This document shows, in pieces, positions 1-64,000 of a stretch of DNA of 64,000 nucleotides. Position 1 is the first letter of the stretch. Each line of letters starts with the position of its first letter. This DNA comes from an uncultured delta proteobacterium. Its GTDB lineage: Bacteria > Myxococcota_A > Polyangia > Fen-1088. The notes beneath the pieces are model-generated. The model searched no databases, had not been told where the DNA came from, and saw nothing but the letters and a program-made list of their open reading frames with translations. The stretch is taken from contig CAVTRY010000007.1 of assembly GCA_963737265.1 (NCBI GenBank), forward strand, positions 64,001 through 128,000, read 5' to 3'. The translations under genes were made by a program, and so were the position numbers.

Positions 1-1287
1 GGCGCGCAGCTCGGCTGCGCGGCCGGGCAGAAATCGCGTCGACACGCGCGCCATGCGATCCGCGGCGGCCCAGCACATCAGGCTGGAAAAGGTCTGCGGC
101 TTCCATTCGGTGCGGTATTCCCAAATGCCCGCATCGGGCACGCCGACCACGCTCACCGCCTTGCGCGCCAGGCGCTCCAGCAACTGCAACACGGCGGGTG
201 AACGCTCGGCCGCGAAGCGCTCGTCGAGGAAGATGGGCGTCAGAGCCAGCACCATTTCGCCGAACACATCGTTCTGCACGTGGCGAGCGGCACCGTTGCC
301 GACGCGTACGGGACCGTCACCGCCAAAGCCAGGCCAGTCGGCGAGGATGCGTTCGTCCAAGTCCGAGCGGCCGTCGATGCGATAGAGCGGAGCAAGATCC
401 AAATCCGGGTGCGCGCCCGCCACGTTGAGCAGAAAGCGCACGAAGTCTTCGCGCTCGTCGAATTGCCCGAGCAAGCGAAATGCGCCGAGCACGTAGGCGG
501 CGTCGCGCAGCCAGCAGTAGCGATAGTCCCAGGTGCGCCCACTTCCCGGCGCCTCGGGAATCGAGGTTGTCATGGCGGCCACGATGGCGCCAGTGTCCTC
601 GAAGCAATGCAGCTTCAGCGCCAGCGCCGAGCGAATCACTTCGCCCTGGAAGATGGGCGGAATATCGCAATGCTTGACCCAGCGCTGCCAGTAGCGTCGC
701 GTTTGCACGAGGAAGCTCTCGGCCAGCGGCGCCAGCGCTTCTTCCACGGGAGCGCCGTAGCTGAGCACGAGGTGGCGTCTCTCCGTCAGGCTGAAGGCAC
801 GCCCGTCGAGATACGACAGAGGCACGTCGGTGGTCAGGCGCACCTGGCTCGAAAAGCCCTCGTAGCGCACGTGATTGGACCCGAACAATTGCGCGGGCTG
901 CCCCTTGGAAAATCCCAGGCGCGGCTCGCACAGCACGCGCACCCGCGGCGTGCCCTCGATGGGTTCGATGATGCGATAGAGTTGCGTGGGGTGGAAGACC
1001 CGGTCGTACTGCAGAAAACGCGGGGCGAAATCCGTCACGCGAAAGGCGCCGGTGGCGCTGCGAAACGTGGTCACCAGGATGTTGGTGTTATCCTCGTACG
1101 CCATCGTGCCCGGCTTGCCGTCCTCGCCACCGACGACGAACCGCCCGCCGGCCTCATGGTCGAGCAAGGTGGAAAACATCGGATCGGAATCGAAGCGCGG
1201 CAGGCAGCACCACACGATCGTGCCCGAATCCTCGACCAATGCCGAATACTGACAATTGCCGATCAGTGCCAAGCGTTCGAGCCGCAT
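1..1287 (-). CDS. Glycoside hydrolase family 15 (trehalase/glucoamylase-like), runs off window start
   Basis: Read manually from ATG at 1287: MRLERLALIGNCQYSALVEDSGTIVWCCLPRFDSDPMF, later NWDYRYCWLRDA and IWEYR, typical of GH15. Absent from the ORF track, presumably because it has no stop in the window. Divergent from otsAB. Confidence 0.88.
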   Translation of the reverse strand, partial: MRLERLALIGNCQYSALVEDSGTIVWCCLPRFDSDPMFSTLLDHEAGGRFVVGGEDGKPGTMAYEDNTNILVTTFRSATGAFRVTDFAPRFLQYDRVFHPTQLYRIIEPIEGTPRVRVLCEPRLGFSKGQPAQLFGSNHVRYEGFSSQVRLTTDVPLSYLDGRAFSLTERRHLVLSYGAPVEEALAPLAESFLVQTRRYWQRWVKHCDIPPIFQGEVIRSALALKLHCFEDTGAIVAAMTTSIPEAPGSGRTWDYRYCWLRDAAYVLGAFRLLGQFDEREDFVRFLLNVAGAHPDLDLAPLYRIDGRSDLDERILADWPGFGGDGPVRVGNGAARHVQNDVFGEMVLALTPIFLDERFAAERSPAVLQLLERLARKAVSVVGVPDAGIWEYRTEWKPQTFSSLMCWAAADRMARVSTRFLPGRAAELRA

Positions 1288-1420
1288 GTCCTTGAACGTA
1301 GCAGAAAGCCCGCGTAGCATCAGTGTCAGTCGCTAACGCGTGTGCTCTTCCGCCTACCAGGGCCCAGCATACATCGCCGGTCACCTGCCCGCTCACCTCA
1401 CCCATTGCGTGGAGGCTACG

Positions 1421-3682
1421 ATGAAACGAGTAGCGCGCTTCCTGATTGTACTCCTAGCCTCGGTGGCCCTGCTGGCCTGGGCCGCGGCCACAGTGGTCGA
1501 ACGCACCACGCGCGAGTGGTTCGAAAAGGACATCATTCTGCGCGCCAAGCTGGTGGAAAGCGGCGCGCACCAGGATCTCTTGTCCCATTGGTCGTCCAAC
1601 ACCGGCGATGCGCTGGGCGGGATCCTCGCCAACATCGCCCGCGACGAAAGGATCATGGCGGCCGCGGCGTGCAACGACCGGATGGTGCTGCTGGCGCACA
1701 CCGCGCTGCTGCCCGCGCAGCTCAGTTGCGCCGCCATCGCCAAACGGATGAACGAGGCACGTGCGCGAACGGCATTCTCCAGCGAGCCGCTATCGGTTTG
1801 GGGAACGGCATGGGAGCTTCCCGGTGGGGAGGTTCACGTCAGCGCGGTGCCGCTGGTTCACAACGAAGAGGAAGTTGGTTTCTTGGTGCTCGTGCACGAC
1901 TTGTCCTTCGTCGAACGGCGCGAGGCCACGACCCGCAGCTTCCTGCTGTTCGTGTTCGGAACCCTGGCCTTGGTCGCGTCGGTGGTCACCATCGTAGCCG
2001 CGCGCCTATCGTGGCACGGATTCCGCAAAGAATTGCTCCGCTTCATCCAGGGTGGATCGCACCGCAAGGAATTTCTTCCCATCATTCGCGACGTGCGCGA
2101 GCTCGTCGAACGCATCGCCGCCGAGCGCGAGCTCGAGGGACAGAACAGCGCGTGGAGCGCCCAGCGCCTGAAGCAGACCCTGGTTCGCCATTTTCCGGGC
2201 GAGAAGGTCATCGTGCTCGCCAATCGCGAGCCCTATATTCACGAGCGCAACAAGGATGGCGTCGTCGAGATCCGGCATCCGGCGAGCGGCCTCGTCACCG
2301 CCGTCGAGCCGGTACTGCGCGCGTGCTCGGGGGTTTGGGTCGCCCATGGCAGCGGCTCGGCCGATCGGGAACCCGTCGATCGCAAGGATCGCGTGCTCGT
2401 GCCACCCGACGAGAAGTCCTATTCTCTGCGCCGGGTGTGGCTGTCCGCGGATGAGGAGCGCGGCTATTACTACGGCCTCGCCAATGAGGGTCTGTGGCCG
2501 CTGTGCCACTTGGCCCACAACCGCCCGATTTTCCGCGGCGAGGACTGGGCGGCTTACGCGGCAGTCAATCGGCGATTTGCCGAGGCGGTGTGCAAGGAAG
2601 CCGATTCCGACGACCCCGTCGTGCTGGTGCAGGATTACCATTTTGCCCTGGCCCCGCGCCTCATCCGCGAACGCCTGCCGCGTGCGACCATCATCACCTT
2701 CTGGCACATTCCCTGGCCCAACGCCGAACGCCTCGGCATCTGCCCCTGGCGCGCCGAGATTTTGGCGGGCCTGCTCGGCAGCAGCATCCTCGGCTTCCAG
2801 ACTCAGCTCTACTGCAACAACTTCCTCGACTCCGCCGATCGTTATCTCGAAGCGCGCATCGATCGCGAACAGAGCGCCGTGATTCAGCACGGCAACTCCA
2901 CCTCGGTCAAACCCTATCCCATCTCGATTGCGTGGCCGAACGAATGGGTGGCGGCGGCCCCGCCGGTCGAGGAATGCCGCCGCTCCGTGTTCGCCGATCT
3001 GGGACTGCGCAAGGACGCCATCCTGGGCGTGGGGGTGGACCGACTCGACTACACCAAGGGCATCGAAGAACGCCTGCTCACCGTGGAGCGCCTGCTCGAA
3101 CGCTTCCCGGCCTATATCGGCCGCTTCACCTTCGTACAGTTGGCGGCGCCCAGCCGCAGCCTGATCGAACCATACCGACAGCTCGACGAGGCCGTTGAAA
3201 AAACCGCGGCGCGCATCAACGAGCGTTTTGGCCGCGAAGGCTACCGGCCCATTTGCCTGCGCCGCGCACACCACGAACCACCCACGGTTTTCCGCTACTA
3301 TCGCGCTGCCGATCTTTGTTACGTCAGCAGCCTGCACGACGGCATGAATCTGGTGGCCAAGGAATTCGCGGCAGCCCGCGACGACGAGCGCGGCGTGCTG
3401 GTCCTTAGTCAGTTCACCGGCGCCGCACGCGAGTTGACCGAGGCCTTGGTGGTGAACCCCTACGATTTAGAAGAAGCCAGCTCCGCCCTTGCGATGGCCA
3501 TCGCTATGTCGCCCGAGGAGCAGCGCGACCGCATGCACGCCATGCGCGCCTATCTATCTGAGTTCAACGTATTCCGTTGGGCCGGACGAATGCTGGTGGA
3601 TGCCGCGCGCCTGCGCAAGAAGGAAAGCGTGCTCGGTCGCGTGGGCGGGGATCTCGTCAAGCTGGCAGGCCTGTCTCGGTGA
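1421..3682 (+). CDS. otsA: Trehalose-6-phosphate synthase (GT20) with N-terminal TM-periplasmic-TM extension
   Basis: Motifs ANREPY, SGLVTA, NEGLWPLCH, VQDYH, FWHIPWP, GVDRLDYTKGI, DGMNLVAKEF. About 270 extra N-terminal residues with two hydrophobic helices. ATG 1421 preceded by GGAGG. Confidence 0.93.
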   Translation: MKRVARFLIVLLASVALLAWAAATVVERTTREWFEKDIILRAKLVESGAHQDLLSHWSSNTGDALGGILANIARDERIMAAAACNDRMVLLAHTALLPAQLSCAAIAKRMNEARARTAFSSEPLSVWGTAWELPGGEVHVSAVPLVHNEEEVGFLVLVHDLSFVERREATTRSFLLFVFGTLALVASVVTIVAARLSWHGFRKELLRFIQGGSHRKEFLPIIRDVRELVERIAAERELEGQNSAWSAQRLKQTLVRHFPGEKVIVLANREPYIHERNKDGVVEIRHPASGLVTAVEPVLRACSGVWVAHGSGSADREPVDRKDRVLVPPDEKSYSLRRVWLSADEERGYYYGLANEGLWPLCHLAHNRPIFRGEDWAAYAAVNRRFAEAVCKEADSDDPVVLVQDYHFALAPRLIRERLPRATIITFWHIPWPNAERLGICPWRAEILAGLLGSSILGFQTQLYCNNFLDSADRYLEARIDREQSAVIQHGNSTSVKPYPISIAWPNEWVAAAPPVEECRRSVFADLGLRKDAILGVGVDRLDYTKGIEERLLTVERLLERFPAYIGRFTFVQLAAPSRSLIEPYRQLDEAVEKTAARINERFGREGYRPICLRRAHHEPPTVFRYYRAADLCYVSSLHDGMNLVAKEFAAARDDERGVLVLSQFTGAARELTEALVVNPYDLEEASSALAMAIAMSPEEQRDRMHAMRAYLSEFNVFRWAGRMLVDAARLRKKESVLGRVGGDLVKLAGLSR

Positions 3683-4422
3683 AGAACATCCTGGCCGACG
3701 AGCACCTGCCGGCCCTGCGGCACTTCGCCCGCGAGCGCGTCCTGCTCGCCTTCGATTTCGATGGCACCCTTGCGCCCATCGTGCGCGATCCGAATACCGC
3801 CGCCATGCGGGCCAGGACCCGTGCGCTGCTCGCGCGGGTTGCCGAGCTTTATCCTTGCGTGGTGATTTCCGGGCGCGCGCGCGCAGACGTCGCCAAGAGA
3901 GTGGTAGGCATATCGTTGCGAGCCGTGATCGGCAATCATGGCATGGAGCCTTCCCGCAATCTGCGGGGCGCGCAGTGGCTGGCCACGCTGTGGCAGACGC
4001 AGCTCGCATCCACGTTGCCAAAAATCTCCGGCGTCGTCGTCGAAGACAAAGGGCCGAGCTTGGCCATCCATTATCGACTGGCCCGCTCGCGCGCCGCGGT
4101 CCGCCGCCACATCCTGATCGCCGCCGCCGCCCTGCACGACGCCCGTATCGTCGAAGGCAAGATGGTAGTCAACATCGTACCCGCCGATGCCCCCGACAAA
4201 GGGACCGCCTTGGTCCGTTTGTGCAAGCGCCTAGGCTGCGCGTCCGCCGTCTATATCGGCGACGACGAAAACGACGAAGACGTCTTCGCCTTGGCCAGCG
4301 AAGGCCGCCTCCTCGGTATCCGCGTCGGGCGCTCGCGGCGATCGCAGGCCGCCTATTTTCTACCCGGTCAGACCGACATCGATGCGCTTTTGGCCGAGTT
4401 GGTTGCCCGCCGGGCGGATTAA
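3679..4422 (+). CDS. otsB: Trehalose-6-phosphate phosphatase (HAD)
   Basis: AFDFDGTLAPI, ISGR, GNHGME, DKG, YIGDDENDEDVF. GTG start overlaps the otsA stop (GTGA). Confidence 0.92.
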   Translation: MKNILADEHLPALRHFARERVLLAFDFDGTLAPIVRDPNTAAMRARTRALLARVAELYPCVVISGRARADVAKRVVGISLRAVIGNHGMEPSRNLRGAQWLATLWQTQLASTLPKISGVVVEDKGPSLAIHYRLARSRAAVRRHILIAAAALHDARIVEGKMVVNIVPADAPDKGTALVRLCKRLGCASAVYIGDDENDEDVFALASEGRLLGIRVGRSRRSQAAYFLPGQTDIDALLAELVARRAD

Positions 4423-4439
4423 GTCCTTCAAGCGCTGAA

Positions 4440-4499
4440 CTACTACCTCCGAGATTCTTCGCGTGGCGCTTTCGACCGGACAACCTGCAGCCTGCAGCG
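4440..4499 (+). repeat. Dispersed 30-bp repeat (copy 1) followed by short (CCTGCAG)2
   Basis: CTACTACCTCCGAGATTCTTCGCGTGGCGC matches the reverse complement of 54557-54586 at 28/30. Confidence 0.65.
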
Positions 4500-4532
4500 T
4501 GTGGGTTGCGGGCGAAACCTCGCGCTACGGCA

Positions 4533-5666
4533 CTAGAAAAACGTGTAGACCAGCGTCGCCTCGGTGAGGGTGTCGGCGTGGTCGGCGTACTGGTAGGCGC
4601 CGTATTGGGGCGGATAGGTCGTCCCGGCGGGCAGCGGACGCGGCGCGGGGTTCTCTGTGTATTTGAATGTGAAGCCGAGCCCCAAGCTGAGGCTCTTGTA
4701 CAGGTTGGTGCTGATTCCGATCTTCGCGTTCACGCGCGTGTCCTTGAACGGATCGACGCCATCGCTGCCATCGCTGGCGTTTCTGGCCTTGGCTTCCTTG
4801 TTGAGGTTGAACAAGCCCTCCACACCCGCGGTCATTCCGGTCTGCTGGGTCAGCGTCAGGGTTTCACCCACGAAGGCACGCGCCGAGTGGACGGCGATGC
4901 TGGGATCCGAAGTCTCGAATACAAGGTAGGAGAAGTCGTAGCCAAGCTCCGCGACCACCAGGTGCATCTTGTCTTTGAACAGCTGCCGACTATAGCCCGC
5001 TTGGCCACCGCCGAAGAACATCTTGCCGGCGACCTTGTCCCCGGCTGCCTGAGCGCTGACGTAGAGAGAGTTGTTTTCCGTGAGAAATCGATCGTAGCGA
5101 CCCTTGGTCATCCAGTTGTTGGTGCTGACCACGGTTTCCCGCCGGTAATCGGTGACAATCTGGCCGGTCGAATCTGGGATGGCAACCAAATTACTCGACT
5201 TGCCGTAGGCGTAAACGCCTTCCAGGGTCAGCTTATTCTTGCCCTCCTTGCGCGAGGCATTCACGCCAAAGGTGGCGTTGGTTGTCTGCGAGTTGCCGGA
5301 GCTGAGCAGAAAGCCACCCTTGCTCTGCGCCTTCCACTCAACCGCATTGGCCGCTGCCGCGGCGGCTTTCTCGGCGTCTAGGCGCGCGGCCTCAGCTTTG
5401 GCGGCCTCGGCCTTCGTGGCTTCCGCTTTGGCGGCCTCGGCTTTCGCCGCTTCGGCCTTGGCGGCAGCGCCGGAGTCCACCTCGGCCTTGGGCGACTCGG
5501 TCGATTCGGGCACAGCTTCGGCTTGGGCAAATGCTCGGCTGCTCACCAGCAGAAGCAGGGCCACAAGCACGCTGGTCGAGCTTGGGCAACGTCGCCTCGC
5601 CGTGGAAACGGTTTGCAGGCATTCGGGATTGTGTTCGCGTTCTTTTCTGATTTCTTCCGTGGGCAT
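4533..5666 (-). CDS. DUF481/YdiY-like outer-membrane beta-barrel protein
   Basis: Signal-like hydrophobic stretch ending AFA-Q, (AKAEA)n spacer, LSSGNSQT, amphipathic strands, C-terminal TLVYTFF beta-signal. Start uncertain. Confidence 0.7.
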   Translation of the reverse strand: MPTEEIRKEREHNPECLQTVSTARRRCPSSTSVLVALLLLVSSRAFAQAEAVPESTESPKAEVDSGAAAKAEAAKAEAAKAEATKAEAAKAEAARLDAEKAAAAAANAVEWKAQSKGGFLLSSGNSQTTNATFGVNASRKEGKNKLTLEGVYAYGKSSNLVAIPDSTGQIVTDYRRETVVSTNNWMTKGRYDRFLTENNSLYVSAQAAGDKVAGKMFFGGGQAGYSRQLFKDKMHLVVAELGYDFSYLVFETSDPSIAVHSARAFVGETLTLTQQTGMTAGVEGLFNLNKEAKARNASDGSDGVDPFKDTRVNAKIGISTNLYKSLSLGLGFTFKYTENPAPRPLPAGTTYPPQYGAYQYADHADTLTEATLVYTFF

Positions 5667-5686
5667 GACTTTGTTCGAAGCTCCTA

Positions 5687-6433
5687 TCAATCGATTTGTG
5701 ACGACGGGGCTGTTGCGGCTGTGGCCACCGTCAAGACGCAGGCTCCCTCTTGCCGCCAGACGATTCGAACGGATTGCTCGAAGGGTTGTCGAAACGTGTG
5801 GAGCGGCGTTTTGATGTACGACTCCGCGGAAAGTTTCACATCCATGGGCAACCAACCCACCGGACAGCCAAAAAACATCTTACCGACCAGGTTTACCACA
5901 ATGGAGCGCGTGTCCACCCGCAAACCCAGGCCCAGCAGCTTGAGGACGGCCTCCTTGGCGCTCCACAGGCGGGCGACAACCAGATCGCGCTCCGCTCCCG
6001 CCTGGTCCGCCATCTCCGCCTCGTCGTCGGCGAAAAACTGCCTGACCAGCGCAAGATCGCGCGACTCGATGGTTTCCACGTCCGCCCCGATGTGAACACT
6101 TGGATCCATCGACGAAGCCGCCATCCCGATGTCGCTGCGATGGGAAATCGAAATGGGATACGGCCATCCGCCCTGCCCTTCGATGAGAACGAAGGGCGCA
6201 CCCGACGGCTGGTTGAGCACGCTAATTGTGTCGTCGCGCAAGGCTGGGTCACGCGCCACTTCGCGCACGAGCTGTTTGGCCGCCGCCCGGCCGAGCAGCC
6301 ATTTCCGTCGCCGCGGCAAGAATGCCAGCCCGGCGAGATTCGCCTCCTCGCGCGGACTCAGCAATCCGGGCCACGCCTGGCCCTGCTCCAGCGACGGGTG
6401 CTCGTGGGCATGAACCAGGACATAGCGAAACAT
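5687..6433 (-). CDS. Sfp-type 4'-phosphopantetheinyl transferase
   Basis: GRAAAK, SGAP, SISH, IGADVE and WSAKEAVLK motifs. Start overlaps the PKS stop at 6433. Confidence 0.9.
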   Translation of the reverse strand: MFRYVLVHAHEHPSLEQGQAWPGLLSPREEANLAGLAFLPRRRKWLLGRAAAKQLVREVARDPALRDDTISVLNQPSGAPFVLIEGQGGWPYPISISHRSDIGMAASSMDPSVHIGADVETIESRDLALVRQFFADDEAEMADQAGAERDLVVARLWSAKEAVLKLLGLGLRVDTRSIVVNLVGKMFFGCPVGWLPMDVKLSAESYIKTPLHTFRQPFEQSVRIVWRQEGACVLTVATAATAPSSQID

Positions 6434-9400
6434 CAGCTGGCCACGTTGCGGAACGGGCGCGCTTCTTCCTCGGGCAGGGTGTTCGGCATGCGCGAGGTGC
6501 GGTAGCCCTCAAGCTCGACGTGGACCCTGCCTTCGCCGTCGCGCACGCGGGCGCTGAACGAAAGTCCGCCCGTGCTCGGATGGGCGGTCACCTCGGCGAC
6601 CAGCGGGCCACCGTTCATCGACGGGTCGCGCACGGTCACGCGATCGACCGCCGCGGGCAAGGCAAGCTGGCCGCTGTGGCCGATTTCCCAGACCCCGGCG
6701 GTCTGGAAGCACAGCTCAATGAGACGCGGCCCCACGACGCTGCCGTGGCTCGGGTTGGTCGTGTCGATCGGCAGATTAGCCGTCATGCAGCCAATCACCT
6801 GATTGGGCCCGGCGCTTTCCACGCGGTCGAGCACCCGGTAGGCCGGGCCGTGGAAGAACACGCGATAGATGTCGTCGCGGCCGATCTCGGGATCGGTGCG
6901 ATGGAAGGCCTGCACGCGTTGATCGTCGAGGGCCGATGGCGCAAGCACGACCACGCCCGAGAAATGAAGTTTCTCTTCGGGCTCGCGGCCGACGATGGTT
7001 TGCACCGACGACAGCGTGGTGAAGACGCGTACGCGGCCGTCGGCCGACAATACCGGCCGGGCGCGCACGATGGCGGCGCGCGGTTCGTGGCGGTAGTACT
7101 TCATGGGCGCGAGGAAGCGCAGATTTTCCAAACCCACGACGTGGTGGCTGGGAACCAGCAGCCACCCGGCTTCCGCGAATGTCTCGATTCCCATCACACC
7201 TGGAAGCACGGGAATCCCGTCGATGGCGTGATCGTAGAGGAAGGGCTCGGCCTTGGGATCGAGCTTCATCTCGGCGCTAAGGCCGTCGTGCAGATGAAAG
7301 CTAACCTGGGTAAAGGGCAAGGGCAGCGACCGGTCTTGTGCGCGTGCTTGCAAGCTGCCCTCGATGTCGAGGCCGCCATCCTTGTCCACGGGATCAAGCA
7401 AGATTCCGAGACGGCGGCCGACCACCGCCTCGCCCGAGTAGCCGGCGAGAAGAGCGTTGCGAATGACCGGCAAGCCCTCGGCTGGGTCGAGCATGTCGAT
7501 TCCGGCGCGCTTCATGATCTCGGGGATGCTTCCGCGCGTGGCCATGCCGATGCCGCCCCACGCGGTCCAGTCGAGGGCGATGCCTTGCGAGCCGGGACGC
7601 GCGGCGGCCCACCACGAGACCGTCTTGCACATGAAGTCGTTGCCAGCGCTGTAGTCGGCTTGGCCGGCGTTACCGAAGCGGCCCGCCACCGACGAGAAGA
7701 CGACAATGGCCTTCACGTCCACGTCGCGCGTGGACGCCATCAGGTTGAACAAACCGTCGGCCTTGACGCGAAAGACCAGATCGAATTCCTCGACCGGCTT
7801 GCGATCGAGCGAGCGACTGCGTTCGAGCCCGGCCGCGTGCAGGATCACGTCAACCTTGCCGCTTTGTTCGCGGATGTTTTCCACCACGGCACGGACGGCG
7901 CTTCCGTCCAGGACGTCGACCTGACGATAGAAAGCGCGGCCGCCCGCCTCTTCGACCGAGCGCAGGGCTTCGAGGATGCCCGCCTGCCGTTCGAGGTCGA
8001 AGAGTTTCTCCTCGACCTGCGCTGGCGTGGCGCGGCCCTTCTCGGCCTTCATCGTCTCATACACCTCGCGCTTGGCACCTTCGCGATCCTTGACCACCTT
8101 TTCCAGCAGGGGCCGTTCGCTCTCGGGCGGCATCTGCCGCGCGTTCGAGCAAATAGAAGGTCCCACGCGAAGCGGCCGCTAGATCACGCACGATGGCCAC
8201 GGTGATGGCGCCCGCTCCGCCGGTGACGGCGAACACCGAGTCGGCATCCAGCTTGAACGGCGCCTTGGCGTCGCTGGGAATGGCCGACAGAAGCTCGACG
8301 GCCACGCTCACGCGCAGGCTGCCCTGATAGCCGATTTCGACCGCGCCGGGATCGCGCTCGGTCTCGTCGAGCAACGCGCGCGCCACGACCTCGCTCGGCA
8401 TGTCTACCGGAAAGTCCACCGCCTTGACCATGGCCTCTGGCCGTTCGCGCTTGGCAGCTTTGACGAAACCAACGACGGCGCCGCCCAGTGGATTGCTCGC
8501 ACCGCCCGGCGCGTAGCCATGATGGCCGCCCATGCGGGTCGCGGCGATGAGGAAGGTGCCCGGATTGGCGAACGTGTCGTACAGGCCGCGCACCGCCCCG
8601 TGCAACAGCAGCACGCGATCGTGGTAGAGCTTGCGGAACTCGACCAGATCGATCTCGGCCAGCGATGGGCACGGATCGAGCGAGGCCAGAAAGTACATAC
8701 CAGCGATCGGGCCTGTGGCCGCCCACTCGCGCAGGGCGTGCTCGATCTCGGCGCGTTCGGGCCGCGCATCGATGCGCAGGACCTGGGCGCCCCGTCGTTC
8801 GAGCTCTTCGCACAGCAGCTTTCCCGCACCTTCATAGTCGGCAACCACGACGACGCGACTGCCCTTGTCCAGGCGCACCGGCGTGGCCTTGCACGCCGCC
8901 AGCGGCGGGCGCAGGACCAAGGTCGGCCGGCGAAGCACGCCGCTTTCGAAGGAATTGGCGGGCGAAACGGCCGGCGCCGCAATCGGCGCGGGCGCCGGTG
9001 CAGCCGCGGGCGTGGCTGCGACCGACGGCGCCGCGGCGGCTCCGGCGACATTCTTCTTCACGAACTCGATCACGTGGCGAAGCGTCGGGTAGTCGCGCAG
9101 CTTCAACTCCTCCTGGCGAGGGATATTGAATTCCTCGCGCACCATCGCGAACACCTCGGCTTGCTTGACCGTATCGACGCCGAGATCGGCCTCCAAATCC
9201 AGGTCCAGCTCCAGCATGTCGCTGGGATAGCCGGTCTTCTCGGCCACCATGCCCAGCACCTTTTCGACGATGGCGTCGCCCACCGTCGCTGTGGTCGTGG
9301 CCGTGGCTGTGGTCGTGGCCGTGGCCGTGGCCGTGGCCGGCCCCGTCGCAGTCGCGAGCCCCAGGCTCTGCTCGACATAGCCAATCACGTGGCGAAGCGT

Positions 9401-12400
9401 CGGATAATCGCGCAGCTTCAGGTTCTCCTGGCGCGGGATCTTGAACTCCTCGCGCACCATCGCGAACACCTCGGCCTGTTTGACCGTGTCCACGCCGAGA
9501 TCGGCTTCCAGATCGAGGTCCAGCTCCAGCATGTCACGCGGATAGCCGGTCTTTTCCGCCACCATGCCCAGCACCTTTTCGACGATGGTGTTGTCAGACG
9601 GCGTGGCGGCGACCGCGGCTGGCGTCGCCGCGGAACTAGCGGCAGGCACCGCCGCCACCACCGCTGGGGTCGGCGAAGTCACCCCGGCGCGAACAACGCC
9701 GCTCTCCTCGACATAGCGAACCACGTGGCGAAGAGTCGGGTAGTCGCGCAGCTTCAGGTTGTCCTGGCGAGGAATGGTGAACGTTTCGCGCACCATCGCG
9801 AACACCTCGGCTTGCTTGACGGTGTCGACGCCCAGGTCGGCTTCTAGATCCAGGTCAAGCTCAAGCATGTCGCGCGGGTATCCGGTCTTTTCCGCGACGA
9901 TGCCTAGCACCTTATCGAGAACATCAGCGCCGGTTGAAAGCACCGCCGCGACGGCAATCGGCGCCGTCGCGATGGGCGCCACCGCAGCAGCGGGCAAGGC
10001 CGGAACCGGCGCACCAGCCAGATCCGGCCGGCCACTTTGTACATAACCAACCACGTGACGCAGCGTCGGGTAGTCGCGCAACTTGAGGTTGTCCTGGCGA
10101 GGAATAGCAAACTCCTCGCGCACCATCGCGAATACCTCGGCCTGCTTGACGGTGTCGATGCCGAGATCCGCTTCGAGGTCGAGGTCCGGATCCAGCATGT
10201 CGCGGGGATACCCGGTCTTCTCGGCCACGATGCCGAGCACTTTGTCGAGGACGCTGCCACCCGCGAGAACAATCGGCGCTGCCGCCGTCAGTGTCGGCGC
10301 GGGCGCCGGAAGGGTCGCGGGCGCCGTTGCGGCCAAAGGCACAGTCTTCGCCACCGGTGTCACGGTGGTAGCCACATCCGCAATCGTCGCGCTTGGCCCC
10401 GTGCCAGGCAGCCATTGCGACTGCGCCGGTTCGCGCGCGGGCTGTCCGGCGTCCTTGATGCGTAGGGTTCTCTTGTGCACTTCCAGGCCGGGCGCGGCGT
10501 AGCCGGACACATCGGCCAACCAACGGTCGTAGGTTGCCTGATCGGCGATACGCTGTTCAACGCCCGGCACGCGCCGAAGCAGCGACATGGCGATCTGCGA
10601 TCCGAAGCCGGCGGCCAGGCGCAGGGCGAACTTCACCGGGTAGTGACCGCCGCGCGACAGATTGAGCGTGCCCAGCTCCGGATCGGGCTCGCGGAAATTG
10701 GGCACAGGCGGCACGATCTGCTTTTCCAGGATCTTGACCGCCACGGCGTCCTCGACGCCGACCCCCATGGGATGACCGGTGAAGCCCTTGGTGTTGGCCA
10801 CGACCAAATCATCGGCCGCGGCGCCGAAGGTCTTACGCAAAGCGAACACCTCGGCCGCCGCGCTGCCGCCGCGCGCGGGCGTGTAGGTTTCGTGCGAGAT
10901 GAAGGCCAGCTCCTTGGCCATGGCTTGGCGATGGAGACCGTGCCGACGCTCAACCGTCGACACGAGCTTCTCCATCACGCCTTCGATGTGCGAGACGTCG
11001 AGGCGCGTGCCGTGAAAGGCGCTGTTGGCGAATTCCGTGCCCAGCACCTCGACCACGCCGCGCATGCCGCGTTCGCGCACGGCATCCTCAGACTCGATGA
11101 CCAGCGCGCAAGCACCCATGCCCATCAACATGCCGTGGCGGCGGCGATCGAACGGCAGAGCGGCGCGCTCGACCACGTTCTCGGTCGTGGCGGCGCCCGT
11201 GGCCAAGAAACCCGCGCCCATCCATTCCAGCAGATTGTCCGAGGTCAAATCGTCCGCGCCAATCACGATCACGCGACGGCAACGTCCCATACGGATCCAG
11301 TCTTCGGCCATCCCCACCGCAACCGTGGTCGACGCGCAAGCCGAGTTGACCTGGGTGTTGGGGCCGCGAATACCGAGCATCTCGGCGAACTGGGCATGAC
11401 CCATGGACAGAACGCGGAACATGAAGCCGCGGTCGAATTGAAAGTCGCTCTTCGTTTCGCGGGCTTCGTAGAAGCGGCGGATTTCGCTCACCAGGTTGTC
11501 GTAGCCGGGAAAGGCCGAGGCGAAGATCACCCCGGTTTCGTCCGCCATGGCGAGCGGCAGGCGCCAGCGATCCGGCAAGTAGCTGCCGGTGGTAGTCCGC
11601 CGATAGTGGCGAACGAGCGGGATGCCGGCGTCGCGCAGAGCCTCGATGCCGGCGCCGATAGCGAGCGCGGTGGTGGTATCGAAGACGTCGCTACGCTCTC
11701 TCGACACGCCGAATTCCTCGACCAAATTGAAGGCGCCCTTGCGGCCCGCCAAGCGAATGACCTCGTCGACCGACTGGATAGGTTCCAGGCTGGGCTCGCC
11801 GACTTCGCGCTTGTGCAGACGGACGATGTTCTTGCCCAGCATGCGCTCACGCAACACCGGCGGTACGGGCTCGATGAAGGACTCGCCGGCCAAAATGCGA
11901 TCCACATTGCTGTCGTCGAAGACGCGGCGGCTTTCCCCCGGCAGGCCCAATCCCGCGCCCGAAATCACGATGGAGCCTCCTGTCCGCGAAGGCTCGGGCG
12001 CTGGTGCTCGACCTCCGCTTCCTTGGTAGAGCGACAAACCCTCGTCGAGAAAACGCGCGAACAAACGTCCCAGGCCCTCGTAGTCCGTCGGGCCGGCGGC
12101 GGCGGATGGTAAGCCGGAAGATGAACCCGAAGATGAACCAATCCGATTCGTGCTCATGGCGATGGAAGCTCCATTCGATTGCGTGGGATTGTCGCTCGGG
12201 GCCGCGTTGCGCGCAGCCGGAGCGGCGGTTTGGATCTCTCGAATCCGGGCCAGCAGTTCTGGCCTGGGAATGCCCGCGGCGTACAGGCAGCACATGGCAT
12301 CGTGGAACGAGCGCACGCCGCCCCGCTTGGGGTGATTGGTGGATAGACAAAGGACGTCGTGCTTGTCCTCAAGCACGTTCTCGGCGAGCGCTTGCAGCGC

Positions 12401-15077
12401 GCGCTTGGGGCCGACTTCGACGAAGATGCGCGCGCCCTCGCGGTAGCAGGTTTCGATGCCCTTGACGAACTGGACCGACGACGCCATCTGGTCCGCCAGG
12501 CGGCGACGGATAAGCTCCATGTCGTTTGTCGGATAGAGCTGTCCGTCGATGTTGCCAACCAGCGGGATGCTGGGCGGATTGAGCTGCATCTCGCAGATGG
12601 TTCGGTAGAGGGCATCCGCGGCGGGCGCAACCACCTTGCTGTGGAAGGCGTGCGACACGGGAATGATCTGCGCGGTCATGCCGCGATTGTTGAAGTAGTC
12701 GACCGCGCGATCCACGGCGTCGCTGGCACCGGCAATCACCGTCTGTTTCTTGCTGTTCATGTTGGCCGGCGTAAGATAGCCGCCGATCTCGGGCAAGCGC
12801 CGCACGATCTCGTCCGTGGGACCCAGCACCGAGGCCATCTTGCCCTTGTCGCCGATGGACACCGAAGCCATGGCGCGAGCACGCGCGCTTACCGCCACCA
12901 GCGCCTCGGAGAAATTGATCATGCGGGCGCAGACGGCGGCCGCCCATTCGCCCAGGCTGTGCCCCATCACCATATCGGGGACGACGCCATGCTTCGCCAG
13001 CAAGCGCATGATGGCGATGTCGGTCGCCACCATGGCGGGCTGGCAGATGGTCGTGTCCTTGAGCGCCTCTTCGGCATCTTCCATGGCTGCCGCGTCGTTC
13101 GCGTCCCGATAGACGTAGCTGGTCAGCGGGCGGCCAAGAACGGGAGCCATCGTCCGATCGGCTTCCGCGAAGGTTTCGCGTACGATGGGATCGGGAACAT
13201 CGGCCAGCATGTTGACGTACTGGGATCCCTGGCCGGGAAAGAGAAAGGCAACCTTGCCCGCCGGGCCCTGGCGAAAATGAATGCCCTTGGTTTGCAGGAT
13301 CCGCCATTTTCTGGCGTCGTTCTTGTCGAGGGCGTTCGAGCGCGCTCTCGCACTTCTTCGCCAGCTCTTCCGCCTTCTCAAAAGCGATGACCAAGCGAGT
13401 GTGGGCGCCCAGAAAATCCGCGCCGGGCGGCGTGCCGTCGGGAACCTTGCCGGCCTGGGCATCGGCCAGCGCTTGGACGAGGCGCGCACGTACCGAGCCA
13501 GCATCAGCGCCACCCACGGCAAGCATGTGGCCGAGAAGCGATGGCCGGTTGTCGGTTCCTCCGGAAACGGCGACCGAGCCTGGAGCCAAGGAGGAACCGC
13601 TGTCATAGGAGGCCGGAACCTGCGCCACTGGCTGCCGTTTGCCGATCATGCCGGGCACGTACTCCTCGACCACGACGTGAAAATTCGTACCACCAAAGCC
13701 GAAAGCCGAGACGCCGCAGCGCCGGGGCGCGAACGACGGTCGCTCCCACGGCCGCGCCTTGGTATTCACTTCGAACGGGATCTTGTCGAAGGGAATGGCC
13801 GGGCTGCGCACGTCGCAGTTGATGGACGGCGGCAGGATCTTGTGGTGGCAGGCAAGCACCGCTTTGAGCAGGCCCGCGGCGCCCGCGGCGCTCTTGAGGT
13901 GGCCGATCTGCGACTTGACCGAACCCAACGCGATTTTGTGCTTGATGGGCGTGCCTTCCGCCAACACGCTGGCGGCGCTCTCCATTTCGGACAGGTCGCC
14001 CACCTGGGTCGACGTCCCGTGGCCTTCGAGCAAGGTCATGGTCGCCGGATCGAGGCCGGCACGACGCCACGCCCGTTGGATGGCCAGGCGCTGTCCAATG
14101 GGATTAGGGGCCGTGATGCCCTTACCGCGACCGTCGCTCGCCCCGCCCACGCCGCGAATCACGGCGTAAATCTTGTCGCCGGCTTTTTCCGCGTCCTCCA
14201 GGCGCTTGCACACGAAGAAGGCACCGCCCTCGCCCATGACGAAGCCATTGGCGCCGGCGGCGTAGGGACGCGAGCCATCCGGCGACAAGGCGCCGATCTT
14301 GGAGAATTTGATGAAGGTGGTGGCACCCATGTTGCGGTCCATGCCGCCCGTCAGCGCCACTTCGAAGTGGTGATCGGCCAGGCTGTCCATGGCCGCCTGC
14401 ACGCCCGCCAAGGCCGACGCGCAGGCCGCGTCGGTGGTGAAATTGGGACCGCGCAGGTTGTAAACCGCGGCCACGCGACCGGCGACGATGTTGGTGAGCT
14501 CGCCCGGCATGGTGTCTTCGTTGGTATCCGGCCACCGTCGGTTGATCTCGGCGGAAAAGTCGGCCACCAGGGCAGCGCGTGCCGACTCGGGCAAGACCTT
14601 GAACGCGGCAGTCGCGCCGATGGCGTGCAGGTATTCGGGAAGCGCCAGACGATGCACGGTCTCATAGTGGCGCTCGCCACCCATGGCGTTGCCCACGATG
14701 ACCGCGGTCGATTCGGTGTCGAGTGGGCGGTCGGGATGGCCGGTGTCGCGCAGGGCTTCGCCTGCACACAGCAGTGCCCACTTTTGCCCTTCGTCCATGG
14801 CCATCGCCACGCGCGGTGGGATCTTAAACTTGGTCGAGTCGAACGAAACGCCGCTGACCCAGCCGCCGATTTTCGAATAGGTCTTGCCCGGCGCCTTGGG
14901 ATCGGGATCGTAGTAATCGGCGGCGCTCCAGCGCGCGGGGCTCACCTCGGTGATCGAATTCCTGCCTTCAAGCACGTTGCGCCAGAAACTCGGCGCATCG
15001 GATGAACCGGGCAAAATCGCGCCCACGCCCACAACTGCAATGGCGCGTTCGGCCGGATCCCGTGTCGAACTACTCAT
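6433..15077 (-). CDS. Iterative type I PKS/Pfa-like synthase KS-AT-KS-ACPx4-KR-DH (~2880 aa), split by two +1 frameshifts (~13335, ~8144)
   Basis: KS1 DAACAS/HGTST/GHLKSAAG; AT GHSLG and VSHAFHS (malonyl type); KS2 NSACAS/HETYT/GHPMG; four ACP repeats DLEADLG(I/V)DTVKQ; KR TGGAGAI and ADYSAGN; DH HAIDGIPVLPG. The three ORFs join in domain order. Confidence 0.9.
9288..9337 (-). repeat. Hexamer-type (GCCACG)n repeat encoding an Ala-Thr inter-ACP linker
   Basis: GTGGCC/GTGGTC/GTGGCT tandem units on + strand, encoding ATATATATTTATATTTAT. Confidence 0.6.
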
Positions 15078-15175
15078 CGATCAACTTCCTCCAACTTCGA
15101 TCCTGGTGACAGAACAAGGCAGTCGCAGCCCGGTTCCATACCTCGGTTTACTTCCTTGGCTAGCACGTGAGACTG

Positions 15176-16840
15176 TCACTGCGGCAACGCCGCATCTTGC
15201 TCGACGATGGCCTTGGCAACTATCTCAAGGTCGGCCATGAGCCCCTTGGCCGAGGCGTGAATGGCGCTCGACTGCAAGGCGCGCTCGAATTCCGCCATCG
15301 CCGCGTCGTCGACGGCATCCATGCCGCGAACCAGACGAACGCCACCGGCCAGGACATCGAGCGCGGTGTCGCGCGCGCAGATCCGCGACATGACCTTCAC
15401 CACGCTGGGGGCGAAAAATGGTGCGTACTTTTCCGGCGCACGACCGGCGGCGTAGCGAGCAAAATTGGCCGCGATTTCGGCGCGCGACATGAGCTCGCCA
15501 AGTTGGAAAAGCACGTGCTGATTGCGAGTGAGCCGGCCGACGCGGCAACGTTCGGTGATTTCGAGCACGGCCCTGACGGCCAGGGCGGCGACGTCGGCGC
15601 CGACCTGACTATCTTCGCGGTGCAAGGCTTCGAGCGATTCGGCCATCTTACGATAGAAGCCGCCGCGCTCTTGCAGGTGGATGCGCCATCGGTCGCGCGA
15701 CACCGTCCACTGCATGATTTCGCTCGTTCCCTCGTAAATGGTGGTGATGCGCACGTCGCGACGGATCTGCTCCACCGCGTATTCCTTGGTGTAGCCGTAG
15801 CCACCCATGGCCTGCACTGCTGCGTCCGCGGCGGCGTTGCCCTCCTCGGTGGCGAACAGCTTCACGATGGCGCCCTCGGTTTGCAGCTCGGGTTCGCCCG
15901 CGTCCAGGCGATGTGCGACTTCCTCGATGTAGGCGCGCGCGGCTTCCAGCTTGACCACGTGAGGAACGATGAGCTTGTTCATGTAGCCCTGCTTTTCAGC
16001 CAGGGGCGATCCCGCCTGCACGCGCTCGCGCGCGTAGCGGATGGCCTTGAGCATGGCCGCCACGCCGCCGCCCAAGCCAAAAGCCGCGACCATCAGGCGC
16101 GTAAATCCAAATACCGACTGCGCGTGGATAAGTCCCTTGCCCTCGACGCCGCCAAGAAGGTTTTCCTTGGGAACGAAGACGTCCTCGAAGACGACCGGCG
16201 AGGTGTTCGACGAACGAATGCCGTGCTTGTTTTCATGTTTGCCTGGAATCAGTCCCGGCGTGCCCTTTTCGACCAGGAAGAACGTTGGTCCTTCGGTAGT
16301 CGCGGCCAAGACCGAATAGAGCTGGGCGTAGCCGCCGTTCGAGATGAACTGCTTGGTGCCGCTTATCTTGTAGCCTTTGAGCTCGCCGTTCTCGATCACG
16401 CGCTCGGCCTTGGTGCGGATGGCCGACAGCTCGCTGCCAGCGAGCGGCTCGGTCACGGCGTAGGCGACAATCAACCCCTCGTCGCCTATGCGCCGAAGCC
16501 AGTGCTTGCGCTGTTCCTCGGTAGAACCCACGACGATGGGATCGGTTCCGAGAAAGATGGCCAAGAAGGCCGTCGCGACACCGAGATCCAAGCGTGCCAT
16601 TTCCTCGGACACGCGGTACACGTCGTAGGCCGAACCGCCGAGCCCGCCGAGATCCTCGGGAATGAAGAGCAAATGTAGGCCAATCTCCGGCCCGAGCAGA
16701 TCCTGGATGAGACCGAGCGGGAACTCATCCTTCTCGTCGAGCTCGAGGCGAACCTTGGCCGGCAGCTTCTGCTTGCCAAACGACCCGAGGGTGTCGAGAA
16801 GCATGTTGAGCGATTCTTTGTCGAGTCCTGCGTTCTTCAT
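15176..16840 (-). CDS. Acyl-CoA dehydrogenase family protein with C-terminal extension
   Basis: AYAVTEPLAGS, GTKQFISNG, KHGIRSS, MGGYGY, IYEGTSEI. Co-oriented about 100 bp upstream of the PKS. Confidence 0.92.
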   Translation of the reverse strand: MKNAGLDKESLNMLLDTLGSFGKQKLPAKVRLELDEKDEFPLGLIQDLLGPEIGLHLLFIPEDLGGLGGSAYDVYRVSEEMARLDLGVATAFLAIFLGTDPIVVGSTEEQRKHWLRRIGDEGLIVAYAVTEPLAGSELSAIRTKAERVIENGELKGYKISGTKQFISNGGYAQLYSVLAATTEGPTFFLVEKGTPGLIPGKHENKHGIRSSNTSPVVFEDVFVPKENLLGGVEGKGLIHAQSVFGFTRLMVAAFGLGGGVAAMLKAIRYARERVQAGSPLAEKQGYMNKLIVPHVVKLEAARAYIEEVAHRLDAGEPELQTEGAIVKLFATEEGNAAADAAVQAMGGYGYTKEYAVEQIRRDVRITTIYEGTSEIMQWTVSRDRWRIHLQERGGFYRKMAESLEALHREDSQVGADVAALAVRAVLEITERCRVGRLTRNQHVLFQLGELMSRAEIAANFARYAAGRAPEKYAPFFAPSVVKVMSRICARDTALDVLAGGVRLVRGMDAVDDAAMAEFERALQSSAIHASAKGLMADLEIVAKAIVEQDAALPQ

Positions 16841-17111
16841 TTCGTGTCTTGTCTCCTGCACGGATCTTCGTCGAAAGGCAATCCCCGCCTGCGCGGCGGA
16901 CGATGCTGGCACAAGCTGGCCTAGAATCAAAACAGGGATCGACGGCGCAATCCGTCGACCCCTGCTTCGCGATACAACTACCTGTAATTATTAGTCACGA
17001 TCTGACGCGTCCGGATTGCAGACTTTGCCCTGGTCTAACCCGGATCCGTGCTGCGCGGGAAACTCCGCGAAATCGAAACACCACGCAGCCCCGTCGACTC
17101 GGCCTGGGCCG

Positions 17112-17537
17112 CTATTTCCAGCGGCTGTCCCCGCCTTCCTTTTCCTTTTCCTTTTCCTTCTTGGCCTTCTCCGCGGCTTTCTCCTTTTCGCGCTGAGCCT
17201 GGGCCTTTTTTGCCTCGGCCTGGGCCTTTTTATCCTTCTCTTTGATCTTTTTGAGCGCCAGCTCCGCCGCCTTTTCCTCGTCGTGTCGACGTTTGGCTGC
17301 GCACTCGGGCGGCTCGCAGTCGTTCTCGCACGCGCACTTGAGCTTCGCCTTGCTCACCCTGTTGCAGTGGCACTTGTCGTCCTTGTCGCGGTAGCAACCG
17401 CACGCATTGATCTCCGTGGCAGCGGGTGGAGGCTCGGCTTCGACCTGGGAATCGCCCTTCTTTGCTTTCGCCTGGGAAAGAGGAGCGAAGAATGTCACCA
17501 GGCCAAGCACCATCATTGTGGAAAGCAGCAGCCGCAT
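17112..17537 (-). CDS. Secreted Cys-rich, Lys/Glu-rich hypothetical protein
   Basis: Signal peptide MRLLLSTMMVLGLVTFFAPLSQA, 8-Cys cluster, charged tail; AGGAG RBS. Confidence 0.65.
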   Translation of the reverse strand: MRLLLSTMMVLGLVTFFAPLSQAKAKKGDSQVEAEPPPAATEINACGCYRDKDDKCHCNRVSKAKLKCACENDCEPPECAAKRRHDEEKAAELALKKIKEKDKKAQAEAKKAQAQREKEKAAEKAKKEKEKEKEGGDSRWK

Positions 17538-17660
17538 GGCGTTCTCCTTTGCAGGCCAATTACCACGGGTCTGGCGCCCGGTGCAATGGGCAGCGACGCC
17601 CTTTTGCATCTTGCGCCAACGAGCGGCCGGCATCATGATCCGCGTTTTGGGGAATCATCC

Positions 17661-17855
17661 ATGGGCCAAAGTCTGATGTCGCGCGACAAATCCGAAGCAA
17701 AGAAGAAAGGGCTCTTCGCTGTCTCGGCCTGGGCGGGCGCCGGTGCGCTGGTTCTCTACCACGCCCCATTCCTAGGGCTGCTGGCCGGCGGCGCGGCGGC
17801 GTACTTGACCTACCGCTGGTTCATGTTCCGCGCCAGGCGGGGAATGCGTTTCTAG
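17661..17855 (+). CDS. Small two-TM membrane protein
   Basis: 64 aa, two hydrophobic helices, basic C-terminus (FMFRARRGMRF). Confidence 0.55.
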   Translation: MGQSLMSRDKSEAKKKGLFAVSAWAGAGALVLYHAPFLGLLAGGAAAYLTYRWFMFRARRGMRF

Positions 17856-17910
17856 ACTAATCGCGTCTCGCGTGGCGCGAGGACCTCCGCCACGCGATGT
17901 CATATCTGCG

Positions 17911-18546
17911 TCATGGCTGCATGAACAGCGGGGGCCCCGTTGGCGCCTGCTCTTCGCCGGACGGGCTACCCGATTGCGTGGTCCTCGCCACGCGGTGGAA
18001 CGTGACGGGAAAATCGACTTGCACGCCCTTGCCCTCGAAGGTCGGGAATCGGATGTTCTGAACGACGTGGCGGATGCAGCGCTCGGCGTCACCTGAAGCG
18101 CCATTCAAACGCACCAGGCTGGGCTTGCCGCTTGGATCCGCCTCGAAGGAGATGGCCACCATCGGATCTTCAGACGACGGCGAGAAGCAAGCAGCGACCG
18201 ACGAGACAGCACCCTGCAGTGCCCGGTTCAGCACATCTCGGGTAAGCCCGTGGGGATCGCCGTTTAAGGTGCCGACCGGACCGCTCTGCGGCCCGGCCAC
18301 CGGCTGCACAGCGGCCGACGCGGGATCGTCGGCGATTACCACGGGCGCGATGGGCGTTCCACCTGAGGTTCTGAGCTCGATAGGCTTGGCTGTAGATGTC
18401 GGCTCTGACGCGACGGCGGTATTGCCCCTCGGTAGCGGCGGAGGTCGATTGGAACTACCGCTGCACGCGACAACGCCTGCAAGCGCAACAAACACCAGCC
18501 TGGCGCCGTGCGCGGCCGAACCGCTATGTGACACGTGGCTGGACAT
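17911..18546 (-). CDS. Lipoprotein with TonB-C/AgmX-PglI-like C-terminal domain
   Basis: Lipobox VVAC, Pro-rich linker, VAACF...AERCIRHVVQNIRFPTF...VDFPVTF resembling the GltG C-terminal fold. Confidence 0.6.
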   Translation of the reverse strand: MSSHVSHSGSAAHGARLVFVALAGVVACSGSSNRPPPLPRGNTAVASEPTSTAKPIELRTSGGTPIAPVVIADDPASAAVQPVAGPQSGPVGTLNGDPHGLTRDVLNRALQGAVSSVAACFSPSSEDPMVAISFEADPSGKPSLVRLNGASGDAERCIRHVVQNIRFPTFEGKGVQVDFPVTFHRVARTTQSGSPSGEEQAPTGPPLFMQP

Positions 18547-18573
18547 CCCCGGTGGTTTCCTCGACAGATCCGC

Positions 18574-18596
18574 AGTGTATCTTGATGTCGGCTGCT
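18574..18596 (-). promoter_or_regulatory. -10 (TACACT) and spacer half of a sigma70-like promoter split by the IS; -35 (TTCACA) now at 20395-20400
   Basis: The reconstructed empty site reads TTCACA-N17-TACACT on the minus strand, ending 27 bp before the lipoprotein ATG. Confidence 0.55.
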
Positions 18597-20377
18597 GGGT
18601 GGGTTGCACGGGCCCGGGTTCTGGTGGCGGCTGAAGGGCCCGTTTTCCGAGCGCGCTACGGGACGTTGATTCGAGGGCGAGTTGGTGGGTGGCGCGCTCG
18701 GAAAACGGGCCCTGGCGTGGTTCCCAAAATGGAAGGAATTTGCGTAGGAAGGAGATTCATGGCGATGCCTTCAGCTATCCAAGAAGGAGGCACCGCCATG
18801 AGACGACCCAATGTCGCAGGATTGACTTTGCAGGCTCTGGAACCGCTCGTCCAGAAATTGAACGAGCTCGAACAACAAGCGCTGCGCGGCGATGGCATGT
18901 CCGTGGCGACGCTGGGGGCTGCGCTGGCGACGACGTTGTCGACTGTGGGCCGAAGAGCCATGGAACTGGTCATCCAACAGGCCGCGCGGGCTCATGGACC
19001 TGGACAAGTCTGCACCTGTGGAAAGCAAGCCAAATCCAGAGGATTTGAGAGAACGACGTTCGTGGCGAGATTCGGTCGGGTGGAAGCCGATCGTCGACGC
19101 AACGAGTGTGTTTGCGGCCGCAGCTGGTTTGCCTTTGACGAGGCTTGGGGCCTTCCTGCGGGCGAATACGCCGACGATGTGCGCGAGGCGACCGAAAGGC
19201 TGGCCTGCCGGATGGGCAGCTTCGACGAGGCCGTCGAGGAACTCCGTTACCTGTGGGCCGTGGCTCCCGACGGGAGCACCGCCAAGCGATGGGTGACCGA
19301 AGATGGAACGCGTGCCGCCCAGGCCGCCCAGGCCGATGCCGAAGCCCATTGGAGCAAGTACGACCAACAGGTGCACGCCCAGGCTCGCGGTGACCTGTGT
19401 GCGCCCAAGCGTACAGAGGGCTTCGGCGTGATCGAGGTTGACGGTGTTCACGTCCTGACCTGGAAACCAGGACAAGAGCCACGGCGCAAAGCGACCGACG
19501 AGGCGAAGGCGCCGTCTGCGGTCCCGAACGCCACACAGTCGGCAGCGGTCAGCGAGACCGGCGAACGTGCCCTTCGCCATCAGGCGCCGAGTACCCTGTC
19601 CGAGGTCGCTGGCTCGCCCATGGGGCCCACCGGGCGCTCACCACGGGTCGCCGGCCGCGAGGTGTGCATGGGACTGACCTACCTCGGGGAACACGCCTGC
19701 GAGGAGAGCCCCGGCCGAGGCGTCTTGCTGGACCGGCGCTACGTCGCAACACTCAACGACCGAGACGGCTTTTGGCACAAGCTGCACGCCGCCGCCACGA
19801 CCCAGGGCGTGCTGTCTCGCCAGAAGGTAGTCCGTGTCTCCGACGGTGGCGCTTACTTCATCGAGCACAGCGACGAGATCTTCTGCGACCAGCCGTTGCT
19901 TGGCATCCTCGACTGCCAGCACGCCAAGCAGCATGTCTGGGAGGCAGGTCACAAGGTCGTGCCGGACAAGAAAGCAGTGCCATCTTGGGTCTTGCCACGT
20001 ACCGAGGCCATCATGGACGGCAAGGTCGACCAGGTGCTCTCGGGCCTCGCCCAAGAGCGGCAGCGTTCCACCGGCAGCCAAGCGGTCAAAGCCCTCGACG
20101 ACTTGACCGGCTACCTGAGCCGCCACAAGCACATGATGGACTACCCCGCATACCACGCTGCCGGCTATCCGCTGGCCAGTGCCGCCATCGAAAGCACCAA
20201 CAAGCGCCTCGTCGGCCGGCGCTGCAAGCAAGGCGGCATGCTCTGGAGCGAGGTCGGCCTTGAAGCCATGGTCGCGCTCAGGGTTGCCTTCTACAACCCG
20301 GGGGCCTGGCTCGCCCTCTGGCCTCACACCCAAGCCCAGCCGCCCAGTCATGAAACCCGGACCCGTGCAACCCACCC
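18597..20377 (+). mobile_element. Insertion sequence, prokaryotic Mutator-like (ISKra4/ISLre2-type), 1781 bp
   Basis: 24-bp terminal IRs (18597-18620, 20354-20377; 23/24, GGGTGGGTTGCACGGGYCCGGGTT). Flanked by a perfect 17-bp direct repeat TCTTGATGTCGGCTGCT (18580-18596, 20378-20394). Confidence 0.92.
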
Positions 20378-20399
20378 TCTTGATGTCGGCTGCTTGTGA
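18798..20399 (+). CDS. DDE transposase (Mutator-like/UPF0236)
   Basis: [21 protein letters not shown] (D-x2-H signature), [19 protein letters not shown]; N-terminal Cys pairs; AGGAGG RBS. Confidence 0.88.
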
Positions 20400-20404
20400 A
20401 ATTG

Positions 20405-20539
20405 CTCTATCGCGAGGTACCCTTGCTGCTTCCCCAATATGTCTTTTCGGACAAGGTCACGACACCCATCGTGAAGGCCAAGTTCGGCGACTCCAGCGGC
20501 GTGCCCGGCGCTGCCTGGCTGTGGCCGCTCAAGAGGTAG
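20405..20539 (+). pseudogene. 3' remnant of a ROK-family sugar kinase (Mak/fructokinase-like)
   Basis: Reads [44 protein letters not shown], resembling the Mak C-terminal GDSSGVRGAAWLW motif. No 5' part is present. Confidence 0.75.
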
Positions 20540-20549
20540 GGCACCGGCT

Positions 20550-20798
20550 CTAGCGCCGGCGCATCTCGACGACGGTCGAGATGACCAGAAACAGGCCGAG
20601 CAAGATCCACACGACGCCCATGCGCAGATGGCGGCGCTGCTCGGGCCCACGAGCTTCTGCCCCAGCACCGTCCTCCTTGGCATCGTCCACCAGGCGAGGC
20701 GCGCGGGGCGCGGCCAAATACTTGGCGCGCAGGATTCCAAAAAGAATCAAGGTCGCGCCGACGGCATAGGGAATGGCGGGAGGAATGTTGATCTGCAT
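20550..20798 (-). CDS. Small two-TM hypothetical protein
   Basis: 82 aa with two hydrophobic helices, directly downstream of rny. Confidence 0.6.
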   Translation of the reverse strand: MQINIPPAIPYAVGATLILFGILRAKYLAAPRAPRLVDDAKEDGAGAEARGPEQRRHLRMGVVWILLGLFLVISTVVEMRRR

Positions 20799-20822
20799 TT
20801 TGGACGGTGGGTTTCCGGAGAG

Positions 20823-22388
20823 TTAGCTGGCGAGCTCCACGGCTTTGAATTCGCGGATTACGGTAATCTTGATCTGTCCGGGAAAGGTCATCTCGCGCGA
20901 AATGAGCGCCGCGATGTCGGTGGCGAGCCTGGCCGCGCCCACGTCGTTGATACGATCCTCCTCCACGTAGACCCGGACCTCGCGCCCGCCTTGGACGGCA
21001 AACGCCTCGCCCACGCCGCGGAAGCTGCGCGCGATTCGTTCGATCTCGGCTAACTTGGCCATGTGGTTGTCCTCGGTCTGGCGGCGCGCACCCGGGCGGC
21101 CACCCGACATGGCGTCGGCGGCGGCGACCAGGTGCGCGTAGGCACTGCCAAACGGCTCCTCGGTGTGGTGGGCACCGATGGCGTTCGCGACCACCTCGCG
21201 TTCGCCGAGCCGGCGCGCGTAATCCGCACCGATGAGGGCGTGCGATCCGTCGAGCTCGTGGGTGAGCGCCTTACCGATGTCGTGCAGAAGTGCCGCCCGC
21301 CGGGCCACCTTGACGTCGAGGCCAAGCTCGTCCGCCATCATCCCGCACAGAAAACCCGCTTCGACGGCGTGCTGCCATTGATTCTGCGCATAGCTGGTTC
21401 TGAAATTGAGCCGGCCCACCAGATTCACGATCTCGGGATGCGCGCGTTCGACGTGGAGCAAGGCGAAACCACGCCGGCCAAATTCGACGATCTCGCGATC
21501 GACCTCGGCGCTAACCTCGCGTGCGACCCGGGTGAAAACATCGCCGCGTAGCCCAGGCCGCCGAAGCATCCGACCGATGCAACGGCGGGCCACCTCGCGC
21601 CCCACGCCGTCGAGGCCTTCGATACGAATGGCATCGCCTTCTTCCGTGAAAACCAGGTGAACCCCGACCCCGGCGATCCCTTCGACGAGCTTGAGGTCGT
21701 CCTCGGTGATGGTCGGACGCTGAGCGCGGGACTCTTGCAGCGAGATGATCGACTGCGGCCTTTCGGAATAGAAATGGTCGGTCAAGCGGCCAACGGAGAT
21801 CCCCATCAGCCGTTTCGCAGCCCTGGCGACTTCGGTCGCCGACGCACCCTCGCTGGCGTTGCGCACGAGCTGCGCCGCCCCGACCCGGCCCTCGTCGATT
21901 TCCGCATCGGCCAGGGCTCGAATCGTCTGCTGCGCCGAGCTATTTGCTGCTTGTTCGAGTGCCTTCCTCCTCTGCCCGAGCAGCGAAGACAGCTCCGCAT
22001 CCAGCGCCTTCTTCTCTCGCTCGCGCTCCGCAAGAGGCGTCTCACGCTCCGTCAGATCGTTGCGCAGCTCATCGAGAGCGCGCGCTTCCTCGTTGGCTAG
22101 CACAGCTCGGCCCACCAGAGCGGCCTCACGTTCGGCAAGCTCGACTTGACGAGCACGCAGCTCTCCGTCGACCTGGGCGCGCAAAACCAGGGCATCCTCG
22201 CGCGCGGTCACTTCCGCTTGCATGCGCAGAGTTTGCCGCTCGCGCTCGGCGGCGGCGAGAATTCTGGCAATCTCCTGCGCGCGGGCGTGGCTAATCTGGC
22301 GCCCCCGAGCGCGCGCCTTGATGGCGAACCACAGGCCGGCGCAAGCGCCCGCCACTGCCGCCAGTATGACCGCCAGAGCAGCGGGCAT
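20823..22388 (-). CDS. rny: Ribonuclease Y-like protein (TM, coiled coil, degenerate KH, HD)
   Basis: RTSYAQN, ALLHDIGKA, AIGAHH, AADAMSGGRPGAR, AVQGGREVRV, FPGQIKITVIRE. Confidence 0.85.
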   Translation of the reverse strand: MPAALAVILAAVAGACAGLWFAIKARARGRQISHARAQEIARILAAAERERQTLRMQAEVTAREDALVLRAQVDGELRARQVELAEREAALVGRAVLANEEARALDELRNDLTERETPLAEREREKKALDAELSSLLGQRRKALEQAANSSAQQTIRALADAEIDEGRVGAAQLVRNASEGASATEVARAAKRLMGISVGRLTDHFYSERPQSIISLQESRAQRPTITEDDLKLVEGIAGVGVHLVFTEEGDAIRIEGLDGVGREVARRCIGRMLRRPGLRGDVFTRVAREVSAEVDREIVEFGRRGFALLHVERAHPEIVNLVGRLNFRTSYAQNQWQHAVEAGFLCGMMADELGLDVKVARRAALLHDIGKALTHELDGSHALIGADYARRLGEREVVANAIGAHHTEEPFGSAYAHLVAAADAMSGGRPGARRQTEDNHMAKLAEIERIARSFRGVGEAFAVQGGREVRVYVEEDRINDVGAARLATDIAALISREMTFPGQIKITVIREFKAVELAS

Positions 22389-22394
22389 GGTGCC

Positions 22395-25300
22395 TTACCC
22401 GATGGCCAACCCGAGGTGGCTGCGCAACTCGAAGTACTCTTCCGAGACACTCCACTGCAAGAGATCTCGGATCTTGTCCTTGGGATCGGCGCTGCCCACG
22501 GCAATCGGCTCGGCCAAAATCTGCTGCGCGGCGACCTCGATGTCGTTGCAAAGCAAGAACCCGGCGCGCGTCGACGTGTAGTCGACCGCAATCGCCCACT
22601 TGTGAAGATCCACGTCCGCCTTGCTTTCCAAGAAGCGACGCACGACCTCGGTGAGCTGTTCCAGGTGTTGCGGCGGCAAGAATCGCCGTAGCAGATCCAC
22701 GCGCTCGGCCACGGGCTGCTCCATCTCTCCCTTGACTGGCACCTTGGGTTGAACCAACTTGAGCGCCGCCAAGAAGAAGGCCTTGAGCTCGGAGACCTGC
22801 GGGACGATGCGCGGCCAGCGCATCACGTGATCCGAACGCAAAAGCGTCAGACGCTTGCCGAGCGCATAGGCCAGATCCTTCTCCTGCTTGCCCTGCAAGA
22901 GCGCGGCGCCCACGATCAGCGCCGGGCAAAGCTGTTGCCTGTCGCGCGCGCTGACGAATTCGATTTCGCCGGCCCAATCCTGGCGCAAGTACAGCTCGGG
23001 GCTGCTGACGCCCAAGATTTGGCTGGCGTAGACAAACACGCGGCTGAACATCAATTGGTCGGTGGCCAGATCGCGGCGATCCTTGCGCCGGATGCCGTAG
23101 TCCTTGTGTTCCTGGGCGCGGATGGCGATGACCGTCTGACTGATGTTGGCGAGCACCAGCGAAACGTAGCGATCCTCGTCGCGGTGGAAAATCTGTTTCT
23201 GCCAGTTTTCCTCGGTCAGGCGAGCCTTGACCCGCGCCAGGCCCTTGCCGCGGTACTGCTCGAAGAAGCGCAGCTCCTCGGCGTCGGCCTGCTTGAGATA
23301 GGCCAGCGTCGCGGCCACGCACCACACCTGGTCGTATTTGCCCGACTCGGCGTAAAGACGCCGCAGCGTCTTGAGCGACGGAACCATCTCCTTCGGATCC
23401 TTGGCGCGCGCGATGAGGAATCGGTATTCACGAATCGCCTTGTCGTAGCATTCCGGTCCCTGCACTTGGTACAGCTCGGCCAGGATTTGATGGCGCGAGG
23501 TATTCTCGCCTTCCAGTCGGACGCAAACCTCGAAGGCCTCGGCGGCCTCGCGGTACTGCTTGAGGCGCGAGCGATAGATCTCGCCGAGTCCGTGCCAAAG
23601 CGCGAGCTGCGTCGCCTTCTTCTCGGGCGTGACTTCTTGGCCGAGTCGTTTGATCATTTTGCGGTAGTTGCGCTGCTGGTTGGTCCAGTCCTTCTTGGCC
23701 GTCATGATCTTGTCGATGCGCTCGAACGGCTTGAGGTCGTCCGGACTCTCGTCGAGCGCCTGGTTGAACATCTCGACCGCCTCGTCGGGAGAGTGCAATT
23801 CGGTGTTGGTGATGATGCCGGCGGTTTCGAGGTACTTGGCCTTGGATTTTCCGGTTTCGAGATTGGCGAGCCGCATGAGGATCTCGACTGCCTTCTTCCA
23901 TTGCTTGGTTTCGTGCAGAAGGTCGAGCACGTCGACGAGCAGGTTGCGCGCATCGGGTTTGACCTCGATGGCTTCGAGATAGACCGCGATGGCCTTTTGG
24001 GAATTGGCCAGCTTGTCCTTGTAGATGGAGATAATCTCCTCGTGGAAGCGCAGCTTCTCTTCCACGCTCGCAAGGTGGGACAAAAGCGCACGCTTCTGCC
24101 TAATCACAGCCTCCCAATCGCCGGCCTCGGCGTACACCGCCGCCAGGGCTTCCAGCGTGGGCCGATGACCCGGTTGGATTTCGAGCGCTTTTTCGAACAT
24201 GTTGATGGCCTTCGCGCGCTCGCCCACCTTCATCTTGATGTTGCCGATGCGGTGGAATATCTCGACGATTTGATCGTCGCTCTGCGACTCGCGATGCTGA
24301 ACCATCACGGTCTGGTACAGTTTGAAAGCATCGTCCCACTGCTGGCGGCGGTAGAGCAGATCGGCCCGGTCAACCAGCGTCGGCAAATGGGTCGGATCCA
24401 GCTCGTAAGCGTGGCGGTAACACTTGAGCGCCTTCTCCTGATCGCCCAGCCTGTCAGCCGCTTTGGCCAGCCGGTAGTAAAGGACGTGAAGCTCTTTGTT
24501 GGCGCGCCGGTCGGTCTTGCGCGCCAGCATCTCGAGCACCGGAATGAGCGGGACCCACTCTTCGCGGCGGTAGTAGATCTCGGCCAGCGGCGAGGCGGCT
24601 TCGACGTGCTCGGGATCGAATTCGAGGGTCCGGGCGAAGAGATCCTTGGCCTTCTGCTCGTCGCCGAGCTCGGTCTGGTACAGCTTGCCCGCCTCAAAAA
24701 GCAGTCGAGTCTTTTCGAGGAGGTTCTGCGTGTGGGCCTCGGCCCGCACCATCATCTGAGCCGCCTTGAGCGAGTCGCCTCGGCGTTTGTAGAGGTTGAC
24801 CAGCGACAACATGCTCGGCACGTGGGTGGCGTCGATGCTGAGCGCATCGGACAGCCGTTCCTCGGCCGATTCCGGCATCTGCATGTGCTCGTCGAAGATC
24901 TTGCCCAGCCGGAAGCTCAAGTCGACCTTCTCCTTGGCTTCCACCACATGCACCAACCGCTCCATGATCTCGACCGCGCGATCCCATTGCTCGGTCTGCT
25001 CGTAGATGCGCGAGAGGCCCTTGAGCGCCTCCGTGTGATCGGGATCGAAGGTGAGGATGTCGTTGTATGCCTCGGCGGCGCGATCGGGATCGCGCAGCTC
25101 CTCTTCGAAGAGCTGACCCAAGGCCAGGTAAACCGCCGTGCGCTCCTGCACTTCGGTCTCGACTAGGATGTGGCGACGGTAGATGTCCACCAAGGCATCC
25201 CAATTGCGATCCCCGCGGTACAAGCGTTCAATGTCGCGATAGACGCGCAGTTGATGCTCATCGACTTCCAGCACGTGCTGCAAGCACTCGATGGCCCGAT

Positions 25301-28300
25301 CGGACTTGCCCGGCTGCTGCTCCCACACCTGCGCCATGCGTAAGTACAGGCTCACGCGCTCAGTGTCGGCGGGGGTCACTTCGAGTTGGTGCTCGAGGAC
25401 CTCGAGGTAGGCGTCAGTACGGCCGGCTTTGAGATAGAGCTGTTCGAGTGCCTTGAGCGCCGGCAGATTCTGCGGGTCGACGGTTAGCACCTCGCGGTAC
25501 GCATCCACCGCGCGCTCGTTGTCGCCGAGCCTCGTCTCCCACAGCTCGCCGACCTGCAGGCGCAACTTCACCGCCAGCTCGGTGTCGCTGACGACCTGGG
25601 ACTTCTTGCCCAAAACCTCGGCCAGGCGATCCCACGCCTGCGAGCGGCGATGCAAGCGCTCGAGCGCGTCGATGGCGCGCAGGCAGCGTTCATCGCTGCG
25701 CAAGGCTTGCTCGTACGCCGCCGTGGCCTGCCCAACATCGGCGAGTTGAACTTCAAACGCATCCGCCAAGGCCAGCAGGACGGCAACCTTACGCTCGGGA
25801 TCTTGCTCGATCTCGGCGTGCTTGGACAGGACGCCGACCAGCTCTTTCCACTGACCAAGCTTGCGGAAAAAATCGGCCAGCGCCGCCATGGCCCCGACGT
25901 GTTCCGAATCCAGGGTCTGCGCCTTCTTGGCCGCCGCGATGGCGTATTCGGTGTGATCCAAGGCCGAGTCGTACCAGCGGGCGATCTTGACCCACAGGTC
26001 GGCGGCCTGCTTGGGATCGTCCATTCCCTGCGCAACCTGGGTGTACTCGGTGAGCAGGTCGTTCCACTTGCTGGTCACCGTGGCCAGGCGCTCCAGCTCC
26101 TTGGCGACGTAGTCGTTCGAGTAGTCCTCGCGGAAGGCGGCCTGCAAGGTCACGAAGGCCGAGTCGCGATCGTCCATCTGCTCTTCGTAGACGGTGGCGA
26201 TGTCGCAAAGCAGGTGGATGCGTTCCGCCGGACCGTCGACATAGTCGATGCGCGCCAGCAGCAGCTCCACCAACCGCGGCCACACCTTGCGCTGGCGATA
26301 GAGCTCCTCCAGGGCTGTCGACGCTGGGGCGTTGGATGGATCGAGCTCGAGCACGCGCTCGTACGCCTCGGCCGCAGCGGCACCGTCGCCGATCTTGTCG
26401 GCCCAGACGGACGCGGTCTGCATGAGCACGTCGACCTTCTCGGCCGGCGAGGCGAGCGCCGCCACCCGGCGCTCCAGAACCTCCACGCACTCTTCCCAAC
26501 GTCCCTCTTGCGTGAACAGCGTCTCGAGAGCGGCCAGGGCGCGGAAATCCGTCGCATCGAGCTGCAGGACCTGGCGCCAAGCCTCCACGGCCGCGTCGAT
26601 GCGCATGAGGGTCGTCCCCTCGAGCTCGCCCAACTGCGCGTAGAGCTCCTTGATCTCGGCGTCCCCGAGTGCACGCGCGCCCACCGAGATCGTCCGGCGC
26701 AGCGTATCGGACAGCTCTTCCCAAGCGCCCGCGCTGCGATAGTTGTCCGCAATGGCCCGCAAAGCTTCCACGTCGCCGGGATCGATCTCGACGACCTTCT
26801 GCCAGCACTCGAGCGCATTGCGCTCGCGCCCTAGCTTCTCGCCCCACACCCGGCCCAAGCGCTTGTACACGGGAATGCGCGCTTCGGGCTCTTCCGTCGC
26901 GCGGATCTGACTGTCGAGAACCTCGGTGAGCTCGCGCCACTCGTCGGCTTGTTCGTGCAGGTCGGCCAGCGCCGAGAGCGCCACCGGATCCGCTCCGCGC
27001 AAATCGAGCACGCGCCGCCAGAGCTCGACTGCGTGTTCGCGTTGCCCGAGCACGTCCGAGGTGATCTTGGCCATGCGCGCGTAGCAATCGGACAAGGCTT
27101 GGTCGCCCGGCGCGATGTCGAGCATCTTTTCGTAGACGCCGTAGAGATCCTCCCAGCGCTCGGCGCGGAAATACAGACGCTCGAGCGCCTCAAGCGCCTC
27201 GGGCGAGCGCGATTCTTGTTCGAGCACGGCAAGGTAGCTCGCCACCGCGGCATCGGGATCGTCGATGACGTCGGCCAGCACCCGGCCAAGGCGCAGATGC
27301 ATTGCGACCAGTTGGCTGCCGTCTTCGCTGGTGGCGATACGCCGGCGAAGCACGTTGGCGAGCTTTTCGAAGTCGCCTTGCTTGTCGTAGACCCGATCCA
27401 AGAAAGCCAGGGCGGCGACGTCCTGGCCATCGAAACTCAATATCTGCCCGAGAATCTCCTCGGCCCGCGACAAGTCGCCAAGCTCGGTTTCGAAAACGGT
27501 GGCCAGACGCATGAGCACGTCCTTGCGCACTTCCGCATCGCTCGCCTTTCCAGCCGCCTCGGCCATGGTCGAGACGTACGTCTCCCACTGGTGGGTCGCA
27601 CGGGCCAGGCGCAACACCTCGTCGAGGGCCTGCTCGGAGGAGGGCGCTTCCACAACGGCGCGCGCCCACCAATCGAGGGCCGAGATCTGATCCACCAGTT
27701 TGCTTTCGGCGATGTCGGCCAGGCGGCGCAGGATGCGCTGGCGCTCCTCGGGTTGGGTCTCGGAAACCAGCTCCACCTGGTAGACACGCACGAGCTTTTC
27801 CCACTCTTCGCCGACGCGATAGAGCGGCTCGAGAACTTGGGCGATCTCGTGCTGCATGGAACCGCTCGCCATCAACCGTTCGAGGTTGGCGCGCGTGTCC
27901 TCGTGCTGCGGCGAAATCGTGAGAATTTCCTGATAGGCCTCGACGGCCTTCGGCAGATCGCCAAGCGCGACCTCGAGAATCTGCGCGAGGCGGTAGCTGA
28001 GCGAGACGATTTGCTCCTCGGTGTCGGCGAGGCGAATCTCGCGGCGAACGATGTCCGCCAACTCCTGCCAGCGCTCGGCCACGGTGTAGAGGCGGTCGAG
28101 GGCGACCAACCCGTCCTTGCGATCGGGCTCGGCCTCGGCCACGCGTTTGAAGGTCGCGATGGCCTTGTCGACCTCGCGCGTTTCTTCCTCGTACACGCGC
28201 GCTAGGCGCATGAGCATTTCGACCTGGAGGCGGCTATCGAGCACGCGATCGATCTCGGCTTCGATGGCGGCGGCCAGCTCGGGCCACCGACCGCTGGCCT

Positions 28301-31300
28301 CGGCCATGCGATCGAGGTGCGCGATGACCTCGGGATCGGCTGGATCCACGCGCATGGCGCGGCAGTAGGCGTCGAACGAGGCATCGAAGTTCGACAGCCG
28401 TCGTTCATAGATGCCCGCCACGATGCCAAGCAGTTCCACACGCCGGACCGGATCCTGCGTGTTGGTGATCATGACCTCGTAGGTGACGGCAACGCGATCC
28501 CAGTCGCCGGCCGATTCGTAGATCGGTTGCAGCACCTCCGCGGCGGCGATGGGCTCTTCCCCTCGCTGCATCATGCCTTCGATGGCACCCAGGGTGGGCG
28601 CGTGGGTCGGATCCATTTCCAAAACCCGCTTGTAGGCTTCGGTGGCGCGGGGCGGATCGTTGAGCTTCTCCCGCCACAGCTCGCCGATGCGGAAACGCAA
28701 GGAAACGACCTCCGCGGCGGAGCCGGACAGCTCGGTCTGGCGTTCGAGAACCGAAAGCAGGTCGTACCAGCGTTCGGTCTGCAAATACAGGCGATCGAGC
28801 GCCTGCATCGCTTCGACGTCGTCGGGATCGATGTCGAGCACGGACGAATAGGTTTCGATGGCGCGCGCCGGATCCTGGAGCTCGCGATCGTAGACCTGCC
28901 CCAGCACGAACAGGCGTGCCTTCTTCTGCGCCGGATCGGTAGCCAGCTCGGCCTGCTTGGCATAGATGTCCTTGAGGTCGTTCCACCGCTCAAGACGAAT
29001 AAAGAGACGCTCAAGATTGTCGAGAACCTCGCCGTCGCTCTCGTCGAGCGCCAGGGCGTGGCGATAGGCCTCGATGGCCTTTTCGGGATTGTCCAGCACC
29101 TCTTCCCAAAGCTTCGCGGCCCGCAAGCCGAGCTCTCGCTTTTCGGGAACGGCGTCCGTCATGTCGACCTTACGCTGAAGCAGGCCGACCAAGTTGGCGT
29201 AGTCGGCCACCCGCGTGTAGATGCGTTCGAGCGCATCGGCGGCGGCCACATCCTGCGGCGAGGCCGCGATGGCCCGTTGGTAGGCGTCGGCGGCGATCTC
29301 GGCACTGCCGAGCTCGTTTTCGGCCAAGCCCGCGATCACGTGGTAGACGGAGTTCTTGGTTTCGTCGGATTCGATGGTTTGCACCGCGGCTCGATAGCGC
29401 GCAACCAGGTCGTCGACGCAGCCGAGCGCTTTGGCCAGTCGCTCGCAGCGCGCCTGCGTCTCGCTGTCGAGCGAATCCTCGGCGAGGGCGCGGCCGAGAG
29501 TTTCATAGGCGCCTGCCGGCTCGTCGAGGCCATCCTCGCGCGCGGTCGCGATCTCGTGCAAAAGCTCAATCTTCCGCCGCAAGTCGGGCGTGTGACGTGC
29601 CTGGATCTCGAGCACCCTCACCAGGTTGCGAAAGTCGCTGCGTCCACGATACACCGGGTCGAGAAGCTCGGACAAGGCTAGCTCGTGCTCGGGAAGCGCC
29701 AGCAGATTCTTCGAGCGCGGCAATGGTTTCCTGGTGTGCAGGCTCGAATTCGAGCAGGCGGCGATAGGTCTCGATCGCCGACGAAAGATCGCCGAGCTGT
29801 CGCTCGCGCAGTTGACCCAGGCGCCAGAGCAGAGCCACTTGGTCTTCGGCCTGCGTGGCCAGCTCGAGCTGGCGCTGCAGATTGTCCGCCAGGTCAAGCG
29901 GCAGACCTTTTTGAGCGAACAGCCGGTCGAGTGCCCGCAACGCAACCGAGCTGTCGGGGTTGTCCCCCAAGACCTCTTTCCACGCCGCAATGGCTTCGTC
30001 TGGGTTGCCGATCGCCTCTTCCGAGATCGTCGCAATCCGCCCGTGAATCTCCTCGCGCTCTTCGGCCGCGTGCACGAGCTCGGCCTTCTTTTTCAGCGTC
30101 TCGACCAAATCCGGCCAGCGCTCGGTGCGCGTGTAGAGCCGCTCCAGCGCTTCGAGCGCCGAGGCATCCTCGGGCTCGATTTCCTGAGCCATGCGGAAAT
30201 ATTCCACAGCCTTGTCCGACTGGTTCAGCTTCTCGTCGTAGGCCACGGCGATGACGAGCAGCAGCTCACGCTCGAGCGCCAGGTCCAGCTTGAGATTGGC
30301 TTGGGCATCGCTGTAAATCGCCACCAGCGAATCCCACTTGCCCATCGTCTCGGCGAGCTCTTCGAGCGCCGTGCGCGCCTGGGTCGAAGCGGGATCTTCG
30401 GAAAACGCTGTGGCGTAGGCTTCGTAGGCTGCTTCGAGACGGCCAGCCTCGGCTTCTAGCGCTCCGATGCGCAAGAGCAGGGCAACCTTCGCGGCCGAAT
30501 TCTTCTCGCGCTTGAGCTTGATACGCTGGACTTCGATGAGCCGCTCGATCTCGTGCAGCGCTTCGTAGATCGGCTCCAACGCAGCCACGGCGGCCATCTG
30601 ATACTTCTTCGCACCGAGGTACGCTTCGAGGGCTGCGCGTGCGCCGGCGTGATTCGGATCGAGCGACAACGCTTCTTGGAAAGCCGCGACCGCCGGCCCT
30701 GGCGTGTCGAGGTGTTTCTGCAAGACTTCGCCGAGGGTGAACTTGAGGTCAGCGCACGCCGCTGCGTCGCTTGCCGACAGGGCAAGCTGGCGCTCGATGA
30801 TCTTGGCCAAATCTTGCCACTGCGCGGTCGCCTGGTAGAGACGGCCAAGGGCTCGCAGGGCTTGGAGATCGTCGGGATCGGTCTTGAGGATGTCGCGATA
30901 GAGAACGAGCGCCTTTCCAACGTCGTGAACCTGCTCTTCGTAGAGCAGGGCGAGCTGTAGGCGAACCTCGCGTTTTTCGGCATCGCTGCCGGCCATGCTC
31001 AGTTTCTTGTCGTAAATGGCCAACAACGCCTCGTGCTGCCCGGTCGCGATGTACAGCCGTTCGAGAGCGAACACCGCCTGCTCTTCGCTGGGAGCCTGCG
31101 CAAGCACCTGTTGGTTGCGTTCGATGGCGAGCGGGTAGTTGGCGAGCTCCTTCTCGTAAGCGTGTGCCAGAGTCGCGAGCAGCGGCAAGCTGTCGCGGCC
31201 CTGGGCGGCGTGCAGCGCGGCCTCGTACACCTGAACCAGGGACGCCCATTCGCCTGTTTCCGCCGCCAAGCGCTGGCCGAATTCCAGCGCCCACGGCTCC

Positions 31301-32785
31301 GTCGGACTTTCCGTCGTCGCCTGCAATGCCATGGCAAGGGCCGCGGGCTTTTCGCCTGCTTCGCTTTCCAGAATCTGCGTGATGCGGAGCATGCGCTCCT
31401 GGCGAAGCGTCGGCAGGGTCGTGTGGAGCAGCTGGACTTGCAGCGCGGACGCCAGTTTGTGCGCGTCCTTGGCCTTTTCGTAAATCGGAATGAGCGCCTC
31501 GGCCGCGACGAGGTTGCCCGCGTCGAGCGACAAGGTTTTCTCGAATGCCTTTTGCGCCTTGTCGAGCTTGGCCAGGCGGTCCTGGTAGAGCACCGCGATC
31601 TTATTCCACAGTCCGACGCGCGTGGGGCCGTCCTCGGTTTCAGCCTGTCTTTCCAGCACGCGCACGAATTCGTCCCACTTGCCCTGCAAGGAATAGAAGC
31701 CTTCGAGCGCGTCCCAATCCTTGTTTTGCAGGTAGAGCTTTCGCAAGGCGTCCTGTGCCCGGCGGTTGTCCGGCTCGGCTTCGAGCAGCGCCTTCCAAGC
31801 CGCGATGGCCTGATCCAGCTTCTGCAGCTTCTCGGTGTAGAGGATCGCGAGCTTGGACAGCGGTGTCCCGCGCTTGGCGGCGTCGTCGGTCAAGCTGACC
31901 TGTGTTTCGATCACGCCCGCAAGCTCGTCCCAGCGCTTCTCGCGCTCGTACAGCTTCTTCGAGCTCCGCCAGCGCCTCGACGTCGTCGGCACTGAGCTCG
32001 AGGACCTTTCGCCACAGCTCGATGGAGACGGCAGCCTTCTTCAGTTTCTCGGTGGCCAGCTTGGCCACCTCGGCCCATCGCCGCGCCCGTTCCGCCGGAT
32101 CGGCGATGCGACCGACTTCCTGGCGAAGCACCGCCACCAGGCGCTCCCAGTCCCGCCGCTTTTCGTACATCTGCTTGAGAAAGCTGATGGCCTCGGGATT
32201 GGCGGGATCGATCTCCAGGATCGCTTCGAAACACTTGATAGCCTCGGCCTGGTTGGAGAACTTGTCGATGTAAAGATTGGCCACGCGCAGGTGCAGCGCG
32301 ATCTTTTCCTCGGCCGACCCGACGAGAGCGACCTTTTTCCGCAGCCACGCAATGATATCGGGCCAGCGCGGAGTCGCGCTTGCTTCGAGCTGCGCAATCA
32401 GGGCATCCATCACCTGGAGGTTGCTGGGCTGAATGGCCAGGATGCGGTTGTACGAGTCGATGACGTTGACGTCGAGCTTGAGGTGCCGGCGGTAGATCTC
32501 GACCATTTCCAGCAGCAGCGGAATCTTGTCGTCCGCTGCCGGCCAGGCCACCTTCTCCACGGCTTCTTTCAGAACTTCGACAAACGCCTTCCACCGCTCC
32601 GCTTGCTTGTAGAGGCGCGCGAGCTCTCGGCGCGGCTCCCATGCGGTGGGCGCGCTGCCCGCTAGCTTCTTCCAGGCGTCGATGCCCTTCTCGACCGACT
32701 GTCGCTCGGCGTCCATGGCCAAGCCTGCCTGCTTGCGAAGCTCGGTGGGGAAGTCATCTACGGTAGCGTTCGGGATCAGATCCAT
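22395..32785 (-). CDS. gltI: Giant TPR protein, AgmK/GltI-like (~3460 aa), split by two +1 frameshifts (~31958, ~29710)
   Basis: Continuous TPR repeats (ALEALERLY...W..L) across three joined ORFs; located downstream of gltD-G. Confidence 0.78.
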
Positions 32786-33062
32786 GCCCACGTGTTCCTC
32801 CGGGATGAAATGGGGCCAACTAGGAGCCGAAACCGGGTGGCATCGCCTCCCGCCCAAGATGGGCTAAAAAGATGGGCTAAAACCGCGGAAAATGGAGCGT
32901 TTTCATATCACGCGCCCTGGCCTACTAACAACGAGAATGAGGTCTTGGTGGATGAAGTTCTGGCTAGGATAGATCCGCCTTGTGTGCCTTCAAAACAACG
33001 CGGCGGGAGTACGAGTGCGCTCACTCTACCCCTACTGACCTCGACTGCGCCCCTTAATGCAG

Positions 33063-33096
33063 CAAAGGCACCAGAAGCGAAAGACCTCTGGTGCCT
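33063..33096 (-). terminator. Hairpin, possible intrinsic terminator after the TPR lipoprotein gene
   Basis: 10-bp stem AGGCACCAGA/TCTGGTGCCT; only a short T run. Confidence 0.45.
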
Positions 33097-33121
33097 CATC
33101 TCACTAACTCTGGTTCTCTCT

Positions 33122-34009
33122 CTACGGTCCGCTCAGCGCGTACAGCTTGTCGTTTGCGGCCCGAACGAAGCCAGCCGCGGCGCCATCTTTGCCGCCGCCG
33201 GTCGCCACGTACTTTTGCAGATAGTCATGGGCGAGCTGCTTGTGCTCGTTGGAATGGGACTCTTCGTACCACTCCGCGTAGGTCATCCCGCAGTTATACA
33301 TGGCCTCGAATAGGTTGTTGTCGAGATCGATGGCCTCCTTAAACTCGTGAACGGCCTGGTCGTACTGCTTGAGCTGCTTGAGGGCGACGCCGTGAAAGTT
33401 ATAGCATTCGGCGCTGTTTTCATTCGCACGCACGCATTCTCCGAACACCTGGGCCGCTTCCTTGTCCGCGTCCCAGTTGAGATAGAGCTGCCCGAGGGCA
33501 ACAAACGGTTTGTCCATGCGTGGGTTCAGCTCGATGGCCTGGCGTAAGGCCGCGTCGGCTTCCTTGGGTTTTTCCTCGTAGACGTAGACCAATCCCAACC
33601 GCCAAAATGCCTTGAACAGCTTGGGGTCGAGATCCGTGGCTTTCTTCAGGGCAACCTCCGCCTTGTCGAGTTGTTTGGCCTCTAGGTAAGCCTCGCCGAG
33701 ATCGTAGTGGAAGTTGGCGTTGTCGGGACTCTTCTGCACCGCCGACTCGAAGGCCTCGATGGCTTTGTCCCACTTGCGTTGCGCCTGGTAAACCTTTCCG
33801 AGATTGTAGTACGCCTTCTCGTACGTGGGATCGGTCTGAATCGCCAGGCGCAGCTCGCGCTCCGACGCCTCGTAGCTGCGATTGGTAAACAGCTCGACGC
33901 CCTTGTTGGCAATTTCGATGGCCTTGATGCGACTTTGGCTGCATACGAAGGCATCGCAGGCCGGCAGCATGACCGCCAAGGCGAGTACAATCTTGAAATA
34001 GCGCCCCAT
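33122..34009 (-). CDS. TPR lipoprotein
   Basis: Lipobox MLPAC; tandem TPRs (AYYNLGKVY, FHYDLGEAY). Confidence 0.8.
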   Translation of the reverse strand: MGRYFKIVLALAVMLPACDAFVCSQSRIKAIEIANKGVELFTNRSYEASERELRLAIQTDPTYEKAYYNLGKVYQAQRKWDKAIEAFESAVQKSPDNANFHYDLGEAYLEAKQLDKAEVALKKATDLDPKLFKAFWRLGLVYVYEEKPKEADAALRQAIELNPRMDKPFVALGQLYLNWDADKEAAQVFGECVRANENSAECYNFHGVALKQLKQYDQAVHEFKEAIDLDNNLFEAMYNCGMTYAEWYEESHSNEHKQLAHDYLQKYVATGGGKDGAAAGFVRAANDKLYALSGP

Positions 34010-34043
34010 GGGATCCTCCATTTAATCAGCGGACCGGGAGGTC

Positions 34044-36287
34044 CTATTCGCCCGCAGCGCCGGCCGTGAAGTTGAACGGATACGAGACGATGACGATACC
34101 ACCGCCCATGGGCTTCGGGAACTCCCAGCGACGAACCGCCTGAACGACGCAGTTTTCGACGCGGATGTTACTCATGGTCGAGCTCTGCAGAACCGAAGCA
34201 ATGACCTGTCCGGTGGCTGCGATCGTGAACTGAACCGAGACACGGCCGTTGAGATCAGGCTTCTTGGTGAGCTCCGACTCGTAGCAGTACTTCACCTCGT
34301 TAATGTGGCGCCGAATGATACGGCGGATGATTTCCTTGTCGAGCGAACCGCGCACGTTCGCCTGGCCAGGAATGACGTCTGGAGCCCTGGCCCGGCGTCC
34401 ACCGAGTCCGCCAGCGCCGCGGCCGTAGCCGGAACCGTTGCCGCCGCCACCGCCCTTGCCAATCGTGCCGAAGTTACCGAGACCGATCGTGCCTTCTCCG
34501 GTACCACCGCCACCGGTTCCCGTTCCGACCAGACCGAGACCGCCGACGCCGTAGGCCTCGCCGATTTCGTTGCCGATGAGCCCGCCCAAGACGTTGACGG
34601 AGTCAGAGCCTGCCGCCGTGTCGCGACCGAAGATCGACGCCAGGTGAGAGCCTTCCGACATCTTGAGAACGCCGAGAATACCTGCGTTCTTCGCATTCTC
34701 CTCGGCCAGCTTCTTCGCCAGGTGCGGATCGGGATTGTCCTTTGGCCCCTTGAGGCCATAGAGGCCCTCCTTGTTCTTGGAGGTCTTCTTGCCCATCTTG
34801 CCTTCTTCGCCCTTGTGGCGCTTGCCCTTCCCTCCCTGCTCGTCGGGACCCTTCTTCTTGAGCCATTCGGGGATCTCTTCTTCCTTTTCCTCCGGCGGCT
34901 TGATGAGGAAGTTCACGAACCGACTGTCCGCATTGAAGAGATCGAGAGACAGCGACTTCGGATCCGGCGGAACCGAGAAAATCATGAGCAAGAAAAGAGC
35001 GAGCGCCGCCGCCGTTCCGACAGTGTAGGCTTGCTCGCTCCAGCGCCAAATGAGAAACGGCACCGGCACCGCCCGCGGCCTTGCCGTGGCACTTACGAAA
35101 AACGTCGTGACGCCACAGTCGATCCTGGCTCGACCGCGATCGCCGAGAGAAAAACTGGGACCGCGCTGCTGTACGAATTGTTGCAGCGGAACCGAATGCC
35201 CGTCGAGGTGAACTTCGCCCGACATGCTAGGCGTCACGTTCACCAAGAAGTCTGCGCCCGTGGTCGACACCAAGGAGAACGCAGACGTTCCGATGAACTC
35301 CGGCCCAACTGGCGTATCCGCCGTGACATCCGAGCCGACGACAAAGTTCGGGTTCGATTTGCTACGCCGCTTGAGCCCCATGTAAACGAGTGCGATACCG
35401 GCGGCAATGCCACCAAACACGACAAAATCCAGGGCCGGCGATTGGTGCGCCCACTGGAAGTTCTTGGCCTCATTACCTGCATTCAGATATGCATCATACC
35501 TGGTCTTTTCTTGGCCAGCATTGATGATGGTGACGAAGAAGGTGATGAGTGCGACGAGCACGAAGGCAATACCAGCCGCAATGAAAGCCTTGGATTGGCC
35601 CGCGGTGCTCTTGCCGGTGGGATCGGTGAGGTACCGAGTGTTGATGACGATCCCGCGATAAATGGACTGGACCTCGATGGCCTTGCTGCCATCCATCACT
35701 TCGACTTCGGCGCCCACGTGGCTCGGCGCGCCGAAGGTCGGGGCAGCAAAGCCCGTCTGCGGAGCTGGAGCCGCCACTGCAACCGGCGGCGCAAACTGCG
35801 AACCTTGCGGCACTGATTGTTGCGGAACGACTTGCGCAGGCGGCGCGGCCTGCGCCGGAGGAACAGCCGCCGCACCTGCCGGAACGAAATGCATTGTGGA
35901 CGCAAACTGGGCGGCGGGACGGGTGGTCTGAGCCGGCACCGCGACCGGCGCTGGCGTGGCTTCCGTGCCCGCGCTGCCAGTCGAAAACGCCACAACTACT
36001 CGCACATCGCCAAAGTAGACTTGGTCGCCAGACTTGAGAATCGCCTTGTTGATTCTCTCCCCGTTGACCAGCGTTCCCCGTGTCGAGCCGAGATCGATGA
36101 GCTGAACCTCTCCCGGTCCCGTCACCTCGACGACAGCGTGCATGCGCGACACCGTTTCGTCGTCTAGTCGGAGATGCGAGGAAGCGAGCTTACCGATTTT
36201 GATCACGGCCTCGTTCAGGGTCTCTTCTCGCACCAGCTGATCCCCTTTGAAGATCTGAAATTTGATGGGGATTGGGACGTTGGCCAT
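34044..36287 (-). CDS. gltG: GltG/PglI-like FHA - TM - Gly-rich - TonB C-terminal protein
   Basis: FHA (KIGK...VSRMHA...DLGSTRGT), Gly-rich stalk, GSLDKEIIRRII...CYE...WEFPKP...VSYPF. Confidence 0.85.
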   Translation of the reverse strand: MANVPIPIKFQIFKGDQLVREETLNEAVIKIGKLASSHLRLDDETVSRMHAVVEVTGPGEVQLIDLGSTRGTLVNGERINKAILKSGDQVYFGDVRVVVAFSTGSAGTEATPAPVAVPAQTTRPAAQFASTMHFVPAGAAAVPPAQAAPPAQVVPQQSVPQGSQFAPPVAVAAPAPQTGFAAPTFGAPSHVGAEVEVMDGSKAIEVQSIYRGIVINTRYLTDPTGKSTAGQSKAFIAAGIAFVLVALITFFVTIINAGQEKTRYDAYLNAGNEAKNFQWAHQSPALDFVVFGGIAAGIALVYMGLKRRSKSNPNFVVGSDVTADTPVGPEFIGTSAFSLVSTTGADFLVNVTPSMSGEVHLDGHSVPLQQFVQQRGPSFSLGDRGRARIDCGVTTFFVSATARPRAVPVPFLIWRWSEQAYTVGTAAALALFLLMIFSVPPDPKSLSLDLFNADSRFVNFLIKPPEEKEEEIPEWLKKKGPDEQGGKGKRHKGEEGKMGKKTSKNKEGLYGLKGPKDNPDPHLAKKLAEENAKNAGILGVLKMSEGSHLASIFGRDTAAGSDSVNVLGGLIGNEIGEAYGVGGLGLVGTGTGGGGTGEGTIGLGNFGTIGKGGGGGNGSGYGRGAGGLGGRRARAPDVIPGQANVRGSLDKEIIRRIIRRHINEVKYCYESELTKKPDLNGRVSVQFTIAATGQVIASVLQSSTMSNIRVENCVVQAVRRWEFPKPMGGGIVIVSYPFNFTAGAAGE

Positions 36288-36418
36288 GGGGTTCTCCTTG
36301 TCTGTCTTACGTCAGCGGCGGCCTGGGGCCGCCGCCGGAAACGGGTGACTCTGAAGCGAAGCCCGATCGCCTCGGAAGGCAGTCGGAACCTGCGTCTAGA
36401 TGTCTTTCTGAATATCCT

Positions 36419-36673
36419 TTAAATGTCCTCGAGCGACTTGAGCATTTCAGGGATGAAGTCTTTCCGGATCTCAATGAGGCTTTCGTGCTGGGCTTTGTTG
36501 ATGGAATTCACCAACTCGCCATCCGGACGCTGCAAGTCTCCCTCGACGTTGTCGTCTTCAAAGTCGTACACGGTCTTGGACTTGTAAGCCGCATTGTCAC
36601 CGCTTGCCTCTTGCGCAACCGCGCTACCCACCCCGGTGAGGCTCAGGACCGCTATCATTGCGAAAATTTTCAT
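36419..36673 (-). CDS. gltF: GltF/CglF-like small periplasmic protein
   Basis: Signal peptide; KTVYDFEDDNVEGDLQRPDG and LIEIRKDFIPEMLKS; lies between gltE and gltG. Confidence 0.85.
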   Translation of the reverse strand: MKIFAMIAVLSLTGVGSAVAQEASGDNAAYKSKTVYDFEDDNVEGDLQRPDGELVNSINKAQHESLIEIRKDFIPEMLKSLEDI

Positions 36674-36788
36674 AGCGTTATCTCCTTACTCTTCAGGGCA
36701 GACACCTTGGTCTGCCGGTATTGACAACTGAGACCGGGTGAGGTTCCCAACTTTTTCAGGAATCGTCCGGTCAGTGGAAGTCTAACCT

Positions 36789-38651
36789 CTATTTCTTCTT
36801 CTTCTTGCTGTCCGGCGTTTTTTTGCCCGTGCCAGCGCTACCAGTGTCGGAGCTGTCTCCGGCTGCCTTGTCGCTCGTCGCGTCGCCCTGTGCGCTCGTG
36901 TCAGCTGCAGCAGCCTTGTCCGGGGCCCCCTTCGCGGCCTTGTCGGCTTCAGCCTTCGCCTTCTTGTCGGCGTCCGCCTTCGCCTTGTCTTCCTCGGCCT
37001 TTTTCTTGTCGGCCTCGGCCTTGGCCTTGTCATCTTCGGCTTTCTTCTTATCGGCCTCAACCTTCGCCTTCTCGTCGGCCTCCTGCTTCTTCATCTGATC
37101 TTCCATCTGCTTTTGCTGCGCTTCCGCCTTGCGCTGCATCTCTTCCGCTTCCTTCATCATCTGCTCCGCCTCTTTCAAGGCGGCGAAGGTTTCGTCGATG
37201 TCCTTGATGCGCTTCTCCGCATCCTTGCGCATCTTGGGCGACTGAGCGCGCGACAGGTAGTCGCGGTAGTAGGCTTGCGCCTTCTGCAGCATAGGCTTGT
37301 CGCTTCCACCCTTGTACTCTTGGTAGAGAACCCCCAGATTGAAGTAGGCATCGGGCCGCTGTGGATCTCGCATCCTGGCCCGGTTGTACTCGGCCTCGGC
37401 TTCGTCGAATTTCTTGCTTCCACGAAGTGCCACCCCGAGGCCGATGATGGCCTCGTAGTTCTTCGGTTGGGCCTTCAAGACCTCACGGAGGTTCTGCTCG
37501 GCGATCTCGTAGTTTCGGAATTTAAGCGACAACGCGGCCAAATTGAGGCGCGCTTCGTAGAGCGCCGGATCGTTTTCCACCGCGTGGGTATAGTTCTTGA
37601 TCGCCTCGGTGTAGTTCTTCTTGGCAAGGGCAATCATGCCGAGGGTGTTGTATACGACGCCAATCGCTTTCTTCATTTCCGTTGTGTAGCCCGTGCCACC
37701 GGCGCCCTCTTCCGCCTTGGCCCCTTCCTCTTTCGCCTCCTCCTTCTCCTTCTTGGCCTTGCCCTTCTTGCCTTTCTTGCCAGTTTCTTCCGCGACAGCC
37801 GACTCGTCCTCGAAAACGCCGGTGGCGATTTCCTTGGCGCGCTTGATGGCCTGCGCGCCCACCAGCTTCGCCGCCTCGGGCAAACCGAGGTCATAATAGA
37901 TGTAGGTCAGGCCGGCATAGGCCTGGAGGCTATTCCCATCCAAAGCCAGGACGGTACGCAGGTGGCGCACGGCCTGGTCATTGAGAGGCTTTTTCTCGCT
38001 GTCGCTCACCGTTCGCGCGCGCTCGCGCAGGATTTGCGCCAGATTGATTCGTGCGAAAATCGATCCGGTGAGAGGATCGGCCTGCACGGAACGATTGAAG
38101 TACGACTCTGCGCCCGCCTTGTTACCCGTCTGCCAGGTCAAGTATCCCAGGTTGGCAAGGGCCGGCGCATAGGGTTTGGCGCCACTTGCCATCGCGTTCC
38201 AGATGGCGACGGCATCGTCCTTCCTTCCGCATTCCAGATAGACAGTCGCCTCGTTGTTGCGGGCCTCAAGCAAGGCGGGCGCCTGGTTCGCCAGTTTCTT
38301 GAACGCACTCGAAAGCGAGCTGCAGTCGGAGGGATTGAGCGCCCCTGTCTTCCTAGCCTTGTGGTAATCGGCGACGATCTTGTCGAAGGTTGCCTTCTGG
38401 TCCTCCGTGATTTGACGGTCAGACGCCCTCTTCTTGGCCAGCGGAATTTCGGCCGGCCCGCTTTCCGCCGCCGCCGCATTGTGCGCGCCCGCAGGAGCCC
38501 CGCCTTCCTCTTCGTCGGGAAGGGGCGCCCTCTCTTTTCCAGACGTTCCACCTGACGTCGAAGTCGCGCAACCCGCAGCCAAGAGCGCCAGAGCAGAGGC
38601 AGTGAACAAGGTCCTGATCGACCACATTCCAAGTCGTCCGTGCATGGTCAT
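36789..38651 (-). CDS. gltE: GltE/AglT-like TPR lipoprotein with Lys/Ala/Glu-rich tail
   Basis: Lipobox LAAGC, TPRs, coiled-coil tail; synteny. Confidence 0.78.
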   Translation of the reverse strand: MTMHGRLGMWSIRTLFTASALALLAAGCATSTSGGTSGKERAPLPDEEEGGAPAGAHNAAAAESGPAEIPLAKKRASDRQITEDQKATFDKIVADYHKARKTGALNPSDCSSLSSAFKKLANQAPALLEARNNEATVYLECGRKDDAVAIWNAMASGAKPYAPALANLGYLTWQTGNKAGAESYFNRSVQADPLTGSIFARINLAQILRERARTVSDSEKKPLNDQAVRHLRTVLALDGNSLQAYAGLTYIYYDLGLPEAAKLVGAQAIKRAKEIATGVFEDESAVAEETGKKGKKGKAKKEKEEAKEEGAKAEEGAGGTGYTTEMKKAIGVVYNTLGMIALAKKNYTEAIKNYTHAVENDPALYEARLNLAALSLKFRNYEIAEQNLREVLKAQPKNYEAIIGLGVALRGSKKFDEAEAEYNRARMRDPQRPDAYFNLGVLYQEYKGGSDKPMLQKAQAYYRDYLSRAQSPKMRKDAEKRIKDIDETFAALKEAEQMMKEAEEMQRKAEAQQKQMEDQMKKQEADEKAKVEADKKKAEDDKAKAEADKKKAEEDKAKADADKKAKAEADKAAKGAPDKAAAADTSAQGDATSDKAAGDSSDTGSAGTGKKTPDSKKKKK

Positions 38652-38660
38652 TCCTGGCTC

Positions 38661-41600
38661 CTACTGGTTCGAAGTAACTTGAAGATCGTCGGGCAACTCG
38701 GACACCACGGCAGCCGGGGTGATGGGTGTCGACACGTAGCCGGGTTCGGGCTTCGCTTCGGCCGCGAGCGGGTATTCGCTAGGTTTGAGCTGGTTGAGCT
38801 CAACCTCGCACAGAGTCGACCATTCGTTGAACCACGATTCCTTGGTTGCGGCCTTGAGACACAAATCGTAACCGACGACCGCCTTGGACTCGATGGGCTC
38901 GGCCTTGTCGACCAAGGCGTCGCAGAAGATTTCCCGCGGGCGATTACCCCACTCGTCCTGCTCTTTGAGATCCTTGGGGATTTCGGCCGTGTAGAGCTGG
39001 TTGACGAAGTCCGCGAAGACCTGGCCGATGCGCGCCGACGCCGCGATGGTCCAGTGGGCCACGTGATAGTCGAGAACGTAGTCGTACATGCCCTTCTTGT
39101 CCGCGCTCGGGCCGGCCAGACGGTTGGCGAGGTTGGACTTCTCGGTCAAGTAGGCGAGGAACTTCTTTTGCGAGTCCTCGAACTTCTTCTTCTTCGCCTC
39201 GGCAACCCGCTTGCTGTCGAATTGGGTCGGCTGCTGGAAATCAAGCCCTTGCGGGAACTTGACCTTGAGGAACTGCTCGTAGACCTGTTCCGCCTGGTAG
39301 AATGCTGCGCCTGCCACCGCGAAGCGCATGAAGACATCGCGCGCGGCTGCCTCGCCGGGATTGGGAACCTGGCTTTGCAGCTTCTTCTCGGCCTCGCCCT
39401 TGGCCCACAACTTCAGCACCTCGGTGAAGTGTTTCTGCCCTTCGGAGGCCGGTTTCGACGAGCGATCGTAGACCGTGATCTTCGAGCTGGTTGGCGGACC
39501 GCACTGGGTGCGCAGCTTCTCCTTGAGCTTCTTTTTCCTGTCCTTGATGCCCTGGTTGATCTGGTAGAGCGCCTTGGCCTTTCCGTTCATGGTCACGCGG
39601 TCGATCTTGAGGCACGCGCCGTTGACCCCTTCCTGGGGGCACGACCTCTTCCAAGAAATCTCGCCCAGCTTGAAGTGGGCGATGATCTGCTTGTCGATAC
39701 CGCCCTTGGCTCCCCACTTCTTGAGGTACGCGTCGAGGTGCTTGGCAAGCTCGTCCGTCTTGCCCTGCTTCTCGTACACCTCGCTCATCTGAAACACGAC
39801 GTTGGCCGCATCGGCAGGTTTCTTGTCGCCGTAGTACTTGACGAAGCTGTTCATATCCTCGACGGCCTTGTCGAATTCGCCCAAGCCGATGCGGAAGGAG
39901 TAGGCATTGCCGAGCGCGGTGAACGCCTGCTTTTCACCCGGAAACTTGCCGGCGAATTCCTCGTAGCGCTTTGCAGCCTCGGAATAGTAGGCAAGCTGGT
40001 GGTAGCCAGAGGCGATTTGGAACAGCGCCCGCTGCGCCAACACGTCCTTGGGGTGATCCTTGATGAGCTGCTCGCGCGCCTTGATGGCCTGGCCGATGAG
40101 CCGAGCGTTCTGGAAGCAAAGACCCGCGTTGTAAAGGCGCTGGGCGTGATCCTTGTGGTCCGGAATGGTTTCCGCCGCCGCCACGAACGAGATGCCGCAT
40201 TCCTTGTAGTTCTTGTCCTTCTCGTACTGCTTCGCCTCGGCCACCAAGCTGTCGGTCTTGAGCGAGACCATCTGCTTGCGGAATTCCTGATCCTTCATGA
40301 GGACCGGGTTGGCGAGGAACTTCTCGACGGTCGCGAGCAGTTCCTTGTAGTGCTTGAGGATGTTGAGACAGTCGAGAAGCAGGTTGGCCGAGTAAATGGC
40401 GAGCTCGTCGGTCACGTGATGATCGACGATGTCCTGGAATAGCTTGATGGCCTCGTCGAAGTGGTTGTAGTCGTAGAAGACCCGCGCCTTGCGGTACTTG
40501 ATCTTCACCAGCTCCGGCGCATCCGGCACATACTTGATGTAGGTATCGAAAGCCCCGATCATCTTCTTCTGATACTCGGGAATCTGGCGCGGTTTGAGAT
40601 CCTTGTTGCCCTTGTCCTTGTCGACTTCATCGCCGCTGTCGCTGATGTTAAGAGCGTTCTTCCACGCGAGCACGGCCGCGTAGGCGGATTCCTTGACGTA
40701 CTTGCCCTTGGGATCCAGCTCGACGACCTTGGTGTAGGTTTCCGCGGCTTCTTTCCAAGCGGCCATCTGCCACAGAATTTCTCCGTAGTAGAAGGTCATC
40801 TCGGCCGAGTCCTTCTCGTTGGTGAAGTGGCTGAGGAATTCCTTGTAGACCATGCCCGCCAACTGGTACGTGTCGGCGTTCTTAGTCCGCTGCGCTTCCT
40901 TGTGCCAGATGAGAGCGAGTTCCTTGCCGGTGTCGTGGTACGAGTTCTTGCATTCGGCGAGGACGTCCTTCTTGACGCCCTCCTTCTTGGAAATCGCCTC
41001 GTAGACATTGCCCAGGCGCTTGAGCTCCTGCACCTGATCCTTCTTGTTTCCGCCGGACAGCGTGTTGCGCAAAATCTTATTCTGCCACTCGCACAAACGG
41101 GACGATTCCTTTCCCTCGGCGTTGAGCGTGATGATCTTGCGATAGATCTTCGAAGACTCGGGGAACATGCCTTGTTCCCAGTAGAGCTCGGCAAGAGCCT
41201 CAAGCATCTTCGGGGCATAATCGCCGCCCATCCGCACGAAGAAATCCCAAGCCTTGTCCGGGCTGGCGCCGGGCGTCCGCGCATAGGCCTTGACCAAGTC
41301 CTTCTTCGCTTCTTTTTCAAGCGGTCCCGCCTGGTTCTTGGAAATCTTGCCGTCTCGGCACAGCTGGATGACCTTGACGAAAATCTCCAGGGCGCCCTTG
41401 AAGTTGCCAAGATTGATTTCGACCCAGCCCTTCTTGTAGAGAGCGAAGCCGAACACCGAGGAGCCCGGGAACTGCTCGACCTTTTCGTAGAACTTGAGGG
41501 CGCTCTCCATCTCGCCCTTCTGGAAGTAGAACTCGGCGAAAGACAGGTACGCGTTGGGAACGTACTTCGACTGGGGATAATCCTTGATCAAGCGATGGAA

Positions 41601-42218
41601 AAACTCGCGAGCCTGATCCTCTTTCTTGATCGCCTGCAGCAGATACGCGAGGCGGAAGAGCACCTCGTCCATGCGGTTGTACTTCGGGTACTTGGAGGCT
41701 TGCACGTAGCTCTTGACCGCCTCCACCGACCACTTCTCGGACTCTTTATCGAGCTGCTGCTGCTTCTGCTTCAGGCTATTCGCGTCCGATGTTTTCTTCG
41801 CCTGCTGTGCCTCGAAGATCTTCTGATCGAGACCACGCGCCTTAAAGCCGAACGCCCGCTGAGTCTCGGCGTAGAGCTCGCCGAGACGAAAGTAGTAGTC
41901 CGGTTTCTGCGGATCGTCCTCGGACGCGCTCTGGATGAGATCCTGCATGATTCGGATCTGTTTCATCGTGACGACGACGACCTTGTTCTGCTGCTGCCCC
42001 ACGAAGGCGTCGACCGTCAGCACCGGCCCGGTCTGTTTCCGTTGCTCCTTGACCGGCTCCTTGGGCTTGGTCAGCTCGGTTTGCGTCCCGCCTTGGACCT
42101 CGATTTCCTTCTTCTTGAACTTGGCGTCGTCCGCGCGGACCACCTGCGTGCCGAAGGTGGCCGCCACGAAAAAGGCGCCCAACGAGGCGTATCGTGTGAA
42201 TCGTCGATTACTCGTCAT
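38661..42218 (-). CDS. gltD: GltD/AgmU-like periplasmic TPR protein
   Basis: Signal peptide, about 1185 aa of TPRs, DEVLFRLAY, C-terminal WFNEWS...PSEYP; synteny. Confidence 0.82.
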   Translation of the reverse strand: MTSNRRFTRYASLGAFFVAATFGTQVVRADDAKFKKKEIEVQGGTQTELTKPKEPVKEQRKQTGPVLTVDAFVGQQQNKVVVVTMKQIRIMQDLIQSASEDDPQKPDYYFRLGELYAETQRAFGFKARGLDQKIFEAQQAKKTSDANSLKQKQQQLDKESEKWSVEAVKSYVQASKYPKYNRMDEVLFRLAYLLQAIKKEDQAREFFHRLIKDYPQSKYVPNAYLSFAEFYFQKGEMESALKFYEKVEQFPGSSVFGFALYKKGWVEINLGNFKGALEIFVKVIQLCRDGKISKNQAGPLEKEAKKDLVKAYARTPGASPDKAWDFFVRMGGDYAPKMLEALAELYWEQGMFPESSKIYRKIITLNAEGKESSRLCEWQNKILRNTLSGGNKKDQVQELKRLGNVYEAISKKEGVKKDVLAECKNSYHDTGKELALIWHKEAQRTKNADTYQLAGMVYKEFLSHFTNEKDSAEMTFYYGEILWQMAAWKEAAETYTKVVELDPKGKYVKESAYAAVLAWKNALNISDSGDEVDKDKGNKDLKPRQIPEYQKKMIGAFDTYIKYVPDAPELVKIKYRKARVFYDYNHFDEAIKLFQDIVDHHVTDELAIYSANLLLDCLNILKHYKELLATVEKFLANPVLMKDQEFRKQMVSLKTDSLVAEAKQYEKDKNYKECGISFVAAAETIPDHKDHAQRLYNAGLCFQNARLIGQAIKAREQLIKDHPKDVLAQRALFQIASGYHQLAYYSEAAKRYEEFAGKFPGEKQAFTALGNAYSFRIGLGEFDKAVEDMNSFVKYYGDKKPADAANVVFQMSEVYEKQGKTDELAKHLDAYLKKWGAKGGIDKQIIAHFKLGEISWKRSCPQEGVNGACLKIDRVTMNGKAKALYQINQGIKDRKKKLKEKLRTQCGPPTSSKITVYDRSSKPASEGQKHFTEVLKLWAKGEAEKKLQSQVPNPGEAAARDVFMRFAVAGAAFYQAEQVYEQFLKVKFPQGLDFQQPTQFDSKRVAEAKKKKFEDSQKKFLAYLTEKSNLANRLAGPSADKKGMYDYVLDYHVAHWTIAASARIGQVFADFVNQLYTAEIPKDLKEQDEWGNRPREIFCDALVDKAEPIESKAVVGYDLCLKAATKESWFNEWSTLCEVELNQLKPSEYPLAAEAKPEPGYVSTPITPAAVVSELPDDLQVTSNQ

Positions 42219-42258
42219 TTTTGCGTCCTTGCTCTTCTGTCGAAGTACCTTGATCGTG

Positions 42259-44103
42259 CTAGTCGGCCGGCACCACTGCGGGATCGGGTGCAGCGGGTGC
42301 ACCTGCGCCCGCTGGCGCCGTGGCGGGCGCCGTCGTGCCTTGACCTTCAGTTCCCGTTCCCGTCTCCGGAGCCCCGCCAGTCTGCGGCGCCTCTTCCGGA
42401 GTGCCGGTCCGACCACATTTGTTAAGCAGCTTGTAGCGATAGTACCCAAGCTCGTCGCGCCAATACTCGCCCGTGAAGGGCCAGAACTGGTGCTCGTCGT
42501 CGACGTTGATCTTGCTCAGTTCCTGTGCCTTGTGCGATCTGTCGTGGGCCGACTCGGTACGAACGTCTTCCTCGGCTTGCTTCTTCTCGCCCTCGAGGAT
42601 TTCGTAGCGAATCTTGTTCACGCGGGTATTCAGCGCCGCGAATTCGCTCACCAGACGCTCGATGCGCTTGCGCGCCAGTTCACCGGCCTCATTTACCATA
42701 AGGGCGCGGTTCACGCCGATGTCGGAAAAGATGTTGTTGGCGACCGCCGTCGACTTCCAGGCCACGTCGGCCTTATCGTGCGCGGCAAGCTCCTTGTCGA
42801 GCTCGCGCACGTACTCGAAACGCTTGGCCAAGCTGCGGTCGGTGAGAACCGCGCGCGCCGCACGCTCGACGATACCTGGCAGCCCAGACCGGCCCATGCG
42901 GATCTTCACGGCGGCGTCGAAGAACTGGGCGTTGTCCGGGTTGTTCTTGAGCACCTTGTCGAGGCCATCCTTGACCTTCGGCACCGTCTCCAGGAACTCG
43001 TCGATAGCATCGCTCGCCCGATCGAACAGGCAGTTGTAGAAGTAGATGGTTGCCTTGACCGTCAAGGCCTCCGCGGCCGATTCGGGCTTGATGAAATACT
43101 CGAAGAAGGGCGCGCGCAGCGTGTGGATATTGCCCAATGCCTTCGAGTAACCTTGCTGCTTTAGCATGAAGTTTGCCCACGACGACTCGAACAAGCTGTT
43201 CGGCCAGTCGTAGGATTCAGGCGAGACGCGATCGAAATACTTGGTGGCCAGGACGAATTGTCCGGTCGAGTAAAAGACGCGCGCCAACGACAAATTCGCC
43301 AGATCCTGGAAGGGACGAATCTTGGGATCCGAGCTTTCCTCGGCGACGCGCAAGACTTCCTTGAATGCATCCACCGCCGGCTTCGCCGCGTACTCGCGGA
43401 CGTGCGTCGCTCCCTCGAAGAGCTTGGCCTGAACATAGAAGGGGCTCTTCGGATTCACCGCATTGAACAGATCCACGGCCTCCTTGAACTTGTTCTTGCC
43501 ATAGTTGTACTTGCCAAGAAGGAAGTAGAGTTCGTCGCGCACGGTCGCCAGCTGGGGATTCTCCAACTCGGCCCGGTCGTACTTGCCAATCTTCTCGAGC
43601 ACACCGGCGGAGTCGGGCACGTCACGCGTTAGCGCGGCCAGCCACTGCAAGGTTTCGTTGTAGTTGGGGTGCGAAGCCCCTTTTTGGACGATGCGGTCGA
43701 AGTAGCTGATGGCCGTGGAGTAGAAATGGAGCTTGTACAGCGTCTTGCCCATCTTGAACTCAGCCGTCTGCTTGCTGACTTCATCGCTGCCTGGCTCCTC
43801 GATGGCCTTGTTGTATTCGACGGAAGCCATGAGGTAGTCCTTGCGGTCGTAAAACTTATCGCCGCGCTCGATGGAGTCGGAACCGCCACCGGCCGTCAGC
43901 GGAGCCGCGCTCGTCTTGTTCCTCCGCTTGCCTGGCGCTGCCGACGTTGCGGGAGAATCTGGTCCCGGCGTCAGGGCAGGCGTCTTCTTCTTCTTCCTTT
44001 TCGTCTGCTGCTGATCGTCCGGCTGCTGCGCGGTGGCAATGGGCGCGACTGCCATGGTGACTGCGAATACGAGGAACAGAGCGCAACCCTTTTCACGGCT
44101 CAT
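42259..44103 (-). CDS. gltC: GltC-like periplasmic TPR protein
   Basis: Signal peptide; ALGNIHTL and HQFWPFTGEYWRDELGYY motifs. Confidence 0.82.
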   Translation of the reverse strand: MSREKGCALFLVFAVTMAVAPIATAQQPDDQQQTKRKKKKTPALTPGPDSPATSAAPGKRRNKTSAAPLTAGGGSDSIERGDKFYDRKDYLMASVEYNKAIEEPGSDEVSKQTAEFKMGKTLYKLHFYSTAISYFDRIVQKGASHPNYNETLQWLAALTRDVPDSAGVLEKIGKYDRAELENPQLATVRDELYFLLGKYNYGKNKFKEAVDLFNAVNPKSPFYVQAKLFEGATHVREYAAKPAVDAFKEVLRVAEESSDPKIRPFQDLANLSLARVFYSTGQFVLATKYFDRVSPESYDWPNSLFESSWANFMLKQQGYSKALGNIHTLRAPFFEYFIKPESAAEALTVKATIYFYNCLFDRASDAIDEFLETVPKVKDGLDKVLKNNPDNAQFFDAAVKIRMGRSGLPGIVERAARAVLTDRSLAKRFEYVRELDKELAAHDKADVAWKSTAVANNIFSDIGVNRALMVNEAGELARKRIERLVSEFAALNTRVNKIRYEILEGEKKQAEEDVRTESAHDRSHKAQELSKINVDDEHQFWPFTGEYWRDELGYYRYKLLNKCGRTGTPEEAPQTGGAPETGTGTEGQGTTAPATAPAGAGAPAAPDPAVVPAD

Positions 44104-44297
44104 GGATGGACCTCACTCGGTGGCGCCCGCCTGGCGGAGACTCGGCGGGCAAATGATGAAATGGCCTGCAAATTCCAACTCGGTTTCGCCTACCTGAACG
44201 CACAATTCGAAATAGATAGACATTCACGAACCGCCCGCCCGGTTTACTGCCGGAAGAGCGGCACATAAGCGTCGCCGATAGGCTATAAATCCGAGCC

Positions 44298-44326
44298 ATC
44301 CTAGGCAGGGCGATCTGCTGTGTCAA
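44298..44326 (-). promoter_or_regulatory. sigma70-type promoter for the gltC-G operon
   Basis: Minus strand TTGACA-N17-TAGGAT. Confidence 0.6.
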
Positions 44327-44408
44327 GCGAGAACCGTCCTGGAAGCTAGGTCTCTAACTTCGCGGATCCGCGGGGCAAAACGATACTGCATTACCATGCG
44401 ATTCCCTG

Positions 44409-44436
44409 TTGACAGGGTGCTTCGCCTGGCTAAGAT
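44409..44436 (+). promoter_or_regulatory. sigma70-type promoter for the cglC-like gene
   Basis: TTGACA-N16-TAAGAT. Confidence 0.55.
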
Positions 44437-44503
44437 GGGCGCCTTGGCGCCTAGCCCCGCTTGCAATCTGTTCGCGGCTTAGCCGGACGGAAGGAGTCAT
44501 TTG

Positions 44504-44992
44504 ATGAGCCAGAATCTGTGTGCCAAAACCTACATCCTGCGACCCATTGTCGTGCGGCTATCCCTATTCGGAACGTTGGCTTTGGCAGTCGTGGCGTTAG
44601 GAAACACTGGCTGCGAGGACAAGGCCATCGGGCGCCCCTGTGACCTTTTCACAGGTGATGCCGGCCTCACGCCATCTCAGGCACTCTACAACCCCCAGGC
44701 CCTGGAGTGCCCGAGCCGAATCTGCGTCAAGCCCGTTGCGCAGTCGACGACCGTCGACACCACGGCGCTATGCTCGGCCCCTTGCTCGCAGGACAGCGAT
44801 TGCGGCGGAGGTCAAACGCGTGACAACACCAACCAGTACGACAAGCGCTGCATCTCTGGTTTCGCATGCGCGATTCCGTTCATCACGGGCCCCATCTGCT
44901 GCCAGAAACTGTGCGTGTGCAAGGATTTCTATGGGTCTAGCATCACGACCCCGCCTGCCTGCCTGGGTGCCGGAGCTTCGACCTGCCAGTAG
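44504..44992 (+). CDS. Cys-rich lipoprotein, CglC/GltK-like
   Basis: Lipobox NTGC, IGRPC, ECPSRIC, CSQDSDC, CCQKLCVCKDF; divergent from gltC. Confidence 0.65.
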   Translation: MSQNLCAKTYILRPIVVRLSLFGTLALAVVALGNTGCEDKAIGRPCDLFTGDAGLTPSQALYNPQALECPSRICVKPVAQSTTVDTTALCSAPCSQDSDCGGGQTRDNTNQYDKRCISGFACAIPFITGPICCQKLCVCKDFYGSSITTPPACLGAGASTCQ

Positions 44993-45035
44993 AAGCGTCG
45001 TATTTCAGATAGCTTGACGGCAGACGCCGCCTTTG

Positions 45036-45425
45036 ATGCCTGGTCGTGTGCTTACCAAGAAGTTGGCGCTTGGACAGCGAGCCGAGCGGCTGGCCGCCGA
45101 CTATCTGGAACGGCGGGGCTATTCCATCCTCGCCCGCAATTGGCGTCGACCCGAAGGCGAGCTCGACTTGGTGGTCGGCAGCGAAGAGCTGTGCGTCTTC
45201 GTGGAGGTGCGCTCGCGCACCGGCGTGGACCGAGGTCATCCGCTGGAAACGATCGATGCGCGCAAGCGCGCCCGGGTTGTGCGGGCCGCAAGAATGTATC
45301 TAGATCAAGGAAACTCGTCGGCGCCGGTGTTCCGATTCGACGTCGTCTCGGTGACCTTCGCGCTCGACGAAAGCGCCCCCGAGATCATCCACGTCGAAGA
45401 CGCATTTCAGGCGGGATCGGCCTGA
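45036..45425 (+). CDS. yraN: YraN (UPF0102) family protein
   Basis: LGQRAE..A..YL...GY.IL.RNWR..GELDLV, FVEVRSR, RFDVV. Confidence 0.9.
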   Translation: MPGRVLTKKLALGQRAERLAADYLERRGYSILARNWRRPEGELDLVVGSEELCVFVEVRSRTGVDRGHPLETIDARKRARVVRAARMYLDQGNSSAPVFRFDVVSVTFALDESAPEIIHVEDAFQAGSA

Positions 45426-45584
45426 AGACGTGTCCATCAATCGCTCCCGTCGCCCGTCCGGCTGCGCAGCCCGCCCGCTTCGTGTCTCCTCGCTTACATA
45501 GCCCGCGCCATGCGCGCTCGTCGCGCCTCGCGGGCGGGCTTGCTCGCTCGGCCGGGGCTCGGTCTGCGGTTGATAGACACGTCT
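45426..45584 (+). mobile_element. MITE-like element, 159 bp, TGA target duplication
   Basis: 19-bp IRs AGACGTGTCYATCAAYCGC (17/19), internal IR GCCCGCCCGC/GCGGGCGGGC, TGA on both sides (45423-45425 is the yraN stop; 45585-45587). Confidence 0.7.
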
Positions 45585-45594
45585 TGAGCGAGCA

Positions 45595-45999
45595 CTAAAC
45601 GGGAACGACAGCCGGCGCGGGTGGCACGGGCGTCTCGACGGCGGTTTGGCTGCGCTCGCCTTTAATGCGGGCAGCCTTACCCTGCAGATTGCGCAAGTAG
45701 TTCAGACGCGCGCGACGGACGCGTCCCCGTTGCACGATCTCGATCTTCTCAATCCGGCTCGACTGAAGGGGAAAAATGCGCTCGACGCCAACGCCGTAGG
45801 AAACCTTGCGCACCGTGAACGATGCCAGCGAGGATCCGCTCCGCCTGTCGATCACCACGCCCTCGAAAATCTGGACGCGCTCCTTGTCGCCTTCCTTGAT
45901 AAGCGTGTGCACCTTGACGCTGTCGCCGGAGCGAAACTCCGGGATGTTGTCACGGCGGAACGAACTTTCGATTTCTCGGATTAGGGGGTGGGTGCTCAT
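45595..45999 (-). CDS. rplS: 50S ribosomal protein L19
   Basis: [47 protein letters not shown]. Confidence 0.97.
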
Positions 46000-46111
46000 G
46001 GTGCCGCTCTTCGATGAAGGGGGTACTTACTACGCGGAAGGCGGCCCTTAGTCAATATGGACCGACAAGTTTACGCATCTTTGCGCCCAGACCGCGTACC
46101 TGCTTCGGCGC

Positions 46112-46918
46112 TCAACCTTGCGAATACGGCTTGCCCCGCGGCTTAGCCTTACCCTTTGCGCGGTCGCCGTCGAGCAGGTATTTTTCCTCCTCGGTCAGCG
46201 GAGAGCGCGCGTAGAGATCCGGCCTGCGCATGCCGGTCCTGCGCAACGCCTCCACCCGGCGAAAGCGGGCGACTTGAGCGTGATTTCCCGACAAGAGGAC
46301 CTCGGGAACATCCCTACCGCGAAAGGATGGCGGCCGCGTCCACTGCGGATATTCGAGGCGCCCGGTCGAGAACGACTCATCCACGGTGGACGCCTCGCAC
46401 CCGAGCACGCCTGGTACCAGGCGCGCCGTAGCTTCGACTACGACCGCGGCCGCCATCTCCCCGCCGGCAAGCACATAGTCGCCGATGCTGACGACCTCGT
46501 CGGCGAAGAGATCGGCAATCCGCTCGTCCACGCCCTCATAACGTCCGCAGATCAGCATCAGTCGTCCGCGGCGGGCAAAATCCACGGCCAGCGCCTGATC
46601 GAACAGTCTCCCCGATGGCGACAACAACACGCGATAGGCTCTCCCGCGCGCGGCTTCAGCCGCCTCGATGGCTGCCGCGACCGGCTCGGGACGCAGCACC
46701 ATGCCCGGGCCGCCGCCATAGCATGCATCGTCCACCTTGCGATGTCGGCCTTGGGCGAAATCCCGCGGGCTCGTGCGCGTCACCCGAACGATGCCGCTTT
46801 CAACCGCCTTGCCGAGCAAGCTCGTGCACAGAAATGAAGCGAATATCTCCGGGAACAGCGAAACGATCTCCACGTCAAGGAGCGGTGTGGGCGAAAAAGG
46901 AGCGTCCTTCTCACTCAT
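46112..46918 (-). CDS. trmD: tRNA (guanine-N1)-methyltransferase
   Basis: YGGGPGM, CGRYEGVDER, SIGDYVLAGGE, LEYPQWTRP, LLSGNH. Confidence 0.96.
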   Translation of the reverse strand: MSEKDAPFSPTPLLDVEIVSLFPEIFASFLCTSLLGKAVESGIVRVTRTSPRDFAQGRHRKVDDACYGGGPGMVLRPEPVAAAIEAAEAARGRAYRVLLSPSGRLFDQALAVDFARRGRLMLICGRYEGVDERIADLFADEVVSIGDYVLAGGEMAAAVVVEATARLVPGVLGCEASTVDESFSTGRLEYPQWTRPPSFRGRDVPEVLLSGNHAQVARFRRVEALRRTGMRRPDLYARSPLTEEEKYLLDGDRAKGKAKPRGKPYSQG

Positions 46919-47444
46919 CCGCATCCAAGACCAGACGACGATTCACGACTTCAAAATGACGAATATACTGCGCCACCGCCGGCACCAGCCGCTCGGTGCC
47001 GTCATCGGCGACAATCGTCATGACGTCGTGAGCTCCATTCCAGAAAGTACTGACCACTCGGCCCAGCCGCCGTCCATCCGGAAGAAAGACGTCGCAGCCC
47101 GCCAAGTCCTCCACAAAAAATTCAGCTTCGCCTAGCGGGCCGAAAAGCGACCTCGGCAAGTGAAGCTGGCGGCCGACCATCGCCGCGACCGATTCGCGGG
47201 ATTCCGCACCCGCGAATCGAACCAGAAATCCTCCGTGCACCGGCCTTATGGCGACGATGTCGGCCGCCGCGCACTCCTCGGCCCTCACCACTTGCACTGG
47301 GAGCGGAAGAGCCCATGCCACGGTTCCCGCGCCCTTTTGGTTGAACGGGCAAAGGAGGATCTCGCCCTTCGTCCCGTGGGGACGTCCGAGAGTACCAAAG
47401 GGCAGCCAACCCGATCCCATGCGGTGAAACGCTGGGCTCGCCAC
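46911..47444 (-). CDS. rimM: 16S rRNA processing protein RimM
   Basis: GRPHGTKGE, EFFVEDLAG, GAHDV, LVPAV; operon context. Confidence 0.9.
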   Translation of the reverse strand: MASPAFHRMGSGWLPFGTLGRPHGTKGEILLCPFNQKGAGTVAWALPLPVQVVRAEECAAADIVAIRPVHGGFLVRFAGAESRESVAAMVGRQLHLPRSLFGPLGEAEFFVEDLAGCDVFLPDGRRLGRVVSTFWNGAHDVMTIVADDGTERLVPAVAQYIRHFEVVNRRLVLDADE

Positions 47445-47456
47445 GTTGGCCGAATA

Positions 47457-47744
47457 CTAGTCCTCGAGAATTTCGAGGATCGCCCGTCGCTGCATCTTGG
47501 CGGAAGCCGCCGAGAGCACGGTCCGCAGGGCCTTCGCCGTGCGCCCTTGGCGACCGATGACACGCCCAAGATCGGATTCCGCAACCTTGAGCTCGAACAC
47601 CGTCGCATCAGGTTCTTCCACCTCTTCAACCACCACCTCGTCGGGATGTTCCACCAGCGCGCGCGCAAGGTAGAGAACGAGCTCGCGCAAGGCCGGCGCC
47701 TTGCCGGACGGTGCGATGGAGGGGGATGGATCGCCCTCAGTCAC
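47457..47744 (-). CDS. khpA: KH-domain RNA-binding protein
   Basis: DLGRVIGRQGRTAKALR, between rpsP and rimM. Confidence 0.9.
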   Translation of the reverse strand: MTEGDPSPSIAPSGKAPALRELVLYLARALVEHPDEVVVEEVEEPDATVFELKVAESDLGRVIGRQGRTAKALRTVLSAASAKMQRRAILEILED

Positions 47745-47748
47745 GGCA

Positions 47749-48015
47749 TCACGGCTTGGCTGGAGCGGCTTCGGCGGAACGCCGAGCCTTCTTGATTAAC
47801 TGACCAACGGTTTCACTCGGCACCGCGCCGGAGGCAAGCCAGTGATCCAGTCTCGCAAGGTCGAATTTGACCTTGGGTGGGTCCTGTCTTGGATCGTACG
47901 TGCCAATTTGTTCGATCAGCCGGCCATCGCGCGGACTTCGTTCATCAGCGGCAACAACGCGGTAGTGGGGAGACTTCTTGCCTCCGCAACGGGTGAGTCT
48001 TAGTGTGACGGCCAT
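47749..48015 (-). CDS. rpsP: 30S ribosomal protein S16
   Basis: MAVTLRLTR.G.KK.PHYRVVAAD.RSPRDG..IEQIGTYDP. Confidence 0.97.
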   Translation of the reverse strand: MAVTLRLTRCGGKKSPHYRVVAADERSPRDGRLIEQIGTYDPRQDPPKVKFDLARLDHWLASGAVPSETVGQLIKKARRSAEAAPAKP

Positions 48016-48201
48016 GATCTGAATTCCTTGTCAGCTCGTCGTGAGCCAGCGGGTGAGAGTGATAATAACGCAGTTAATTGTCAAGACGAAGGTGCTTATT
48101 TCTGGAAAGTACGATTTCCGCGACCCTGCTGCCCGTGCGCGTCGCATCGCGATTCATGGTTTAGACAGATGCGACTGAATGTGGGAGTTTTGCTCGCGCC
48201 G

Positions 48202-49884
48202 ATGCGTAAGTCCCATTGTCGCATATTATTGTCGATATTGCCCGTGCTTCTGGCCGGCTACGCGGGCGCGCGCGCCGAGCCGACCGAGCGTCGCGCGGTG
48301 ATCTTCTACACCGCGGAAACCCACGGGGTTCTCGAACCTTGCGGCTGCACCAGCGACCCGCTGGGCGATTTCGCCCGCGTGACCGCTCTGATTCGTAGTG
48401 CTGCCGGACGCAAGAAATCCGCCTTGTTGGTCGACGCGGGGAACCTGACCTACCCGAGGTCCAGCCTCGAAGCAACTGCCGCCGAGGCCTGGGCGTCGGA
48501 GCGAAGACAGCCGGCGGCGGAGCTGCAAGCGAAGTTCATCGCACGCGAGATCGGCAAACTTCCCTTCGGTGGCGCTGCCCTCGGCGAAACCGATCTTGCC
48601 AGGGGCGTTACAGGGGTCGAACCCAAGCGCCTGGCCGCAAATCTGACAAACGCATCCCTGACCGAGCCTTCGCGCGTGGTCGAGGTAGGAGCCATCAAAA
48701 TCGGCGTGCTCGGCGTCGTGGATCCCAATCTCGCACGTGCCATGGGCCTTGCAGCGACGGAGCCCGTCGCGGCGGCACGGGACGAAGTGGCACGATTGCG
48801 GGCCGCGGGAGCCGAACTGGTCGTCCTGCTCGCCCCGGTCGAAAGGCAGGTCGCCCGTCGTTTCGCTCGTTACGTGGGCGCCGATGTCGTGGTGGTCGGC
48901 AAGAAGGTCGGCGACGGCATGGCCACCGCCGAGCGCGTGGGAGCTGCGATTCTCGTCGCGCCCGGCGAAGAATTGCAGCGCGTGGGCCGTCTGGAAATCG
49001 TCCTGCGCAGCAAGGCACGTCGCACGCCCAGCGACAACCTCGTCGATGCTGGAAGCGCGGAGCAAGCGAATGCACGCATGGCGGAGCTCGACCGCAACCT
49101 CGCCCAGCTTGAAGCCGACCTCGCGCGCTGGCGCAAGGACGCGAGTTCGGATCAGGCCTTCATCTCAGCCAAGGTCCGCCAGCGCGACGAGCTTCGCAGC
49201 GAGCGTGTCCGGCTTGGCGAAAGAAAATGGCGGCCGCCCGCCACCGGCTCGTATTTCACCAACGTACTCATCCCGATTCGGCGCGCCCTGCCGCGCGATC
49301 CAGCCCTGTCCGCCAGCATGCGCCGTCTCGATCAAGCGATCGGCGCGGCCAATCTTCGCGTGGCCGAGCCGCCGACGCCGGCCGGAGCTGACCGCGCCTT
49401 CTATGTGGGCGGGGAAAAGTGCGTCTCGTGTCACAAGGCGGCGGCTCGTTTCTGGAAAAATACCGTCCACGCCCACGCCTGGAAAACCCTGGTCGACGTC
49501 GGCAAAGAGGCGCACGACGACTGCGTGAGCTGTCACGTGACCGGCTACGGCGAGGTGGGCGGATCGAGCCTCGGCTTCACCCACGGGCTGGAAGACATCC
49601 AGTGCGAGGTCTGCCACGGACCTGGCTCGATCCACCTCGACAATCACGGCAAGGAAACTCCCTTCGCCGGGCGCCTAAAGACGCCTGAGTCGGTCTGCCT
49701 TCACTGCCACAACGAAAAACACTCCGACACGTTCGACTACACCGCCTACCTGCGCGACGTCCTCGGGCCCGGCCACGGCGAGGATGCGCGCGACAAGCTG
49801 GGCGCTGGCCCGACCGGCAAAGAGCTGCGCCGAGTGGCCCGGACGCACGCCCGCGCGGCTTCGAACGCCCGCGGCAGACGCTAA
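48202..49884 (+). CDS. UshA/5'-nucleotidase-like N-domain fused to a tetraheme (c554-like) cytochrome
   Basis: Signal peptide; GVLEPCGC, LLVDAGN; four CxxCH motifs (CVSCH, CVSCH, CEVCH, CLHCH). Confidence 0.8.
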   Translation: MRKSHCRILLSILPVLLAGYAGARAEPTERRAVIFYTAETHGVLEPCGCTSDPLGDFARVTALIRSAAGRKKSALLVDAGNLTYPRSSLEATAAEAWASERRQPAAELQAKFIAREIGKLPFGGAALGETDLARGVTGVEPKRLAANLTNASLTEPSRVVEVGAIKIGVLGVVDPNLARAMGLAATEPVAAARDEVARLRAAGAELVVLLAPVERQVARRFARYVGADVVVVGKKVGDGMATAERVGAAILVAPGEELQRVGRLEIVLRSKARRTPSDNLVDAGSAEQANARMAELDRNLAQLEADLARWRKDASSDQAFISAKVRQRDELRSERVRLGERKWRPPATGSYFTNVLIPIRRALPRDPALSASMRRLDQAIGAANLRVAEPPTPAGADRAFYVGGEKCVSCHKAAARFWKNTVHAHAWKTLVDVGKEAHDDCVSCHVTGYGEVGGSSLGFTHGLEDIQCEVCHGPGSIHLDNHGKETPFAGRLKTPESVCLHCHNEKHSDTFDYTAYLRDVLGPGHGEDARDKLGAGPTGKELRRVARTHARAASNARGRR

Positions 49885-49936
49885 CGCCGCCGGCGAGCCG
49901 TAGCGTTCGCGACCCCGCGCTGGTAGATCCAGGGCC

Positions 49937-51022
49937 ATGCTAGATGTATCCATCGACCGCTTGGTTCGCGGCGGCCAAGTCGAAGGAAGTCGCGCGGCAC
50001 GGACGACGTGGCTATGGGACGAGATCCGCCGCATCAAGAAGGAAAAGCGCGCCTTCGTTCCAGCCCACAACTACCAGGTGCCCGAGGTGCAGGCGATCGC
50101 CGACACCGTCGGCGACTCCTTCGAGCTTGCGGTTCGCGCGCGCGATGTCGACGCGAACCTAGTCGTGTTCTGCGGCGTCCGTTTCATGGCCGAGGGCTGC
50201 TACACCCTCGCGCCGCATTTGCCGGTCTACCTGCCGAGCCAGCGCGCGCTCTGCTCGCTGGCCGATGTGGATTCGAGCGAGCTCGAAGAGCGGCAGGACT
50301 TTCTGCGCAGCCTTGGCCGCAAGTTCGCCACCATGACCTACGTCAACACCTACGCCGACGTGAAGGCGCTCTCCGACGCCTGTTGCACGAGCTCGAACGC
50401 GGTGAAAATCGCCGAAAAGCTAGGCGCCCCCGATATTCTCTTCGTGCCGGACCAAAACCTCGCCTACCAGGTTGCCATCAAGACCAAGCGCATGTACCTG
50501 CCACCGCCCGATCCGCACGCGTTTCATCCCAAGGAATACCTCGAACGCATCGAACCGCTGCTGCGCGAAGGGCAACGGCAGGGCTTGGTCGGCAACGTGT
50601 TTGCCTGGGAAGGGGCGTGCCACGTGCATCACGCCATGACCGTCGCCGACATCGCGGCCATCCGCCGCGAGGATCCGCTGGCCGTGGTCATCGTGCATGG
50701 CGAGGTGAAACCCGAGCTGCAGAAGGCCGCCGACGAAGTGATGTCCACCTCTCAGATGGCGAAATACGTCGAGGCCCATCCGGAAAAAACGCGCCTGGCG
50801 ATTCTGACCGAGTGCGGGCTGGTGGTGCGCCTGGAGCTGGAATACCCGGAGAAACAGTTCTACAAGCCATGCCGCCTGTGCGAGCACATGAAGGCCATCG
50901 ACTTGGAAAATGTCTACCTGACCCTGCGCGACGAGCCGGCCGAATGCCGTGTCACCGTTCCCGAAGATGTCCGCGTGGGTGCCGCGCGCGCCATGATGAG
51001 AATGATCGAGCTCGCCTCGTAG
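49937..51022 (+). CDS. nadA: Quinolinate synthase
   Basis: AHNYQ, GDSFEL, FCGVRFMAE, CSLA, TYVNT, TSSNA, FVPDQNL, CHVH, CEHMK. Confidence 0.93.
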   Translation: MLDVSIDRLVRGGQVEGSRAARTTWLWDEIRRIKKEKRAFVPAHNYQVPEVQAIADTVGDSFELAVRARDVDANLVVFCGVRFMAEGCYTLAPHLPVYLPSQRALCSLADVDSSELEERQDFLRSLGRKFATMTYVNTYADVKALSDACCTSSNAVKIAEKLGAPDILFVPDQNLAYQVAIKTKRMYLPPPDPHAFHPKEYLERIEPLLREGQRQGLVGNVFAWEGACHVHHAMTVADIAAIRREDPLAVVIVHGEVKPELQKAADEVMSTSQMAKYVEAHPEKTRLAILTECGLVVRLELEYPEKQFYKPCRLCEHMKAIDLENVYLTLRDEPAECRVTVPEDVRVGAARAMMRMIELAS

Positions 51023-51028
51023 AAGCGA

Positions 51029-52081
51029 CTATGGGAAATAGAAGACATTCTCGGCGCCAAAGGTAGCCACCAGGGCGTCGACGTAGCTGCGCACATAGTC
51101 CCGCCGAGAAACGACGGCGCGAATTTCCGCCTTGGTCAGGATCTCGTAGTCGCCCTCGGACGCCTGCGCCAGCACGCGCGCCAGCGTATCCTCGGAAATC
51201 CGATCGAGGGCCTGATAGAGCCGCCGGGAAAGACGCTGCACGCGCCCGAGCGCGGTCCGCGTCTTTTCGTTGCCCTGGGATTCGATGAAGAACGACATCG
51301 TGTTGTCCATGAAGAGCAGGCGCGAGCCGTCTTGGTTGGTCAGCATATTGCCGCCGCTGTAGCGATCCGGGTTGTTGGTTAGAAAGTCGAACACCAGCAT
51401 GTCGGAAAGCTGCGCCGCGAGCGCGTGCTTCGGCGCGGGAATGGGCTGACCTTGCGATAGCCACTGCGTGCTCTGGCGGATGCCGTCCGGCGTGTCGAGG
51501 CCCGAATCCTTGATCACGGGAACCCAATACATCATCACGCCCGCCGTGTTGCCGCGCGGATCGAAAATGGTTTCGGCGCGAATGCGGGGAAGCATGGACA
51601 CGGTGTCCGGGTGCAGGTGCGTGAACATCTCGGCGTGGCTGACCATTCTCGGCGTGGCGGGTGGAACCGCGCTGAGCCCGAGCAGGCGGCCCAGGCGATA
51701 GGCGGCGACCTCCTTGCGCGGGATGGTTTGCAGATTGGTCTGCGCCGGCTTGAACGCCGCCCGCGAGCCATCGGCAAAATCCACTCGGAACGACAGCGAC
51801 GATCCGCCCTTGTTGAACTTCATGCGCGCGATGGGCTGGCTGCGCAGGCGTGCGATGAGAAAATCGTCCTCCATACCCATGAACGTCCCCGCCGACTCTT
51901 GCGTGATGGCCGGGCTCGGCGGCGGCGGATTCGCGCTGCGTGCGGCCAGACTTCGGGCAGCGATTTTTCCCCGGTGCGCGGTGGCCAGGCGAACCATGCC
52001 ACGAACCGCGAAACCAAGTCCCAGCAACGCCACGCCGAAAACGAGGCTTTCCGCGAGTAGGTAGCGCTGGATCCGCATCAT
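51029..52081 (-). CDS. Membrane-anchored Fam20/four-jointed-like atypical kinase
   Basis: N-terminal TM; KGGSS, AAFKP, EVAAYRLGRLLG, VFDFLTNNPDR, LLFMDN. Confidence 0.65.
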   Translation of the reverse strand: MMRIQRYLLAESLVFGVALLGLGFAVRGMVRLATAHRGKIAARSLAARSANPPPPSPAITQESAGTFMGMEDDFLIARLRSQPIARMKFNKGGSSLSFRVDFADGSRAAFKPAQTNLQTIPRKEVAAYRLGRLLGLSAVPPATPRMVSHAEMFTHLHPDTVSMLPRIRAETIFDPRGNTAGVMMYWVPVIKDSGLDTPDGIRQSTQWLSQGQPIPAPKHALAAQLSDMLVFDFLTNNPDRYSGGNMLTNQDGSRLLFMDNTMSFFIESQGNEKTRTALGRVQRLSRRLYQALDRISEDTLARVLAQASEGDYEILTKAEIRAVVSRRDYVRSYVDALVATFGAENVFYFP

Positions 52082-52123
52082 GGATTGCCGTACCCCAAGG
52101 TCAGGCCCACAAGCCGCGAGTGC

Positions 52124-53227
52124 CTATTCACTCGCCGCTCGGAGGGCAGCGGCGATTTGGTCACGCCCCACCCCGCCGACGAAGACGCGCGCGATGGCGC
52201 CGTCGCGCCCGACGACGACGAGGTGGGGAATGGAATACACCCCGTAAAGTCCGCCCACCTCCTGGTCGTCCAGGACTACCGGATAGGGGGAAGGCTGGCG
52301 CTCTAAGAAGGCTCGCAGCTCGGCGCGCGAAAGCTGCGGGCCATCGCAATCGATGCCGACGAACTCGGCGCCGCGCGGATGCCATTCGCGATAGAGGACG
52401 TCCAGCGTCGGCAGCATGGCGAGGCACGGCGGGCACCAGGTGGCCCAAAAGTCGAGCAACACCACGTGGCCGCGCAGATCGCGGAGCTTCACGCTGCCAC
52501 CCGGACCGTCGGCGCGCGCCAGCGTGAAATCCGGAGCCTTGTCGGAGCGACCGAGGGGTCGCAAGAGCTCGTCGTGACGCGCGCACCATGTGCCGCTCAG
52601 AACCAGCGCGAACGCGGGCAAGGCAAGCACGAAGAACACGCCAAGTCCCGCGCCCAGGCCCGAGCCCACCGTTGGTGGCGGCGCGACGGCGACCTCGCCC
52701 TGTCCCTGACGCCGAACCAGCCACACCGACAACGCAACGAAGGTCACGACCAAGGCCCACGCCACCACCCGCGCGATTCGGCTGGCCAGCACCGGCGCGT
52801 CGCCACGGACAGCGTCGATCGCCAGAAAGCGAATCGGGCTCCACACGCAGAAGTAGGGAATGTAGCAAGCCGCTCCGAGCTCTAGCCCCAGCGACGGATC
52901 TCGGCGGCCGCGTCCCGCCAGCACGACGATGGCGAGCGCCGAGACGAGAGCCACGAACGCCGCCGTGCGCACCTCGGAGCCCACCACACCGACCAGTTGG
53001 GTGAGAGCGCCGGTCGTCGACACGCGCGAAAACGACAAGAAAGCGCGCACCAGATCGGGCAGACGAAAGGCGACAACCGCCAGCAGCACCAGATAAAGCG
53101 CATCGCGCACGCCGCCGCTCTTGCGCGCGATGATGCCCGCCAGGCCACGCTTCGGCTCTACCAACAAAAGCCCCACCCGGACCGGGAAGCGCGGCTCGGA
53201 CGGGGTTGGATGTTGCCTAGTTTCCAC
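52124..53227 (-). CDS. Multi-TM TlpA/ResA-type thiol-disulfide oxidoreductase
   Basis: About five TM helices, then APDFTL...LLDFWATWCPPC...YGVYSIP. Start uncertain. Confidence 0.85.
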   Translation of the reverse strand: METRQHPTPSEPRFPVRVGLLLVEPKRGLAGIIARKSGGVRDALYLVLLAVVAFRLPDLVRAFLSFSRVSTTGALTQLVGVVGSEVRTAAFVALVSALAIVVLAGRGRRDPSLGLELGAACYIPYFCVWSPIRFLAIDAVRGDAPVLASRIARVVAWALVVTFVALSVWLVRRQGQGEVAVAPPPTVGSGLGAGLGVFFVLALPAFALVLSGTWCARHDELLRPLGRSDKAPDFTLARADGPGGSVKLRDLRGHVVLLDFWATWCPPCLAMLPTLDVLYREWHPRGAEFVGIDCDGPQLSRAELRAFLERQPSPYPVVLDDQEVGGLYGVYSIPHLVVVGRDGAIARVFVGGVGRDQIAAALRAASE

Positions 53228-54359
53228 CGGACTTGTCGCGCGTTTGAAGTAATTTCTTGGCTGAGGTCGCCAGCGCCCCCGGCACATTTCTCGACCGCGC
53301 CAGGGACTTCAAATCGTCGGGGCGCAGGAAACTCAGCAAGCGCAAGGACGACGCCAGCGGACACTTGGGATTGTTCACCAACGCCTGCTTGACCGCGTAG
53401 TCCTTGGTGAACTCGCGGCTGTTCGAGATGAAGCGGATGACGTCGTCGCACACGGCTCGGTTCGCCGCCGCCGCCACGACCTCCATGTCGCTGATCGAAG
53501 GGGAGCGAATCACGCTCATGGCGACGAGCCGGTTGCTGTCGCGAATGAGAACGCTTCGGCAGTAGGCGTTGCCGATGGTCGCCAGGCGAATCTTCTCGAA
53601 GATCTTGAGCTCGTCGAATTTGACGAAGCTGGCACTGGTGTTCTTCTTTTTCTCGTCGGCGATTTCGGCGTGCGGGCCCTCTGCCACCGCCGCGATGTCA
53701 AGCGATGCCGGCACCAGCGCCACCGACTCGGCTTGGCCAAGCACCGCCGCGAAAACTTCGTCGGCGGCGGATGGCACGGTTGCATTCGGATCGTCGTTGA
53801 TGGCCGAGACGATTTCGGCAAACCCCGGAATCCCTTCCGGGCGCACATGGTTGCGCGCGCACAGCTCGAGCGCACGGGTTACCGAAGACATGCGGGCGTG
53901 TTTGTTGAAATAGAGAGTTTCCACGATGGCCGGGCAGCGCAGAAGGCGAACTTCGTTTTGGAAGATGATCTCCAGCCAGCGTTCGCCGAGGTTTTTGGCG
54001 AACAGGACGAAGGTTTCGTCGGCCGTGGCGGGATTGTAGAGCATCTTTTCCAGCGCCTGGTGGCGCGTGACCGGCATGTGCTCGGCGAAGAAATGCAGCA
54101 CCTGCGGCGGCAGCGCCTCGCCGAGAGGCGCCAGGATGATCTTGTCGGGCAAGCTCGCCGGCGCGGCCGCGGCGGCGCCTTTCACCCCGGCATCGGCGTC
54201 GAACGAGAGCTGGTACGCCGCGATCAAGAGCTCGGCGGGCCGCAGCGGCGCCATACCACGCACCGCCATCAATTTGGCTGGCGTGGCGCCGCGGAGCAGC
54301 GATGCCACCGCCGGCGGAAGGCGTTCCACCGGAAGCGGCTCGAGCTTCATCAATTCCAT
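53217..54359 (-). CDS. Conserved alpha-helical hypothetical protein
   Basis: 380 aa; EKIRLATIGN...LIRDSNR, ALVNNPKCP. I recall this type next to coaX in deltaproteobacteria. Confidence 0.75.
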   Translation of the reverse strand: MELMKLEPLPVERLPPAVASLLRGATPAKLMAVRGMAPLRPAELLIAAYQLSFDADAGVKGAAAAAPASLPDKIILAPLGEALPPQVLHFFAEHMPVTRHQALEKMLYNPATADETFVLFAKNLGERWLEIIFQNEVRLLRCPAIVETLYFNKHARMSSVTRALELCARNHVRPEGIPGFAEIVSAINDDPNATVPSAADEVFAAVLGQAESVALVPASLDIAAVAEGPHAEIADEKKKNTSASFVKFDELKIFEKIRLATIGNAYCRSVLIRDSNRLVAMSVIRSPSISDMEVVAAAANRAVCDDVIRFISNSREFTKDYAVKQALVNNPKCPLASSLRLLSFLRPDDLKSLARSRNVPGALATSAKKLLQTRDKSGGN

Positions 54360-54394
54360 GACACCTTCATGGCGCGGGCTTCACCCGCAATCCA

Positions 54395-54529
54395 AGGCTC
54401 CGGGCTACTGGCTCCAGGCTCCAGGCTCCGGACTCGAGCTACTCGGTCAAGAGCAGCGATCAGTTTCCTGGACCTTGCCGAACGAACCGGCACTTCAGCC
54501 TGAAGCCTGAAGCCTGAAGCCTGAAGCCT
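54395..54529. repeat. Two oppositely oriented heptamer tandem arrays
   Basis: About five (AGGCTCC)-like units at 54395-54429 and (AGCCTGA)4+ at 54497-54529. Confidence 0.8.
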
Positions 54530-54556
54530 CATGACACGACCGCCGAAGAACTCATG

Positions 54557-54586
54557 GCGCCACGCGAAACATCTCGGAGGTAGTAG
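54557..54586 (-). repeat. Dispersed 30-bp repeat (copy 2)
   Basis: 28/30 identical to 4440-4469. Confidence 0.65.
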
Positions 54587-54611
54587 ATCAGGTTTGTTCA
54601 AACGGCTCCGT

Positions 54612-55382
54612 CTAGGCTGCCCGGTTTCGATCATGCAGGATCTTCAGCCCGCGCAGGGTCAAAAGCTCGTCGTACTCCTCGATGGTCGTCGACTCGCGTG
54701 CCACCAGCGCGCCGAGCCCGCCCGTGGCGATCACCCGCGGCGCGTACGCGACCTCGGTGCGAATGCGATTCACCAGCGCGTCGATCATTCCGGCGTAGCC
54801 GAACACCAGGCCGGACTGAATGCTGGCCACGGTGTTGGTGCCCACCACGGCCTTGGGCCGGGCGATTTCCACCCGCGGCAGCTTGGCGGTGGCGCGATAG
54901 AGGGCATCGGCGGAAATCAGCAGGCCCGGCGTAATCACGCCGCCAGCGTACTCGCCGCGCGCGGTGACCACGTCGAGTGTCGTCGCGGTGCCAAAGTCCA
55001 CCACGATGGCGCCTTGGGGCCAGCGCACGTAGGCGGCCACAGCGTTGACGATGCGGTCGGCGCCGACGTCGCGCGGATTTTCGCACAGCACGGGCATGCC
55101 CGTCTTCATGCCCGGCCCCACCACCAGCGGCGTCAGCTTGAAGTAGCGGGCGAACAAGCGCTCCATCGGCAAAGTCGCGGGCGGCACGACCGACGAGATG
55201 ATCGCGGCGTCGACCTTGTGCATGTCGATCTTCTCGAGCTCGAATAGCCCGTGCAGCGCCGCCGCGTGCTCGTCGGCAGTGCGTTCGCTGCGGGTTTCGA
55301 CGCGCCAATCGAAGCGCAGGTTGTCGCCATCGAAGAGTCCGAACGCGGTGTGGGTGTTTCCTATGTCGACCACGATGAGCAT
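54612..55382 (-). CDS. coaX: Type III pantothenate kinase
   Basis: VDIGNT, SSVVP, VGADR, VDFGTATT, ATGG. Confidence 0.96.
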   Translation of the reverse strand: MLIVVDIGNTHTAFGLFDGDNLRFDWRVETRSERTADEHAAALHGLFELEKIDMHKVDAAIISSVVPPATLPMERLFARYFKLTPLVVGPGMKTGMPVLCENPRDVGADRIVNAVAAYVRWPQGAIVVDFGTATTLDVVTARGEYAGGVITPGLLISADALYRATAKLPRVEIARPKAVVGTNTVASIQSGLVFGYAGMIDALVNRIRTEVAYAPRVIATGGLGALVARESTTIEEYDELLTLRGLKILHDRNRAA

Positions 55383-55638
55383 GGGGCCTCGACGATAGTA
55401 CAGAAATTGGGGCAATGGTTGTCAGGACAATAGGTCAGCATTTTCCCTTGCTGGCGCCGCGTGGTATTGCATGGGCAAGGTGGCCGTGAATGCCGTGACC
55501 AGCAAACAATTCTGCGAAGTAACCGATCGCGGCGTCAACTTCGACGGCCTGGACGACGCGCGCAAACGGAAGCTCGATTCGACGAGCTCATCGCTCGCGT
55601 CGCTTTGAGGTAGACTTAGAGCTGGTTAGCGACCATTC

Positions 55639-57261
55639 ATGACGACGTCACCCTCACCCGAAGAAAGCTCCGACGAGCTTAGCGCCGTCAGTCAGCGCCT
55701 CGAATACACCTTCAATCCCGACAGCCCACGCATTCTCGTCGTCGACGACGAGCGCGTAATCCGCGAGATTCTGTCCGACTTCCTTGGCCTGGAAGGCTAC
55801 GTGGTGCGCACCGTCGAGGATGGCGTGCAGGCGCTGGAAGAGCTGCAAAAGCGCAGTTACAACCTCGTGCTTTCCGATCTGAAGATGCCCAAGATGAACG
55901 GGCTCGACCTCATTGAAAAGATTACCGAGCTCGGCATCCCGGTGCTGACCGTCATCATGACCGGCTTCGGCACCGTGGAAACCGCCATCGAGGCGATGAA
56001 GCACGGGGCGTACGACTACATCCTCAAGCCATTCAAGGTCGAAGAGGTCATCCACATCGTCAAGCGCGGCCTCGACCGCCAGCGCCTGCAGCACGAGAAC
56101 CTTCGCCTCAAGGACGCGCTTTCCATCTACAAAATCAGCGAAGCCATCGCGACCTCGCTGTCGGTGGAAAAGGTGCTCGACCTGGTGCTCGACGCCGTGC
56201 TCGACGCCGTCGACGCCGACATCGTGAACCTGCTGCTGGAACGGCCGGGCGACGTGCGCAGCGCGAGTGACGGCCCGGGCGCCTTCATCGAGCACGCGCG
56301 CAAGGTGTCGCCGCGCTTCGAGCCGAGCGAAACCGCGCCGCCGCTGAATCTTGGCGAAGTGCTGCCGCTTCTGCAGGACGACAAACCGCTGCTGGTGCAC
56401 GGTTCGCGCGCCTTCCGCTTTCTCTCCGGCCCGCCGGAAAAACGCCTGGTCAGCTTCTGTTCCATCCCGCTCAAGCTCAAGGGCCGCATCGTCGGCATGC
56501 TGAACGCCTACAGTTATTCGAAGGGCGCCAAGTTCAGCGAAGGCCAGCGCAAGATGCTCTACGTGCTCGGCAGCCGCGCCGCGGTTTCCATCGAGAACGC
56601 GCGCTTGTACGAAAGCCTGGTCGACGCCAACGAAGACCTCATCCAGGCCAACGTCTCGCTGGAAGAAAACTTCAAGCAGACCATCATCGGCTTCGCCCAC
56701 GCCCTCGAAGAATCCGACCGCTACACCCGCGGCCATTCCGAACGCGTGGCCACCTACGCGCGTCTCATCGCCGTGGGCATGCGCCTGCCGAGCGATGAAA
56801 TCGAAACCGTCGTAAAATCCGGCCTGCTGCACGACGTGGGAAAAATCGGCATTCGCAACGACCGCCTCAACAAGCCCGGCAAGCTGACCCCCGAAGAGCT
56901 GGCCATGTTCCGCTCGCACCCCGCCAAAGGCCGCCGCATCCTCGAACCCATCCCGTTCATGCGCGACATCGTGCCCGGCTGCTACTGCCACCACGAAGCG
57001 TGGGACGGCTCGGGCTATCCCCAGGGCCTGCGCGCCGACGGCATTCCCACCATCGGCCGCATCGTCGCCGTCGCCGACGCCTACGACGCCATGACCACCG
57101 ACCGCGCCTACCGCAAAGCCCTGCCCCACGTCATCGCGTGCGGCGAGATGGAGCGCTGTAGCGGCACCCAGTTCGACCCCGAAATCGTCAAGGTCTTCCT
57201 CGGCCACATCGACGACTACCGCAAGTTGGAAGTGGCCGCCAGCCGAGTGATTCCGCGCTGA
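55639..57261 (+). CDS. REC-GAF-HD-GYP response regulator / cyclic dinucleotide phosphodiesterase
   Basis: LVVDDE, SDLKMP, GAYDYILKP; GAF; YTRGHSERV, LHDVGKIG, HHEAWDGSGYP, VADAYDAMT. Confidence 0.92.
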   Translation: MTTSPSPEESSDELSAVSQRLEYTFNPDSPRILVVDDERVIREILSDFLGLEGYVVRTVEDGVQALEELQKRSYNLVLSDLKMPKMNGLDLIEKITELGIPVLTVIMTGFGTVETAIEAMKHGAYDYILKPFKVEEVIHIVKRGLDRQRLQHENLRLKDALSIYKISEAIATSLSVEKVLDLVLDAVLDAVDADIVNLLLERPGDVRSASDGPGAFIEHARKVSPRFEPSETAPPLNLGEVLPLLQDDKPLLVHGSRAFRFLSGPPEKRLVSFCSIPLKLKGRIVGMLNAYSYSKGAKFSEGQRKMLYVLGSRAAVSIENARLYESLVDANEDLIQANVSLEENFKQTIIGFAHALEESDRYTRGHSERVATYARLIAVGMRLPSDEIETVVKSGLLHDVGKIGIRNDRLNKPGKLTPEELAMFRSHPAKGRRILEPIPFMRDIVPGCYCHHEAWDGSGYPQGLRADGIPTIGRIVAVADAYDAMTTDRAYRKALPHVIACGEMERCSGTQFDPEIVKVFLGHIDDYRKLEVAASRVIPR

Positions 57262-57310
57262 TCTGGGCTTAGGCTCAGGCTGCAGGCGCTACAAGGCTAC
57301 TGGCTACGGA

Positions 57311-58144
57311 ACCAATCCCATCTCGCTGACGATAAATTCCGTGGGCACTCGGGTCTACGTCGCGAACACCAATTCCAACGACGTTTCCATCTTCACCCTT
57401 GATCCCGCAACGGGGGCGCTAAGTGCTTCGGGAACGATAGCGGCAGGGCAGTTCCCGGAGTGGATCACCCTTTCACCCGACGGAAAATTCCTGTATGTCG
57501 CGAACAGTGGTTCGAACGATGTGTCTTCGTACTCAAGACGTGTCCATAAATGGACCCGTCTTGAAGATTTTTAAACCCCACCTGCGGCCGAGCCCTTGGC
57601 TCGGCTGCTGAAGAACTGTCCAATTTTTGGACAGTTCTTCAGTCGATGCCACAACGGGTGCCCTGACGTCGATGGGCACGGTGGCGGCGGGAACGGCCCC
57701 GACCTTTGTCATCGTCCATCCCACGGGCAAATTCGCCTATACGGCGAACGCGAATGTGAACACGGTTTCTCTGTACACGCGGGATACCACCACGGGAATC
57801 CTAGTACCCGCCGTCGACATTCCCGCGGGAACCACATCGCGCTCATTGCCATCGAACCTGCCGGTCATTTCGCCTACGTTGCCGACCAAACCCAGATCAT
57901 GGCGTTTGCAATTGCTCCCGGGAGCGGACTGATGACATCGATAGGAGCACCCACGCCGGTATCGGCGGGAAGCCAACCCTATTACCTCACGGCGGATCCG
58001 GGAGGAACTCACCTGTATGTTGGGCTTGCGAACACGAATACAATCGAAGTATTCGCAATCGACGCGACAACCGGCGCCTTGTGTCCCGTGGGGGCCCCGG
58101 TCAAAGCCGAAAGCAACTCACTCCACGTCGCACTGATGCGCTAG
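57311..58144 (+). pseudogene. Lactonase-like 7-bladed beta-propeller, 5'-truncated, MITE-interrupted and frameshifted
   Basis: Repeats of P.G.F.YVAN.GSN.VS.Y.ID..TGAL over three frames; insertion at 57536 and frameshift near 57845; lower GC. Confidence 0.8.
57536..57638 (+). mobile_element. MITE-like 103-bp insertion with TCA duplication
   Basis: Ends AGACGTGTCCA / AGAACTGTCCA (reverse complement); TCA at 57533-57535 and 57639-57641. Removing it restores ...VSSYS-VDATTGAL in frame. Confidence 0.75.
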
Positions 58145-58152
58145 CAGGGACT

Positions 58153-59106
<954 letters not shown>

Positions 59107-59127
59107 TCGGCAAACCTAGCACACCGG

Positions 59128-59874
59128 TCACTCGGCCGCGGGCTTCTCCGCGGCATTTTCCTCGGCCTTCTTCTCGGCCGCGGCTTTCTTGGCGACCTTT
59201 TTCTCGAGCGCGGGCTTGTCGTCCGTAACGGCTTTGTCTTCGGCCGACTTTTCAGCGGTCGCCTTGTCCACGAGCACCTTCTTCTTGGGCGGAGCGGGCT
59301 CGACGGTGACGGCTTTCTTTTCACCGACCGGCTTTTCGACCGCCCTTTCGGCGCCGGGTTTGTCCAGCTTCCCCAACTTCAAATCCGGCGAGAGCTTGCC
59401 AACCGGCTTGGCCTTGTCGGGAAGAGCCAGCTTCAATTCGGTGCTTGGCTTCGCCACGGCGGTTTTGTCGGCTGGTTGCTCTGCCGCCTCTTCCGCGGGC
59501 GCGCTGCCGGGCTCGCTCTTTTCGGCCTTGGCCTTCTCCGCCCGCTGTTTGTCGATGTCGGTCAGGATTTTCGAATTGGCGGCTTCCTCGGCCTTCTTCG
59601 TCAGCGCGTTCTTTTCCGCGATTTTCTGCAGGCGCCGCGAATCCGACTGGCTGGACAAGTAGGCCAACGCCAGCGAGTTGGCGAAGAAGATGATGGCGCA
59701 CGTCGCGGTCAGCTTGGTCAGAAAGGTCGCGCCGCCCGACGAGCCGAACACGCTCTGGCTGCCGCCGCTGCCGAAGGCCAGCCCGATGCCGCCGCCGCGC
59801 CCCGCTTGCAGGAGCACCACCAGCATGAGAAAGACGCAAACAATAACGTGGACGACAGTTAGGAACGTGAACAC
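59128..59874 (-). CDS. secG: Preprotein translocase SecG with long Lys/Ala/Glu/Pro tail
   Basis: VVLLQAGRGGGIG.AFG.GG.QSVFGS.G...FLTKLT; GTG start overlaps the end of tpiA. Confidence 0.9.
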   Translation of the reverse strand: MFTFLTVVHVIVCVFLMLVVLLQAGRGGGIGLAFGSGGSQSVFGSSGGATFLTKLTATCAIIFFANSLALAYLSSQSDSRRLQKIAEKNALTKKAEEAANSKILTDIDKQRAEKAKAEKSEPGSAPAEEAAEQPADKTAVAKPSTELKLALPDKAKPVGKLSPDLKLGKLDKPGAERAVEKPVGEKKAVTVEPAPPKKKVLVDKATAEKSAEDKAVTDDKPALEKKVAKKAAAEKKAEENAAEKPAAE

Positions 59875-60644
59875 GCGGCAACCCCTTCTTTCACAATCTT
59901 TGCGAACGAGTCTATGGTAAGCGACGCTCCGCCCACGAGGGCGCCGTCGATGTCCTTTTCGCTCATGAGAACGGCGATATTGTCTGGCTTCACGCTGCCG
60001 CCGTAGAGAATCCGAATCTGCTGTGCGCGCGTCGCCAGACGCTTTGCGAGCTGCGCTCGGATCGATGCGTGGACCTCTTGCGCCTGCGCCGGTGTGGCCA
60101 CGCGACCCGTGCCGATGGCCCACACTGGCTCGTAGGCGATGACCGACTTCACCAGCTCGTCGTCGGTCAAGCCCTTGGTCGAACCGTCGAGCTGGCGGGC
60201 CACCACGGCCAGCGCCTGACCGGCGTCGCGTTCGGACAGGGTTTCCCCGATGCAGATGATGGGCGTAAGACCGTGGGCGAGAGCGGCCTTTGCCTTGCGC
60301 GCCACCGTCTCGTCGGTTTCGCCGAAAAACTGCCGTCGCTCGGAGTGGCCGACGATGGCGTAGCCGGCTCCGGCGTCGGCGATCTGGGCCATGGCCACCT
60401 CGCCCGTGAACGCGCCCTTGAGCTCCCAGTAACCGTCCTGCGACGCCACCCCGACGTTGCCGCCCTTGAGCTTGTCGGCCACCGTGGCGAGCGCCACAAA
60501 GCCCGGTCCCACCGCCACGTCCGCTGCCGTGACGCCGGTAACCGCATCGCGCACGCCGGTGGCCAAGGCCACGGATTCGGACACCGTACCCCACAGCTTC
60601 CAGTTGCCACAGAAAAAAGGTCGAGGAATGCGCGTATTGGACAT
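59859..60644 (-). CDS. tpiA: Triosephosphate isomerase
   Basis: [34 protein letters not shown]. Confidence 0.97.
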
Positions 60645-60667
60645 GGCTTTCGGGACTCCTTTCTACT

Positions 60668-61852
60668 TCAGGATTCCAGGGCGGCAAGCCCCGGGAGTTT
60701 CTTACCTTCGATGAATTCGAGCGAGGCGCCTCCGCCCGTGGAAATGTGGGTGATGCTGCTGGCGACGCCGGCGCGAAGAACCGCGGCCACCGAGTCGCCT
60801 CCGCCCACGACGGTGGTGCCGCCCATGACCTGCGCCATCGCCTTGGCCACGGCTTGGGTGCCGGCCGCGAACAGTTGCGCTTCGAACACGCCCATCGGCC
60901 CGTTCCAAAAAACGGTGCGCGCACGCGCCACGATGCTGGCGATTTCCGATGCAGTTTCTGGCCCGATGTCAAACGCCGCGCTGTGGTCGGGGACGTGCAT
61001 GGCGGCCACGACAGTGCCGCTTTCTGCCTTGGCGTCCTCGGCGACCACGAGATCGCGCGGCAAAATGATCCGCGCGCCCATCGATTCGGCCTTGGCAAGG
61101 AATGCTCGCGCCAAAGGGAGCTTGCTGGATTCGACCAGCGAGCCGCCCATGCTGCCGCCCTTGGCGCACAGAAAGGTGTTGGCCATCGCACCGCCCAGGC
61201 AAACTGCGTCGGCCCGGCCGAGCAGGCTTTCGAGCAGGCCGATTTTGTCGGAAACCTTGGCGCCGCCGATGATGGCGACGAAGGGACGCGCCACCTCGCC
61301 CACCAACTTGGCGAGCTCGGTTGCTTCCCTGTCCATCAGGAAGCCCATGCCCCGGCTTGAAACATACTTGGCCATGCCGACGGTCGAGGCGTGGGCGCGG
61401 TGGGCGGTGCCGAAGGCATCATTGATATAGACGTCGGCGTAGGAGGCAAGGGCGCGCGCGAAGCTCTCGTCGTTCGCTTCTTCCCCCGGCGAAAAGCGCA
61501 GATTTTCCAGCATCGCCACGCCGCCGTCACGCAGGTCGCACACGACCTTCTTGGCGCCGTCGCCGGCCGGCTCGTCGGCCAGGACAACGTCGCGCGCGAG
61601 GGCCTCGGCGAGGTAGGCGGCCACGGGAAGAAGCGACAGCTCAGGCTTGATGCGGCCCTTGGGACGTCCGAGGTGGGACGCCAGCACCACGCGAGCCCCG
61701 CGCTCGATGGCGTGGGTGATGGTGGGCAGACTCTCGCGAATGCGGGTCGCATCGGACACACCACCGGCCGGGGTGAGCGGGACGTTGAAGTCCACGCGTA
61801 TAAACACCCTTCGACCCTGCAGATCCAAATCGGCAATCGTTTTTGCCGCCAT
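60668..61852 (-). CDS. pgk: Phosphoglycerate kinase
   Basis: RVDFNVP, SHLGRP, LENLRF, DAFGTAHRAHAS, WNGPMGVFE, HISTGGGASLE. Confidence 0.97.
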   Translation of the reverse strand: MAAKTIADLDLQGRRVFIRVDFNVPLTPAGGVSDATRIRESLPTITHAIERGARVVLASHLGRPKGRIKPELSLLPVAAYLAEALARDVVLADEPAGDGAKKVVCDLRDGGVAMLENLRFSPGEEANDESFARALASYADVYINDAFGTAHRAHASTVGMAKYVSSRGMGFLMDREATELAKLVGEVARPFVAIIGGAKVSDKIGLLESLLGRADAVCLGGAMANTFLCAKGGSMGGSLVESSKLPLARAFLAKAESMGARIILPRDLVVAEDAKAESGTVVAAMHVPDHSAAFDIGPETASEIASIVARARTVFWNGPMGVFEAQLFAAGTQAVAKAMAQVMGGTTVVGGGDSVAAVLRAGVASSITHISTGGGASLEFIEGKKLPGLAALES

Positions 61853-61928
61853 GAGAGGGTCCGCTTCTACACGGAAGGAGATGGCATTTCCAGGGTTTTG
61901 GCATAGGCGAGGCCGGCCGCGCTCTCAG

Positions 61929-61957
61929 AAAACAACAAAGGGGACCCGAAGGTCCCC
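61929..61957 (-). terminator. Intrinsic terminator
   Basis: Minus strand GGGGACC-TTCG-GGTCCCC followed by TTTGTTGTTTT. Confidence 0.8.
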
Positions 61958-61983
61958 CTGTTGATGCATCGAGAAGAGAGGAA

Positions 61984-62178
61984 TTAAGCCAGTGTTGGCT
62001 GGTCCTTGATGTCGGTCGTGACTTGCTCGATCAATTCACTGGCCAGCGCAACGATTTGCTTCGGTTCATAGCCATTCTCTCGAAGATCGCGATAGAGCGA
62101 CTTGGAAAGAATCCTAACCGCGCGCTCGCGATTGACAACTTGCGGTACGGCTTCGAGAGTAGCGAGAGCTTGTGACAT
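61984..62178 (-). CDS. Small hypothetical protein (64 aa)
   Basis: GGAGGAG RBS, own terminator, amphipathic ILSKSLYRDLRENGY...IVALASELI. Confidence 0.7.
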   Translation of the reverse strand: MSQALATLEAVPQVVNRERAVRILSKSLYRDLRENGYEPKQIVALASELIEQVTTDIKDQPTLA

Positions 62179-62540
62179 GTATCCTCCTCCCAAGAGGTTG
62201 CTCCTGGCCTAAGCAGGAGGTGTGCCAGCCGACACAGAACTGACACCTGGCTGTAACACATTGAAACCATGGGCTACGTGGACTCGCCGCATCTTGGGGC
62301 GCGAAGGCCGTTACGCACAAGCTGGGCATGGCGCGTGCATCTGAGTGGGTAGAGAGAGTCTCGCTCGTCGCCAAGTGCGTAGGTGAATTCGCAGGCGCGA
62401 CAGTGAGCGCGCGGCAAACTTAGGCGTCTGATTGCGGCAACTCGGCCAATGCGTTCGCGCGTATTTGGGATAACACGCTCATGAATACACTAATTGGCGC
62501 GCGGCCCTAGCGCGGCCGGAACCGCGATGGGCGTTCCGAG

Positions 62541-64000
62541 CTACTTGCTTTCCAGCCCGAGCAGCGCAATGTGCAGCTCGTCGAGCTGTTTGGTAGTCAC
62601 TGCGGATGGCGCGTCAGTGCAAAGGTCGGTTCCCTTTTGAGTCTTGGGGAACGCGATCACGTCGCGCAACGATTCTGCGCCACACAAAAGCATGGCCAGC
62701 CGATCCACGCCGGCAGCGATGCCGCCATGGGGTGGCGGGCCGCAACGGAAGGCATCCAGCAGGAAGCCGAATTTGGTCTGCGCATCCTCGTCGGACATCC
62801 CCATGGCGCGGAACACGCGCGACTGGATGTCACCTTGGTGGATGCGGATCGAGCCACCGGCGATCTCATTTCCGTTGAGCACAAGATCGTAGGCGCGGGC
62901 GCGCACCGATCCCGGGTCGGACTCGAGTCGGTCGAGATCTCCGGCTACCGGCGACGTGAAGGGATGGTGGGCCGCGACAAGCTTGCCGTCGTCGCTGCGC
63001 TCGAAGAGCGGGAACTCGGTGATCCAGCAGAATTTCCACTGGTTCGCCGGAATGATGTCGAGCTTATTCGCCACGTGCAGTCGGAGCGCGCCGAGCACGG
63101 AGTGCACCAACTTGGGCGCGCCAAACTGCAAGAAGAAGACGTCGCCTTCTTGTAGGCCGGCGGCGGCGTTCAGATCGGCGCGCAGCGATTCGCTCATCGT
63201 TTTCATGGGCGACTGGGTCCACGCCCCGCCCGCGCCGATGCGCGCCCGCGCCAAGCCGCGTGCGCCCAAGCCCTTGACGAATTCCTCCAGCTTGTCGACC
63301 TCGGCGCGCGACATTTTCGATGCCTCGGTAGCGGGCAAGCGCCAGCCCTTCACCACCGCCGCCTCGCCGCCGGTAGACTTGGCCGAAACCGCCTGGCGCA
63401 ACATTTCGACGTTGCCACCGTCGTGCTTGCGCACGACCTCGGTCACATCGCACAGGGGCAGTCCGAAACGCAGATCGGGCTTGTCCGATCCGTAGCTGGC
63501 CATGGCCTCGGTGTACGACAAGCGCAGGAACGGGGTGGCAAGGTCGATGCCGAGGATGTCCCTCCACAGCGCGGACATTAGGCTTTCAAAAACCCCCTGC
63601 ACGTCCTCCTCGACGACGAAGCTCATCTCGGCGTCGATCTGTGTGAACTCGGGCTGGCGGTCTTGGCGCAGATCCTCGTCGCGGAAGCAACGGACGATCT
63701 GAAAGTAGCGGTCGAAACCCGCCACCATGAAAAGCTGCTTGAAGAGCTGGGGCGACTCGGCCAAGGCGTAAAACTGGCCTGGCGAAAGGCGCGACGGAAC
63801 CAGGAAGTTGCGCGCACCGCCCGGCGTGTATTTCACCAGGAAGGGCGTTTCGATTTCGAGGAACTTGTGCAGGGTCAGCACGCGCCGAGTGGTCTGGTAG
63901 ATCTGCGAGCGCAAAAGGAAGTTCTTTTGCAGCGACGGACGGCGCAGATCGAGCGCGCGATGTTTCAGTCGGATCGATTCGTTGGCCGTGGTGCTGTCAG
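62541..64000 (-). CDS. aspS: Aspartate--tRNA ligase, 5' end outside window
   Basis: PGGARNFLVPSR, FRDEDLRQDRQPEFTQID, AHHPFT, GGSIRIH, PPHGGIAAGVDR, VIAFPKTQ. Confidence 0.97.
   Translation of the reverse strand, partial: DSTTANESIRLKHRALDLRRPSLQKNFLLRSQIYQTTRRVLTLHKFLEIETPFLVKYTPGGARNFLVPSRLSPGQFYALAESPQLFKQLFMVAGFDRYFQIVRCFRDEDLRQDRQPEFTQIDAEMSFVVEEDVQGVFESLMSALWRDILGIDLATPFLRLSYTEAMASYGSDKPDLRFGLPLCDVTEVVRKHDGGNVEMLRQAVSAKSTGGEAAVVKGWRLPATEASKMSRAEVDKLEEFVKGLGARGLARARIGAGGAWTQSPMKTMSESLRADLNAAAGLQEGDVFFLQFGAPKLVHSVLGALRLHVANKLDIIPANQWKFCWITEFPLFERSDDGKLVAAHHPFTSPVAGDLDRLESDPGSVRARAYDLVLNGNEIAGGSIRIHQGDIQSRVFRAMGMSDEDAQTKFGFLLDAFRCGPPPHGGIAAGVDRLAMLLCGAESLRDVIAFPKTQKGTDLCTDAPSAVTTKQLDELHIALLGLESK

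What the first reader, a model, noticed from the sequence alone, without database searches (positions are those of the whole stretch)
5687..16840. ACAD + KS-AT-KS-ACP4-KR-DH + PPTase: an unusual ER-less lipid synthase system
Seen: one ~2880-aa protein with two KS domains, both keeping Cys-His-His (DAAC/HGT/GH and NSAC/HET/GH), a malonyl-type AT between them, four ACPs, KR and a PKS-type DH. No ER, TE, chain-length factor or PfaD gene is in the locus, and an acyl-CoA dehydrogenase lies directly upstream. Known: PfaA is KS-AT-ACPn-KR-DH and relies on PfaD for enoyl reduction. Inference: the flavoprotein ACAD may act as trans enoyl reductase or desaturase, and the two KSs may split chain-length ranges or perform head-to-head condensation. 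That would make an alternative fatty-acid or secondary-lipid pathway.
Basis: partly seen in the sequence, partly recalled or inferred. Interest (0 to 1): 0.8.

Follow-up and report, generated by a model that had tools for sequence, protein, structure and literature searches.

The report
Lipid synthase with flavoprotein partner, threonine carriers
This is a soil bacterium's copy of a widespread but uncharacterised lipid-making enzyme whose carrier domains carry threonine where every textbook carrier has serine, and whose missing reduction step is probably done by the flavoprotein gene next to it.

Summary
However, the "~2880-aa protein" is not one open frame here. It is split over three frames by two single-base insertions at about 13335 and 8144, which are most likely assembly errors.

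The operon is acyl-CoA dehydrogenase (ACAD), then KS-AT-KS-ACP4-KR-DH, then PPTase. It belongs to the "Type R" secondary-lipid synthase family catalogued in 2011, whose product is unknown; earlier agents of this scan reached the same family on other genomes.

New here:
- **ACAD linkage.** The ACAD lies directly upstream in 71 of 73 assessable related loci from several phyla, sometimes with ETF genes and often with an acyl-CoA carboxylase.
- **Fused reductase in a sister branch.** A sister branch lacks the ACAD and instead carries a FabK/PfaD-type enoyl reductase fused at the same end. This supports the ACAD as the trans enoyl reductase.
- **Threonine carriers.** The carrier domains have Thr, not Ser, at the phosphopantetheine site: 231 of 232 in related loci, and 341 Thr against 11 Ser in a second library.
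- **Second KS.** It keeps Cys-His-His in 80 of 80 loci, so it is not a chain-length factor.

FAS II genes persist, so this is a secondary pathway. Head-to-head condensation is unsupported.

The parts
15176..16840 (-). Acyl-CoA dehydrogenase homologue (554 aa counted from the Met at 16840), VLCAD-type with a roughly 150-aa C-terminal helical domain. Proposed trans enoyl reductase.
   Evidence: Pfam finds ACAD N, M and C domains. The start was chosen by comparison with orthologues. The catalytic Glu in IYEGTSEI is invariant in 25 orthologues. The model has pLDDT 88.8. The best fold matches are the two-domain ACADs 2z1q, 3owa and human VLCAD 7s7g, TM about 0.8. The best NCBIfam hit is acryloyl-CoA reductase AcrC at 244.7 bits, far below its 640-bit cut-off.
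6433..15077 (-). Megasynthase KS-AT-KS-ACP4-KR-DH. It reads in three frames in this assembly (12369..15077, 8057..13606, 6433..8166).
   Evidence: Orthologues have a single frame of 2849-2965 aa. The intact orthologue L011 scores 973.1 bits on TIGR02813 PfaA, below the 1010.1 cut-off.
13656..15047 (-). KS1, a PfaA-type ketosynthase with DAACAS / HGTST / KSQIGH.
   Evidence: Pfam finds ketoacyl-synt N and C. TIGR02813 positions 7-468 match at 403.9 bits. The triad motifs are present in 70 of 70 KS1 hits with more than 85% cover.
13330..13340 (-). Frame break 1: one extra base relative to orthologues, in the context GCGCTCGAACGCC.
   Evidence: Alignment with 6 orthologues. Contigs of runs X2 and X3 (relatives) lack one base at 13335; X1 does not cover the site.
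12353..13246 (-). Acyltransferase with GHSLGE and HAFH (malonyl-type; the motif's meaning is recalled).
   Evidence: Pfam Acyl_transf_1. TIGR00128 FabD at 189.7 bits. Sequence.
10577..11974 (-). KS2, a FabF-like second ketosynthase with an N-terminal insertion. Cys-His-His is kept (NSACAS / SHET / KGFTGH). The 2011 catalogue labelled this domain 'CLF'.
   Evidence: The best solved relatives are FabF enzymes, E 5.5e-26. The triad is present in 80 of 80 loci.
9059..10246 (-). Four tandem carrier domains (10040-10246, 9710-9916, 9374-9580, 9059-9265). Each reads DLG(I/V)DTVKQAE, with Thr at the phosphopantetheine position.
   Evidence: The Thr aligns with the Ser of solved ACPs. The other 14 PP-binding hits in this genome all have Ser.
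7555..8929 (-). Ketoreductase, cut by frame break 2.
   Evidence: Pfam KR and adh_short in ORF 6433..8166. The Rossmann start GGAGAITVAIV lies in ORF 8057..13606.
8140..8148 (-). Frame break 2: one extra base relative to orthologues, in the context TTGCTCGAACGCG.
   Evidence: Alignment with 5 orthologues. An X1 contig with 0 other differences lacks one base at 8144, as do X2 and X3.
6478..7290 (-). PKS-type dehydratase (HxxxGxxxxP present). It is the last domain of the synthase.
   Evidence: Pfam PKS_DH_N and PS-DH. Sequence.
5687..6433 (-). Sfp-type 4'-phosphopantetheinyl transferase (248 aa). Its start overlaps the synthase stop.
   Evidence: Pfam ACPS. GADVE and WSAKEAVLK align with the Sfp catalytic motifs. 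ISISH fits the hShxH motif that Shulse & Allen give for Types M-T. Conserved in 16 orthologues. Fused to the synthase C-terminus in 33 of 150 representatives.

Best explanation
The locus is a three-gene operon of the 'Type R' secondary-lipid synthase family. It consists of a VLCAD-type acyl-CoA-dehydrogenase homologue, an iterative PfaA-like megasynthase (KS-AT-KS-ACP4-KR-DH) and a dedicated Sfp-type PPTase.

Shown:
- the domain set
- intact catalytic motifs in both KS domains
- Thr at the cofactor site of all four carriers
- near-universal ACAD linkage in relatives
- probable intactness of the gene in nature

Inferred mechanism:
1. The PPTase loads phosphopantetheine onto the Thr of the carrier domains.
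2. The AT loads malonyl units.
3. The two active KS domains share the elongation cycles, perhaps by chain length.
4. KR and DH take each beta-keto group to a trans-2-enoyl thioester.
5. The ACAD, working in the reductive direction on electrons delivered by ETF, reduces the enoyl intermediate in trans. It fills the role that PfaD or FabK-type domains fill elsewhere.

The product would be a largely saturated long acyl chain made alongside FAS II. Its identity and its release step are unknown.
For: Family membership:
- The domain order and the downstream PPTase match the Type R description.
- A Roseiflexus MAG locus, L032, has the same layout with 63% KS2 identity.

ACAD coupling:
- 71 of 73 assessable loci out of 80 have the ACAD directly upstream on the same strand. 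By the record titles these span Myxococcota, Chloroflexota, Acidobacteriota, Actinomycetota and others.

A reductase is needed, and the ACAD sits where one is:
- Among 80 representatives that include KS1, 18 have a roughly 700-aa N-terminal extension alignable over at least 500 aa with NMO-bearing N-termini.
- Pfam calls the NMO (FabK/PfaD-type) domain in 3 of the 5 long representatives scanned.
- Three of three metagenome loci of that fused form have no ACAD hit within the flanks.
- Of the two ACAD-less loci among the 80, L094 has exactly this fused NMO domain. None of the other 79 does.

Redox partners:
- EtfB and EtfA lie directly upstream of the ACAD in 7 loci.
- A 712-aa Fe-S/CCG protein lies upstream of those in 5 loci.
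- The best NCBIfam hit of the ACAD (AcrC) and strong though not always top hits of the L090 ETF subunits (AcrA is the top hit for EtfA, AcrB the second for EtfB) are the three subunits of clostridial acryloyl-CoA reductase, a reductive ACAD/ETF enzyme. All score well below their cut-offs.
- This genome has one EtfA gene.

Fatty-acid-like logic:
- 40 of 80 loci carry acyl-CoA carboxylase genes next to the synthase.

Thr as the cofactor site:
- 231 of 232 carrier domains in the 80 loci have Thr.
- In 150 independent representatives the count is 341 Thr against 11 Ser. One protein, P0104, mixes Ser and Thr carriers in an identical sequence context.
- The PPTase is fused to the synthase in 33 of 150 representatives.
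Against: - No experiment bears on any step.
- ACADs normally oxidise. The ETF plus Fe-S/CCG arrangement is also what an oxidative ACAD would use.
- ETF genes are adjacent in only 7 of the 73 loci and not in this window.
- In three Chloroflexota loci the ETF genes lie next to a second, 403-aa ACAD and may belong to that gene instead.
- No ACAD-synthase fusion was found in 150 representatives.
- This genome has an orphan PfaD-family reductase 150 kb away that could serve instead.
- FabF and FabZ are present, so a FAS II reductase acting in trans is not excluded.
- E. coli AcpP S36T is reported as unable to receive the cofactor (PMC3340395, passage read). Thr loading would therefore need a PPTase with different tolerance.
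- The fused-ER comparison rests on 3 related metagenome loci plus one MAG locus.
- The gene is broken in this assembly, and the break at 13335 is contradicted only by relatives, not by same-strain reads.
Confidence: 0.6

Rival explanations
1. The ACAD works in its usual oxidative direction as an acyl-thioester desaturase. It would put a 2,3-double bond into a finished or starter chain and pass the electrons to ETF and on to the quinone pool.
For: The ACAD has a VLCAD-type fold and the normal catalytic Glu. ETF and an Fe-S/CCG protein sit beside it in some loci, which is the arrangement expected for oxidative ACADs. An acyl-ACP dehydrogenase route to unsaturated fatty acids exists in Helicobacter as FabX; I saw only the abstract start of PMC8626469 in the listing.
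Against: The synthase's own KR and DH already produce a 2-enoyl intermediate in every cycle. With no reductase there is no saturated substrate to desaturate. The sister branch replaces the ACAD with a reductase-type domain, not a desaturase.
Confidence: 0.15
2. Enoyl reduction is done by a reductase encoded elsewhere: the orphan PfaD-family protein at G000:C7:229083-230867, or a FAS II reductase. The ACAD would have an accessory or regulatory role.
For: A PfaD-family protein scoring 620 bits (cut-off 449) with NMO and FabD-helical-insert domains lies on the same contig with no PKS beside it. FAS II genes are present.
Against: A PfaD family match is absent in 3 of 4 other carriers tested (G041, G042, G044). 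G043 has only a 39.7-bit match. The own PfaD protein finds nothing in the 80 loci. The ACAD is adjacent in 71 of 73 loci.
Confidence: 0.1
3. There is no enoyl reduction at all. The synthase makes a conjugated polyene, as the enediyne-type KS-AT-ACP-KR-DH-PPTase synthases do (that architecture is recalled, not tested). The ACAD would act on something else.
For: No ER domain is in the protein. A C-terminal PPTase fusion occurs in 33 of 150 relatives. The ACAD-less variant L080 sits beside two aromatic amino-acid lyases, which looks like an aryl-polyene type of cluster.
Against: Tandem carriers, a linked acetyl-CoA-carboxylase type enzyme in 40 of 80 loci, and a reductase fused in the sister branch all point to bulk reduced lipid.
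Confidence: 0.08
4. The gene is a true pseudogene in this organism and the operon is dead.
For: There are two frame breaks in the assembled sequence.
Against: An otherwise identical contig lacks the base at 8144. A third +1 insertion at the same heptamer breaks an unrelated gene. Genome-wide there is an excess of +1 phase changes at GCTCGA[AG], 92 against 54 -1 changes, compared with 172 against 205 at control motifs. No other damage is seen and all catalytic motifs are kept.
Confidence: 0.05

Closest known systems
'Type R' secondary lipid synthase cluster (Shulse & Allen 2011, PLoS One 6:e20146; PMC3098273, passages read). Named members: Koribacter, Solibacter, Elusimicrobium, Roseiflexus.
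   Same: One pfaA homologue with KS-MAT-'CLF'-ACP(3-6)-KR followed by a PPTase gene. An ACC gene is noted in Koribacter. Distribution across phyla is patchy. The product is unknown.
   Different: The paper calls the second KS a chain-length factor, but here it keeps Cys-His-His in 80 of 80 loci. Its main text has no occurrence of 'dehydrogenase', so the upstream ACAD goes unmentioned. I saw no remark on the Thr carrier site in the passages I read. I did not read its supplements.
Bacterial PUFA synthase PfaABCDE (PfaA = KS-MAT-ACPn-KR; PfaD = FabK-like ER), as described in PMC3098273.
   Same: Iterative type I chassis, tandem carriers, a dedicated PPTase and a trans-acting enoyl reductase. KS1 and the whole protein score best on the PfaA model.
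   Different: There are no PfaB, PfaC or PfaD genes and no FabA-type dehydratase/isomerase. A second KS lies inside the PfaA-like protein. An ACAD stands in place of PfaD. The carriers have Thr. The intact orthologue stays under the PfaA cut-off (973 against 1010 bits).
Reductive ACAD/ETF enzymes: clostridial butyryl-CoA dehydrogenase/EtfAB, acryloyl-CoA reductase AcrABC, and the Ascaris 2-methyl-branched enoyl-CoA reductase. The biochemistry is recalled, not tested here.
   Same: An ACAD-fold flavoprotein that takes electrons from ETF to reduce an enoyl thioester. AcrC is the best NCBIfam hit of the ACAD, AcrA is the best hit of the L090 EtfA, and AcrB is the second-best hit of the L090 EtfB.
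   Different: All scores are far below the family cut-offs. The ACAD here has the long VLCAD-type form. The substrate would be carrier-bound rather than CoA-bound. No activity is known.
Sister branch of the same family with a fused N-terminal NMO (FabK/PfaD-type) domain (P0024, P0058, P0130; loci L094, L109-L111).
   Same: KS-AT-KS-(Thr-ACP)n-KR-DH chassis, often with a fused PPTase. KS2 is 37-47% identical.
   Different: The reductase is in cis and no ACAD is nearby. Some members have an extra KS-like domain after KS1.

Membership tests
Type R secondary lipid synthase cluster (Shulse & Allen 2011) | Single pfaA homologue with order KS-MAT-(second KS, called 'CLF')-ACP(3-6)-KR | tested here: met
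   Pfam domain order with 4 carriers. The window copy is split over 3 frames, while orthologues are single ORFs.
Type R secondary lipid synthase cluster (Shulse & Allen 2011) | PPTase gene directly downstream, carrying the hShxH (P1b') motif | tested here: met
   The ACPS-domain gene 5687-6433 overlaps the synthase stop. ISISH is readable in the translation. The motif definition is taken from the paper.
Type R secondary lipid synthase cluster (Shulse & Allen 2011) | Sequence relationship to the named members | tested here: inconclusive
   A Roseiflexus sp. MAG locus (L032) has the same layout with 63% KS2 identity. The type strains named in the paper were not compared directly.
Canonical PUFA synthase subunit PfaA (TIGR02813) | Score over the curated cut-off, and partner genes pfaB, pfaC and pfaD in the cluster | tested here: not met
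   The intact orthologue L011 scores 973.1 against a cut-off of 1010.1. No PfaB, PfaC or PfaD homologue is in the window.
Chain-length factor (KS-beta) | Loss of the active-site cysteine | tested here: not met
   Cys, His and His are kept in the window and in 80 of 80 related loci.
Acyl-CoA dehydrogenase superfamily, long (VLCAD-type) form | Three ACAD domains, the catalytic Glu, and an extra C-terminal helical domain | tested here: met
   Pfam domains. The YEG Glu is invariant in 25 sequences. The fold matches 2z1q, 3owa and 7s7g over the full length. The direction of catalysis cannot be tested with these tools.
Phosphopantetheine-binding carrier domain (PF00550) | Serine at the cofactor attachment position | tested here: not met
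   Thr is at that position in 4 of 4 domains here and 231 of 232 in relatives. The fold family itself is matched.
Sfp-type PPTase | Mg-binding and catalytic motifs (GxDxE and WxxKEA/SxxK) | tested here: met
   GADVE and WSAKEAVLK align with Sfp 1qr0, though the overall E-value is only 0.006. The motifs are conserved in 16 orthologues.

The most novel reading that the evidence does not exclude
The Type R family would be a self-contained, horizontally mobile fatty-acid synthase with two features not described for any synthase.

1. **A new reductase class.** A VLCAD-type acyl-CoA-dehydrogenase homologue runs backwards on ETF electrons as the enoyl reductase. That would be a new class of FAS/PKS enoyl reductase beside the FabI/L/V, FabK/PfaD and MDR types.
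2. **A new cofactor linkage.** The phosphopantetheine arm is carried on threonine and installed by the co-encoded, sometimes fused, PPTase. This linkage would make the carriers invisible to the host's own PPTases.
Probability: 0.4. Interest if true: 0.85.

Novelty: new variant of a known kind. Interest (0 to 1): 0.7.

Why it matters
- **Scale of the unknown.** The family is large: 630 representative clusters at E <= 1e-30 in a 1.8-billion-protein library. By the record titles its members come from Chloroflexota, Acidobacteriota, Actinomycetota and Myxococcota, many from soil and wastewater MAGs. Its lipid product is still unknown.
- **A fourth kind of enoyl reductase.** If the ACAD is the reductase, fatty-acid and polyketide enzymology gains a new reductase type and a direct link between lipid synthesis and the ETF/quinone pool.
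- **Annotation and engineering.** If Thr carries the cofactor, the rule 'carrier domain = conserved Ser' used in annotation pipelines and in active-site mutagenesis is not universal. The Thr-carrier/PPTase pair could also serve as an orthogonal labelling or pathway-insulation tool.
- **Assembly quality.** Three single-base insertions at one heptamer show how long-read MAGs can make intact megasynthases look like pseudogenes.

Tried and rejected
- **Primary-FAS reading rejected.** FabF is over its cut-off in all 5 genomes tested, including this one and 4 Chloroflexota carriers. FabH is over its cut-off in 3 of those 5. FabZ is over its cut-off in this genome and in the Roseiflexus MAG.
- **Systematic error at every CTCGACGC rejected.** That 8-mer is not depleted in the genome; it occurs 1020 times.
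- **ACAD-synthase fusion sought, not found.** 0 of 150 representatives.
- **Own PfaD against the 150 representatives and the 80 loci.** No hit in either.
- **Complex prediction of ACAD (with FAD) and one carrier domain.** The verdict was 'no answer', score 0.01 against a mark of 0.32. This is no evidence either way.
- **Expression.** No RNA holder was listed for the stretch.
  - No paper in the held open-access library links an ACAD to a PUFA-like synthase or follows up Type R.
  - No paper there reports phosphopantetheine on threonine.
  - Two of the searches were too loose to be useful.
  - Subscription journals are not covered.
- **KS phylogeny against named PfaA/PfaC references.** Not done, because no reference sequences were at hand.
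- **Earlier notes of this scan.** Nothing near this place. Nothing on Thr carriers.
Full report
**What is in the window**

The window is G000:C7:64001-128000 of a 6.55-Mb, 25-contig, 65% GC genome. Its nearest relatives in public records are titled as 'delta proteobacterium', Myxococcales or Polyangia MAGs.

On the minus strand between 16930 and 5687 there are five long ORFs. Pfam assigns them as follows:

| ORF | Pfam assignment |
|---|---|
| 15176..16930 | ACAD N, M and C domains |
| 12369..15077 | KS N and C |
| 8057..13606 | AT, a partial KS match and four PP-binding domains |
| 6433..8166 | KR plus PKS-type DH |
| 5687..6433 | ACPS-type PPTase |

A DUF481 outer-membrane protein gene follows. 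Comparison with orthologue N-termini puts the true ACAD start at the Met at 16840, giving 554 aa. No ER, TE, PfaB, PfaC or PfaD gene lies nearby. The neighbours are trehalose-related genes, RNase Y and giant TPR proteins.

**The synthase is broken in this assembly, probably by error**

- The KS1 ORF, the AT-to-KR ORF and the KR-DH ORF lie in three different frames.
- Aligned with five or six orthologues, the window has one extra base at each junction, near 13335 and 8144.
- Orthologues in the same genus (G004, G008, G009, G010) and in another family (G037) read through as single frames of 2849-2965 aa.
- Public run X1 holds a 396-nt contig with no other difference that lacks one base at 8144. 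It is one contig at depth 2.7.
- Runs X2 and X3, which hold relatives, lack one base at both 8144 and 13335. X1 does not cover 13335.
- A third single-base insertion splits the large TPR gene near 29709 against 5 of 5 same-genus relatives.
- All three insertions follow GCTCGAA on the minus strand.
- A genome-wide GC3-phase test shows more +1 than -1 phase changes at GCTCGA[AG], 92 against 54. Six control heptamers give 172 against 205.
- The 8-mer CTCGACGC is not depleted (1020 copies), so only a small share of such sites is affected.
- 13 of 52 complete relatives are also split over frames.

I read the breaks as context-specific assembly errors. A true pseudogene is unlikely but not excluded for 13335.

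**What family it is**

The KS2 domain alone finds at least 588 relatives in one-genome-per-species contigs. I examined the best 80.

My hand tally of the record titles is approximate:
- about 40 Chloroflexota
- 14 Actinomycetota, including isolates titled Paractinoplanes durhamensis and Mycobacterium sp.
- 11 Acidobacteriota
- 12 Myxococcota or 'delta proteobacterium'
- single Gemmatimonadales, Rhodothermales, Acidithiobacillales and Heimdallarchaeota-labelled MAGs

In the 1.84-billion-protein representative library, 630 clusters reach E <= 1e-30.

The distribution around this genome is patchy:
- 12 of 12 genomes of the same genus have it.
- 0 of 12 other genera of the family have it; their best E-values are only FabF-level, 1e-19 to 1e-24.
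- 5 of 16 other genomes of the class have it.

Shulse & Allen 2011 (PMC3098273, passages read) describe exactly this layout as 'Type R'. It is one pfaA homologue, KS-MAT-CLF-ACP(3-6)-KR, plus a downstream PPTase, in Koribacter, Solibacter, Elusimicrobium and Roseiflexus. The product is uncharacterised, and an ACC gene is noted in Koribacter.

Two earlier agents of this scan reached the same family on other genomes. I found no follow-up in the open library.

**The second KS is not a chain-length factor**

- Cys, His and His are present in 80 of 80 KS2 domains and 70 of 70 KS1 domains.
- KS1 is PfaA-like (TIGR02813, 403.9 bits).
- KS2 is closest to FabF (TIGR03150, 127.8 bits; best solved relatives are FabF enzymes, E 5.5e-26) and carries an N-terminal insertion.
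- Two active elongating KS domains recall the two KS domains of PUFA synthases. A division of labour by chain length is an inference.
- Nothing supports head-to-head condensation.

**The ACAD is a conserved partner**

- It lies directly upstream on the same strand in 71 of 73 assessable loci. Seven of the 80 end too early to judge. The two misses are L080 and L094.
- Its sequence, including the roughly 150-aa C-terminal extension, is 52-90% identical across 25 orthologues, and the catalytic Glu is invariant.
- The model (pLDDT 88.8) matches the long, VLCAD-type ACADs 2z1q, 3owa and 7s7g over the full length.
- Paralogues in this genome are at most 37.5% identical, and none has the C-terminal domain.

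**Evidence that the ACAD is the missing enoyl reductase**

The strongest argument is displacement.
- Among the 150 best representatives, 80 include KS1. Of these, 45 start at KS1 as here, and 27 have an N-terminal extension of more than 300 aa.
- 18 of the 27 align over at least 500 aa with N-termini in which Pfam finds an NMO (FabK/PfaD-type) domain.
- Pfam calls that domain in P0130, P0024 and P0058, but not in P0148 or P0081 at E <= 1e-6.
- Three of three metagenome loci of this fused form have no ACAD hit in 6-kb flanks.
- Among the 80 loci, the ACAD-less L094 has this fused NMO domain and none of the other 79 does.
- The other ACAD-less locus, L080, has a different order (KS-AT-ACP-KS) and two aromatic amino-acid lyase genes upstream. 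It looks like a different, unreduced product.

Supporting context:
- EtfB and EtfA lie directly upstream of the ACAD in 7 loci, and an Fe-S/CCG protein lies before those in 5.
- The best NCBIfam hit of the ACAD is AcrC. Among the hits of the L090 ETF subunits, AcrA is the top hit for EtfA and AcrB is second for EtfB. These are the three subunits of clostridial acryloyl-CoA reductase, but all scores are well below the cut-offs.
- Acyl-CoA carboxylase genes flank the synthase in 40 of 80 loci. They are separate CT, BC and BCCP genes in Chloroflexota, and a single-chain BC-BCCP-central-CT protein of about 1850 aa in Acidobacteriota and Actinomycetota.
- A related multidomain ACC in Saccharopolyspora supplies malonyl-CoA for fatty-acid synthesis (PMC6491548; title and abstract start from the listing, passages).

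Precedents for ACADs that run reductively on ETF are recalled, not tested: Bcd/EtfAB, AcrABC and the Ascaris enoyl-CoA reductase.

Against this reading:
- ACADs usually oxidise.
- ETF is adjacent in few loci, and in three of them it may belong to a second, 403-aa ACAD.
- No ACAD-synthase fusion exists in the 150 representatives.
- This genome has an orphan PfaD-family reductase at C7:229083-230867. However, that family is missing in 3 of 4 other carriers tested.

**Threonine at the cofactor site**

- All four carrier domains read DLG(I/V)DTVKQAE.
- In alignments with solved ACPs the Thr falls on the Ser of DSL/DSI.
- In this genome the other 14 PP-binding hits all have Ser.
- In the 80 loci, 231 of 232 carrier domains have Thr. 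The exception is a degenerate VGADPV in L076. These loci include isolate genomes, so this is not a sequencing artefact.
- In the independent 150 representatives, the motif count is 341 Thr against 11 Ser. 23 fragments have no motif.
- The Ser cases have the same surrounding sequence, and one protein, P0104, mixes Ser, Thr and Ser carriers. That is what one expects if Thr is a working attachment residue.
- The PPTase is Sfp-like with its catalytic motifs. It lies downstream in 41 of 53 assessable loci at my threshold and is fused to the synthase in 33 of 150 representatives.
- E. coli AcpP S36T is described as unable to receive the cofactor (PMC3340395, passage read).
- Three searches found no report of phosphopantetheine on Thr in the held library. 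Subscription literature was not searchable.

**Relation to primary fatty-acid synthesis**

- FabF (614.8 bits) and FabZ (172.3 bits) are over their cut-offs in this genome. The FabH model found nothing.
- Four Chloroflexota carriers also have FabF, and three have FabH over its cut-off.
- The system therefore coexists with FAS II and is best called a secondary-lipid pathway.
- The product, its chain length and its release are unknown. No TE is conserved, although L094 has an alpha/beta hydrolase after the synthase.

**Verdict**

It is wrong that the layout is unseen.

The locus is a new member of a catalogued, uncharacterised family. At family level two features appear undescribed: the ACAD/ETF partner standing where others have a fused reductase, and the threonine carriers. 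These make it worth experimental follow-up.

Noticed in passing
window 9059-10246 (minus), and L020-L099, P0001-P0150: Carrier domains of the whole family carry Thr instead of Ser at the phosphopantetheine site: 4 of 4 here, 231 of 232 in the related loci, and 341 Thr against 11 Ser in the representatives. A few members mix Ser and Thr.
   Followed up: yes
window ~29709 (also ~13335 and ~8144): A third single-base insertion, against 5 of 5 relatives, splits a giant TPR protein gene into 22395..30035 and 29566..31992. All three insertions follow GCTCGAA on the minus strand, which suggests a context-specific assembly error.
   Followed up: partly
G000:C7:229083-230867 (outside the window, same contig): An orphan PfaD-family enoyl reductase (595 aa, 620 bits, NMO plus FabD helical insert). 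It has no PKS or KS gene beside it; its neighbours are an MFS transporter, Obg GTPase and a BadF/BcrA-type activase.
   Followed up: partly
window 1-3682; L089 3-5318: Trehalose-related genes lie next to the operon: a GH15/trehalase-like gene and a 780-aa GT20 OtsA-like gene here, and a trehalose-phosphatase-GH65 fusion directly upstream of the ACAD in a Mycobacterium sp. locus. This may be chance.
   Followed up: no
L090 1200-21500 (also L076, L098): An Acidobacteriota locus holds a tight seven-gene array: Fe-S/CCG protein, EtfB, EtfA, ACAD, synthase, single-chain carboxylase (split in L090) and PPTase.
   Followed up: partly
L094 (MAG titled Heimdallarchaeota): This contig carries the fused-reductase form of the synthase (3362 aa) with carboxyltransferase and biotin carboxylase genes, an alpha/beta hydrolase and a B12-binding-domain protein. 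Whether the contig is truly archaeal was not checked.
   Followed up: no
L080 2518-5636: A variant synthase (KS-AT-ACP-KS...) without an ACAD sits behind two tandem aromatic amino-acid lyase genes, which hints at an aryl-primed polyene product.
   Followed up: no
G000:C15:46882-52351: A separate small cluster in this genome holds an ACAD (28% identical to the one here), an 86-aa ACP with Ser, and two adjacent FabF-like KS genes.
   Followed up: no
G000 whole genome: The FabH model TIGR00747 finds no match in this 99.5%-complete genome, although FabF and FabZ are present.
   Followed up: no
window 10148: One X1 contig (depth 4.2) has an in-frame CGC insertion after 10148, in the linker/carrier region. 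This is a possible strain variant.
   Followed up: no
window 22395-44112: A run of very large TPR-repeat proteins (about 3200 aa if the break is read through, plus 1284+617 aa and others) and an FHA-domain protein fills 20 kb next to RNase Y.
   Followed up: no

What the first reader, a model, noticed from the sequence alone, without database searches (positions are those of the whole stretch)
9050..10260. All four ACP domains have threonine at the phosphopantetheine site
Seen: each ACP reads DLEADLG(I/V)D-T-VKQAEV, with no Ser nearby. The Thr codons differ (ACC at 10151 and 9821; ACG at 9485 and 9170), which argues against sequencing error and for selection. Known: carrier proteins, including Pfa ACPs (LGIDSIKRVE), are modified on a conserved Ser. 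Inference: the translationally coupled PPTase loads 4'-phosphopantetheine on Thr, giving an orthogonal carrier/PPTase pair insulated from housekeeping PPTases. Alternatively these ACPs are non-catalytic.
Basis: partly seen in the sequence, partly recalled or inferred. Interest (0 to 1): 0.9.

Follow-up and report, generated by a model that had tools for sequence, protein, structure and literature searches.

The report
Carrier domains with threonine, not serine
All four carrier domains of this lipid/polyketide megasynthase have threonine where every characterised carrier protein has the serine that holds the phosphopantetheine arm, and the same holds across a large, uncharacterised enzyme family that always travels with its own arm-loading enzyme.

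Summary
The gene is a "Type R" PfaA-like synthase (Shulse & Allen 2011): KS-AT-KS-ACP4-KR-DH. An acyl-CoA dehydrogenase gene lies upstream and a PPTase gene overlaps the stop codon.

Thr is a family trait, not a local oddity:
- 605 Thr sites in 119 of the 120 best homologues.
- 293 of 293 sites in 80 loci from at least eight phyla, using all four Thr codons.

No Ser-type carrier lies within 10 kb of any of these loci. A distinct PPTase lineage with intact catalytic residues is linked or fused. Rare relatives with the same architecture carry Ser at this position, so the Thr sits at the true attachment site.

The most likely reading is that the dedicated PPTase puts phosphopantetheine on Thr. 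This is inferred, not shown. Insulation from other PPTases is untested.

None of my literature searches found a report of phosphopantetheine on Thr. The scan had already met this family on other genomes. The two frameshifts look like assembly errors; reads show this for one of them.

The parts
6433..15077 (-). One PfaA-like 'Type R' megasynthase gene, KS-AT-KS-ACP4-KR-DH, about 2880 codons. In this assembly it reads in three frames because of two single extra A's.
   Evidence: tblastn of the intact 2873-aa homologue P0038 gives three collinear pieces at 93-96% identity: 15065-13254, 13336-8144 and 8145-6439. Pfam domains. P0038 scores 1025.4 bits on TIGR02813 PfaA, cut-off 1010.1.
13656..15047 (-). 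KS1, ketosynthase with Cys-His-His
   Evidence: PF00109, PF02801 and PF16197 on residues 11-474 of ORF 12369..15077. DAACAS, EGHGTST and KSQIGH are present in P0038.
12353..13246 (-). AT, acyltransferase with GHSLGE
   Evidence: PF00698 on residues 121-418 of P0001. GHSLGE lies at 12964-12947.
10562..11980 (-). KS2, a second ketosynthase-like domain that keeps its Cys (NSACAS) and both His. Shulse & Allen call it 'CLF'.
   Evidence: PF00109 partial match on residues 630-840. Motif positions. The motifs recur in the homologues.
9998..10246 (-). ACP1, Thr codon ACC 10153-10151
9668..9916 (-). ACP2, Thr codon ACC 9823-9821
9332..9580 (-). ACP3, Thr codon ACG 9487-9485
9017..9265 (-). ACP4, Thr codon ACG 9172-9170. 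This repeat was modelled and used in the complex model.
7555..8938 (-). KR, ketoreductase. It spans the second frameshift.
   Evidence: PF08659 on residues 66-204 of ORF 6433..8166. The N-terminal part follows the alignment to P0038.
6478..7290 (-). DH, PKS-type dehydratase
   Evidence: PF21089 and PF14765 on residues 293-563 of ORF 6433..8166. HAIDGIPVLP is present in P0038.
5687..6433 (-). Dedicated Sfp-type PPTase, 248 aa. Its ATG overlaps the synthase TGA.
   Evidence: PF01648 at 48.1 bits, cut-off 25. The family profile matches Sfp 1qr0/4mrt at E 9e-18 with the catalytic motifs aligned. The lineage is separate from other PPTases.
15176..16930 (-). Acyl-CoA dehydrogenase gene 98 bp upstream; a conserved operon partner
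   Evidence: Pfam ACAD N, M and C domains. A homologue lies upstream on the same strand in 54 of 80 related loci, E 1e-65 to 0.
8144..8145 (-). Extra A in GCTCGA[A]CGC, causing frameshift 2. An assembly error.
   Evidence: A contig of run X1 covers 7914-8310 with 0 other letters and lacks one base at 8144 (tables 4 and 8).
13335..13336 (-). Extra A in the same 10-mer GCTCGA[A]CGC, causing frameshift 1. Probably an assembly error.
   Evidence: Contigs of relatives in runs X2 and X3 lack one base at 13335. X1 has no cover there.

Best explanation
The gene encodes an iterative PfaA-like megasynthase of the uncharacterised 'Type R secondary lipid synthase' class: KS-AT-KS-ACP4-KR-DH. It sits in an operon with an acyl-CoA dehydrogenase and a private Sfp-type PPTase.

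Its four tandem ACPs are real carrier domains. The phosphopantetheine acceptor at the start of helix II is Thr instead of the otherwise universal Ser.

The proposed mechanism is as follows. The dedicated PPTase binds helix II of each ACP. It uses its conserved Glu/Asp-Mg site to transfer 4'-phosphopantetheine from CoA to the Thr hydroxyl. The holo-ACPs then carry malonyl and growing acyl thioesters between KS, AT, KS2, KR, DH and the dehydrogenase.

Shown here:
- the domains, the Thr and its position in the fold;
- family-wide conservation of the Thr;
- PPTase linkage or fusion, and its intact catalytic motifs;
- absence of Ser carriers in the clusters;
- existence of Ser-bearing orthologues.

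Inferred:
- that the Thr is actually modified;
- that only the private PPTase can do it;
- why Thr is preferred.
For: 1. Thr lies at the canonical site.

2. The conservation is strict.
- 119 of the 120 best homologues carry only Thr, 605 sites. The one exception, P0086, is a canonical Pfa protein with 7 Ser sites in DSIKRVEIL.
- In 80 genome loci, 293 of 293 ACP repeats with a residue at that column have Thr.
- The Thr codons are ACG 133, ACC 129, ACA 16 and ACT 14. Ser is one mutation away, yet it does not appear.

3. No other carrier is present. An HMM built from 13 Ser-type carriers of this genome finds 265 domains in the 80 loci, all with Thr.

4. A PPTase is linked.
- 68 of 80 loci have one, and 63 of the 67 loci with at least 6 kb after the last ACP.
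- It lies inside an ORF of more than 600 aa in 6 of the 80 loci.
- It is a C-terminal domain of the synthase in a second Thr-ACP family: L130 and L131 by Pfam and L132 by the family HMM.

5. The PPTases keep the Sfp motifs: SISH, GxDxE and WxxKExxxK. They form a separate lineage: 45 against 7 others on one branch, SH-aLRT 98.

6. The catalytic motifs of KS1, AT, KS2, KR and DH are kept in 68 to 82 of 82 full-length homologues. The enzyme therefore needs a carrier.

7. Relatives with the same architecture have Ser at this very position, DLGxDSVKQAE. L171 is 40-44% identical to P0038.

8. The complex model of PPTase, ACP, CoA and Mg scores 0.73 against a best control of 0.45.
- That mark was reached by 58 of 80 solved complexes and 2 of 110 mismatched pairs.
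- The three runs share at least 91% of contacts, and the partner pLDDT is at least 74.
- PPTase E161 touches Thr32.
- Sfp-PCP and AcpS-ACP complexes are solved, so this pass may reflect likeness to them.
Against: - No experiment or public data set shows phosphopantetheine on Thr in any protein. All ten paper searches found none.
- In E. coli, ACP(S36T) cannot be modified (PMC3340395). A PPTase that accepts a secondary alcohol would therefore be new chemistry for this enzyme family.
- The PPTase catalytic residues look ordinary. No obvious active-site change explains acceptance of Thr. The only candidates are E123, R125 and D174, and these rest on a comparison with just two PPTases that lie next to Ser-variant ACPs.
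- Four loci with 8-9 kb of downstream sequence show no PPTase.
- The genome loci were selected partly through the pattern [VI]DTVKQAE, which biases that sample toward Thr.
- The gene in this assembly carries two frameshifts.
Confidence: 0.65

Rival explanations
1. The Thr domains are unmodified ACP-like modules acting as spacers or docking scaffolds. The chemistry runs on a carrier supplied in trans, for example the housekeeping AcpP. The PPTase would then serve that carrier or something else.
For: E. coli ACP(S36T) is not modified. The genome encodes Ser-type free ACPs elsewhere.
Against: - An inert spacer would not keep Thr invariant, with all four codons in use, nor a nearly invariant helix II.
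- Tandem ACPs sit exactly where PfaA carriers sit.
- No Ser carrier lies within 10 kb in 80 loci.
- The PPTase is fused to the synthase in some members.
- Ser-bearing orthologues have the same architecture.
Confidence: 0.12
2. The Thr hydroxyl carries something other than phosphopantetheine. It could be another CoA-derived or nucleotide-derived arm, or acyl groups bound directly as oxoesters.
For: No precedent exists for Ppant on Thr, so a different chemistry cannot be excluded. Citrate lyase and malonate decarboxylase ACPs use another prosthetic group; this point is recalled, not tested here.
Against: - The linked enzyme belongs to the 4'-phosphopantetheinyl transferase superfamily, with the CoA/Mg motifs of Sfp.
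- KS, AT and acyl-CoA dehydrogenase chemistry needs thioesters on a long arm. This is established knowledge of FAS/PKS.
- Ser orthologues point to the ordinary modification.
Confidence: 0.08
3. Phosphopantetheine is attached to another residue of the domain.
For: Other invariant hydroxyl residues exist: T11, Y13 and T61.
Against: - There is no conserved Ser in the domain.
- The EKTGYP motif (T11, Y13) is equally conserved in canonical Ser-type Pfa ACPs, so it is not a replacement site.
- The complex model places Thr32, not these residues, at the catalytic Glu.
Confidence: 0.03
4. The feature is an artefact or a decaying pseudogene in this genome.
For: There are two frameshifts in the gene.
Against: - Both frameshifts are one extra A in the same 10-mer.
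- An otherwise identical read-derived contig lacks the extra base at 8144.
- Each frame piece is 93-96% identical to an intact homologue, with no stops inside the pieces.
- The Thr is family-wide.
Confidence: 0.02

Closest known systems
Type R secondary lipid synthase cluster (Shulse & Allen 2011, PLoS One 6:e20146; PMC3098273, passages read)
   Same: It has one pfaA homologue, KS-MAT-'CLF'-ACP(3-6)-KR, followed by a PPTase gene. It occurs in Acidobacteria, Chloroflexi and Elusimicrobia. The PPTase has x(G/D)xP and hShxH motifs. My loci include Elusimicrobium minutum and Koribacter-labelled members.
   Different: The paper gives no product. The word 'threonine' occurs 0 times in its main text. 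It does not name the DH or the upstream acyl-CoA dehydrogenase in the passages I read. Its supplements were not seen.
Tandem ACPs of canonical PUFA synthase PfaA (TIGR02813)
   Same: The first half of the domain is clearly homologous: VAEKTGYPxDMLxLDxDLEADLG(I/V)D. They are likewise tandem repeats between the condensing and reducing domains.
   Different: PfaA has Ser followed by IKRVEIL. Here it is Thr followed by VKQAE(V/M/T)F. There is a second KS. No PfaB/C/D-like genes were seen among the window ORFs scanned.
Sfp-PCP and AcpS-ACP phosphopantetheinylation (PDB 4mrt, 1qr0, 1f80)
   Same: The PPTase profile aligns to Sfp with the catalytic motifs in register. The complex model puts helix II and its first residue at the active site.
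   Different: The acceptor would be a secondary alcohol (Thr). This PPTase lineage is separate from other PPTases and carries its own GLRxDTR motif.
E. coli ACP(S36T)
   Same: It has the same substitution at the same site.
   Different: There the substitution blocks modification and function (PMC3340395, passages). Here it is the conserved native state.
Stigmatella aurantiaca Sg a15 polyketide synthase AIS92916.1 (P0071)
   Same: It has five Thr-ACPs (DTVKQVE and DTITQIE) followed by KR.
   Different: It has a split architecture of 1269 aa. I recall that it may belong to the dawenol polyene cluster (Osswald et al. 2014, J Biotechnol 191:54), but that paper is not held. The link is unverified.

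Membership tests
Type R secondary lipid synthase cluster (Shulse & Allen 2011) | A single pfaA homologue with KS-MAT-CLF-ACP(3-6)-KR | tested here: met
   KS, AT, second KS-like domain, 4 PP-binding domains and KR, then DH
Type R secondary lipid synthase cluster (Shulse & Allen 2011) | A PPTase gene directly downstream | tested here: met
   ORF 5687..6433(-), PF01648 at 48.1 bits, start overlapping the synthase stop
Type R secondary lipid synthase cluster (Shulse & Allen 2011) | PPTase motifs P1a x(G/D)xP and P1b' hShxH, with no P0 motif | tested here: met
   GAP and SISH are conserved in alignment A2. The motif definitions come from the paper. Absence of P0 was judged by eye only.
Type R secondary lipid synthase cluster (Shulse & Allen 2011) | Homology to the named members (Koribacter, Solibacter, Roseiflexus, Elusimicrobium minutum) | tested here: met
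   Hits labelled Candidatus Koribacter (P0115) and Elusimicrobium minutum (L035) are in the same family. Solibacter and Roseiflexus were not seen by name.
Carrier protein, PP-binding / ACP fold (PF00550) | Profile match over the curated cut-off | tested here: met
   96.8 bits against 20.8, in four stretches
Carrier protein, PP-binding / ACP fold (PF00550) | Helical ACP fold with the acceptor at the N-terminus of helix II | tested here: met
   Model pLDDT 83.8; helix II starts at residue 32. TM 0.76, rmsd 1.6 A to 3gzl.
Carrier protein, PP-binding / ACP fold (PF00550) | Conserved Ser as the phosphopantetheine acceptor | tested here: not met
   Thr in all four repeats and in 293 of 293 related repeats
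Carrier protein, PP-binding / ACP fold (PF00550) | Is converted to the holo form | not testable with these tools
   Needs mass spectrometry
Sfp-type 4'-phosphopantetheinyl transferase (PF01648) | Profile match over the cut-off and a two-lobed protein of about 230-250 aa | tested here: met
   48.1 bits against 25; 248 aa. The family profile covers Sfp residues 11-175.
Sfp-type 4'-phosphopantetheinyl transferase (PF01648) | Mg/CoA and catalytic residues (Sfp GIDIE and WSMKESFIK) | tested here: met
   D118, E120, W157, K160, E161 and K165 are invariant in 42 sequences and align to those Sfp motifs
PUFA synthase PfaA (TIGR02813) | Score over the curated cut-off | tested here: met
   The intact homologue P0038 scores 1025.4 against 1010.1, a marginal pass. 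The window copy itself was not scored whole because of the frameshifts.
PUFA synthase PfaA (TIGR02813) | Partner genes pfaB/C/D (with the ER) in the cluster | tested here: not met
   None of the 16 window ORFs scanned is PfaC-like or PfaD-like. The rest of the genome was not searched for them.

The most novel reading that the evidence does not exclude
O-phosphopantetheinyl-threonine is a natural, widespread post-translational modification. It is made only by this dedicated PPTase lineage, so the Thr-ACP and its PPTase form a naturally orthogonal carrier/loader pair. Housekeeping AcpS and Sfp-type enzymes would not load these ACPs. The secondary-alcohol phosphodiester might also resist removal or beta-elimination. 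Positions E123, R125 and D174 of the PPTase would be the specificity switch.
Probability: 0.35. Interest if true: 0.9.

Novelty: new variant of a known kind. Interest (0 to 1): 0.78.

Why it matters
The Ser acceptor is treated as a defining, universal feature of acyl and peptidyl carrier proteins, and many annotation rules and engineering tools rely on it. This is a family with thousands of members in soil, peat and sludge bacteria. It spans Acidobacteriota, Chloroflexota, Myxococcota, Elusimicrobiota, Actinomycetota and others. If it uses Thr, three things would follow:
- the known chemistry of PPTases would widen;
- a ready-made orthogonal tag and enzyme pair for protein labelling and pathway engineering would become available;
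- it might help explain why this abundant 'Type R' class has no known product.

The question can be tested with two small proteins and a mass spectrometer. Cultured hosts exist: the Type R strains named by Shulse & Allen, and an Amycolatopsis isolate (L039).

Tried and rejected
- **Literature.** looked for Thr at the attachment site or for Type R follow-ups. They found nothing beyond Shulse & Allen 2011. Searches (dawenol; S36T) served other questions. The dawenol paper is not held, so the idea that P0071 is a characterised polyene synthase stays a recalled lead. Supplements of PMC3098273 (PPTase alignment, cluster tables) could not be seen.
- **Methylation-type systematic error at GCTCGA[A]CGC.** Motif counts and an ORF-gain test were inconclusive. 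I dropped the genome-wide claim.
- **RNA evidence.** No RNA holder was listed.
- **Chance matches.** Of the 122 metagenome matches to the D-S-V-K-Q-A-E pattern, 115 were outside any ACP context and were discarded.
- **PPTase active site.** I looked for a radical active-site change and found none, only three candidate positions.
- **DUF481 gene.** The gene downstream of the PPTase is not part of the system: 0 of 80 loci have it.
- **Careful tree.** The careful tree did not finish. The quick tree is reported.

Full report
**What is there.**
- The minus-strand ORF 8057..13606 contains four PP-binding repeats (Pfam PF00550, four stretches).
- Each repeat reads DLEADLG(I/V)D-T-VKQAEVFAMVRE. The Thr codons are ACC 10153-10151, ACC 9823-9821, ACG 9487-9485 and ACG 9172-9170.
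- The repeats are 73-83% identical to one another.
- In alignments to solved ACPs, the Thr falls on the phosphopantetheine Ser, as in PigH 5y08 and PfACP 2fq0.
- An AlphaFold2 model built on 81 family members (pLDDT 83.8) has helices at 2-11, 32-46 and 62-75, so Thr32 opens helix II.
- Foldseek returns holo-ACPs at TM about 0.76 and rmsd 1.6 A.

**The gene and its state.**
- Three overlapping ORFs (12369..15077, 8057..13606 and 6433..8166) are one gene.
- The intact 2873-aa homologue P0038 aligns collinearly at 93-96% identity in three frames.
- Each frame change is a single extra A in the same 10-mer GCTCGA[A]CGC, at 13335/13336 and at 8144/8145.
- A contig of run X1 covers 7914-8310 with no other difference and lacks the base at 8144. 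Contigs of relatives lack the base at 13335, where X1 has no cover.
- I read both as assembly errors, not decay.

The architecture is KS-AT-KS-ACP4-KR-DH. The second KS keeps its Cys and both His.

An acyl-CoA dehydrogenase gene ends 98 bp upstream. A 248-aa PPTase gene starts inside the synthase stop codon, TGATG.

**It is a known cluster type.** Shulse & Allen (PMC3098273; passages read) described 'Type R'. It has one pfaA homologue, KS-MAT-CLF-ACP(3-6)-KR, plus a downstream PPTase. It occurs in Koribacter, Solibacter, Elusimicrobium and Roseiflexus, and its product is unknown. 'Threonine' does not occur in their main text. Earlier notes of this scan reached the same class on other genomes.

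**Thr is the rule in the family.**
- A word-indexed search found 6288 proteins at E <= 1e-3 among 8000 scored.
- Of the best 120, 119 have only Thr at the site, 605 sites in total. The remaining protein, P0086, is a canonical Pfa protein with seven DSIKRVEIL repeats.
- The 80 loci kept come from Myxococcota/'delta proteobacteria', Acidobacteriota, Chloroflexota, Elusimicrobiota, Actinomycetota (an Amycolatopsis isolate), Gemmatimonadales, Leptospiraceae and one Thermoplasmatota-labelled MAG.
- In these loci, 293 of 293 repeats with a residue at the column have Thr, and EADLG(I/V)DTVKQAE is almost invariant.
- All four Thr codons are used: 133 ACG, 129 ACC, 16 ACA and 14 ACT. In 35 of the 80 loci, more than one codon is used.
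- This sample was drawn partly through the pattern [VI]DTVKQAE, so it leans toward Thr. The set is less biased and agrees.
- In this genome, the other 16 PP-binding matches all have Ser.

**No alternative carrier, and a private PPTase.**
- An HMM made from 13 Ser-type carriers of this genome finds 265 domains in the 80 loci, every one with Thr.
- A homologue of the window's PPTase is present in 68 of 80 loci, on the same strand downstream in 67 of them.
- Among the 67 loci with at least 6 kb after the last ACP, 63 have it. The four without have 8-9 kb of downstream sequence, and in Acidobacteria the gene can lie up to 8.5 kb away.
- In six loci the PPTase lies inside an ORF of more than 600 aa.
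- A second Thr-ACP family in the same phylum reads ELEADLGIDTVKQAEIM. It carries the PPTase as a C-terminal domain of the synthase, shown by Pfam for L130 and L131 and by the family HMM for L132.
- The PPTase profile aligns to Sfp (1qr0, 4mrt; E 9e-18) with SISH, GxDxE and WxxKExxxK in register. H98, D118, E120, E161 and K165 are invariant.
- The family HMM scores the three fused PPTases at 106-131 bits. It scores PPTases from genomes with Ser-type Pfa synthases at 37-57 bits, this genome's Sfp-like enzyme at 50 and its AcpS at 20.
- In a quick tree, the 45 Thr-linked enzymes sit on one side of a branch with SH-aLRT 98, apart from the 7 others. The outgroup is small and the careful tree did not finish.

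**The synthase looks active.** Catalytic motifs are present in most of the 82 full-length homologues: AT in 82, KR in 81, KS1 Cys in 80, DH in 72 and KS2 Cys in 68. The counts come from simple regular expressions, so misses may be motif variants. The acyl-CoA dehydrogenase is conserved upstream in 54 of 80 loci at E 1e-65 to 0. It is missing mainly where upstream sequence is short and in Elusimicrobiota.

**Ser-bearing relatives fix the meaning of the site.**
- Within the phylum there are three tiers of ACPs:
  - Type R with Thr;
  - the fused-PPTase family with Thr;
  - canonical Pfa with DSIKRVEIL.
- A metagenome scan for D-S(TCN)-V-K-Q-A-E gave 122 matches. Seven of them, in five loci, are real ACPs reading DLG(I/V)DSVKQAE.
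- L171 is a 2777-aa KS-AT-KS-ACP2-KR protein, 40-44% identical to P0038. L148 is ...ACP-KR-DH followed by a PPTase. L145 is AT-ACP-KR followed by a PPTase.
- The same enzyme type therefore exists with the ordinary Ser at exactly this position. That makes the Thr the homologue of the attachment residue, not a dead site.
- The PPTases beside the Ser variants share the lineage marks W157 and G170. They differ at E123, R125 and D174, which are at least 87% conserved in Thr-linked enzymes. With only two such sequences, this is a lead.

**Complex model.**
- PPTase plus ACP4 with CoA and Mg scored 0.73 against a best control of 0.45.
- That mark was reached by 58 of 80 solved complexes and 2 of 110 mismatched pairs.
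- The runs agree in at least 91% of contacts, and the partner pLDDT is at least 74.
- E161 touches Thr32. E120 and W157 touch Val33. PPTase residues 125-133 and 170-176 lie on helix II.
- Sfp-PCP and AcpS-ACP complexes are solved, so the pass may reflect likeness to them. The calibration also held no ligands.

**Reading.**
- The simplest account of an invariant hydroxyl residue at the acceptor position, in an otherwise intact synthase with no other carrier and a private or fused PPTase, is that Thr is phosphopantetheinylated.
- This would be new for PPTases. E. coli ACP(S36T) cannot be modified (PMC3340395, passages), and none of my searches found a report of Ppant on Thr.
- Why Thr is kept is open. 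The possibilities are insulation from other PPTases, a more stable phosphodiester, and restraint of the arm. I give the modification about 0.65 and true orthogonality about 0.35.

**Limits.**
- There is no experimental evidence.
- The product is unknown.
- The dawenol link of the Stigmatella Thr-ACP protein is recalled and could not be checked.
- Supplements were closed.
- The AGY-Ser scan was not run.

Noticed in passing
window 8144-8145 and 13335-13336: Both frameshifts in the synthase gene are one extra A in the identical 10-mer GCTCGA[A]CGC. This suggests a context-specific basecalling or assembly error. Genome-wide counts (GCTCGAACGC 175 against GCTCGACGC 383) and an ORF-gain test were inconclusive.
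   Followed up: partly
window 15176-16930 (-): The acyl-CoA dehydrogenase directly upstream is among the best-conserved parts of the operon, at E down to 0 across phyla and present in 54 of 80 loci. It is missing in the Elusimicrobiota loci. It may act on ACP-bound acyl chains in place of an ER domain.
   Followed up: partly
L130 (G013:C1) 7691-17017 and L131 (G272:C1) 4359-15704: A second Thr-ACP megasynthase family (ELEADLGIDTVKQAEIM) has a PPTase domain fused at the C-terminus. In L130 a carboxyltransferase (ACC-like) gene follows.
   Followed up: partly
L171 370-8700 (-), L148 9142-13012 (-), L145 5053-10030 (-): Rare natural Ser variants (DLGxDSVKQAE) occur in Type R-like synthases with related PPTases. 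They are useful natural controls for Thr against Ser specificity.
   Followed up: partly
L101 (contig labelled Thermoplasmatota archaeon), ORF of 3741 aa: A Thr-ACP synthase with a fused PPTase sits on a contig binned as an archaeon. This is either horizontal transfer or a binning error.
   Followed up: no
window 10148: One X1 contig shows a 3-base insertion (CGC) just beside the Thr codon of ACP1. It is probably a mis-laid contig from another repeat or strain (table 4).
   Followed up: no
window 22395-44103 (-): There is a run of very large TPR-repeat proteins (2546, 808, 620, 1262 and 614 aa) and an FHA-TonB_C protein (34044-36287). They appear unrelated to the synthase.
   Followed up: no
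window 18396-20399 (+) and 17016-17855 (+): ORFs of 667 and 279 aa have no Pfam match.
   Followed up: no
window 4533-5855 (-): The DUF481 outer-membrane-type gene downstream of the PPTase is not conserved with the cluster: 0 of 80 loci.
   Followed up: yes
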